Assembly (NCBI GenBank): GCA_002269645.1
Contig: NIVC01000127.1
Coordinates: 62,001 to 126,000, forward strand
Reading direction: 5' to 3'
Length of the DNA stretch: 64,000 nucleotides
DNA from: Macrostomum lignano
Taxonomy: Eukaryota
In this document: in pieces, positions 1-64,000 of the stretch
Layout: each line of letters starts with the position of its first letter
How positions within the stretch are numbered: position 1 is the first letter of the stretch
Notes under the pieces: model-generated
What the model saw: the letters and a program-made list of their open reading frames with translations, nothing else
Told to the model about the DNA's origin: nothing
Databases searched by the model: none
Position numbers and translations under genes: made by a program

Positions 1-548
1 GTCACTGTGTCAGGGTGTCACTGTGTCAGGGTGTCACTGTGTCAGGGTGTCACTGTGTCAGGGTGTCACTGTGTCAGGGTGTCACTGTGTCAGGGTGTCA
101 CTGTGTCAGGGTGTCACTGTGTCAGGGTGTCACTGTGTCAGGGTGTCACTGTGTCAGGGTGTCACTGTGTCAGGGTGTCACTGTGTCAGGGTGTCACTGT
201 GTCAGGGTGTCACTGTGTCAGGGTGTCACTGTGTCAGGGTGTCACTGTGTCAGGGTGTCACTGTGTCAGGGTGTCACTGTGTCAGGGTGTCACTGTGTCA
301 GGGTGTCACTGTGTCAGGGTGTCACTGTGTCAGGGTGTCACTGTGTCAGGGTGTCACTGTGTCAGGGTGTCACTGTGTCAGGGTGTCACTGTGTCAGGGT
401 GTCACTGTGTCAGGGTGTCACTGTGTCAGGGTGTCACTGTGTCAGGGTGTCACTGTGTCAGGGTGTCACTGTGTCAGGGTGTCACTGTGTCAGGGTGTCA
501 CTGTGTCAGGGTGTCACTGTGTCAGGGTGTCACTGTGTCAGGGTGTCA
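1..548. repeat. 16-bp minisatellite (gtcactgtgtcagggt)n, about 34 essentially perfect copies, truncated by the window start
   Basis: Direct reading of the periodicity. It explains the '[16 protein letters not shown]' ORFs in all three + frames. Confidence 0.98.
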
Positions 549-577
549 GCATCAATCTGCGTCAGGCCATCGCTCAC

Positions 578-2244
578 ACCATCGCCAATCAGAGTGACAG
601 CGGCCCAGCCCTGTTCCTTCGTCCCCGCATCCACGGTGCCGATGTACAGCCGGCCCCGCAGCGGCTCCCAGAGGTCGTCACGGTCCGCTCCCCGCAGCCG
701 GTTCTCCAAGATGGCGCCATCCGATGCTCGCCGAAGCTCCGCTGGCAGCAGCTCCGGCAGCAGGAAGCGGTTCAGTCTGGTTGCCAGGCGCCACTGCTGG
801 CGGAACGCCGCGAATTCCACAGCCAGCTGGTCACCGCTGCTCCCATTGAATTTCAGCGTCACCGAGGTGCTCGCGCTGACTTCCGGCGCGTTGAACAGAC
901 GCACGTCCCCTGTCGCAGCACCAGTGAATATAGCTCTCGGATTCCAGCATCAGCAGAGCCTTCACTACTTCACTCTGTCCTGCACTCTCCCATCTCCCTC
1001 TCTCCCAACCCCCTCTCTCCCATCTCCCTCTCTCCCGTCTCCCTCTCTCCCGTCTCCCTCTCTCTCCCATCTCCCTCTCTCCTATCTCCCTCTCTCCCAT
1101 CTCCCTCTCTTCCATCTCCCTCTCTCCCATCTCCCTCTCTCCCATCTCCCTCTCTCCCATCTCCCTCTCTTCCATCTCCCTCTCTTCCATCTCCCTCTCT
1201 CCCATCTCCCTCTCTCCCATCTCCCTCTCTCCCATCTCCCTCTCTCCCATCTCCCTCTCTCCCATCTCCCTCTCTCCCATCTCCCTCTCTCCCATCTCCC
1301 TCTCTCCCATCTCCCTCTCTCCCATCTCCCTCTCTCCCATCTCCCTCTCTCCCATCTCCCTCTCTCCCATCTCCCTCTCTCCTGTCTCCCTCTCTCCCGT
1401 CTCCCTCTCTCTTATCTCCCTCTCTCCCATCTCCCTCTCTCCCATCTCCCTCTCTCCCATCTCCCTCTCTCCCATCTCCCTCTCTCCCATCTCCCTCTCT
1501 CCCATCTCCCTCTCTCCCATCTCCCTCTCTCCCATCTCCCTCTCTCCCATCTCCCTCTCTCCCATCTCCCTCTCTCCCATCTCCCTCTCTCCCATCTCCC
1601 TCTCTCCCATCTCCCTCTCTCCCATCTCCCTCTCTCCCATCTCCCTCTCTCCCATCTCCCTCTCTCCCATCTCCCTCTCTCCCATCTCCCTCTCTCCCCT
1701 CTCCCTCTCTCTCATCTCCCTCTCTCTCATCTCCCTCTCTCCCATCTTCCTCTTTCCCATCTCCCTCTCTCCCATCTCCCTCTCTCCCATCTCCCTCTCT
1801 CCCATCTCCCTCTCTCCCATCTCCCTCTCTCCCGTCTCCCTCTCTCCCGTCTCCCTCTCTCTCCCATCTCCCTCTCTCCTATCTCCCTCTCTCCCATCTC
1901 CCTCTCTCCCATCTCCCTCTCTCCCCTCTCCCTCTCTCCCATCTCCCTCTCTCCCATCTCCCTCTCTCCCATCTCCCTCTCTCCCAACTCCCTCTCTCCC
2001 ATCCCCTCTCTCCCATCTCCCTCTCTCTCATCTCCCTCTCTCTCATCTCTCTCTAATCTGCCTTACCAGTCTCCAATATCTAATCTTCACCGCACTCACA
2101 CAGGATAAACAGAGTTTTAGAGAAGGTCTGGTTCTCCAGGACACGAACTGCCGACCTCTCAGCGGCAGATGAGACGGTGCAGATCGCAGAACCGTGCAAT
2201 AATAATACTTGCACTCGAAGCAAAAGCCGAAAAAGTCGAAGCAT
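578..2244 (-). CDS. 5' exons of an unidentified protein with a signal-peptide-like N-terminus; probably continues beyond the window start
   Basis: Exon 1 is 2244-2100 ([31 protein letters not shown]...TLFIL), donor T|GTGAGT, phase 1. Exon 2 is about 909-578 (cag|GG GAC GTG..., [11 protein letters not shown]...AVTLIGDG), candidate donor GTGAGC. Phases agree. The exact acceptor is uncertain and I recognise no family. Confidence 0.5.
989..2055. repeat. 15-bp CT-rich minisatellite (ctcccatctccctct)n, intronic
   Basis: Direct periodicity. Source of the SPSLP/HLPLS/GEREM ORFs. Confidence 0.97.
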
Positions 2245-2844
2245 TTGCCTTCTCGGCCCTGTCAACTGTCTGATTTCGAGTTTAGATTTAGAAGAGTATT
2301 GTATTCCTGGTTCGCCAGAAACTCCATATATCTGAGCTGCTCTGGCCAGGGTTGGACCCGATAACAGGCGCAGACAGGGCAGCGTACAGTGCCAGGGACA
2401 GAAAAGGGCTCTGCACTGGCCTCACTGCGAGTAATTATGTACTTTTGAATCGGCACGTGAGCGAGTGAGGCGTACATATTTCCCCCCTCTCCCATCTCCC
2501 TCTCACCCTGTCCACATGTGTGCAGCTTGTGCAGTGCTAGAATTGCATTACTCGTAATAAATGAATGACATTCAATTTCTTTGAATGCTAATATTTATTT
2601 TATTCTTCGCCTGTGGTTGTCTCTGCAAGTATTTAACTGATGTTAATCTGCTAGCTAGAATTTTAACTAACTGCCAAACAGTTGACCTGAGATGAACTTT
2701 CCGTTTTGATTGAAGCAACTGGGTTGCGCGAGGGGGGCTGGATTAATTTCAAGTTTATTTAACCATTGTTTCATTCATTCATTCATTCGTCAGCTGGTCA
2801 GTGGCAGTCTGATAAAATGGGGACTGCTCTCGTGCTTTCTCTGT

Positions 2845-3495
2845 GAGAGAGAGATAAGAGAGAGGGAGATGGGAGAGAGAGGGAGACGGGAGAGAGGGAG
2901 ATGGGAGAGAAAGGGATACGGGAGAGAGGGATACGGGAGAGAGGGAGACGGGAGAGAGGGAGATAGGAGAGAGGGAGATGGGAGAGAGGGAGATGGGAGA
3001 GAGGGAGATAGGAGAGAGGGAGATAGGAGAGAGGGAGATAGGAGAGAGGGAGATGGGAGAGAGGGAGATAGGAGAGAGGGAGATGAGAGAGAGGGGGAGA
3101 CGGGAGAGAGGGAGATAGGAGAGAGGGAGATAGGAGAGAGGGAGATAGGAGAGAGGGAGATGGGAGAGAGGGAGATAGGAGAGAGGGAGATGAGAGAGAG
3201 GGGGAGACGGGAGAGAGGGAGATGGGAGAGAGGGAGATGGGAGAGAGAGGGAGACGGGAGAGAGGGAGATGGGAGAGAGGGAGATGGGAGAGAGAGGAGA
3301 CGGGAGAGAGGGAGATGGGAGAGAGGGAGATGGGCTAGAGGGAGATAGGAGAGAGGGAGATGGGAGAGAGGGAAATGGGAGAGAGAGGGAGACGGGAGAG
3401 AGGGAGATGGGAGAGAGGGAGATGAGAGAGAGAGGGAGACGGGAGAGAGGGAGATGGGAGAGAGGGAGATAGGAGAGAAGGAGATGGGAGAGAGA
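2845..3495. repeat. 15-bp GA-rich minisatellite (gggagagagggagat)n, the reverse complement of the 989-2055 array
   Basis: The unit is the reverse complement of the upstream CT unit. Confidence 0.95.
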
Positions 3496-4184
3496 ATGAA
3501 GTAAAGGGCGGGGATAATCTAGCTAATTGCGGATTTCGACTTAAATCAAGAGGTGTCATTTTTTGCTGAGCTGAGAGGTAGAAACAAATTACTTTAGTTG
3601 AAGGTACAGAGATTTAGATAATTGTGAATTATTTGAAATCTATAATGACACGCTCGTACTAAGCCTCACATACAACTTGAGAATCGTAGCACTGGAAGGA
3701 TAGGAAGTCAAATTGATTCTATTATGGAATTCCAATTCTCAGTATTCTCCAATTTCAAATTCCGTGTATACATGTATGTCAGATAGAGAGCCCTGGGGGC
3801 AAGCAAATGAAATTAATCCATGTCTAGTCGATTTCGCTGATAACTAGATAGATTTTATTCAACCAAACTATGCCGGATGATAAGATGATACGGTTGCAAT
3901 AACAATCAGATTTTCTCGTTAACTTGTCGGCCTTCGAGAGCTTCAACGTGTTGAAAAAAGATGCGCAACCAGTGTTACGCCTCTGATCAGTGATCAGTCT
4001 CCTACATCATACAGACACAGCATACAGATACAGTTTATTAGAAAACTATACTGGAAACACATTTGCCATTTTAAATGCAACTGATACCAAAATAGTGAAG
4101 CTACTAGCAATCCAGCCCGTTTGGCGAGCGCAAAAATGAAAATTAAAATATGGCTGAAATATTAAATAATGGACCCATGCTTCC

Positions 4185-4545
4185 AGTAAGCCTTGACATC
4201 TCAGTAATTCTCCCCGTAAGCCTCGACATCCCAGCAACTCCTCCCATTAGCCTCGTAGTCTCAGGAATTCCCCCAGCTGTAAGCCTCATCCCAGCAATCC
4301 CCCCATAAGCCTTGACATCCCAGCAATCCCCCCATAAGCCTTGACATCCCAGCAATCCCCCCATAAGCCTTGACATCTCAGCAATCCCCCCATAAGCCTT
4401 GACATCTCAGCAATTCCCCCATAAGCCTTGACATCCCAGCAATTCCACAATAAGCCTTGACATCCCAGCAATTCCACAATAAGCCTTGACATCCCAGCAA
4501 TTCCCCCATAAGCCTTGACATCTCAGCGATTCCCCCATAAGCCAT
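4185..4545. repeat. 29-bp minisatellite (cagcaatccccccataagccttgacatcc)n, about 12 copies, degenerate at the left end
   Basis: Direct periodicity. Confidence 0.93.
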
Positions 4546-4687
4546 CCAGGATGACAGGTTTTGTGATCCTGTACATTAGTTAATGACCCTAAGAATGTAC
4601 ATATAGAAGGCAATAAAATAGGGCGGGGGAAGGGGCAGGGGGTAGAGCGTGGAAGACGCAGTCGGGGCGTTTGGGCTCAGGGGTGTA

Positions 4688-6005
4688 TACCGGTATATAT
4701 TATATTAAGACGTAGAGGGGAGGCCCATTGCGCGATCGCAGAACAGGCGGGAGGGGCAGGCAGCAGCAGCCTGAGCGGTCAGCTCAAGCGCCTGCAACTC
4801 AGCGATGAAGCAGTCCGCCAGAGTGGCAGTGCGGGCCTGGCCGCGGCGCAATCGCTCGGTCGGCCGGTGCAGCATGGCCAGTGCCAGAGGGACGGGCGCA
4901 CCGCGACCCAGGGTCCGTAGGCAGTGGCCCAGCAGCATCTGGCGGCGCCGGCGCAGGGTAGCGCCTTCAAGATTCAAGATTCACCTCCAAGATTGTCTCC
5001 ATCCCGAAGAAAGGCGCCTCCACCAGCTTGGTTAACCAGCGGGGCATCGCGCTGGAATGCACAACGCCGAAGCTGCTGAACGCGATTCTGCGCAACCGCC
5101 TCCTGCTCGGCCTCAACCCGCTGCTGCTGAGCCTCCAAAGCGGCTTCCGCCGGGCAGGTTCACCACCGAGCAGGTTGCCACCATCCGCTCTGTCATCAAG
5201 GCCTGCAAGACCCGCCAGCGCTCCGTGTCAATCATCTTCGTCGACTTTCGCAAGGCGTTTGACTCGGTGTCCAGGCCTGCGATCGCGTGGCTTCTCTCTC
5301 ATTATGGCGTACCTGCTGCGCTGGGCTTTTGTCATGTCGAGCGACGGCCCCACAGAAGAGTTCGGCACCAGCTCAGGCGTCCTTCAGGGCGACACGCTGG
5401 CTCCTCTGCTCTTCCTCGTGGGTGTGGACTACGTGCTTCATCGATCCCTCCGCGAGGATGACAGCTACTTGCTGGTCCCACGCCGAAGCTCCAGACACCC
5501 TGCTGTTTCGCTTCCCGCTCTCACGTATGCTGACGACATCGCGCTGCCCAGCGCGCTCTCACAAAGCTCTGCGACGAGGGCGCCCGTGTTGGGCTGCTGG
5601 TGAACGCTCGCAAGACGGAGGCGCTGCACGTGGGCACGAATACCGCCCCAACTCTCAGGCTGGCCCAATGGAGACCGCATCGCGGTGTGCGAGGACTTCA
5701 GGTACCACAGCGCCCTGGTGATGAACCCCAATGCGATTGTCTCTGACAGGAGGAACCAGGCCTGGCACGCACCTCCTCAGGAAAGTTTTTAATTCAGCTG
5801 CCAGAGACGGCCTGAAGGTGCGCCTGTTCCGCGCGGCCGTCGGGCTGATTCTCCTGTACGGCATGGAGGCTGTGCCGCTGACCGAGACGAGAGAGCGAGC
5901 CCTGGACGCGCTCTACCGATCGCTGCTGCGCTACGCGCTGAGTGTGCACTACCCGGAGCGCCTGCCGTCCAACGCTCTGATGGCCCGCGCTGGAACTCCG
6001 CTCGG
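4688..6005. mobile_element. Decayed, 5'-truncated non-LTR retrotransposon (LINE) RT fragment with an internal inversion
   Basis: + strand 4981-6005, frameshifted RT motifs: SKIVSIPKKG..NQRGIAL, QSGFR, IFVDFRKAFDSV, QGDTLAPLLF, YADD, then LRYAL..ARAGTPL. - strand 4977-4705 carries the typical post-RT C-terminus (ATLRRRRQMLLGHCLR...RRGQARTAT) followed by a TA-rich tail. Clade not resolved. Confidence 0.9.
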
Positions 6006-6634
6006 GGTGTAAGCGGTCGATAAACGGGCTATTAGCCACAAGACAGTCAACTGAGTCAAGAAGAATGCGAGCGATAGGATAACCAGCCAAAGTTTGTTAC
6101 ACAAAGGTTATCTGTTTTTAAGGTTTCTTAGAGACAGGGCCGTAGCCTAGTGGTCCAGCGCGGCGTTCTTATTGCCAGCGGCCAACCGCCCAGGCTCGCT
6201 CCAGTGCAGTCACATTAATTTGGGGTTAAATTGGAAGATCTAAGAGTAAGAGGCAGTGATTTACAGATGAAAAAAGTTTCTATGTGGCTGCTTTTTACTT
6301 AGTCAAAGGGTTTTAGTAGTCCTTGTACCTGGGCGCACAAATGTTTCTAATATAGCTCGAAATACACTCAGCAACATGAACTAATTGACAATGTTGACAA
6401 TACCCTAATATCAGTTTATTTTTCTTCATATCAGCTTGACTGCGAAATCAGCCCATACGAGCCCGCGGACGTGTTGTGAATTGCGTCACTTGGGGCTGAG
6501 ATCTGAGGAAAGTTGACCACTGGTTTTGGGGTTGGAACTTGAACATGTTGCTGAGTGTACATGCTCAAGGGAAAGAGTTTAAGCATCAGAAATAGGCGGA
6601 GTGGCTCATCGAGGGTTTTATAGTAATCTTTAGC

Positions 6635-9600
6635 CTACACCGAGCTGATGATTTGCGTCACTCGCAACGCCACCCCTTCCTGTGCTACGACGCCTCCCGC
6701 CCGCGGTCTGGCAGCCAGGCCGACTGTTGCTATGGCAACCGGCTGCCTAGCCGGCTCGGATCGGCAGCGAGCGGCGTCCAGCAGAGCCCGCTTGTAATTA
6801 TCGTTCATGAACAGGTAGAAAAACGGATTTAAGAATGCGTTCATGTAGCACATTATCCAGGACATGATGTACACGGAGTCTGTCTTTCGGATTGCGGTGC
6901 GCTGCATCATTATCATGTTATCCAGGATGTGCCAGGGCAAATTGGCTAGCAGGAAGGACACCAGGACGCAGGTTACCATGCGGAAGGATTTGCTCAGCCG
7001 GCCGCTGGTAGCTGATGAAGCTGGGCGAGCGAACCGGTCGGAAAGCTGAGGCTTCTGCGAGGTGGCGCTCTGAAATTGGGGAGAATTTAGGAGATTCATA
7101 AGCAGTGATGAGGCTGTTTTGATGTCGGAGGAGTGAACAGATCGAGCAGTGATGAGGCTTTAATGATCTCGGAGGAGTGAACAGATTGAGCATTGATGAG
7201 GCTGCAATGATCTCGGAGGAGTGAACAGATTGAGCAGTGATGAGGCTGCAATGATCTCGGAGGAGTGAACAGATTGAGCAGTGATGAGGCTGCAATGATC
7301 TCGGAGGAGTGAACAGATTGAGCAGTGATGAGGCTGCAATGATCTCGGAGGAGTGAGCAGAAGTTACACAGAGCCTTGAGTACATTCAATCGAATGATTT
7401 ATTCAAATCGAGCATAATTTTATCTGGCATTATGGCTGACTTGGCCGGTCTCAGTTCCCACTGCGGACTACAAATATGATTATGCATATTTTCATTTCCG
7501 CATTGCAGGGGTGGCCAGCATCTCTATTCTATGAGCCCTAGCTCATTATCTGCCGGACAGATTTGATTAGGGCTCCGGGCAATAAAGTCTTGATAGTTCT
7601 TTTAGTAGCAGAAGAAGAAGAAGCCAGCAACAGCAGCGGAAGAAGAACCAGTAGTAGACGTTAGAGCCGTCCCAGGCTTAATGAGCTCGGCAGTAATTAG
7701 CCCTGAGATCCGAGGCTGGCTTAGGGCTGCTCGGCTAAACTGTGCTCAGGAAAGGTGGGGTGGACACCGCATAGTGACTGATTTAAACTGATTGAAGCTG
7801 CTAGCAAAGCCACGCATCGAACAGTTTGCTGAAGCTGATAACCCGCTAGCTTAATCCGGCATTGCGAAAGGATTATTGGAAGGACCGGCAGATTATCTCC
7901 CCTTCCCCCTTTGGTCGCTGTCTCTCTATCTCCATCAATATCCTTGTGCCCGAGCAAATTGAAGGCTTTGGATGTAGAATGGAGAAGCTCAAAAAACATA
8001 CAGAAGGGAGGCTTCTCTCTTCCTTGCCCAGCCTCGAGGGAATTCCGCTTCATCCCAACACTCCGCCTCCCTTTTCTCCTTTTCTCTCTGACTTTGAGGT
8101 AGCAGCCAATCTAGCTGAGTTGCCTTTCATTCATTCCGCTTTCCGTTGTCGAAATTCCTACTTTTCTAGTTCAAATCATTCGGTCTCTCCGGAACTGTGG
8201 AGTCCCAATTTAAAAAAGTCACTTTTGCTTTTTACTCGGCCTCATCACACGAGTGATCGTTCAGACGGAGAGTTGCTTTACGCTATCTGGTTTGCTTTGA
8301 CTCTTAGGGTTTGTCTGACCGTCGCCGGTGTTGGATCCCGGAAGAAATGATTCAGGGACGGACTTATTCCTAAGCTTGTGGGTTAGCTTTTCCGAGTTTC
8401 AAACAATCAAGAGTTCCCGCAGAAGACTTTCTATAGATGACTACTGCTATGGTCCTCATCTACTGGTTTCCAGCTTGAGATTTCAATCTAGCGGGTCTCT
8501 ATTTGTGGTCCCAGCTACGGTCCCAACTACGGTCCCAGCTACGGTCCCAGCTACGGTCCCAGCTACGGTTCCAGCTACGGTCCCAGCTACGGTCCCAGCT
8601 ACGGTCCCAGCTACGGTCCCAGCTACGGTCCCAGCTACGGTCCCAGCTACAGTCCCAGCTACGGTCCCAGCTGAAGTCCCAGCTACGGTCTCAGCTGCAG
8701 TCCCAGCTGAAGTCCCAGCTGAAGTCCCAGCTGCAGTCCCAGCTACGGTCCCAGCTACAATCCCAGCTACGGTCTCAGCTACGGTCTCAGCTACGGTCCC
8801 AGCTACAGTCCCAGCTACGGTCTCAGCTACGGTCCCAGCTACAGTCCCAGCTACAGTCCCAGCTACGGTCCCAGCTACGGTCCCAGCTGAAGTCCCAGCT
8901 TTAGTCCCAGCTGCAGTCCCAGCTGAAGTCCCAGCTGAAGTCCCAGCTACAGTCCCAGCTACAATCCCAGCTACGGTCCCAGCTACGGTCTCAGCTAAGG
9001 TCTCAGCTACGGTCCCAGCTACGGTCCCAGCTACGGTCCCAGCTCAAAACAGCCGCAACTCTCACAATCGACGGCTGCAACACTCGAGGAGGATTTCGCC
9101 CTCCGCTGCCGCCCTGGCTGGCCCTGAGCAGCGTGTCGGAGCGCCCGACAGCCCTGGTGGTCCTGGCGCTACGCAAGATCCGCATGACCACGGCCGAGTA
9201 GAAGAACACCAGCAGAATGATGGGGATGTACAGGGCCAGCGTGCGCTGCACCAGAGCCGCGGTGGGATTTCTATAGATGGGATGCGAGCACCGGATCGGC
9301 TGGCTGCCGTTGGTGCTACTCCGGAACCCGGTGGCGATCACCCAGACGGGGAAAGTGGCGACATTCCTGGCCGCGGTCAGCAGCCACAAGGCGACGCAGA
9401 GTCGCACCTGGTTGGCCCGGTGCATCCAGCGCTTATGCGCGAACACGCAGTTAGTTGCCAGGAAACGGTCGAAGGCCACGGCGGTGACGCTGGCGACGCT
9501 GACGTTGGTGCTGGTGTAGTCGCAGGTGATCCACAGGTCGCAGAGCCACAGTGGCAGCGGCCAGGTGTCAAACAGGGTGTCGGCCAGGTAGCCGGGCAGG

Positions 9601-9827
9601 GCCGTGGCGCCGATCATGATGTCCGAAGTGACCATCAGGCCGACTATCAGGGCGTGTCCGGGCACCCGGCGGGGCTCCGGGCGGCGAAGGAAGACGGCCA
9701 GCACGGCGGAGTTGACCAAAGTGATGAAGCCGCTAAGCAGCAGGCCGAGGGTGCCGTAGAGCAGCCGCTGGCTGTCCGAGTACTGCCGCTTGAGTTCAGT
9801 TGGCGGAGTGAAATTCCAAGCGGGCAT
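6635..9827 (-). CDS. Rhodopsin-family (class A) GPCR, muscarinic/histamine/aminergic-like, 2 coding exons, about 398 aa
   Basis: Exon 1 is 9827-9066 (TM1-5: NSAV, TSDIMIG, WPLPLWLCDLWITCDYTSTNVS, FDRF), donor ATT|GTGAGA, phase 0. Exon 2 is 7069-6635 (ttcag|SATSQ...; TM6 FLLANLPW, TM7 CYMNAFLNPFFY), ending in TAG. Phases match. Confidence 0.9.
7095..7360. repeat. 44-bp minisatellite, about 6 copies (gagtgaacagattgagcagtgatgaggctgcaatgatctcggag), in the GPCR intron
   Basis: Period of 44 measured (7219 to 7263). Confidence 0.93.
8508..9045. repeat. 12-bp minisatellite (gtcccagctacg)n in the GPCR intron
   Basis: Direct periodicity. Source of the VPAT/SQLR ORFs. Confidence 0.96.
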
Positions 9828-10138
9828 TTTCTGATCAACTGTCGGAGCGGCTGCAGCAGATGATGATGAGGATGAGCACTATGTGGATACAGCCTTGCGT
9901 AGCTTTCGGCTGAGCAGTTCATTAAGCTGTGAATTCAACGGGACTGCAAGATGGACAAGACAGCCAATAGCCGCTCAGCAAGGGGACTCAGTGAAAGTCT
10001 CAGGAGGAGCTCAGGAGGCGGAGCCTGTCAGAGAGCATTATAGTGCGCTGCGAAGAATTGAAAAGTTGTTGGCCGAGTGCTCGAATCTCATTTGGTGTGA
10101 ATAATTTAACTGGCTAGAAATCGATTCCTTAATCCGTG

Positions 10139-11010
10139 TTGGCTAGATTAGCAATCCACTCTATTCCTTTATCCATGTAGGCTAGATTAGCAATCCATTC
10201 TATTCCTTTATCCATGTAGGCTAGATTAGCAATCCACTCTATTCCTTTATTCGCGTAGGCTAGATTAGCAATCCATTCTATTCCTTTATTCACGTAGGCT
10301 AGATTAGCAATCCATTCTATTCCTTTATCCAATGTAGGCTAGATTAGCAATCCATTCTATTCCTTTATCCATGTAGGCTAGATTAGCAATCCATTCTATT
10401 CCTTTATCCATGTAGGCTAGATTAGCAATCCATTCTATTCCTTTATCCAATGTAGGCTAGATTAGCAATCCATTCTATTCCTTTATCCAATGTAGGCTAG
10501 ATTAGCAATCCATTCTATTCCATTATCCATGTAGGCTAGATTAGCAATCCATTCTATTCCTTTATCCATGTAGGCTAGATTAGCAATCCATTCTATTCCT
10601 TTATTCATGTAGGCTAGATTAGCAATCCACTCTATTCCTTTATCCAATGTAGGCTAGATTAGCAATCCATTCTATTCCTTTATTCACGTAGGCTAGATTA
10701 GCAATCCATTCTATTCCTTTATCCAATGTAGGCTAGATTAGCAATCCATTCTATTCCTTTATCCAATGTAGGCTAGATTAGCAATCCATTCTATTCCTTT
10801 ATTCATGTAGGCTAGATTAGCAATCCACTCTATTCCTTTATCCAATGTAGGCTAGATTAGCAATCCATTCTATTCCTTTATTCACGTAGGCTAGATTAGC
10901 AATCCATTCTATTCCTTTATCCAATGTAGGCTAGATTAGCAATCCATTTTATTCCTTTATTCATGTAGGCTAGATTAGCAATCCATTCTATTCCTTAACT
11001 ATCCAGGTAG
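10139..11010. repeat. 39/40-bp minisatellite (gctagattagcaatccattctattcctttatccatgtag)n
   Basis: Direct periodicity, about 22 copies. Confidence 0.96.
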
Positions 11011-11301
11011 GCTAGATCAGCAATTCATTTTACTGGCTAAATTTCGCCATTACTTAGCCAGCTAGAAGTGGTTTCCTAGAAATTCTCGCCCTCCAACTGT
11101 TGCTAAAAATAGCATCTCTCCCACGCGGCGTTGCTGGCAGCCAGGAGCGGCCCAACGATGCCGAAGCCCATGGGAGTGGCCCGCCAGTCGGCTGAGAACT
11201 TTTCTCACCGAGGGCGCTGCAGCGATCAGAGACCGCCGGAGGCAATAAAAAGTCTCTCGGCTACTAGGGGCGGGTCCCAGCAGAAGACAAGCTGTCTCAA
11301 C

Positions 11302-12000
11302 ATGGCGGCCGCCCGCAGTCAGCAGCAGCAGCAGGATCTGGCTGTCCAGGCTGGCCTAGTCAGCTCCCTAACCAGCCTGTTCTCGCAGAAGCTCAACTCA
11401 ACCGAGGAGCTCAAAAAGGTGCCAGTAGTGAAGCCTGTGCCAATTAGATTGAGGCCCCAGCCGCCGCCGGCCTCGCACCTGGGCTACACTCAGGTTGGCA
11501 AGCCAGCTCTGATTCAGCTGGTGCATAATTCTTCACCGGAGTATAACCAGCAGCACCAGCAGCACCAGCAGCACCAGCAGCACCAGCAGCACCAGCAGCA
11601 CCAGCAGCACCAGCAGCAGGCAGCTTACGTCACTAAAAAGACGAAGTACTCGTCTAGAAGCGACTTGAACGGAGGTGGGTCAGGCCAGGCTGGGACGGAC
11701 AAGTACCACCTGGAAGAGTGGACGGTCTACGAGACTCTTCCAGCCGACCTGGCAGCCACTTCAACTTCGTCCAAGTCGGCAGCCGAAGCCGAAGCTGAGC
11801 GTCGACGTTTGAAGGCGGAGTTTGAGGAGAAGCGCCGGCTTCAACGCGTCCAGCGGGAGCGGCAAAGGCCGGCGGCTCCGGCTGCGACGCCCGAGATGTT
11901 CACCAGAGAGGAGTGGACAGTCTACGAGACGGTGCCGAGCCAGCGAGTCCAGGTAACTCGGTCAGCTAGTTCCGGCGCTCACCGGACTGCTCAATTGAGT

Positions 12001-12031
<31 letters not shown>

Positions 12032-12534
12032 TGTACCGCTCGGAGAGCAGCGACTCTGTCCTTGGCTACCGGCGCTACTTGAATGACAGCCAACATGACA
12101 GCAGCAAGGCCGCTCGCCAATCGACATCAACAAAGACTACTACTGCTACCACTAGTACTACCAAGACTGCCCACAATGGCGCCGCAGTGAACAATAGTAC
12201 AAGACGCCCCGCCGCTTCCACTCCGGAAATCTTTACGGCGGAAGAGTGGACTGTGTATGAGACCATACCAGCCGTGACTTCCGGTCAGCAACACCAGCAT
12301 CAGCAGTATCGGCAGCAGGAGCAGCAGAAGCAGCACCAGCAGCAGCAGCAGCAAAAGCAGACTAAACGAAGCGTTCGTTGGACTTCGGACGAGGCGAAAT
12401 CCACCGCTAGACGCAACACGCCCGACATTTATTCGAAAGAGGAGTGGACCGTGTACGAGACGGTTCCCATAGTGACAGAGTCTGGAAACCATCAGCAGCA
12501 ACGGCAGAGTCAGAGACAGCTGGTGCACCAGCAA

Positions 12535-12568
<34 letters not shown>

Positions 12569-13008
12569 GGCTGTACAGAAGTCCCAGCCAAGAGTCCGTG
12601 ATTGGCTACAAGCGTTACCTTGACGACCGTCAGCAAAAGTCCAAAGCGGTGGAGTACAGCAGCAGCAGCAGCAGCAAGCGGCAAACCTATCAGTACGACA
12701 ACGGCCAGTCGCGCCAGCAGCCACGGGTGTCCACCAGAAGCGCCGAAAACCGAGTTGGCACCCCGGTGCGTACAGAGGAGTGGACCGTTGTGCGCCGCGT
12801 GCCGGCCGACTCGGCTGAGCTGCTGCTCAGCGGGCAAGTCGACAGGGCCAGCTGGCGAACTGCTGAGGCCGCCCGGCAACGGCAGACAGCGGCGAGTCCG
12901 GCTGGGTATCGGCGGTACCTGCTGGCCGAGTCCAGCAACAGCCTGGCGTCCGCAGGGGACTTTGAGCACCGCGCTGTGCCTGGTGAGCACCAGTGGGGAT
13001 GGCGGTGA
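11302..13008 (+). CDS. Unrecognised Gln-rich modular protein with 5 EEWTV(Y/V) motifs and 3 GY(R/K)RYL motifs (about 568 aa)
   Basis: Open 1.7-kb non-tandem, GC-rich ORF starting at caacATGG (MAAARSQ). The peptide motifs recur with synonymous codon variation. It may instead splice at G|GTGAGC (about 12981) rather than use the TGA at 13008. Confidence 0.8.
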
Positions 13009-13039
13009 ATCTTGGAGGGGTTTGTGGTAGAGCTTCGGG

Positions 13040-15195
13040 TAGAGATTGGAGTAGAGACTGGAGTAGAGATTGGAGTAGAGATTTGAGTAGAGATTGGAGT
13101 AGAGACTGGAGTAAAGACTGGAGTAGAGATTGGAGTAGAGACTGGAGTAGAGATTGGAGTAGATATTGGAGTAGAGACTGGAGTAGAGCTTGGGGTAGAG
13201 ACTGGAGTAGAGACTGGAGTAGAGACTGGAGTAGAGACTGGAGTAGAGACTGGAGTAGAGACTGGAGTAGAGACTGGAGTAGAGACTGTAGTAGAGACTG
13301 GAGTAGAGCTTGGGGTAGAGACTGGAGTAGAGACTGGAGTAGAGACTGGAGTAGAGACTGGAGTAGAGATTTGAGTAGAGATTGGAGTAGAGACTGGAGT
13401 ATAGACTGGAGTAGAGACTGGAGTAGAGACTGGAGTAGAGATTTGAGTAGAGATTGGAGTAGAGACTGGAGTATAGACTGGAGTAGAGACTGGAGTAGAG
13501 ACTGGAGTAGAAACTGGAGTAGAGATTGGAGTAGAGACTGGAGTAGAGATTGGAGTAGAGCTTGGGGTAGAGACTGGAGTAGAGACTGGAGTAGAGACTG
13601 GAGTAGAGACTGGAGTAGAGACTGGAGTAGAGACTGGAGTAGAGACTGGAGTAAAGACTGTAGTAGAGACTGTAGTAGAGCTTGGGGTAGAGACTGGAGT
13701 AGAGACTGGAGTAGAGACTGGAGTAGAGCTTGGGGTAGAGACTGGAGTAGAGACTGGAGTAGAGACTGGAGTAGAGACTGGAGTAGAGACTGGAGTAGAG
13801 ACTGTAGTAGAGACTGTAGTAGAGCTTGGGGTAGAGACTGGAGTAAAGACTGGAGTAGAGACTGGAGTAGAGACTGGAGTAGAGACTGGAGTAGAGACTG
13901 TAGTAAAGACTGTAGTAGAGCTTGGGGTAGAGACTGGAGTAGAGACTGGAGTAGAGACTGGAGTAGAGCTTGGGGTAGAGACTGGAGTAGAGACTGGAGT
14001 AGAGACTGGAGTAGAGACTGGAGTAGAGACTGGAGTAGAGACTGTAGTAGAGACTGGAGTAGAGCTTGGGGTAGAGACTGGAGTAGAGACTGGAGTAGAG
14101 ACTGGAGTAGAGACTGGAGTAGAGACTGGAGTAGAGATTTGAGTAGAGACTGGAGTAGAGACTGGAGTAGAGATTTGAGTAGAGATTGGAGTAGAGACTG
14201 GAGTAGAGATTTGTGTAGAGACTGGAGTAGAGACTGGAGTATAGATTGGGGTAGAGACTGGAGTAGAGACTGTAGTAGAGATTGGAGTAGAGACTGGAGT
14301 AGAGATTGGGGTAGAGACTGGAGTAGAGACTGGAGTAGAGACTGGAGTAGAGCTTGGGGTAGAGACTGGAGTAGAGACTGGAGTAGAGACTGGAGTAGAG
14401 ACTGGAGTAGAGACTGGAGTAGAGACTGTAGTAGAGACTGTAGTAGAGCTTGGGGTAGAGACTGGAGTAGAGACTGGAGTAGAGACTGGAGTAGAGACTG
14501 TAGTAGAGACTGGAGTAGAGACTGTAGTAGAGACTGTAGTAGAGCTTGGGGTAGAGACTGGAGTAGAGACTGGAGTAGAGACTGGAGTAGAGACTGGAGT
14601 AGAGACTGGAGTAAAGACTGTAGTAGAGACTGTAGTAGAGCTTGGGTAGAGACTGGAGTAGAGACTGGAGTAGAGACTGGAGTAGAGACTGGAGTAGAGA
14701 CTGGAGTAGAGACTGTAGTAGAGACTGTAGTAGAGCTTGGGGTAGAGACTGGAGTAGAGACTGTAGTAGAGACTGGAGTAGAGACTGGAGTAGAGACTGG
14801 AGTAGAGACTGGAGTAGAGACTGGAGTAGAGCTTGGGGTAGAGACTGGAGTTGAGACTGGAGTAGAGACTGGAGTAGAGACTGGAGTAGAGACTGGAGTA
14901 GAGACTGTAGTAGAGACTGGAGTAGAGCTTGGGGTAGAGACTGGAGTAGAGACTGGAGTAGAGACTGGAGTAGAGACTGGAGTAGAGATTTGAGTAGAGA
15001 TTGGAGTAGAGACTGGAGTAGAGACTGGAGTAGAGACTGGAGTAGAGACTGGAGTAGAAACTGGAGTAGAGATTGGAGTAGAGACTGGAGTAGAGATTGG
15101 AGTAGAGACTGGAGTAGAGACTGGAGTAGAGACTGGAGTAGAGACTGGAGTAGAGACTGGAGTAGAGACTGGAGTAGAGACTGGAGTAGAGACTG
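13040..15195. repeat. 12-bp minisatellite (agagactggagt)n, about 180 copies, with recurring cttgggg and tgta variants
   Basis: Direct periodicity. Source of the RDWS/VETG/STPV ORFs. Confidence 0.98.
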
Positions 15196-15484
15196 AACGG
15201 AACCACCAAAGGTCTCTCTGGTCGACCCTTCATCGGATCGCTGGATGCAAAGCCTCTCATTGAATTCGCGTTTAAAAGTCTATAAACTCAAATAGAAGCC
15301 GAAAGATCGAATTTAAAAGTTTGTTTTAACTTATAAAATTTGCAGACTGGAGGCGGGCCGGGTCTGATCGAAGCGGTCTGACAGAGAGCGAAAACCCCTT
15401 CCACACCGGCTACCATATCGCTCGGGACAACCCGATTTACAGCGGGATTTAAACTGAGGCAAGGGGCGGTTGACTGGCTGCTTG

Positions 15485-16410
15485 ATGGATTGGTTGATTG
15501 ATTAAGGATTGATTGATTGATTGATTGACTGATTAATTGATTGATTGATTGATTAGTTGACTGATTGATCGATTGATTCATTGATTCATTGATTTATCGG
15601 TTGCATGATTGATTGATTGCTTGATTGATTGATTGATTGATTGATTTTTTGGTTGATTAATTGATCAATTATCTGTTAATTGATTGATTCGTTGATAATT
15701 TAAATGATTGATTGATTGACTGTTGATCGATTGATTGATTGACTACTTGATTGATTGACTGATTGATTTATCAGTTGCTTGATTGATTGATTAGTTCATC
15801 GGTTGATTGATTGATTGATTAATTAATTAATTCATCGGTTGATTGATTGATTGATTAATTCATCGATCGATTGATTAGTTGATTAGTTCATCGGTTAATT
15901 GATTGATTGATTAGTTCATGTTTGATTGATTGATTTATTAGTTCATCGGTTGATTGATTGATTTATTAGTTCATCGGTTGATTGATTGATTGATTGATTC
16001 ATCGATCGATTGATTGCATTTATTAGTTCATCGGTTGATTGATTGATTGATTGATTCATCGATCGATTGATTGATTTATTAGTTCATCGGTTGATTGATT
16101 GATTGATTGATTCATCGATCGATTGATTGGTTGATTAGTTCATCGGTTGATTGATTGATTGATTAGTTCATCGGTTGATTGATTAATTGATTAATTCATC
16201 GGTTGATTGATTGATTGATTGATTGATTGATTAATTAATCGATCGATTGATTGGTTAATTAGTTCATCGGTTGATTGATTGATTGATTAATTCATCGGTT
16301 GATTGATTGATTGATTATTTCATCGATCGATTGATTGATTGAATTATTCATCGATCGATTGATTAGTTGATTAGTTCATCGGTTGATTGATTGATTGATT
16401 AATTCATCGG

Positions 16411-16448
<38 letters not shown>

Positions 16449-16645
16449 AATTAATCGATCGATTGATTGGTTAATTAGTTCATCGGTTGATTGATTGATT
16501 TATTAGTTCATCGGTTGATTGATTGATTTATTAGTTCATCGGTTGATTGATTGATTGATTGATTCATCGCTTGATTGATTGGTTGATTAGTTCATCGGTT
16601 GATTGATTGATTGATTAGTTCATCGGTTGATTGATTGGTTGGTTG
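15485..16645. repeat. Compound (GATT)n microsatellite with interspersed agttcatcggtt/catcgatcg spacers
   Basis: Direct reading. Confidence 0.95.
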
Positions 16646-17214
16646 CTTTTTTAAATGACTTTTTTAAATGATTGAATTTTCGATCGAATAAATTTTTATT
16701 ACTCTTCGCATGAAGCATAGTATAGCCTAGCAGTAGTCAATCAGGGTTGTCAATCACCCTCCCCCCACCGCCCCAGACTCCAAGCTGGACATACCCGACT
16801 ACTATTTCTATTCGTATGAGAACGGCAACAAGATGGAGAAGCTCAGGCAGCTGTGCTCACCCACCAGCGAGCGGCGGAACTCGCGAAACGGCCAGCCGCT
16901 TGAGAAATTGAACGAATCAACTCGGCTTTGAGTCTTGGCGGCTTCAAAACAAAAATTATTTATGCCATTGCAGATAGTACAGCGGTAGCCTACTTAATAT
17001 ATTTATTGCGCCTAATTGCGTTACCTGTTGGTGCCCAATAAAGCAAAAATTTAATTTCTTATAAAAGGATTACTTCGTAGTTTCAAGCTCTCTAGCAAAT
17101 TAGTTTTATTGATTTTCTGTAAAAATAATGAAATTCTCGCTGGGGGGTGGACAATGCATGCGACTTGAAAACTCGATCAGTTGTCACCTCAGCCATCAAT
17201 CAGGGTTGGTCACA

Positions 17215-28730
<11,516 letters not shown>

Positions 28731-29617
28731 GATTTGGCTTTCAACTGCTGCACATTTCCTGGCGGGGCGCCACCGCTCTTATAAAGCGAGCTCCGACCCA
28801 AAACCGAATTATCCGTGCGGCCCACCCCTCACCCCAAGGCAGGCCCTTCCCATCGCCATTCGCGGCAGTTGGATAATTTATTCCCCAAGCTCCCCCACCG
28901 GCTCTCGGGGATTTAAAGGGCCTGGAGGCGGAGGTCGGGGATTTTAGGTTGGGAGATTTTGTAATCCTATTCGAAGTCCTCCTCTGCTAGCGACAGGCCC
29001 TTTTCGGGTGCCAGCTGTGAAACACGGCAGCGGTCTGTTGGCAGCTGCTGTATTGGTGAATTCGCACAAGCACTGTTACTGCAGTCCCCCCGAAAAAGGC
29101 CACCGCACGAAAGTCAGCCGTCAGCACCTCCCGCAGTCCCAGATCCCCCGCCTTACTACACTTTATCGCTCCTGTCCCTGTGTTGCATTTTCACCTTGGG
29201 TTTCAGTTGACTTCAGCTTTCCGCGCAGCGACAACAGAAGACACCCCGGAGACTCTTCCGGATCCACCGTGGCCCCGGGGGCTGGGGAAGGCAGCTGACA
29301 CTGTGGGCTGCATGCTAACGGAGGCGGACCAAGGGAATTCCAGCACCGCGGAGCCCCAAATAGAGTGCGAATGTGACAAGTGCTGTCCTCGTCTGTTCTG
29401 GAAAATTCGGTTACGGATCTGCTTGGTTTAGGACGCGATTATCCCATTCTCACCTGCCAGTTGTCTGCTTGGCAACTGCCGGGAGTGGGATTAAAGCAGT
29501 GTGGGAATCTTAAAACTGAGTATTGAAGCTATCGGTCCCATCACTGTGCTGGGAGCCCCATCTGCCTGTCTCTCATTTTCTCTCCCATTCTGCATTGACT
29601 GTCTGTTACTCACTGAT

Positions 29618-30330
<713 letters not shown>

Positions 30331-30699
30331 GTATTTCCTGGAGTCTAAGTCTCGCATGTTGGTGCCAGCAAAGCGGTCTCCATGCCCGTGCCTGACCCAA
30401 ATCAAGGACTCGACAATGATGGATACTCGCTATCGCCCCTCATCTCCAGCATTCGCCTCTCTGCTCGCTTTTGCCTCATAAATTAGTTTCCCGAGCATAA
30501 AAGACTGGGATTGGGAATCCAGAGTCTCTCCATCGTGCCTTGCTCAGCCTGTTCCTAACCTGTTTGCTCCAACACGCCCCCTGTCGGAGTGAGCGGCCCT
30601 CCAACACCAGCGCACTAATTGAATGGCCAAATGCACTGGGCGGCTCCAAGTCCGATCTGGCGGGATCTTTGCATAGTGCAATTAGTCATGTGTGTGATC

Positions 30700-30980
30700 T
30701 CCCTCTCCTTATCTCCCTCTTTCCCCCCCTCTCCCTGTCTCCCATCTCTCCCTCTCCCTCTCCCTGTCTCCCCCCTCTCCCTGTCTCCCATCTCTCCCTC
30801 CCCCTCTCCCTGTCTCCCATCTCTCCCTCTCCCTCTCCCTGTCTTCCCCCTCTCACTCTCCGGGTATCCCTTGCACTCTCCCTCTCTCCCCCTCTCCTTA
30901 TCTCCCTCGTCATCCCGCACTCCCTCTCCCTCTCTCCCTCTTCCTCTCCCTCTCCCACTCCCTCTCCCTGTCTCTCCCCA
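30700..30980. repeat. CT-rich degenerate repeat
   Basis: Direct reading. Confidence 0.8.
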
Positions 30981-31384
30981 CTCCTTTGCCTATATAGTTT
31001 ATAATCACCGAAAGCAGCCCAGAACACAGCAGATTATCCAGCCCCCCCATTTACTCTATATTGTTATAATAAAACAAAATCCACCCCAGCTGCCTGATCA
31101 AGAGATGAAGAAAGTGGATTCCACACATTCTCCTTTTACCGACCGCTATCTGGCAGCCCTGGGAGACCTGGCAGCGCTCAGCTATGGCTCGAAACTCGTA
31201 CTTCCCAGTTGCACTTTTTCTCTTGGTCAAATCAATTCACTTTCTTTGCGGCAATTTTTGGGACGACAACTCAGAAAAGAACGTATAAAGTGAACAGCGG
31301 CGTTCGGGAATGAGAAGATAAAGGAGAAATAAATGCGATAAAACGGAGCCTCAAGATGTGCAGGATGGAGATTTTATAAGCGCC

Positions 31385-31925
31385 AACTTGGAGATTCAGT
31401 AAGCGGTAAGCAGGAACCTTAGTGAGCTTTAAATTGTATCTTCACCAAGCGTAAGATAGAAAAATAGGAAAATTAAGCGCCAAATTGGTACCCCAGTAAG
31501 CGCCATAAAGAAGCCTCAGTAAGCGTTAGGTAGCAACATCAGTAAGTGCCAAAAAGAAATCTCAGTAAGCACCTAATAGGAGCTTCAGTAAGCACCAAAT
31601 AGGAACCTTAGTAAGCGCAAAAAAGCCTCAGCACCAAAATAAACTTTAGTAAGCGCCAAGTAGCAACATCAGTAAGCGCCAAAAAGAAGCCTCAGTAAGC
31701 GTCAAGCAGCAGTAAGCGCCAAAAAGAAGCCCCAGTAAGCGCCAAAATAAACTTTAGTAAGCGCCAAGTAGCAACATCAGTAAACGCCAAACATGAACCT
31801 CAGTAAGCTCCTAATAGGAGCCTCTGTAAGCGCCTAATAGGAACCTCAGTAAGCGCCAAAAGAAGCCCCAGTAAGCACCAGAAAGGAACTTCAGTAAGCG
31901 CCAAATAGGAGCTTCAATAAGCGCA
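31385..31925. repeat. Old, degenerate about 21-bp minisatellite (core cagtaagcgccaaa)
   Basis: The core recurs more than 20 times with variable spacers. Confidence 0.85.
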
Positions 31926-32387
31926 AAAATAAGGTGAATGAGGTAGGCTGTACCTAGAAATCAGTTGAAATGTCTTATTTCGAAGGAAAGAGGAGGGTGG
32001 CTGGATGGTGGGACACTGCAGAGAGTCGAGTTCGCAACCAGCTGCTTATTTTGCGCTGACGGACAGCATCAGTGAATTCCCAATGCGCACCCAATGCCTT
32101 CCTCTGTCAGTTATCTGGATACATGATTCTAATAATACAGATTGAATGCCGCAGTGTATAATTCATGGAGGCAATGAATGAAGGTTAGGGTTAAAGATAT
32201 GCTTATTACATTTCTTAACACAATGCTTTGCAGCTATACCTGCCGCTGTTTCTCTCATTTCCCAGCTTGAGTTTCTGCCTGTCCCAGTGCTCTCCTTAGT
32301 CCTCCTTAGCCCTGAGCTGATCTGAGAAAGTCTCGGGGAGAAAAATGGACTTTGCTCTTAGGGAGTTAGACAACATCATTGACTAAT

Positions 32388-32525
32388 CAGTTTCCCCTCC
32401 CTGAAGGATCGGAGGGAGGGGCAGTTTCCCCTCCCTGAAGGACCGGAGGGAGGGGCAGTTTCCCTCCCTGAAGGATCGGACGGAGGGGCAGTTTCCCTCC
32501 CTGAAGGATCGGAGGGAGGGGCAGC
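32388..32525. repeat. 33/34-bp repeat, 4 copies, each unit self-complementary
   Basis: cagtttcccctccctgaaggatcggagggagggg, with a 9-bp stem cccctccct/agggagggg. Confidence 0.9.
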
Positions 32526-32606
32526 AGCAGAGTTTGCCCTTGGCAATTCTTGTAGCTCCCGTTTTTAATGCGGGATTGCGGGTCATGTGAGAAAGCCATC
32601 AATCAC

Positions 32607-35252
32607 CTGCGTCTTCACTGACGCCAGTCGGTTGGTACCTCCGCTGCCGCCTCCGCCGGCGCCCTCCTCCAACTGCCCGCTTCTTCCATCCTCATCGCCT
32701 CGGCCTTGCTGCTGCTGCCACTCTAATACTCTGTCGTACAGGCTGTTGCCCAAATTTCTGAAAGCCAATAACGAGTGCATGTCAGTGCAGACAGTGTGGG
32801 TTTTATTTGATGACCCTGCTTCCAACCTCCCCTCTCTCCGCCCCCTGACCTCCGCTCTCTCCGCCCCCTGACCTCCGCTCTCTCCGCCCCCTGACCCCCG
32901 CTCTCTCCGCCCCCTGACCTCCGCTCTCTCCGCCCCCTGACCTCCGCTCTCTCCGCCCCCTGACCTCCGCTTTCTCCGCCCCCTGACCTCCGCTCTCTCC
33001 GCCCCCTGACCTCCGCTCTCTCCGCCCCTGACCTCCGCTCTCTCCGCCCTCTGACCTCCGCTCTCTCCGCCCCCTGACCTCCGCTCTCTCCGCCCCTGAC
33101 CTCCGCTCTCTCCGCCCCCTGACCTCCGCTCTCTCCGCCCCTGACCTCCGCTCTCTCCGCCCCCTGACCTCCGCTCTCTCCGCCCCCTGACCTCTTTGCC
33201 TCCTGCTGTGTCTGCCTTCCGACACCCGCTTCCAACTACAGAAAAATAGATTAAATAAAATGAATTAAAATGCCTCGATGCAGACTTACGTGCTACGAAT
33301 GAGCTCCGTGGCCAAGTATTGAATGATTGACATGCCCGCTGCTTACCTGCAGTTTGCATGGAACTTATCTTTTAAAATACACCTGAAAAACTGTTCTACA
33401 CCTAAGAAAAACTGTTTGCAAGCAGGGCAGTCTGCTCAGAAATAGTTGCTGCATATGGGGGTTAAATTGCGAGAGTAAATATATATATCTTTATCCCTAA
33501 GAGCGATCAGATAAGTTATATCGAGTATAGGAGAGCTGAGCACACGAGTGTCCACAACCGTGATCGAGTCTGCTGGTTGGCCAAGCCCCCAAGCACTTGA
33601 GAGCAGACAGCCAAGTCACCCACAGTCAGTCACTGTGAATGACAGTAGCAAATTGCACGTGCAGTTGATCCTTCTGGGCATGACACCATAGCACTGAACA
33701 TCAAGTTGGATTGGAACTGTAACACGCGTAATCTGGTGCTATTTTACCCCAAACTTGCATGTATCGAGAGTCCCTAACTTAATACTACATGTACCTAAAC
33801 TTTGAGTTCTATAGTTACATATGTATTGTCTGAACTTTTAGTTATAATAGAAAACTGCCATGTACACCACGTATTTTACCGAAACTTGAGTCCCACTCAG
33901 CTCTCTGCTCTCTCCGCCTTTCGACCTCCGCTCTCTCCCTATCCGACCTCCACTATCTCCCTATCCGACCTCCACTATCTCCCTATCCGACCTCCACTAT
34001 CTCCCTATCCGACCTCCACTATCTCCCTATCCGACCTCCACTATCTCCCTATCCGACCTCCACTATCTTCCTATCCGACCTCCACTATCTCCCTATCCGA
34101 CCTCCACTATCTCCCTATCCGACCTCCACTCCCTATCCGACCTCCACTATCTCCCTATCCGACCTCCACTATCTCCCTCTCCAACCTCCACTATCTCCCT
34201 ATCCGACCTCCGCTCTCTCCCCCTCCGGCCGACCTCCGCTCTCTCCCTCTCCAACCTCCACTATCTCCCTATCCGACCTCCGCTCTCTCCCTATCCGACC
34301 TCCGCTCTCTCCCCCTCCGGCCGACCTCCGCTCTCTCCCTCTCCAACCTCCACTATCTCCCTATCCGACCGATCCACTCTCTCCAACCCTCCGACATCCG
34401 CGCTGTATCCATACTTCATACAGTCAGGTTGTACCTGAGAAGAGTATTAATTATTAATACGCTTGTACTAATCTGAACTTCAAGTGCTACGTTATGTACG
34501 AGCATATGTATTTTAATTTTATTTACTCAAAGCAAAATCGAACCCATATTCTTCCAATCATGTCACAAAAATGTTTTACGTGTACATGTACTAAGCTGCA
34601 TACCAGCTTATCCCATTAGATTTAGATCTTGTCAGTTACAAACTAATCAATCAATGGCAGAGTAACCCAGCGGTAGGTATACTAGAGCACAAGTATTGTA
34701 CATATATATAACATTACATGTACTTTGAAGCCGCAAAATGGACCAGACTTACATGTATAGTGTAATTGACGCTCATCATGAGAGGCCCAACCCCAAAGGC
34801 ACAACACAGAGTTACCATGTGTGAGCGTGTGGGTTCTCAAGAATCAGCGAGATGGGCCTGACTGCTTGCCTCACCAGTGGCTGCGGGTGAATTATCGCCT
34901 TTAATCTTTGCCAACTACATGTATAACTACTTATAATCAGTGAGCTCTGGGCCCCAAAAAAGAAGCAAGCCAGCAAGCCAAAACAGGAAAACCTGTGCCA
35001 TTGTTTGTGTGAATAATTTGCTAGGTAAAAAACGGAGCATTAACAAATTTGAAACTGAGCAATTTCTGCTTTCAGGCCTGGTTGGCTGGCCAACTCTCAG
35101 TGTATTTATTAATAACTAGCACCTGCTGGGGAAGAACGGCAATTGAATAACAGTGATTATCAGAACAGCTGGACAGGTGAGAAAAATCAAACAGAATGGC
35201 CACGCGGATTGCGGAAGCAGATCGGATTTGTTGATGCAGGAACAATGGGAAA
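32607..35252 (-). CDS. Putative multi-exon gene of unknown function (partial model)
   Basis: Best-supported exons: 33382-33347 (CILKDKFHANC, donor AG|GTAAGC) and 32757-32607 (NLGNSLYDRVLEW...ASVKTQ|GTGATT). Further phase-compatible candidates at 35252-35123 and 34880-34816. No homology recognised. Confidence 0.3.
32825..33192. repeat. 23-bp minisatellite (ctgacctccgctctctccgcccc)n, about 16 copies
   Basis: Direct periodicity. Confidence 0.96.
33905..34372. repeat. 22-bp minisatellite (ccgacctccactatctccctat)n
   Basis: Direct periodicity. Edge units resemble the 23-bp array. Confidence 0.95.
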
Positions 35253-36416
35253 CTGCAGAGTGATGGAGAGGGGCTTAATAGCTAATTGTGTGCCACTTTT
35301 TATTAGTCTCAAAATTTTTGTACATAAAAAGGTGAGCAATAGTAATAATAACAATAATAAATAGTAAAAACAGAAAAACGGTATGATTTTTATACACAAA
35401 CTCAACAGAAATTGCTGGCCACCAAATTATGAAGAAGAACAATAATATTGATAAACGGCCTGCAATTCATAATGCACAACACGGATATGCTATAATACGA
35501 AACCGAACGAGAGGCAGGCGGGCAAGAGAAGTATTTTGTTAAAAAATAAATATTTTATTATGTAAAATGAGCGGGGCTGCGACGCATCAGAAATTGCTAC
35601 AATTACAGCTAGAATTTAGAGCAGTTATTACAGATTAATTCCAGATTAAAAGCAAAAATAAACGCGGCCGCGCATACTACTAACTATACTACTACTAGCG
35701 GAAATCAGTAGTGACAATGGAATTTGAATGCGGAGAAACAAAAAAACAGAAAAATGAAATAAACTGAAAAAAACCGAAACTGCCTGTGGCTTCTTTGCTT
35801 CAAACGAAAACGTTAGGAGACACAACAAAAAAGCGAAGGCCAAAAAAGCAGCGCCAAAATTGGACAATGCATCCCTGCAGAAGCAGACGAATGGGGAAGA
35901 GGGAGCAGCGACAGGATAGGGAGCGGAATTAGCTGCTTTCAAGAAGAATTGAGCCCAAACAACATATTTGCCACTGTGACGAGTTACAGGTGTCAATTTA
36001 ACAATTTAACAAATAGAAAAAAAGGATAGGCCATGAAAATGCCAGAAAACACACTAGATAATAGAGTTAAATATAAGCTTGAATGCAGAAGAACAAAAAT
36101 TTGAGAGCAGATTTCAAGCTGAAACAAATTCTTTGTCTAATTTATGAATGAAATTATCGACTAAATTGAATTAGCTAAAATCAATAATTATTAATATTCA
36201 TTGGCGCAGCACTTTAATAGAAGGCTATATGGAGTGAAAACGGTCTGGCTTTAATATAATATAGTGAGACAGGTGAGATGCGTGCTATTATCAGTTTATT
36301 GCCAATAATTATTATTTTCTGTTCTTTTCCAAACACACAAAAAACTCGCTTGCTCTACTAACAGTAGGCTAAATGTACCAGGTATATAAAAGTGTTTCAA
36401 CATGCTCGATTTGATT

Positions 36417-39400
36417 TCAAGCCACAGGCGAGGGCAGCTGCGGCGGCACCCGGGGCATGCAGAACCAGGTGGCCAGGCCGGCCAGCACCAAGTCCTCCTG
36501 TACGCAGCGCCAGTGCGGGGCGCCAGGCTCCCGGCTGTACAGGTACACGCATGGCTGCCAGGTGTGATTGTAGTACACTACCTGGCATTTCAGCCGGCGG
36601 CCCGCCAGAAAGCGGCTCTGGATGATGGCGCTAAGCGACTCCAGCTGGGCGTCGGCGCTCTGGTCGGGGCGGAGCAGCGGCGTCACGTAGGCCAGGTGAC
36701 CTTCGACAGCTTGGAATGGCAGGTGCATCATCTCCGTGCTGGAAGGTTGCCAGGGTGAATGGGTTTTGGGAATTGACCGCTTATTGGGATTATTGAAGAA
36801 TTGGGGTTTGAAGGGCTATGTCTAGGGATATTGATGTCTAGAGACTTAGGGGTATTGATATCTAGACTTGGGGATATTGATATCTAGAGACTTGAGGACA
36901 CTGATATCTAGAGACTTGGGGATATTGATATCTATAGACTTGGGGATATTGATATCTAGAGACTTGAGGACACTGATATCTAGAGACTTGGGGATATTGA
37001 TATCTAGAGACTTGGGGATATTGATATCTAGAGACTTGGGGATATTTATATCTAGACTTGGGGATATTTATATCTAGACTTGGGGATTTTGATATCTAGA
37101 GACTTGAGGACACTGATATCTAGAGACGCGAGGACACTGATATCTAGAGACTTGGGGATATTGATATCTATAGACTTGGGGATATTGATATCTAGAGACG
37201 CGAGGACACTGATATCTAGAGACTTGGGGATATTGATATCTAGAGACTTGGGGATATTGATATCTAGAGACTTGGGGATATTGATATCTAGAGACTTGGG
37301 GATATTGATATCTATAGACTTGGGGATATTGATATCTAGAGACGCGAGGACACTGATATCTAGAGACTTGGGGATATTGATATCTAGAGACTTGGGGATA
37401 TTGATATCTAGAGACTTGGGGATATTGATATCTAGAGACTTGGGGATATTGATATCTAGAGACTTGGGGACATTGATATCTAGAGCCAAATCGAACAGCT
37501 CACCGAATCTGCCTGAGCTTTCCCACCGGCATCTGCTCGTAGCCGCCCCAGTCTAAGAACTTCATCAGCACCGAGTCGCTCTCCGGGAACACGTCGGCAA
37601 TGATTGCCCGATGCCAGATGTTCTCGCCGTCGTCGCCAACAGCGGCGCTGGGCGCAACGCAAACTGCGCCGGGATTCACCGGCCGTGGCAGCGGCGGCAC
37701 GGCGGCCGACTGCTGGCCGGAGGAGGCGTAGTGACGCCGGACAGCGCCGTCCATCTTGGCCAGCTGCTGGTAGGTTGGGTGGCCGGGCTGCTGCAGGAAC
37801 AGGGTGGTACCAAAGCAGGCGGCCGACACCACAACATCGACGTGGACAGCGTCCGGGAGGGTTAGCTGGCGAAAAATTGAGTGTAGGAAACAGTAAGATC
37901 GATTTTTATTACCTTGAAGTACTCGTACTCGAGATTTAGAACCTAGAGCTTCCCCCCCCGTAGTTGAGCAGTAAAGCATGGCTATGTATAATTATATATG
38001 GAAGGCACTGCGGACCAGAGGGGGTCACCTGCCCCCCGGCATCAAGATTATTGCCCGACTGCAATGTGGGAGCCATACAGGAGGTCAATGGGGTCACTTG
38101 CCCCCCCCCCTGATATTTGAGATTATTGCCTGGCTGCAATGGGGGAGGCGTACAGGAGGTCAAGGGGGTCACCTGCCCTCTGGCACCTAACCATAGAAAT
38201 GAGCAATTTTTTATTACTAGATAAGCGCAGTGGCTTATTTCAACGGGTCAGACGAGGTTTTCAGGCTGTTGTAACTTTGTAGGAAAGTAAAAACACAAAA
38301 GCGAAATCATTAAGCGTGATTCAGCTTCCTGCCACTGGCAGAACAGTAATTCTAAACTGGAGAGAGAGAGAGAGCAGAGCAAAAGCCCCGTCCACTGACC
38401 CGGCCGTGCGAAAAGTTTAAAAAGCCGATTTCCGGTCATAATCCAGGCCTTAGCCAGCGCATACGCTACCTCTAGTGCGGTAAGGAGGCCGGAGGGGTGA
38501 GTAAGGATAGGAATCGAATTTCAGAGCTTCGTTATGAAATCTATAAACAGCCCTCTATCAAACAATAATTTAGCAGTTTAATTGCTAAGGTGTTACCTGC
38601 CAACCAAAACCCCAATCCAGCCTTAGAGACCCAAAAAGTGTGGACAAGCGGGAGCAGGCAGACAGGTGCCCGGGCGGGCCCAGTCATCAACGAGACTCTT
38701 CTTTGGGGGGGGGGGCACCATGGGAACACGCGGGGCTAGAGACAGGCCGACAACAAAGGGGCCACACCGCCCAGGGCTTTGAGTTCGGTTTGCCCCTAGG
38801 GGGGGGATATCTTGATATCTATGGTATAGGCAGGAGTCGCGCAACTCAAACCATGGGAAAGAGATAAAAGATAAGGCTGTATTATATATATTCATACTCA
38901 TATGAACTGTACATACAGACACAAGAGATTCCGAGTTCAGTAGGCAGAGATTTCGCAAAAAGAATACAAACAAACTGGAACCCCTAGCCCCGCCGCCCAG
39001 CCAGCGTTGACAGGAAGCTAATATAAATGATCTAACCCTGACTAACTAATAAGCAAAATCTCGGTCAACGAAGGCTTTGTCTAGGTGCAAGCAAAAACAG
39101 GCCAGAGCGCGCGCGGAGAGAACACTTCAGAAATCACCTTAATCAACCATGGCGTTCCAAGACCCGGTCTTAGGACTCCATGAAATCTTCTCTGTAATTC
39201 ATAGTTGAGTTGAAGCATCAGGAATTGTACATAATTACTGCTTAAATTTATCAGCTAGCGACTCTGTAACTGTAACTGAACTACTATCAAACCGGGTCGA
39301 TATCATACTACCGAAATTTCGGTCTCTATGAAGGCCGCAAATCAAACCACAGGGCGATGGTCACAGCTACAAATTCATTTTAAGAGAACGAAGAACAGAA

Positions 39401-42281
39401 CAAGAAGCCGAAACCTCGCATTGTAAAACTATTCAGCAGTTACTAACTTTAACTTATACTATTCTGCCCGAATTTTTTTTACAGCAAAAAGACAAGCCGG
39501 TAAAATTCTTTCTTTCTTTTGCTATCTGGGGGCCTTGAAGAGGCAGAAAAATAGACCCCCCCCTGCTGTTCGTGACGAAGCGCGACAGGCCTGCACTTGC
39601 CCCCTCTGCCTATCTTATCTAACCCTCTCCGAACTTTGAAGCTTAAGCGGCATTTCTGTGTCAGTTTTTGAATCGTTCTACAGGCAAAAAAGCCAACAGA
39701 ACAGGCGCGTGTGCGTGCGTAATGGCGCGACTGTGCACACAGTGAGTGCGTCAGTGCGTGCAACCCGGCATTAATGCTAGAAGCCTAACAAAAGATTTGT
39801 GGAGCAGGAGCAGAGACTTGAGGCTCCTGAGCAAACAGACTAGATAACAGACCAACAGTGGAACAGTTTCTCTGTTGCCCGAGAATTTATGAGCTCAACT
39901 TCACCTGTCCTCGCTATCAGTAAGCCATATCTTGAAACCTTTGCACAGAGTCAAAGTCTAAAATTACCGTCCGATATTTCGCTTATCTCAGATATTGAAT
40001 CACCGCTTTAGCTTCTTTTTATCATTCATAAACAAAAATCTTTATCAAACTACTCTTCGACTTGGTTCCGTTGAATGCGGGGCACCCACCCTGTCTCATA
40101 TCTAAGGTAGGGGGGTTGGCAGTGATAATAAATCAAATGCGCCGCTTCAATAAGCAGCCAGAGGGGGCCACTGTTCAGTTTATGACAAGCTGCACATAGA
40201 AGGTCAAAGCCCGCATTAACTTAGGCGGGGGGACCAGTTAATTACATTCCGACACCTGGACTGGGTCTCTGTTTTAACTAGTTCGTTTGGAACTTAAAAT
40301 AAATAACAGAGCGTCAGGGTAGGAGGCAGTGCGCTTTAAACAAGCCGCCCCCCCCCTGCCACCTCCTACACTTTTGATCGGGCTGACTGGCGCCACAGTT
40401 CTCTAGGCACCAGGATTGCCTGCCTGCCTGCCTGCACCCTGCCGCGCATGAACGGGCGGCACAGAACTTTTCCGTCATGGGAAAATACAGCTAGATAAAC
40501 ATCTATAATAGCATGGAAAACTCTGACAGCGCTTTGGGTGTGCTACTTTGGCAGGATTGTATTGGGTCTCAGGGCGGAATTTACTACTTTTTCCTTAGAA
40601 TTGCGGATAACCTATTCAACTATTTGGCTTTGTGCAAGTCGGCCCACTCTGAGGGCCTGGGAGGGCGGGCCAGTCTGAGGATCTGGGAAAATAGCGGTGG
40701 TCTGAGGACTTGCGTGGCTCAGCAACTGAGGATCTTGGAGTGGGAGGCTGACCCAGCAACTGAGGATCTGGGTAGGTGACCCAGCAACTGAGGATCTGGG
40801 TAGGTGACCCAGCAACTGAGGATCTGGGTAGGTGACCCAGCAACTGAGGATCTGGGAGGGTGGCTCAGCAACTGAGGATCTGGGAGGGTGGCTCAGCAAC
40901 TGAGGATCTGGGTAGGTGACCCAGCAACTGAGGATCTGGGTAGGTGACCCAGCAACTGAGGATCTGGGTAGGTGACCCAGCAACTGAGGATCTGGGTAGG
41001 TGACCCAGCAACTGAGGATCTGGGTAGGTGACCCAGCAACTGAGGATCTGGGTAGGTGACCCAGCAACTGAGGATCTGGGTAGGTGACCCAGCAACTGAG
41101 GATCTGGGTAGGTGACCCAGCAACTGAGGATCTGGGTAGGTGACCCAGCAACTGAGGATCTGGGTAGGTGACCCAGCAACTGAGGATCTGGGAGGGTGGC
41201 TCAGCAACTGAGGATCTGGGAGGGTGGCTCAGCAACTGAGGATCTATGAGGGTGGCTCAGCAACTGAGGATCTGGGAGGGTGGCTCAGCAACTGAGGATC
41301 TGGGAGGGTGACCCAGCAACTGAGGATCTGAGAGGGTGGTTCAGCAACTGAGGATCTATGAGGGTGGCTCAGCAACTGAGGATCTGGGAGGATGGCACTG
41401 TCTAAACTAAACAAGCTATAAACGCGCAGCATCTGAGAATGGATAGGGTTACATATTGATGATGGAAAAATCATAATTCTTAAGGAAATCTACAGCTATC
41501 ATCTTTTTCTAAAAAGCAACAAACCAAACTATAAACTAACCTGGCACATGGTGGGCTGCAGGGCTGGATTGCGGTGAATTGGCACGGCAGTGTTGATTGG
41601 CTTCACGTCGAGCTCGGGGAATCGCTTCTTAATCACCTGCAGAGCGCACTTGACGCATTCCACTGGTCCTGCGAATGGGTTTGGTGGTAATAAATTTAAT
41701 AAACTGCTTGAAAATTATTAGAAACGAACACACGAAACATAATTAACACTCAAGCACAACAGACCCTTACCTCGAACATTAACAACTTGAGTTTTCTTAT
41801 CGAAGAAATTGCGGCTGATCCACACAGAGGCGCCGGACTTGGCCCGGATGTAGTTAATATTACGGCCTCGGGTGCCAACCATGGAGCCGCCCAGCCTGTT
41901 GGGGATGAGGAACTGGTGCACTACATCATTCTCATCCCCCGGAACTGGGGAGACACCGCGGACTGGCAGAGACGAGTCGCACTTGTCAGTTGACTTTTTA
42001 GCTTCACCGCTGACAGCAGTGGCGGCGGCAGCTGTGGCACAGGGACTACGAGGGTCAGTGTCCACACTGGAAGGCCTGCCGCTGTCATCAGCATCTGACT
42101 CCGACTTGGCCTGATTGCCAATTGATTTATTACTGTCCCCACTGCTGCGTCGACAGTCAATGCGCAGCTTATTGCTGTTATTAGCCTTTCCATCAGAGCT
42201 ATAGTTCTTGTTCTCCAATGATTGGTCATTGTTGTTCTCACTCTGCTGAACTGCTGTGCTTAATGACTGCTGCTCAGACAT
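36417..42281 (-). CDS. AKAP1: AKAP1/spoonbill-like KH + Tudor domain RNA-binding protein
   Basis: Exons about 42281-41771 (KH: HQFLIPNRLGGSMVGTRGRNINYIR..), 41668-41541 (GPVECVKCALQVIKKRF..), 37865-37504 (LTLPDAVHVDV..QQPGHPTYQQL..WHRA..FLDWGG..KLRQIR) and 36738-36417 (TEMMHLPFQAVE..). Phases are consistent and motif order matches AKAP1. The N-terminal exon(s) were not located. Confidence 0.88.
36815..37485. repeat. 24-bp minisatellite (gatatctagagacttggggatatt)n in the last AKAP1-like intron
   Basis: Direct periodicity. Confidence 0.96.
38030..38185. repeat. About 67-bp imperfect repeat, about 2.3 copies (ggggtcacctgccccc..attattgcc..ctgcaatg..caggaggtcaa)
   Basis: Direct comparison of the units. 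Confidence 0.7.
40715..41395. repeat. 28-bp minisatellite (cagcaactgaggatctgggtaggtgacc)n in an AKAP1-like intron
   Basis: Direct periodicity, about 24 copies, two variant blocks. Confidence 0.96.
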
Positions 42282-44869
42282 TGCTATAACTTGAAATGGG
42301 ATGATTTAAGTCCAATAAAAGCTTTGATTTGAAGCCTGTTGTGTCAAGGTTCAGTTGTGCACTTTAGAAGTATTTGTTGTTGCTGCAATAGAGCAATATT
42401 GCTTGCTGGCTTGCATGCAAAAAACAAATAATTTATCAAAATTAAAAAAATATAATATTATCTAATCTAATATAATCTAGTTATGGTTATTGTAAAAAGC
42501 CTGAAGTGACTAATTAGAAGAAATTAAACTTAAGTTAGAGGTAAATGTGAAAAATAATTAGCTATGTCTTTTAAAAAGGACCAAAAAAGATAAAATTAGA
42601 AAACAAAAAAGAATTAGAGCACTGTCTATCTAGGTTTTTTGAGCAGTGTGTGTAATATATATTATGCACCCTAAGTTTTGAAATTACACCCTAAAATTGA
42701 AAAAGTGGGTGTGGTTTAGTTTAGGTGTGGTCTCATTACCTATTTTTCCTTTTAAGCCTTATTTGCACTGCCTTAACATAAGAAAAAAGAGAAATTGTAC
42801 TTTGAGCCTAAAGTTGCACCTTGAAATTAGGCATAGAGTACAATTTTCTACCTTGTCTTAGGAAAAAAACCAGCTGTCTATAAATTTGTTTTTCATATAA
42901 TAGCTTGATATAACTTTAAGCTATTATCTCATATTGTCATTGTGTCAACTTGCTTGCCTTTTTTATAGATTATAAATATATATATAATTTAAATAATTAT
43001 TCATGTTATTTTTACAATACCAAAATCTAAAAATCCTTTATAATTTATAATATTAATTAATCCAATAACTAATAACTAACTACTAATAACTAATATTATT
43101 TATATCAGGCATAATTATAATATTAGCCTAATAGAATATTGATATATATAAAATTTGCTTATTGAAGTATTTTTAAAATGTCTAGGCCTAGTTAACAAAT
43201 AATGTCAATACAAAAAATAATAGAAAGACTAGGGCCTAGGTTTAAAATTAGGCTTTGCAATAATCAGATAGCTTATACTAAAAATGAAAACTTAACTTAA
43301 CATAATACAGAAATAAGATTAAACAAGTAAAAAATCTCCTAAAATTAAAATAACTAAGTTGAAATACTATATTAGTTACAGTTGCAAATCTACAATTTTT
43401 TTTAACAGGGAGGTGCAGACTAGGCCCTACTACTAGGCCTAAAGTGCATGTTTATACACATATTATATTATGTACATGTATATATACCTAATTGTATTTT
43501 CCATATAAAAAATAAAAAATCTAACTGTACAAAAGGCAGTTAAAGGCACCCTCTCTAAATCTGCTACTGATTGGTTAAAAAAACCTTTAAACTATACTTT
43601 ATTCAAGAAATATGTAGGAAATAAATGGAGGAATATGAAAGAAAATAAAGGGAAATACTGTTTAGATTAGGCTACTACAGTGTCGGGCAAGGGGTTAGTA
43701 AGGAAGCACCTTAACGCTTGAGGTTTATGAACTAGTGATTTAGGATTATTTTAGCCTTATTATATATGAATGGTTATAATTTTTAACTGCAATATAATAG
43801 CCATAGCCCAGAGGACTGAAAAGGTTGGGCAAGCTAAGCTTGGACAACAGTAGGCTAAAATAAAATACCTGCTGCTGTGTATATATAATTTAAAAAAAGA
43901 AACAAGTGACATGTCGCAAGCAAGTCCAAAAGTGCTCGTCTGTTAGAGAATGAACACGTTTCATAGTTCATACATAAGGTGTTTTTAAAGCGTGCAGGCC
44001 ACATGACGATGCATGCAACCAATCACAGAATGAAAGAAATGTCATTGGCCAAAGCTTGTAAGAATTTTCGTCGGTTTGTCGACGAAACATTTCATTAGAG
44101 AGTCTCAAGCGTAATGTATAAACATTTTTGCGTTTCGTTATTTTACGTGATATATTGAATCTAAAATTCCAGGCATTTTTTGCACTCTAGAGAACTTCAC
44201 TTACCCGTAGTCATAAGAAACTAAGAATTTCTAGAATACATGTAGATGGACACTAAACTAGGAAATAAAGAAAATAGTTCATCCAAAATTGTCAAATCCA
44301 GATCAGAGTTCCAAGAATGTAAATAACTTTTTTATAATTTTCTGCAAAGATAGAGGAATCTGGCTAGTTAGAGTCCAATTCTTTTTATCGCTTTATTGAT
44401 AGTTTAATTTATTTTTTTTAAATAAGACTAAGCTTTTCACTTAAGGTTTACATGTACTCAAGGACCACTGAATTCACTTCGTCAAACTTCTTTTTGTATC
44501 GTTGCATGTACATTGCACATAAAATGCACGCTTGTGAATTCGATGCATACATGTACAAACTTCATGGTACAGAATTAGTTACTCGTAGTTTTGAAATATT
44601 ATAAAAGCTTGTTGGCATACACTAATCTTCCTTCGCCATGTCAGTTGACTATATATAGTCTAGAAAGTCCCTTGACTGCACCCTGCAGTCGCGGGCCGCC
44701 TATTTATTTGGACCCTCTGCAAGCCTGATTTCGTGCTAGGGGCTCGTCCATTTTACGGCAACTCACAGCCGCTTGCGTAAAACATATGTGTATTTATACA
44801 ATTGCGCTCTTTTGCGTACATGTAATTACACCTACTATATTGTTTCTCTGCACAGCACATCTTCAATAC

Positions 44870-45130
44870 GTACATGTGTATATGCACTCTACCGCTGTAT
44901 GCACATCTAAAATATATACTCTACCGCTGCATGCACATCTACAATATGTATATACTCTACCGCTGCTGCACTATCATCTACACTATGTACTCTACCGCTG
45001 CATGCACATCTACAATATGTATACTGTAGTCTACCGCAGCTGCAAATCTACAATATATGTAACTCTACCACTGCACATCTACAATTTGTACTCTACCGCT
45101 GCATATCCACAATACATGTACAGTATGTAC
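44870..45130. repeat. Degenerate repeat (core actctaccgctgcatgcacatctacaatatgt)
   Basis: The core recurs about 6-7 times. Confidence 0.75.
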
Positions 45131-45221
45131 TCTAAAGTTGCACGATCTACGTTGCATCATTACCGACTAGCACAGTGTCGTGGACGTGTACATACTCTGT
45201 ATGAAGACGGGAGCTGCACGA

Positions 45222-45330
45222 GAATTGCCCGCAGGAGATTTTCCCGCAGGAGGTTTGCCCGCAGGAGATTTGCCCGCAGGAGATTTGCCCGCAGGAGGTT
45301 TGCCCGCAGGAGATTTGCCCGCAGGAGGTT
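45222..45330. repeat. 15-bp repeat, about 7 copies (ttgcccgcaggagat)
   Basis: Direct periodicity. Confidence 0.92.
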
Positions 45331-45537
45331 AAGAAGCCATATCTCAGCTACACGTAAATCTGATTTTAAAGGGCTTTTCAATAATATGAAAATAATAATG
45401 ACAGAATAGAATATTTTACAAACAAGAAACTGACACTGAGCTCTGAATTCGAGTGTGATGTACGGGCTGACGCAATAGACGTGCTTTAACATCACTTGAT
45501 TGTGATGTAACCTGGGGAATGATAGCTTACAGAGCTA

Positions 45538-46790
45538 TAGATAAAGCTTCCCTCGGCTAGATAAAGCTTCCCTCGGCTAGATAAAGCTTCTCTCGGCTAG
45601 ATAAAGCTTCCATCGGCTAGATAAAGCTTCCCTCGGCTAGATAAAGCTTCCATCGGCTAGATAAAGCTTCCCTCGGCTAGATAAAGCTTCTCTCGGCTAG
45701 ATAAAGCTTCCATCGGCTAGATAAAGCTTCCCTCGGCTAGATAAAGCTTCCATCGGCTAGATAAAGCTTCCCTCGGCTAGATAAAGCTTCCCTCGGCTAG
45801 ATAAAGCTTCCATCGGCTAGATAAAGCTTCCCTCGGCTAGATAAAGCTTCCCTCGGCTAGATAAAGCTTCCCTCGGCTAGATAAAGCTTCTCTCGGCTAG
45901 ATAAAGCTTCCCTCGGCTAGATAAAGCTTCCCTCGGCTAGATAAAGCTTCCCTCGGCTAGATAAAGCTTCCCTCGGCTAGATAAAGCTTCCATCGGCTAG
46001 ATAAAGCTTCTCTCGGCTAGATAAAGCTTCCATCGGCTAGATAAAGCTTCCCTCGGCTAGATAAAGCTTCCATCGGCTAGATAAAGCTTCCCTCGGCTAG
46101 ATAAAGCTTCCCTCGGCTAGATAAAGCTTCCCTCGGCTAGATAAAGCTTCTCTCGGCTAGATAAAGCTTCCCTCGGCTAGATAAAGCTTCCCTCGGCTAG
46201 ATAAAGCTTCCCTCGGCTAGATAAAGCTTCCCTCGGCTAGATAAAGCTTCCATCGGCTAGATAAAGCTTCTCTCGGCTAGATAAAGCTTCCCTCGGCTAG
46301 ATAAAGCTTCCCTCGGCTAGATAAAGCTTCCATCGGCTAGATAAAGCTTCCATCGGCTAGATAAAGCTTCCCTCGGCTAGATAAAGCTTCCCTCGGCTAG
46401 ATAAAGCTTCCATCGGCTAGATAAAGCTTCCATCGGCTAGATAAAGCTTCCCTCGGCTAGATAAAGCTTCCATCGGCTAGATAAAGCTTCTCTCGGCTAG
46501 ATAAAGCTTCCCTCGGCTAGATAAAGCTTCCCTCGGCTAGATAAAGCTTCCATCGGCTAGATAAAGCTTCTCTCGGCTAGATAAAGCTTCCATCGGCTAG
46601 ATAAAGCTTTCCTCGGCTAGATAAAGCTTCCCTCGGCTAGATAAAGCTTCCCTCGGCTAGATAAAGCTTCCATCGGCTAGATAAAGCTTCCCTCGGCTAG
46701 ATAAAGCTTCCCTCGGCTAGATAAAGCTTCCCTCGGCTAGATAAAGCTTCCATCGGCTAGATAAAGCTTCTCTCGGCTAGATAAAGCTAG
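45538..46790. repeat. 20-bp minisatellite (agataaagcttccctcggct)n, about 62 copies
   Basis: Direct periodicity, length-invariant units with three sequence variants. Confidence 0.98.
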
Positions 46791-47894
46791 CTCGAGGTAC
46801 TGATACTACCACGGTAGAAGAAGATCAGACCTCTTCCAGGGGCACCCGCCCTAGATGGAGAATTACAGGGTAGCTTGGGTTGTGGTCCGATAGCAAGGTC
46901 TCATTGTTCTTATCCCAACTACGGCCAAGGAGTTTTGAAGGTAGAAACTGCTTAAAGTACATGTAGTTCTGCCACCACCCCATGATGGGCATCTAAAGGG
47001 TTATGATTTTCACCTGACAAGTATCTCAGCCGCAAAGCTCAGAATGAGTAACTAGTAATTGAATTATTGCAAAGCGGGATCGGGATCCCGATGGTAAATC
47101 CCGGGATTTTCGAATCCCGGACAATAAGTACTGATCTCGGGATTCAGAATCCCGGGATTTAGGCCTAATCCCAGGATCCCGGGATCACGGGACTGTATTC
47201 CCTACTGTAAAGTGAAGGGTTCATTTTAATATTTACATATTATTAGTTATAATTATTATTAGTGGCCTAAGTGTACCTTTTGTGACCAATTTACAGCTTG
47301 AAACATTGAACATGCCATAATAAAATTATTCAACAATATCTGCTACACTCTACTATCAGTAACTGAATACGTATAGTTTCTCACGAAGGTTGAGCACAAC
47401 AATTAAAATAAAGTTTAGCACACACACAATCAATTAAGCCCCTCGGGCTCTGAAAATATCCCACGCTAATGGATATTCCCGAGCCGCAGTATAGAGTATA
47501 TAGAGTGCTGACAAATCTACCAAATAAAACCCAACAGTCTGCATAGTGTTTGCATAGAAAAAACCAGATAAAAGGCCATCGCTGCACAATAATGCGCTTT
47601 CTACTGCAAATAAGCGTGGACAGCTTCTCATTTTACACTTGAGCTAGTCAGAATTTCGTGAAAAATTTTGTGTTGATTTAGATGTTTTTTTAGTATTGCC
47701 TGTCTGCTGTGATAGCGAGTCTGGCAGCTTTCAGTAGCCATGCAATTTTAAGAGTACGCTGTTGGACGCATTGTACCTCTCCAGGTCCAGTGTCCTTAGC
47801 CAGTCTAGTGTGTAGGAGGCTTAAGTTGTTGGCCTACACACACATGGGGCTCACTTTCGCGTCGCGGGCGATAGTTCAGGCTCCGCGACATTTG

Positions 47895-48955
47895 TCTGCC
47901 AAGCAGTTTGACTGCCCCAATTTGACTGCCCAATTTGACTGCCCCAATTTGACTACCCCAATTTGACTGCCCCAATTTGACTGCCAAGCAGTTTGAATGC
48001 CCAATTTGACTGCCCAATTTGACTACCCCAATTTGACTGCCCCAATTTGACTGCCCCAATTTGACTGCCAAGCAATTTAACTGCCAAGCAGTTTGAATGC
48101 CCAATTTGACTGCCCAATTTGACTACCCCAATTTGACTGCCCCAATTTGACTGCCCAATTTGACTGCCCAATTTGACTGCCCCAATTTGACTACCCCAAT
48201 TTGACTGCCCCAATTTGACTGCCCCAATTTGACTACCCCAATTTGACTGCCCCAATTTGACTGCCAAGCAATTTAACTGCCAAGCAGTTTGAATGCCCAA
48301 TTTGACTGCCCAAATTGACTACCCCAATTTGACTGCCCAATTTGACTGCCCAATTTGACTGCCCCAATTTGACTACCCCAATTTGACTGCCCCAATTTGA
48401 CTGCCCCAATTTGACTACCCCAATTTGACTGCCCCAATTTGACTGCCAAGCAATTTAACTGCCAAGCAGTTTGAATGCCCAATTTGACTGCCCAATTTGA
48501 CTACCCCAATTTGACTGCCCAATTTGACTGCCCCAATTTGACTACCCCAATTTGACTGCCCAATTTGACTGCCCCAATTTGACTACCCCAATTTGACTGC
48601 CCCAATTTGACTGCCAAGCAATTTAACTGCCAAGCAGTTTGAATGCCCAATTTGACTGCCCAATTTGACTACCCCAATTTGACTGCCCCAATTTGACTGC
48701 CCCAATTTGACTGCCCCAATTTGACTGCCCCAATTTGACTGCCCCAATTTGACTGCCCCAATTTGACTGCCCCAATTTGACTGTCCCAATTTGACTACCC
48801 CAATTTGACTGCCCCAATTTGACTGCCCCAATTTGACTGCCCCAGTTTGACTGCCCCAATTTGACTGCCCCAATTTGACTGCCCCAATTTGACTGCCAAG
48901 CAGTTTGAATGCCCAATTTGACTGTCAAGCAGTTTGACTGCCCCAATTTGACTGC
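47895..48955. repeat. 13/14-bp minisatellite (aatttgactgcccc)n, copy 1
   Basis: Direct periodicity with a recurring aagcaatttaactgccaagcagtttgaatgccc higher-order marker. Confidence 0.96.
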
Positions 48956-49189
48956 AAACAATAACCCTAAGCTTAACGCTAACCTAAACCCTAACCATCA
49001 CCTATAACCCTATCCTTAACACTATCCTTAATCCTGACCAAAACCCTACCATAAACCCACTGACGCAATGAATCATGCATATGTCAGCTCCACTCGAAAT
49101 ATTCGATAAAGATAAAGTAAATGTATAGCCACGATAAACTACTAGAAATTGTGTAAATTAAACTTTTTTGATTAAACGATTAATTTATA

Positions 49190-49440
49190 ATTCAACAGAA
49201 AAGTGCAGATAAGAGGTTACACGTACACATGTACATATCGAAGCGCAATTTCTAATTCAACAGAAAAGTGCAGATAAGAGGTTACACGTACACATGTACA
49301 TATCGAAGCGCAATTTCTAATTCAACAGAAAAGTGCAGATAAGAGGTTACACGCACACATGTACATATCGAAGCGCAATTTCTAATTCAACAGAAAAGTG
49401 CAGATAAGAGGTTACACGCACACATGTACATATCGAAGCG
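49190..49440. repeat. 65-bp repeat, about 4 copies (duplicated at about 50975-51225)
   Basis: ttcaacagaa recurs at 49191, 49256 and onward. Confidence 0.93.
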
Positions 49441-49718
49441 CGCACACGAGCGTATTTACCTGAAAAGTAGAATTATTCATTTAGCAGCCCTAGTCATTAA
49501 AAAATTAGCCATAAACATTAGAACTGCATCAGTCTGGGTCTCGGAACCGACTTTATAAGCTGTATAAGCTACCAAAAAAACAAGTGCAATACATGTAACT
49601 TAAAAGATGCTTTCTAACGGATTAAGTAATAAGAATTTCTAAACAAATTACTAAGATTAAGAAACAAAATAAGCTTTCTGCAGCGCAGCACAGCTTTTTC
49701 TTCTCTACGAGCATTTAA

Positions 49719-50742
49719 ATTTGACTGCCCAATTTGACTACCCCAATTTGACTGCCCCAATTTGACTGCCAAGCAGTTTGAATGCCCAATTTGACTGCCC
49801 AATTTGACTACCCCAATTTGACTGCCCCAATTTGACTGCCCCAATTTGACTGCCAAGCAATTTAACTGCCAAGCAGTTTGAATGCCCAATTTGACTGCCC
49901 AATTTGACTACCCCAATTTGACTGCCCCAATTTGACTGCCCAATTTGACTGCCCAATTTGACTGCCCCAATTTGACTACCCCAATTTGACTGCCCCAATT
50001 TGACTGCCCCAATTTGACTACCCCAATTTGACTGCCCCAATTTGACTGCCAAGCAATTTAACTGCCAAGCAGTTTGAATGCCCAATTTGACTGCCCAAAT
50101 TGACTACCCCAATTTGACTGCCCAATTTGACTGCCCAATTTGACTGCCCCAATTTGACTACCCCAATTTGACTGCCCCAATTTGACTGCCCCAATTTGAC
50201 TACCCCAATTTGACTGCCCCAATTTGACTGCCAAGCAATTTAACTGCCAAGCAGTTTGAATGCCCAATTTGACTGCCCAATTTGACTACCCCAATTTGAC
50301 TGCCCAATTTGACTGCCCCAATTTGACTACCCCAATTTGACTGCCCAATTTGACTGCCCCAATTTGACTACCCCAATTTGACTGCCCCAATTTGACTGCC
50401 AAGCAATTTAACTGCCAAGCAGTTTGAATGCCCAATTTGACTGCCCAATTTGACTACCCCAATTTGACTGCCCCAATTTGACTGCCCCAATTTGACTGCC
50501 CCAATTTGACTGCCCCAATTTGACTGCCCCAATTTGACTGCCCCAATTTGACTGCCCCAATTTGACTGTCCCAATTTGACTACCCCAATTTGACTGCCCC
50601 AATTTGACTGCCCCAATTTGACTGCCCCAGTTTGACTGCCCCAATTTGACTGCCCCAATTTGACTGCCCCAATTTGACTGCCAAGCAGTTTGAATGCCCA
50701 ATTTGACTGTCAAGCAGTTTGACTGCCCCAATTTGACTGCAA
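49719..50742. repeat. 13/14-bp minisatellite (aatttgactgcccc)n, copy 2
   Basis: Same variant order as copy 1. Confidence 0.96.
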
Positions 50743-52017
50743 ACAATAACCCTAAGCTTAACGCTAACCTAAACCCTAACCATCACCTATAACCCTATCC
50801 TTAACACTATCCTTAATCCTGACCAAAACCCTACCATAAACCCACTGACGCAATGAATCATGCATATGTCAGCTCCACTCGAAATATTCGATAAAGATAA
50901 AGTAAATGTATAGCCACGATAAACTACTAGATTTTGTGTAAATTAAACTTTTTTGATTAAACGATTAATTTATAATTCAACAGAAAAGTGCAGATAAGAG
51001 GTTACACGTACACATGTACATATCGAAGCGCAATTTCTAATTCAACAGAAAAGTGCAGATAAGAGGTTACACGTACACATGTACATATCGAAGCGCAATT
51101 TCTAATTCAACAGAAAAGTGCAGATAAGAGGTTACACGCACACATGTACATATCGAAGCGCAATTTCTAATTCAACAGAAAAGTGCAGATAAGAGGTTAC
51201 ACGCACACATGTACATATCGAAGCGCGCACACGAGCGTATTTACCTGAAAAGTAGAATTATTCATTTAGCAGCCCTAGTCATTAAAAAATTAGCCATAAA
51301 CATTAGAACTGCATCAGTCTGGGTCTCGGAACCGACTTTATAAGCTGTATAAGCTACCAAAAAAACAAGTGCAATACATGTAACTTAAAAGATGCTTTCT
51401 AACGGATTAAGTAATAAGAATTTCTAAACAAATTACTAAGATTAAGAAACAAAATAAGCTTTCTGCAGCGCAGCACAGCTTTTTCTTCTCTACGAGCATT
51501 TAAATTCAAGGAGGCTCAATTGGAGGATTGATATTCATAAAGCTTTTCCTTTAGAAAATTAGGATTCTTTGTTAATTTTATATACGCTCGTACTCCGTAC
51601 ATGTCCTGAGCGTAAAAATCATAAAAATGTCACATGTACGTAGGCTATAAAATTACAAAAAATCTTAATTTTCTGAGCGAAAAGCTTTATGAATATCAAT
51701 AGAGCTATAAGACAGGCACGTACGTCATGTAATATCAAAAGATGAAAAATAGCTTCGTGTATCAAAAGCCATATAAAGCCTTTTGTGTTGAAAAAATGAA
51801 AACCTCCCATCTCGATCCGCAATTTAATTTTTTTGAAAAAAAAACTTGCCTACTAAAATTTTCCTAGAAACATAGTCCTAATTGAGTAGTCATTGTAACT
51901 TATATGTTCATACGATAGATAAAAATATCAATTGATTTTAGTCTCATCTGGCTCCTTATAGTTTAAACTTTTCCGCCCATCGCACATGCATTTCAATATC
52001 TGGCGCCTGCCCGTCGG

Positions 52018-53582
52018 TCAGGGCGCCAGCCGCTCGCAGGTCCATCCGGCGCCATCCGCCTGCCGACGGAACTGCAGCCGGTCGTGCAGACGGTCCCGCT
52101 GACCCTGCCAGAACTCAAAGCGGTCAGGCCGGAGCCGGTAGCCGCCCCACTGTTCCGGCCGGTCGATGCATTCGGCACCCTCGGCGGTGACACGCTCCGA
52201 CAGGCTGCGCCGCGCTGATTCCAGCTCTTGGCGCGAGGCAATGACGCTGCTCTGCGAGCTGATCGCGGCGCCGATTTGGCTGTCCAATGGGCGCGATTTG
52301 AAGTAGGCGTCGCTGCGCTGAGAGTCCACCTTGGCAACGTCACCCTCGATGGTAACCATGCGGTGCACCTCCGGCCAGTACATGCACACGGTGGCCCGCG
52401 GGTTGTCTGCCTGTGTGTTGAAGGGATGACATTTGATTTGCGTGGGAATTTGGCGTAACTCAGGCCAGCACCAGGGGCGCCAGCACCAGGGGCGCCAGCA
52501 CCAGGGGCGCCAGCACCAGGGGCGCCAGCACCAGGGGCGCCAGCACCAGGGGCGCCAGCACCAGGGGCGCCAGCACCAGGGGCGCCAGCACCAGGGGCGC
52601 CAGCACCAGGGGCGCCAGCACCAGGGGCGCCAGCACCAGGGGCGCCAGCACCAGGGGCGCCAGCACCAGGGGCGCCAGCACCAGGGGCGCCAGCACCAGG
52701 GGCGCCAGCACCAGGGGCGCCAGCACCAGGGGCGCCAGCACCAGGGGCGCCAGCACCAGGGGCGCCAGCACCAGGGGCGCCAGCACCAGGGGCGCCAGCA
52801 CCAGGGGCGCCAGCACCAGGGGCGCCAGCACCAGGGGCGCCACTGACTTTAAACTACTGGCTAGTTTTTCGTGTACTATTCTTCAATAATTACTTCATTA
52901 CTTTATGGTGCTATTTATTCTGACGTAATACAAGTAAGGGTAATTTTCTGTACTACATGATATTCATATACTTTTTGCACTTACCAGCTCCTTGCCTTTC
53001 CTACTATTGTAGTTGGTATAAAAATAAAATCCAGTTTCGTCGTGTCCTTTTAAAAGCAGATAGCGCAGCGATGGCTTTCCGTCTCTAGAGAAAAGAAAAA
53101 TGTCAGCCAAAGTCAGAGGTATGTGCATGTAGGTTTAGCCTTTTAGATGTTAGATGTTAGAAAAAGTCTAATTTTAAAACATACCTAGTGGCTGTAGCTA
53201 ATGCCATTTGATTTGGCTCGTTTGGGCTGCCCATTTCGCTAATAACTTGCGAAGCCTGATCAAACCAAGCCTTCCACAGTTCAAACGGACTCTGCAACTC
53301 CAGTTTGGAGGAATCCAAAACTTGGTGCTTTTCTAGGTACGGTCGCCTCATCTCTGTTTGAAATGGTGCAGTTATTTTATTAGTGATTGGAGCCTAATTC
53401 TAAATATTACCGCGTAAAATACGCCAAAAATGAAATGGCTCAAGTTGCATGCCTTTTCAATCAATAAAAAAAGAAAAAACTGATTCTTTATCTGTTTCGA
53501 AGTCAGATTGTAATAATTACTTAAATCAACTCTTACTTTCTAGAGCCGCTCGATCCGATCCCGAATTACCGCCGTAGTCCAT
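52018..53582 (-). CDS. PNPO: Pyridoxine/pyridoxamine 5'-phosphate oxidase
   Basis: Exons 53582-53570 (MDYG), 53353-53185 ([26 protein letters not shown]), 53084-52985 ([30 protein letters not shown]) and 52410-52018 ([45 protein letters not shown]). All junctions are GT-AG and phase-consistent. Confidence 0.96.
52465..52842. repeat. Perfect 15-bp minisatellite (ccagcaccaggggcg), 25 copies, in the last PNPO intron
   Basis: Direct periodicity. Confidence 0.98.
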
Positions 53583-54084
53583 AGCTACAGATTTTTATGT
53601 TAACGAGGTACCACAAAGAGTTGCTCTGATAATTTAATCATTTGAATAAAGAGGGTTCGGTGCATTAATAAATTTCCACGGTAATAGAAATTTTCGGCGT
53701 GAGTATTTAATTTTACAAGTTACATGTATGAGCAAGAGTGTTTACCTCCAAAAATAATTAAAATATAGTTAAATGTAAATATAAATCGTATTCTAAAGTA
53801 AAATCATCTGTACACTTCGTTTAAATGTTATGTAGCACGCCACGTCTTGAGCCGAAAATTTAAATCTTACATTTTATACGAATTCAATTTTGTACAAAGT
53901 TCTGCGACATATGTATGTTGTGAATAGTGGTAATTTCCGACTGGATGCTAATTGCTTACCTTAACTTTTTTAATTCCAACGCTTGAAAAATTGCTGGTAT
54001 TCTGTGCGCACGTAGCTTTAATTCTATCATTTCGATAACTTGTGATAGCGTTCGCCGTTCGTCGAAAATTAAGGCTGCTTGGAA
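53583..54084. promoter_or_regulatory. Probable bidirectional promoter between PNPO (-) and the PDI-like gene (+)
   Basis: Divergent start codons about 500 bp apart in an AT-rich, repeat-free interval. No TSS data. Confidence 0.6.
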
Positions 54085-57000
54085 ATGTTTTGTCGGAAAA
54101 GCATTCTTATAATTTTATTTATCTCGTTTTCGCTAAGTAAGTATGCTGAGTATTTTGTGGTTTTGAAAGTACAATTGTATTCAAATTTCACGATTATCTA
54201 TTGTGAGAAAATTTGTGAAGAAATTAATAATAAATGACAAACATGAAACAACATCATTTAGGTAATTGTAATACATAAATCTTAACTGTTGTTGATAATT
54301 TAAAACTTTTCAGTTTGGACATCTGAAGTTAAAGATCACTTATTACTATTGGATGAGGCAAAATTCGAAAGCGCTCTACAGAATAAAGATGTCATGCTTG
54401 TTTTATTTCAGTCTAACCAGTGAGTTCCAGTTTGTGATGTATGAGTATTTAGCCATACTATATCCTATAATTTTCTTTCTAGTTTGGGAACAAAAATAAA
54501 ACTGCTAGCTACAGTAATCTAGATGAGAAAAAATTCAAATGATTCCTTTCTATAGCCTTTTTAACAGCCTCTTCATGAAAAAATACAATGCATAAATCTT
54601 AAAAACTCTTGGAAGTGAGGTTTACATAAAAAATCTGCCTTATATTCTGAATTTTATGCGTCTATATTACTCCTTTCTAATGCACATTTGGAGAAAAATA
54701 AAATAAAAAACTGCCTGACAGGGATTTGGCCATGGTACTTCTACCATTAACTGAAATCAATGTTACAACAAAAATACTCTTTGTTTAATTAAAATTTTTA
54801 ACAAATTTGCTGTTGCAATGTGAAATTGAGTTTTAATCTCTCTCTCTCTCTTTCTTTCTGCATAATTGAATTATTAGTTCATTTCAACATGATACTGAGC
54901 AGGATAAGCATTTCAATACCCTCCAATCGCAGGTGCCAAAGCTGCTCCGAGCTGCAGGCAAAGATGTCCGCCGCGGCTGCCTTGCTGTTTGGCTCCGCCG
55001 GCTCAGAGGCTCCGCCGCCTCGAGCGGGACTGGCCCGAGTCAACTCCACCGCCTCGCCTTCGTTGGCGGCTCAATACGGCATTGACCCCAACTTGGCCAC
55101 CCCGCTGCTGAAGCTGTTCAAGCCTGCGAGCTCTTCCGCGGCGGCCTCGGACTACACTGGCCCAACTGACACCGCCGAGGCCATCGCTGAGCACATTCGT
55201 CTACAAGCTGAGGCAGACAGTGGGCCGCAGCGCCTCACGGAGGCCAACCTGACGGATGCGCTGTCGCGCCAAGCCAACTGGCTGGTGGCCTTTGTTGATG
55301 CCGCCTCGTCATCCAGGCTTGACTTCGCTCTGGAAGGCTTGAAGTCTGCGGCTGACCAGCTGCGACGCGGCAAGCACCCGGTGGCATTCGGCTACGCTGA
55401 CGCTCGCGGCAACGAGGAGGCGCTGGCCAAGCGGCTGGGGCTGAGCACCGACTCGCTGCCCGTGTTCGCCCTGCTGCAGCGTGACGAGGTGCGCGTGACA
55501 ATTATTTTACTCTGCTTCAAAATGATTTATGGCTGATTGTGTATCTGTTAGTGTCTGGTGCTGTATAGCAACCGCATAGCAACCGCATATTTACTGCATA
55601 ATAATGGCTTGGCACTCACATAGCAACCGCACAGCAAAGGCTTGGCAACCGCATAGCAACCGCACAGCAAAGCCTTGGCAACCGCATAGCAACCGCACAG
55701 CAAAGCCTTGGCAACCGCATAGCAACCGCACAGCAAAGCCTTGGCAACCGCAAAGCAACCGCACAACAAAGCCTTGGCAACCGCATAGCAACCGCACAGC
55801 AAAGCCTTGGCAACCGCACAGCAAAGCCTTGGCAACCGCACAGCAAAGCCTTTGCAACCGCAAAGCAACCGCACAACAAAGCCTTGGCAACCGCATAGCA
55901 ACCGCACAGCAAAGCCTTGGCAACCGCACAGCAAAGCCTTTGCAACCGCAAAGCAACCGCACAACAAAGCCTTGGCAACCGCATAGCAACCGCACAGCAA
56001 AGCCTTGGCAACCGCACAGCAAAGCCTTGGCAACCGCACAGCAAAGCCTTGGCAACCGCACAGCAAAGCCTTGGCAACCGCACAGCAAAGCCTTTGCAAC
56101 CGCAAAGCAACCGCACAACAAAGCCTTGGCAACCGCATAGCAACCGCACAGCAAAGCCTTGGCAACCGCACAGCAAAGCCTTGGCAACCGCACAGCAAAG
56201 CCTTGGCAACCGCACAGCAAAGCCTTGGCAACCGCACAGCAAAGCCTTGGCAACCGCACAGCAAAGTCTTGGCCACCGCACAGCAAAGCCTTGGCAACCG
56301 CATAGCAACCGCACAGCAAAGCCTTGGCAACCGCATAGCAACCGCACAGCAAAGCCTTGGCAACCGCATAGCAACCGCACAGCAAAGCCTTGGCAACCGC
56401 ATAGCAACCGCACAGCAAAGCCTTGGCAACCGCATAGCAACCGCACAGCAAAGCCTTGGCAACCGCATAGCACCTTGTTTACTCCTAGCTCCCATGTCTC
56501 CCAAATTGTCCTCTGTCCATACTTTTCTATGACCCACCCCGCAGCCAAGCTGGGCCATTCCGTTCTCGCACGAGTTGAACGGCGCTAACCTGGCCAAATT
56601 TGTCCGGGCCCACGTGGTCGAGTCTATCGCTCAGCTACGCGCCGAAGCGGCCCGAATTCACGACAGCCCGGAGCCGCTCGACGCCCTCAACGGCGGCGTT
56701 GATGCGCACCTGGTGGCCAGCGAGGCCGCCGCCGCCCCCGTCCGGCGCTTTCTGGCCGCCTTCCTGGCCGAGTCCGGATTCTTTTTTGATCGTAGACTGG
56801 ACGGAGGCCTGCTGGCGGCGCCGGCGGCGAAGAAACTTGGCATGACGCTGGATGCCATCTACGTGAGACTGTCGCCTCACCTGCTCACCAGCGGCGAGTC
56901 TGGCATGGCCCGGTGCGCTTCACTACTGTTTGCTCAGTTCAGATTCAAACTTGCAACCGCATAGCAACAGAGTAGCAACTGCATAGCAACAGAGTAGCAA

Positions 57001-58857
57001 CTGCATAGCAACAGAGTAGCAACCGCATAGCAACAGAGTAGCAACCACATAGCAAAAAAGTAGCAACCGCATAGCAACAGAGTAGCAACCGCATAGCAAC
57101 AGAGTAAGTAGCAACCGCATAGCAATAAATAGCAACGGCATAGCAACAGAGTAGCAACCGCATAGCAAAAAAGTAGCAACCGCATAGCAACAGAGTAGCA
57201 ACCGCATAGCAACAGAGTAGCAACCGCATAGCAACAGAGTAGCAACGGCATAGCAACAGAGTAGAAACCGCATAGCAAAAAAGTAGCAACGGCATAGCAA
57301 CAGAGTAGCAACCGCATAGCAACAGAGTAGCAACCGCATAGCAACAGAGTAGCAACCGCATAGCAACAGAGTAGCAACCGCATAGCAACAGAGTAGCAAC
57401 CGCATAGCAACAGAGTAGCAACCGCATAGCAACAGAATAGCAACCGCATAGCAACCCGCTATAAATGCGTTTTTCCTCGTCCTTGTTATCCTCGTACTTA
57501 TCATTGCAACTCCGTCAATTCGCATCCACAGCTACCCTGGCCCGCTGCATTCGAGCCCGTCCCTCAAGACTTTCTTTGATCGGCGCAGCCTGCCTCGCCT
57601 CGGCCTGTTGGCCTGGCACACCAGGCGGGCCTACATGAGCGCGCCTGGCCGGTCGGTGTGCCTGTTCTACACAAGCCTGCCTGGCAACTGGTTGGGCGAG
57701 TCGGGCAAGCTGGCCAAGAGGACTCACGCCAAACTGGCCGCCATGATCGAGGGTCGGCAGCAGCTGGCGCTGTTCGCTCTGGCGGGTGAAGAGCAGGTGA
57801 GCCGCTTTCCTGTCTGACCGACTTTTTAATAACAGCAAACTCACTTCAATGTGTACTTTTGGTAGTTTTCCATCACCCACCCCTGATTCTCTCGGTAGTT
57901 TTCCATCACCCACCCCTGATTCTCTCGGTAGTTTTCCATCAGCCACCCCTGATTCTCGGTAGTTTTCCATCACCCACCCCTGATTCTCTCGGTAGTTTTC
58001 CATCACCCACCCCTGATTCTCTCGGTAGTTTTCCATCACCCACCCCTGATTCTCTCGGTAGTTTTCCATCACCCACCCCTGATTCTCTCGGTAGTTTCCC
58101 GGCACCACCACCGACTCTCTCGGTAATTTTCTATCACCCACCCCTGATTGCTTAGACAGTTCTCAATCACATCACCCTCTCAATAAGCCCAATCCCGCCA
58201 ACCCCATTCTGAACTCTGCACATCACCCAGCAATCAACCGAGGTGGCCAACTTCGGCTTCGACGAGAGCTCCTCGGAGGTGAACCTGGGCTGCTACGACG
58301 CCGCCAGACGCCGGTTCGCCATGCCCGAGTCGGACGGTCCCGACCCAGCCGCGGTGCACAAATTCCTAGACTCGTTCGCGGCCGGCACTGCGCCACAGCG
58401 GCTTCGCTCAGCCTCGGTGCCTCTCGCCGACAATGTCGAGGTTGCCACCGCCAACGCGGAGAGGTTAGCGCAGCTGCTGAAGGACGCGGCTCGGGTGCTG
58501 CTCATCCAGTGCGACTTCTCCACCCAGCCGTGCGGCCAATCAATCAAAGAGTTCGCCGCCGCCGCCTCGGAGTTCCTTAGCAACCGCAACAATAAAAACA
58601 TTCGCTTCGTCCGAGTGGACACCAAGTTCAATGATCTGCCAGGCGAGCTGTACTACAGATTCGAGGGCGAATCCGCTATAGAACTGACCTCCGAACAGCC
58701 GCAGGTGATGCTGCTGCTGCCATCAGCGGGTCTGCAGTCTTCTGGCCAAGCAAAGGTGATTCGTTACGAACGGGACGCAGTTGCCAAGGCCTACCTGCTG
58801 CAGTTCCTGACCGATAACAGCGAATTTGCGGATCGAGCAGCTCATCAGGAACTGTAG
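54085..58857 (+). CDS. Divergent ER protein disulfide isomerase-family protein (a-b-b'-a' thioredoxin folds, C-terminal HQEL)
   Basis: Exons 54085-54136 (signal peptide MFCRKSILIILFISFSL), 54314-54419, 54933-55488 (..VMLVLFQSNQ-CQSC-SEL..), 56545-56912, 57532-57796 and 58231-58857 (FLDSFAAG..LRSASVP, QP-CGQS, FVRVDTKFNDLP, ..AAHQEL*). All phases chain. Confidence 0.85.
55565..56472. repeat. Compound 11/22/33-bp minisatellite (gcaaccgcatagcaaccgcacagcaaagccttg)n in PDI-like intron 3
   Basis: Direct periodicity. Confidence 0.96.
56953..57455. repeat. 22-bp minisatellite (gcaaccgcatagcaacagagta)n in PDI-like intron 4
   Basis: Direct periodicity. Confidence 0.96.
57860..58150. repeat. 33-bp minisatellite (ggtagttttccatcacccacccctgattctctc)n in PDI-like intron 5
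   Basis: Direct periodicity, about 9 copies. Confidence 0.94.
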
Positions 58858-58974
58858 ATTCGATAGCATTACGAATTTGATGGCATTACATTGCCACCGG
58901 TAAGGGGAACATGCCCAAGGGTCATGGGGGTCACGAGGTCTTTAAAAGCAAAAAATCTAGTCTGGGGCGCTGAA

Positions 58975-59135
58975 TTGGCGCTAAAATCTAGTCTAGCGCT
59001 GAAATCTAGCCTTTGGCGCTAAAATCTAGCCTTTGGCGCTGAAATCTAGCCTTTGGCGCTAAAATCTAGTCTTTGGCGCTAAAATCTAGCCTTTGGCGCT
59101 AAAATATAGCCTTTGGCGCTGAATAGGCGCTAAAA
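58975..59135. repeat. 20-bp repeat (aaaatctagcctttggcgct), about 7 copies
   Basis: Direct periodicity. Confidence 0.9.
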
Positions 59136-59894
59136 TATATCGTCCAGCGACTGGCAACTGAGAATTTTGCACCCTCACCCTCTTGCACCCTCATTTATTT
59201 AATTGTCCCTTAATGCTTCCTGTCTGTGGGTTTCTGTTTTAATCAGGTAATAAGGTTATTTGCCTCCTATTGATGTTGCATTACGAGATTAAGGTACACA
59301 TTTCTACGAGCGCATTAATTGTTTTTATTTCGCCTTCCGCAGTTGACTTTTAACAAAATTTTTAATTACACGGAGAGTTAAGACTTTTATTGCTTTTTTT
59401 ATTCGTTTGATTCTTACAATCTGAACATTTTTTACTAACAAATGTTTTTTGCCGTCTACTCTAAGTAGGCCAGACCGTTTGTTTCTCAATTAACTTTAAA
59501 ACACTCCAATTGGTTGTCATTTATCTTTTATCGACTTTAGCCCGATGTACTCGTAGCTTTTAGATTTTTAGTGGTAATTTTATTTATATATTGCCTTCAG
59601 TTATTTGTATTTTGGTTAAACTGAATCTTATTCATTGCGTCACAGGATCTTGCCTCCTCCATTATGTGTCCGGAGCTGCCAAGTATTGATTTTTCATTCT
59701 TACGGACTTAAGCAGATCTTATCATTGGTCAAATATACACTTTGCCTGTGGTTTTGCCTAACATTTTGTTTTTAGTTATTGTTTGTTAATATAGCTGATT
59801 CGCTGTATCGGAACTGGTATTTTTAACAAAGTTTCTGTATTTTACGCGCTTTATATGACTTTTAAGTTTCCTGTCACGACATTTAGGAGAGCGA

Positions 59895-60420
59895 CAGCGA
59901 GAGGGGCGCCAGCTACAGAGGGGGCACAGCTACAGAGAGGGCACAGCTACAGAGGGGGCACAGCTACAGAGGGGCGCCAGCTACAGAGAGGGCGTCAGCT
60001 GCAGAGAGGGCGTCAGCTACAGAGAGGGCGTCAGCTACAGAGAGGGCACCAGCTACAGAGAGGGCACCAGCTACAGAGAGAGCGTCAGCTACAGAGGGGC
60101 GCCAGCTACAGAGAGGGCGCCAGCTACAGAGGGGGCACAGCTACAGAGAGGGCGTCAGCTACAGAGGGGCGCCAGCTACAGAGAGGGCGTCAGCTACAGA
60201 GAGGGCGTCAGCTACAGAGAGGGCGTCAGCTACAGAGAGGGCGCCAGCTACAGAGAGGGCGCCAGCTACAGAGAGAGCGTCAGCTACAGAGGGGCGCCAG
60301 CTACAGAGAGGGCGCCAGCTACAGAGAGAGCGTCAGCTACAGAGGGGCCCCAGCTACAGAGAGGGCGTCAGCTACAGAGAGGGCGCCAGCTACAGAGAGG
60401 GCGCCAGCTACAGAGGGGGC
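59895..60420. repeat. About 18-bp minisatellite (gccagctacagagagggc)n
   Basis: Direct periodicity. Confidence 0.94.
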
Positions 60421-60434
60421 CTTTTACAGAAATC

Positions 60435-61888
60435 CAGACCAGAAGCTACAGAAGACAGACCAGAAGCTACAGAAGACAGACCAGAAGCTACAGAAGACAG
60501 ACCAGAAGCTACAGAAAACATGGAGCAGAAGCTACAGAAGACAGACCAGAAGCTACAGAAGTCCAGACCAGAAGCTACAGAAGACAGACCAGAAACTACA
60601 GAAGACATGGAGCAGAAGCTACAGAAGACAGACCAGAAGCTACAGAAGACAGACCAGAAGCTACAGAAGTCCAGACCAGAAGCTACAGAAGACAGACCAG
60701 AAGCTACAGAAGACATGGAGCAGAAGCTACAGAAGACAGACCAGAAGCTACAGAAGACAGACCAGAAGCTACAGAAGTCCAGACCAGAAGCTACAGAAGT
60801 CCAGACCAGAAGCTACAGAAGACAGACCAGAAGCTACAGAAGACAGACCAGAAGCTACAGAAAACATGGAGCAGAAGCTACAGAAGACAGACCAGAAGCT
60901 ACAGAAAACATGGAGCAGAAGCTACAGAAGACAGACCAGAAGCTACAGAAGACAGACCAGAAGCTACAGAAGACAGACCAGAAGCTACAGAAGACAGACC
61001 AGAAGCTACAGAAGACAGACCAGAAGCTACAGAAAACATGGAGCAGAAGCTACAGAAGACAGACCAGAAGCTACAGAAGACATGGAGCAGAAGCTACAGA
61101 AGACAGACCAGAAGCTACAGAAGACATGGAGCAGAAGCTACAGAAGACAGACCAGAAGCTACAGAAGACAGACCAGAAGCTACAGAAGACAGACCAGAAG
61201 CTACAGAAGACAGACCAGAAGCTACAGAAGACAGACCAGAAGCTACAGAAGACAGACCAGAAGCTACAGAAGACAGACCAGAAGCTACAGAAGACAGACC
61301 AGAAGCTACAGAAGACATGGAGCAGAAGCTACAGAAGACAGACCAGAAGCTACAGAAGACAGACCAGAAGCTACAGAAGACAGACCAGAAGCTACAGAAA
61401 ACATGGAGCAGAAGCTACAGAAGACAGACCAGAAGCTACAGAAGACAGACCAGAAGCTACAGAAGACATGGAGCAGAAGCTACAGAAGACATGGAGCAGA
61501 AGCTACAGAAGACATGGAGCAGAAGCTACAGAAGACAGACCAGAAGCTACAGAAGACAGACCAGAAGCTACAGAAGACAGACCAGAAGCTACAGAAGACA
61601 GACCAGAAGCTACAGAAGACAGACCAGAAGCTACAGAAGACAGACCAGAAGCTACAGAAGACAGACCAGAAGCTACAGAAGACATGGAGCAGAAGCTACA
61701 GAAGACAGACCAGAAGCTACAGAAGACAGACCAGAAGCTACAGAAGACAGACCAGAAGCTACAGAAAACATGGAGCAGAAGCTACAGAAGACAGACCAGA
61801 AGCTACAGAAAACATGGAGCAGAAGCTACAGAAGACAGACCAGAAGCTACAGAAGACATGGAGCAGAAGCTACAGAAGACAGACCAGA
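60435..61888. repeat. 21-bp minisatellite (cagaagctacagaagacagac)n with an atggag variant, about 69 copies
   Basis: Direct periodicity. Source of the QKLQKTD/RPEATED ORFs. Confidence 0.97.
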
Positions 61889-62486
61889 AAAAATTTGGAT
61901 TTGCACCGACTGTTGGGGCCTAACATTTCAACCTGAGCCTGCTGAGCCTGCAAAATCCTTCAATAAGATTAAAAAAGTGATTATACAGTAGATAATCACC
62001 ACTAATCAGAGTTACACAGTAAAGCTGCACAGTACTAGGCAAAACTGAATCTGTACTTTGAAAACTTGTTATTAACTGTATTTTTAAATCATCACCAGTA
62101 GTAAAAAAACAATTTTCGTCTCGAGTGCTCATGTATACAGAAAAGCGTGCCCATATAAGACAGGTCAAAATTTGCAAATCAGCTTAATATCCTACTCAGT
62201 ACTCAGTAGTGCGCATAAGCGAAGGCAATACAAATAATGTGCGTACATGTACATATTAATGTACAGCTCAGAAACCTGTTATGATATAACAAAGTCAAAA
62301 TGTATTCAAATGATTAGTGATTATTGAATAAGAAAGCGATTTGCAATCACAGGTTTCTTTACCTTTACAAATTGGGAAGAACAAATTATTATTATTTTAA
62401 AGTCTATAAACTGATATCAGTAATAAATAATGGATATACTTATAGTTATTATAGTGATTTATTGAGAGCTTATACGTCGTATCAAG

Positions 62487-63968
62487 TTACGCGCTGGCCT
62501 CCGCTGCCAATGTCCCGGATTCTGCGGAATCTGCCATTGTCTGATGCTGCAGCCACCGCTGCTCTGTCTCCGGCTCCTCCAACTCGGCATCCTGCCTCGT
62601 CTGCAGATCTGCATCAACTTTCACTTCAGCATCCGCAATCAGTTCCGGCTCTGCTGCTTCTTCCACATCCGGACTGACTTCCGGCTCGGCTTTTGATGAA
62701 GCATTGGCAGCCTCCTCGCCGAGCTTGCCAGCCTCCGCAGGCTGCATCGCCGAGTCGACTTCGGCATCGGCTCCGGTAGCCTCGTCGAGCTCCTCCTCAT
62801 CCGGCATCTCTTCGTCAACCTCGCCGTCTCCTTCTCCATCGCCCTCGCCGTCGATGGTGATGCTGTACTCGCCGGTCTCGTATCTGCGCTCGAGAAATTC
62901 GAGACACTCCGAGCTAGTCAGCTTAGTCTCGATGTTCCGCTTGGGCTCGTTGCCGGGATGCGTGACCTCGATGTGGCGGACCAAGTGATCCTTGCGGTAG
63001 TAGGACTTCTGACAGCAGCGGCAGGCGAACGGCTTGAAGCCGACGTGTTTCAGCGAGTGACGCTGCAGGTTGGAGCGCTGGGTGAAGCTGGCGCTGCAGA
63101 ATGTGCACTTGTAGCTCTTGTGAAGCGAGTAGGTGTGCTTAGACAGGCTGGCCAGAGAGGCGAAGGCTTCGGGGCACTGATTGCAGGGGAAGCTGCGGTG
63201 ACCGCCGCGGCGGGAGCGGAGGCCAAACAGGGAGCGGGACCGCTGGCCAGACCGCTTGGAGTCGCTCTGCGTCACATTGCCGCTGCTGACGCCGCTGTTG
63301 TTGCTGTTGCTGCTACCGAGGATATCCAGACGAGCATCTGCTGTTGGGCTTTTTAACGAGTCCGAAACTGCTGACTGCTGCTGCTGTTGCTGCTGCGATT
63401 GCTGCGGTTGCTGCTGCTGCGGCCGAGTCGGCTGAAAGACCGCCGTAGGACTCGGGAAGACGCTGGCAGCAGTCAGGAAGCCAGTTGGCAGCAGGAAGTG
63501 CTGCTGGAAGCTCGGATTATTGACGTAGAAGCCAAGGCAGCCGCTGCCGCCAGTCTCCTTCTTGACTGTCGCGGCGCTGGGAGGATCGGCGCTGGCAGAG
63601 GCTGCCGCCGGGTCGCCGCCGCCGCCGCTGCTAGCCGCCACAAACGAGTCCAAACCGTTGGCAACCATCTTCTGCGGCGCCTGCGACTTTCGTTTCGACG
63701 ATTTCTCGGCCTTGGATGTCGCCACCGCCTCCGCCGGTGCCGCTGCTGCCGCAACCGTTGCAGTCGCAGCAGCTGACGCCGCAGTAGTCCTCACTGCTGG
63801 CATCGGCGCCGCCGCCAGGTCCTCGACAATGTCCAGGAAGACGGCGGATTCGTCCGAGCCGTCCAGACGAACGCTGACCAGGCAGGTGACCCGGGCGGAC
63901 CGTTCATAGCCGGGCAGGTGACTCCTAATAGCGTCTAACAGATCCGCGCGGAATTTGGCTCGGTCCAT
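62487..63968 (-). CDS. C2H2 zinc-finger transcription factor (3 fingers, 493 aa), possibly flatworm zfp-1 family
   Basis: Single ORF: FPCNQC..HTYSLH, YKCTFC..FTQRSNLQRHSLKH, VGFKPFACRCC..YYRKDHLVRHIEVTH, followed by an acidic C-terminal tail. The zfp-1 resemblance is from memory and unverified. Confidence 0.93.
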   Translation of the reverse strand: MDRAKFRADLLDAIRSHLPGYERSARVTCLVSVRLDGSDESAVFLDIVEDLAAAPMPAVRTTAASAAATATVAAAAAPAEAVATSKAEKSSKRKSQAPQKMVANGLDSFVAASSGGGGDPAAASASADPPSAATVKKETGGSGCLGFYVNNPSFQQHFLLPTGFLTAASVFPSPTAVFQPTRPQQQQPQQSQQQQQQQSAVSDSLKSPTADARLDILGSSNSNNSGVSSGNVTQSDSKRSGQRSRSLFGLRSRRGGHRSFPCNQCPEAFASLASLSKHTYSLHKSYKCTFCSASFTQRSNLQRHSLKHVGFKPFACRCCQKSYYRKDHLVRHIEVTHPGNEPKRNIETKLTSSECLEFLERRYETGEYSITIDGEGDGEGDGEVDEEMPDEEELDEATGADAEVDSAMQPAEAGKLGEEAANASSKAEPEVSPDVEEAAEPELIADAEVKVDADLQTRQDAELEEPETEQRWLQHQTMADSAESGTLAAEASA

Positions 63969-64000
63969 TCTGGTGAAGTATCAGTTTCAGTATTCTTAGT

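What the first reader, a model, noticed from the sequence alone, without database searches (positions are those of the whole stretch)
11302..13008. Unrecognised modular protein built from EEWTVYET and GY(R/K)RYL motifs
Motif W appears five times: YHLEEWTVYETLP, EMFTREEWTVYETVP, EIFTAEEWTVYETIP, DIYSKEEWTVYETVP and VRTEEWTVVRRVP. Motif Y appears three times: polyQ-LYRSESSDSVLGYRRYL, polyQ-RLYRSPSQESVIGYKRYL and SPAGYRRYL. The order is W-W-Y-W-W-Y-W-Y, separated by Gln/Ser/Thr-rich disordered linkers. Motif codons vary synonymously (gag/gaa, gtc/gtg, tac/tat) while the linkers diverge freely, which suggests protein-level selection on short linear motifs. This looks like a multivalent scaffold: a filament-binding, beta-strand-adding or phospho-Tyr-regulated ruler or condensate protein. 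I recognise no Pfam family for it.
Basis: partly seen in the sequence, partly recalled or inferred. Interest (0 to 1): 0.7.

Follow-up and report, generated by a model that had tools for sequence, protein, structure and literature searches.

The report
Flatworm-only disordered protein with repeated motifs
This is a real, spliced gene for a mostly disordered protein, so far found only in Macrostomum flatworms, in which selection preserves only a few short repeated motifs; it probably acts as a multi-site docking scaffold, possibly anchored to actin, but its partners are unknown.

Summary
ORF 11302-13008 (+) holds five EEWTV modules and three GY(R/K)RYL modules in the order stated. Chance expects 1.6e-4 copies of EEWTV. 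The module codons differ synonymously, and the flanking DNA is at random-level identity.

The ORF end is an intron read-through. By comparison with the only homologues, the CDS is 11302-12982 plus 15346-15452 (595 aa). The phase-1 intron is conserved and carries a 2.1-kb satellite.

The only homologues found in two word-indexed searches (5.8 billion clusters) and one profile search without a word index (1.84 billion representatives) are three near-identical Macrostomum lignano hypothetical proteins. They have the same kinds of module, but one W module sits elsewhere and the linkers are unrelated: ER-rich helices instead of polyQ. Pfam and PDB sequences gave nothing. AlphaFold2 predicts mostly disorder.

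A new lead is the conserved N-terminal VSSL(T/A)SLF. It scores like the published F-actin-binding motif VxxLxxxFE (Lifeact/ITPKA type).

The M. lignano gene is transcribed at a low level. One unpublished in situ record says testes; positional RNA-seq says tail or non-specific.

Best reading: a lineage-restricted multivalent short-motif scaffold. A fixed-spacing "ruler" is disfavoured. Interest is moderate.

The parts
11302..12982 (+). Coding exon 1 (aa 1-560 plus the first base of codon 561). ATG at 11302 in a CAACATGG context. An in-frame upstream ATG at 11158 is not excluded.
   Evidence: ORF. N-terminus aligns with the start of the M. lignano proteins. Donor G|GTGAGC is identical to the M. 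lignano donor.
12983..15345 (+). Phase-1 intron (GTGAGC...TTTGCAG) holding a 12-bp satellite (GTAGAGACTGGA, about 180 copies, 13039-15195).
   Evidence: The M. lignano homologue has a phase-1 intron at the same place, also holding a satellite (45 bp x 13.5 copies).
15346..15452 (+). Coding exon 2 (aa 561-595, stop TAA). Contains the conserved C-terminal block ESENPFHTGYHIARDNPIYSG (15384-15446) with NPx[YF].
   Evidence: Local alignment to M. lignano exon 2 scores 57, against 21.2 +/- 4.3 in 2000 shuffles. tblastn hit at 15384-15446.
11350..11442 (+). N-terminal conserved block (aa 17-47). VSSLTSLFS (aa 20-28, nt 11359-11385) resembles the F-actin-binding motif VxxLxxxFE. LKKV follows at aa 37-40 (WH2-like).
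   Evidence: 61% identical to M. lignano. PSSM from 61 published SFM 9-mers gives 13.8 bits (M. lignano 12.2). It is the top 9-mer in both proteins, and 19/2000 shuffles reach it.
11476..11526 (+). Conserved block N2, LGYTQVGKPALIQLV (aa 59-75).
   Evidence: 53% identity to M. lignano inside a region that otherwise does not align.
11623..11661 (+). Conserved basic block N3, YVTKKTKYSSRSD (aa 108-120, core net charge +4).
   Evidence: 62% identity. AlphaFold2 pairs it as a beta-hairpin with W1 in both species at low confidence, pLDDT 50-63.
11698..11742 (+). W1 module, DKYHLEEWTVYETLP.
11779..11862 (+). Charged helical linker (aa 160-187, AEAEAERRRLKAEFEEKRRLQRVQRERQ). It is the remnant or equivalent of the long ER-rich helix of M. 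lignano.
   Evidence: AlphaFold2 helix with pLDDT 70-85. In M. lignano the helix is 111 aa with pLDDT mostly above 90.
11887..11937 (+). W2 module, TPEMFTREEWTVYETVP.
   Evidence: 68% identity to M. lignano W2.
12031..12084 (+). Y1 module, LYRSESSDSVLGYRRYLN, directly after a pure (CAG)10 run.
   Evidence: 63% identity to M. lignano Y1.
12220..12270 (+). W3 module, TPEIFTAEEWTVYETIP. It has no positional counterpart in M. lignano.
12418..12468 (+). W4 module, TPDIYSKEEWTVYETVP.
   Evidence: 68% identity to M. lignano W3.
12571..12624 (+). Y2 module, RLYRSPSQESVIGYKRYL, after a polyQ run.
12760..12804 (+). W5 module, TPVRTEEWTVVRRVP. The Tyr and the acidic tail are lost, as in M. lignano's last W module (EEWTVTRQIP).
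12895..12924 (+). Y3 module, SPAGYRRYLL.

Best explanation
This is a two-exon gene (11302-12982 and 15346-15452) for a 595-aa protein. The protein is basic (pI 9.8), cysteine-free and almost wholly disordered. So far the family is known only from Macrostomum flatworms.

Only short modules are kept by selection:
- an N-terminal helix-type motif VSSLxSLF followed by LK[KR]V;
- two small blocks, LG[YF]TxxGKPA and VTKKTxYxSR;
- five acidic Trp modules, TP[DE][IM][FY]xxEEWTVYETxP;
- three basic-aromatic modules, SxxS[VI]xGY[RK]RYL;
- a C-terminal NPx[YF] block.

The linkers are low-complexity sequence made by tandem-repeat slippage (polyQ here, ER-rich single helices in M. lignano). They serve only as spacers of free length.

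Proposed mechanism (inferred, not shown): a multivalent short-motif scaffold. The N-terminal motif anchors the protein weakly to actin filaments in the Lifeact/ITPKA manner. Each W and Y module is an independent docking site with the invariant Trp as anchor, so that five plus three sites give avidity or cross-linking. The likely setting is reproductive tissue.

Shown: the gene structure, the module conservation, the restricted distribution and the predicted disorder. Inferred: actin binding, docking, and the tissue in this species.
For: Gene and selection:
- A 568-codon ORF with exact modules. EEWTV is expected 1.6e-4 times by chance.
- Synonymous codon variation in the cores, with random-level flanks.
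- Identity to M. lignano is 53-68% in the modules and 20-24% outside.
- The intron phase and donor are conserved, and exon 2 is significantly similar.

Restricted family:
- Only M. lignano hits in two word-indexed searches.
- Only M. lignano plus one marginal bacterial hit in a HMMER profile search of 1.84e9 representatives that used no word index.
- No Pfam family for the whole protein and nothing significant among PDB sequences.

Disorder and spacers:
- Mean pLDDT is 42 here and 52 in M. lignano. The confident elements are helices in the linker regions (160-187 here; 216-326 and 376-452 in M. lignano).
- The linkers are DNA tandem repeats. Their length differs between species and between M. 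lignano copies.

Valency kept while positions move: both species have 5 W and 3 Y modules, but one W sits at a different place.

Actin lead:
- VSSLTSLFS and VSSLASLFA match P1, P4 and P8 of VxxLxxxFE. PMC13364712 reports P1 and P8 as essential and P4 and P9 as affinity modulators.
- They score 13.8 and 12.2 bits on a PSSM of 61 listed motifs, above about two thirds of those motifs in leave-one-out.

Transcription of the homologue:
- Transcript RNA815_51051 exists, and its probe primers map inside the M. lignano gene.
- The in situ annotation is 'testes' (PMC7336406, Tables S6 and S11).
Against: - No binding partner is known, and nothing here tests binding.
- AlphaFold2 does not predict a helix at the N-terminal motif (pLDDT <50).
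- P9 is Ser or Ala, not Glu. A 9-mer match reached by 1% of shuffled proteins is only a lead.
- Much of the published SFM list is itself unvalidated prediction.
- Expression data conflict. Positional RNA-seq gave 0/1/2/29 reads (tail-region class) in PMC4490696. The 2020 re-analysis gave 'Non-Specific'. The 'testes' in situ result is unpublished and has no reference.
- There is no transcript evidence for the window's own species.
- There is no synteny with the M. lignano loci, so orthology as opposed to paralogy is not proven.
Confidence: 0.5

Rival explanations
1. Self-assembling material. The acidic W strands (EEWTVYE, net -3 to -4) pair with the basic strands of the same or neighbouring molecules (VTKKTKY, GYRRYL). 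These beta-type contacts would build a gel, condensate or fibrous matrix, for example a dense structural body in reproductive cells.
For: - AlphaFold2 pairs the VTKKT block with W1 as a hairpin in both the window protein and M. lignano P0001.
- The charges are complementary: W modules -3 to -4, the VTKKT block +4, Y cores +2.
- Both species have four basic blocks for five W modules, and each Y module directly follows a W module.
- The composition is Q-rich, with Tyr/Trp/Arg 'stickers'.
Against: - The hairpin has pLDDT of only 50-63, and both models share one three-sequence alignment.
- No W-Y pairing was predicted for any other unit.
- The last W module is not acidic (+1 here, 0 in M. lignano).
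- The M. lignano linkers are highly charged ER helices, which favour solubility.
Confidence: 0.2
2. Phospho-tyrosine switch scaffold. E-E-W-T-V-Y-E-T-[VIL]-P is a Src-type substrate site (acidic upstream, Val at -1, Glu at +1, hydrophobic at +3). Once phosphorylated it becomes a pYExPhi / TxYxx[VI] docking site for SH2 domains, as in p130Cas or ITSM-bearing tails.
For: Four of the five W modules carry TVYET[VIL]P exactly. The kinase and SH2 preferences are from general knowledge and were not tested here.
Against: - The invariant part across all ten modules of both species is E[EQ]WTV, not the Tyr.
- The last module lacks Tyr in both species (VVRRVP and VTRQIP), and another M. lignano module lacks ETxP.
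- There is no membrane anchor, SH3 domain or other signalling domain.
Confidence: 0.12
3. Molecular ruler. The modules bind successive subunits of a periodic filament (actin, microtubule) at a fixed spacing set by helical linkers, as nebulin or Xin repeats do.
For: - Spacing in the window protein is fairly even, at 65, 52, 59, 66, 55, 57 and 43 aa.
- The linkers are predicted helical.
- The W module ends ...W..YETxP, loosely like the ...WLFETxP of Xin repeats (from memory; Xin 9-mers are listed).
Against: - M. lignano spacing is 131, 34, 96, 46, 51, 48 and 21 aa, and one W module is in a different position.
- M. lignano copies differ by 19- and 36-aa linker indels.
- W-module 9-mers score no more than 1.2 bits on the SFM/Xin PSSM.
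- There is no Pfam Xin hit.
Confidence: 0.06
4. Not a functional gene: a chance or decaying ORF in repeat-rich DNA, with the motifs being recent DNA-level duplications.
For: - 42% of the window is tandem repeat.
- The linkers are themselves microsatellites.
- The source species has no transcript evidence here.
- One M. lignano copy carries a frame change.
Against: - The ORF is 568 codons long.
- The motif flanks are at random identity while the cores differ only synonymously.
- A diverged homologue conserves the same blocks, the intron phase and exon 2.
- The homologue is transcribed.
Confidence: 0.03

Closest known systems
Macrostomum lignano hypothetical proteins BOX15_Mlig023050g2 / g1 and BOX15_Mlig033590g1 (P0001, P0003, P0002)
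   Same: - Same N-terminal blocks, five W and three Y modules, and the C-terminal NPx[YF] block.
- Same phase-1 intron, with a satellite inside it.
- No cysteine, pI about 9.8, mostly disordered.
   Different: - Only 35-37% identical overall.
- The linkers are ER-rich single helices instead of polyQ.
- One W module sits at a different position.
- No shared neighbours: the RhoGEF-WD40 gene downstream in all three M. lignano loci is absent from the window.
- These proteins are themselves uncharacterised.
[quoted passage not shown]
   Same: - The N-terminal VSSL[TA]SLF has Val at P1, Leu at P4 and Phe at P8.
- It lies in a disordered region and is conserved between the two species.
- Its PSSM score is within the range of listed motifs.
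   Different: - P9 is Ser or Ala instead of Glu. Listed predicted motifs include S, A, R and Q there, and USP54 with Gln still binds.
- No helix is predicted.
- Binding is untested.
- This concerns only the N-terminus, not the W and Y modules that the finding is about.
Xin repeats (XIRP1/2), 16-aa actin-binding motifs separated by variable spacers
   Same: A short conserved motif with a central Trp and an ...aromatic-E-T-x-P ending, repeated many times with variable spacers.
   Different: - The register differs: W-L-F-E-T in Xin against W-T-V-Y-E-T here.
- The residues are beta-branched and strand-prone rather than helical.
- There is no Pfam Xin hit, and the PSSM score is no more than 1.2 bits.
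- Xin is described from chordates (PMC2478706 title and abstract).
Multivalent short-motif scaffolds in disordered proteins (p130Cas YxxP array, GW182/TNRC6 Trp motifs with a Q-rich region, Eps15/epsin DPF/NPF arrays)
   Same: Many copies of one short motif in a disordered chain. Motif number is conserved more than motif position, the linkers evolve freely, and Trp or Tyr act as anchor residues. This comparison rests on general knowledge.
   Different: - There is no sequence relationship and no folded domains.
- The Trp is flanked by Glu and Thr, not by Gly/Ser.
- The module is long (about 17 aa) and nearly invariant, more like a mini-domain than a typical 3-6-residue motif.
ER/K single alpha-helix (SAH) spacers
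   Same: The M. lignano linkers (ERERRRREDSERRRLAEAE...) are predicted as isolated helices of 111 aa (pLDDT mostly above 90) and 77 aa (pLDDT mostly 76-87). The window keeps a 28-aa remnant.
   Different: In the window most linkers are polyQ or Ser/Thr-rich, so the helix type is not conserved. SAH behaviour is predicted, not measured.

Membership tests
Mlig023050/Mlig033590 protein family (unnamed, Macrostomum) | Significant sequence similarity over the conserved blocks | tested here: met
   E = 2.9e-22. The profile of W/Y units hits P0001 at 4.1e-70. Blocks are 53-68% identical.
Mlig023050/Mlig033590 protein family (unnamed, Macrostomum) | Same module inventory (N1-N3 blocks, 5 W, 3 Y, C-terminal NPx[YF]) | tested here: met
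   One W module is at a different position.
Mlig023050/Mlig033590 protein family (unnamed, Macrostomum) | Same intron position and phase | tested here: met
   Phase 1 and G|GTGAGC in both. Exon 2 similarity scores 57 against 21 +/- 4.
Mlig023050/Mlig033590 protein family (unnamed, Macrostomum) | Conserved gene neighbourhood (orthology) | tested here: not met
   Nothing coding other than the gene itself is shared between the M. lignano loci tested (L001, and L002 with 10-kb flanks) and the masked window. The RhoGEF-WD40 neighbour is absent.
SFM F-actin-binding motif (VxxLxxxFE) | Val (or I/L) at P1 and Phe (or Y) at P8, reported as essential | tested here: met
   V20 and F27 here, V27 and F34 in M. 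lignano. These columns are invariant in A1.
SFM F-actin-binding motif (VxxLxxxFE) | Leu at P4 and Glu at P9 (affinity modulators) | tested here: inconclusive
   P4 is Leu in both. P9 is Ser (window) or Ala (M. lignano), not Glu. The published list includes S, A, R and Q at P9.
SFM F-actin-binding motif (VxxLxxxFE) | Overall fit to the motif profile | tested here: met
   13.8 and 12.2 bits. It is the top 9-mer in both proteins, P is about 1e-5 per random 9-mer, and 19/2000 shuffled proteins reach it. The PSSM used only half of the published list (genes N-X).
SFM F-actin-binding motif (VxxLxxxFE) | Short helix that binds the actin filament groove | not testable with these tools
   The AlphaFold2 monomer shows no helix there (pLDDT <50). 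No multimer prediction or binding assay was available.
Xin repeat (Pfam PF08043) | Match to the family HMM, or the V-x-x-x-R-W-[LI]-F-E register | tested here: not met
   No Pfam hit at E<=10 for the whole protein or its pieces. W-module 9-mers score no more than 1.2 bits on a PSSM that includes 14 Xin 9-mers.
WH2 domain (Pfam PF02205) | Amphipathic helix followed by LKK[TV] at canonical spacing; HMM match | tested here: not met
   LKKV / LKRV is present 10 residues after the Phe. However, there is no Pfam hit, and the spacing is about two residues longer than the P16-P19 position described in PMC13364712.
ITSM / SH2-docking tyrosine motif (TxYxx[VI]) in receptor tails | TxYxx[VI] pattern in every functional copy, in the cytoplasmic tail of a membrane receptor | tested here: not met
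   The pattern fits W2-W4 (W1 has Leu), but Tyr is absent from the last module in both species. There is no transmembrane segment: the maximum 19-residue Kyte-Doolittle window is 0.98.
GW182/TNRC6-type Trp motifs | Trp flanked by Gly/Ser/Thr in GW/WG repeats; Ago-hook or PABC-binding Pfam domains | tested here: not met
   All five motif Trp residues are flanked by E and T. There are no Pfam hits.

The most novel reading that the evidence does not exclude
EEWTV(Y)ETxP is a previously undescribed Trp-anchored binding module. On this reading the protein is a flatworm-specific cytoskeletal or germ-cell scaffold. Either the module recruits a conserved cellular machine five times per chain, or it zips onto its own basic GYRRYL / VTKKT strands as an acid-base beta 'velcro' that builds a structural body. 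In both cases the protein would be tied to actin by an independently evolved Lifeact-type motif.
Probability: 0.25. Interest if true: 0.6.

Novelty: new variant of a known kind. Interest (0 to 1): 0.4.

Why it matters
If the reading holds, this would be a clean natural example of a protein reduced to short binding modules. Selection holds about 17-residue motifs almost invariant. The spacers have been replaced wholesale by different low-complexity sequence (polyQ against ER helices) and differ freely in length between the two species and between M. lignano copies. The number of motifs is kept while their positions drift.

That makes it a useful test case for how valency, rather than spacing, is selected in disordered scaffolds.

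The N-terminal motif would extend the recently defined actin-filament-binding motif to flatworms as another independent origin.

For Macrostomum biology it is a candidate lineage-specific reproductive gene, in a genus where reproductive genes evolve fast and where RNAi and transgenesis are available.

The general significance is moderate. No long-standing question depends on it.

Tried and rejected
- **Full-length homologue search.** It was swamped by polyQ words, because only the 8000 candidates sharing most words were scored. Repeating it with the polyQ/His runs and most of the low-complexity linker sequence removed gave the same M. lignano hits only.
- **Profile of ten W / W..Y units against 1.84e9 representatives.** The one extra hit, P0004 (E = 9.5e-4), is a bacterial-type membrane protein with EAAW...DTLDGYRxYLxAFPSG repeats. 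It matches only the Y part, so I treat it as a chance resemblance of a short motif.
- **Pfam on the whole protein, six pieces and P0001.** Nothing above noise.
- **PDB sequence searches with the profile and the stripped protein.** Only E > 0.7 noise.
- **Identifying the species from a neighbouring ORF (58213-58854).** No homologue at all.
- **Synteny with M. lignano loci.** The first attempt was swamped by microsatellites. After masking, nothing but the gene itself is shared.
- **Mlig-sperm1 (PMC5816591).** It is a different gene, Mlig020950.
- **Supplement look-ups.** Mlig023050 was not found in PMC5816591, PMC5730564 or PMC10786194.
- **W module as a Xin/SFM variant.** Rejected on register and PSSM score.
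- **W-Y intramolecular pairing.** AlphaFold2 did not predict it. Only the VTKKT-W1 hairpin appeared, at low confidence.
- **Other motif classes considered from memory and set aside because the pattern does not fit:** LIR, LC8 TQT, KLC W-acidic, eIF4E-binding YxxxxL-Phi, and TRAF6.
Full report
**1. What is in the sequence**

The + strand of the window carries an ORF from the ATG at 11302 to a stop at 13006-13008. Its 568-aa product is 16% Gln, Ser/Thr/Arg-rich and free of Cys.
- EEWTV at aa 138, 203, 314, 380 and 492;
- GY[RK]RYL at aa 255, 435 and 535;
- the order W-W-Y-W-W-Y-W-Y.

From composition, 1.6e-4 copies of EEWTV are expected. In 20,000 shuffles no non-trivial 5-mer occurred more than three times.

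The repeats are not recent DNA duplications. In W1-W4 the ten core codons are 92% identical as protein but 79% as DNA, and the first Thr uses all four ACN codons. The 60 nt on either side are 27-28% identical, which is random level. The observation and the synonymous-variation argument are confirmed.

**2. The gene model extends beyond the finding**

The only homologues are three M. lignano proteins (section 3). They are encoded by two exons separated by a phase-1 intron with donor G|GTGAGC.

The window has the same donor at 12982|12983. A good acceptor (TTATAAAATTTGCAG|AC) lies at 15345|15346. Joining them gives a 595-aa protein ending ...HRAVPDWRRAGSDRSGLTESENPFHTGYHIARDNPIYSGI, with the stop at 15450-15452.

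Exon 2 aligns to M. lignano exon 2 (ESENPFHTGYHIARDNPIYSG against DNSNVFHQQFNVSRENPVFRG). The score is 57, against 21.2 +/- 4.3 in 2000 shuffles.

The 2.36-kb intron is mostly a 12-bp satellite of about 180 copies. The M. lignano intron at the same place holds a different satellite, 45 bp x 13.5 copies.

An in-frame ATG at 11158 cannot be excluded as the start. However, the alignment with the M. lignano N-terminus favours 11302.

**3. Relatives**

- The full-length search was swamped by polyQ words but still found three M. lignano hypothetical proteins. These are BOX15_Mlig023050g2, Mlig033590g1 and Mlig023050g1, with E values from 2.9e-22 to 5.3e-10.
- A query with the polyQ/His runs and most low-complexity linker sequence removed found only the same family.
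- A HMMER profile of ten W or W..Y units was run, without a word index, against 1.84 billion cluster representatives. It found P0001 (4.1e-70) and one marginal bacterial repeat protein (9.5e-4). The latter resembles only ...DGYRxYL... and I regard it as chance.
- Pfam gave no family for the whole protein or for P0001, and only two sub-threshold DUF matches for pieces.
- PDB sequence searches gave only noise.

The family is therefore, as far as these databases reach, confined to Macrostomum. The window's own protein is not in the protein collection, so the window probably comes from a species without deposited proteins.

No neighbouring gene is shared with the M. lignano loci. Their RhoGEF-WD40 neighbour is absent from the window. 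Orthology is therefore likely but not proven.

**4. What is conserved and what is not**

The window protein and P0001 align at 37% overall. Identity is concentrated in short blocks, at 53-68%. Outside the blocks it is 20-24%. The blocks are:
- N1: G.VSSL[TA]SLF[SA]Q...S.E.LK[KR]V
- N2: LG[YF]T..GKPA.I..V
- N3: [YF]VTKKT.Y.SR
- the W modules: TP[DE][IM][FY]..EEWTVYET.P
- the Y modules: [DS]S.[DE]S[VI].GY[RK]R[YL]L[DN]
- the C-terminal block: N.FH......R[DE]NP[IV][YF].G

The linkers are unrelated in composition. Here they are polyQ/His-Gln/Ser-Thr. In M. lignano they are ER-rich.

In both species the linkers are DNA-level tandem repeats. The window has pure (CAG)n and (ACCAGCAGC)8. M. lignano has a 57-bp unit x 4.6 copies at 98% identity.

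The M. lignano copies differ from each other by 19- and 36-aa linker indels.

Both species have five W and three Y modules. The order differs, however: W-W-Y-W-W-Y-W-Y here and W-W-Y-W-Y-W-W-Y in M. lignano. Spacing is 43-66 aa here against 21-131 aa there.

The invariant core of all ten W modules is E[EQ]WTV. The last module has lost the Tyr in both species (VVRRVP and VTRQIP).

**5. Structure prediction**

AlphaFold2 with the three-sequence alignment gives mean pLDDT 42 for the window ORF and 52 for P0001.
- The confident elements are helices in the linker regions. In the window this is aa 160-187 (pLDDT 70-85). In M. lignano they are aa 216-326 (pLDDT mostly above 90) and 376-452 (pLDDT mostly 76-87), which look like ER/K single alpha-helices.
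- Both models pair the basic N3 block with the acidic W1 module as a beta-hairpin, but at pLDDT of only 50-63. No W-Y pairing is predicted.
- There is no transmembrane segment or signal peptide: the maximum 19-residue hydropathy is 0.98. The pI is 9.8 in both proteins.

**6. A lead for the N-terminus**

[quoted passage not shown] It is shared by Lifeact, ITPKA/F-tractin, USP54, Xin repeats and others. P1 (Val) and P8 (Phe) are essential. P4 (Leu) and P9 (Glu) tune affinity. USP54 binds with Gln at P9.

The most conserved N-terminal stretch here is VSSLTSLFS, and VSSLASLFA in M. lignano. That gives P1, P4 and P8 exact, with P9 Ser or Ala.

I built a PSSM from 61 distinct motifs in that paper's Supplementary Table 3 (genes N-X only). 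On it:
- the two 9-mers score 13.8 and 12.2 bits;
- each is the best 9-mer in its protein;
- they score above about two thirds of the listed motifs in leave-one-out;
- P is about 1e-5 per random 9-mer;
- 19 of 2000 shuffled proteins reach the score.

LK[KR]V follows ten residues later, which is WH2-like. There is no Pfam WH2 hit, though, and the spacing is off.

This is a testable lead for actin association of the N-terminus. It says nothing about the W and Y modules, whose 9-mers score no more than 1.2 bits. Their register (W-T-V-Y-E-T) also differs from Xin (W-L-F-E-T).

**7. Expression of the homologue**

Brand et al. 2020 (PMC7336406) list Mlig023050.g1 in Tables S6 and S11. The entry records:
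- in situ probe RNA815_51051;
- pattern 'testes';
- no reference (the acknowledgements mention unpublished primers);
- positional class 'Non-Specific';
- no neoblast, germline or social annotation.

I checked that both primers lie inside the gene in two M. lignano loci. The amplicon encodes DEAEMLLS...TEQWTVYET.

In the original positional RNA-seq (Arbore et al. 2015, PMC4490696, Additional file 1) the same transcript has 0, 1, 2 and 29 reads in samples A-D. Its class is 0,0,+, meaning tail region.

So the homologue is transcribed at a low level and is associated with the reproductive or tail region. The tissue is unresolved. For the window's own species I have no transcript data.

**8. Interpretation**

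Shown:
- a real, spliced, lineage-restricted gene;
- a disordered basic protein;
- purifying selection confined to a handful of short modules;
- linkers that turn over by repeat slippage;
- module number conserved, while position and spacing are not.

Inferred: the modules are docking elements, and the protein is a multivalent scaffold. The Trp is the invariant anchor. The N-terminus may tether the protein to actin filaments. The long helical or polyQ linkers give reach rather than a fixed measure.

Rivals:
- *Self-assembly through acidic W and basic VTKKT/GYRRYL strand pairing.* Some support comes from charge complementarity and the low-confidence hairpin.
- *A phospho-Tyr switch scaffold.* This is weakened because Tyr is dispensable in the last module while EEWTV is not.
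- *A fixed-period ruler.* This is disfavoured by the spacing differences.
- *A non-functional ORF.* This is essentially excluded.

**9. Novelty and score**

The M. lignano homologues are deposited as hypothetical proteins, and one appears in a supplementary in situ table. Neither the family nor its motifs have been described. No known family matches.

It is a new family within a known class, namely disordered multivalent motif scaffolds. I do not consider it a new kind of system.

Interest is moderate (0.4). It is a neat case of selection on motifs and valency, with a possible independently evolved actin-binding motif, in an organism where RNAi and transgenesis can test it. No mechanism is established and the wider impact is limited.

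Noticed in passing
window 1-64000: 42% of the window (26,925 of 64,000 bases) is masked by Tandem Repeats Finder. It holds dozens of distinct arrays with units of 4-97 bp, many 1-2 kb long. Genes sit as islands between the satellites.
   Followed up: partly
window 10124-11029 and 22126-24282: A 39-bp satellite ends 270 bp upstream of the gene's ATG. It is a reverse-complement relative of the 42-bp satellite 7 kb downstream of the gene (about 33 of 42 positions match). The gene therefore lies between inverted arrays of one satellite family.
   Followed up: partly
window 12983-15345; L001 5136-5946: The single intron of this gene carries a satellite in both species, with unrelated units: 12 bp x 180 copies here and 45 bp x 13.5 copies in M. 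lignano.
   Followed up: partly
window 47932-49441 and 49718-51226: A tandem segmental duplication, 99.8% identical over 1510 bp. Each copy has a 14-bp satellite, a short telomere-like TAACCC(T) tract and a 65-bp x 4 repeat.
   Followed up: partly
window 9006-9878 (-) and 6638-7159 (-): Two exons of a rhodopsin-family GPCR (Pfam 7tm_1, E = 1.5e-22 and 3.4e-6). They are divergently oriented upstream of the gene. A 12-bp satellite (8507-9044) lies between the exons.
   Followed up: partly
window 37503-37991 (-) and 41721-42305 (-): A Tudor-domain exon and a KH-domain exon lie on the same strand. They may belong to one TDRKH-like (germline piRNA-pathway type) gene.
   Followed up: no
window 4962-5600 (+): A reverse-transcriptase fragment (Pfam RVT_1, E = 4.8e-6, below the gathering score). 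It is probably a decayed non-LTR retroelement.
   Followed up: no
window 62490-63980 (-): A long ORF with a C2H2 zinc finger and polyQ/Ala-rich low complexity.
   Followed up: no
window 54802-58854 (+): Three long non-repetitive ORFs (54802-55533, 56533-56961, 58213-58854) have no Pfam family. The last one had no homologue at all in the 5.8-billion-cluster search. This may be another lineage-restricted gene.
   Followed up: partly
L002 about 11290-11482 (M. lignano NIVC01000292.1): The copy encoding P0003 (Mlig023050g1) changes reading frame inside the ER-rich repeat. Its annotated C-terminus is therefore an out-of-frame reading of the W3-Y3 region. The cause is either an assembly error in the repeat or a decaying homeologue.
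   Followed up: partly
P0004 (bacterial-type protein, 542 aa): A membrane-anchored protein with seven or more repeats of EAAW..A...DTLDGYR.YL.AFPSG.H..EA. It was the only non-flatworm hit of the W/Y profile (E = 9.5e-4). I judge the shared ...DGYRxYL... to be coincidental, and the repeat itself was not identified.
   Followed up: no
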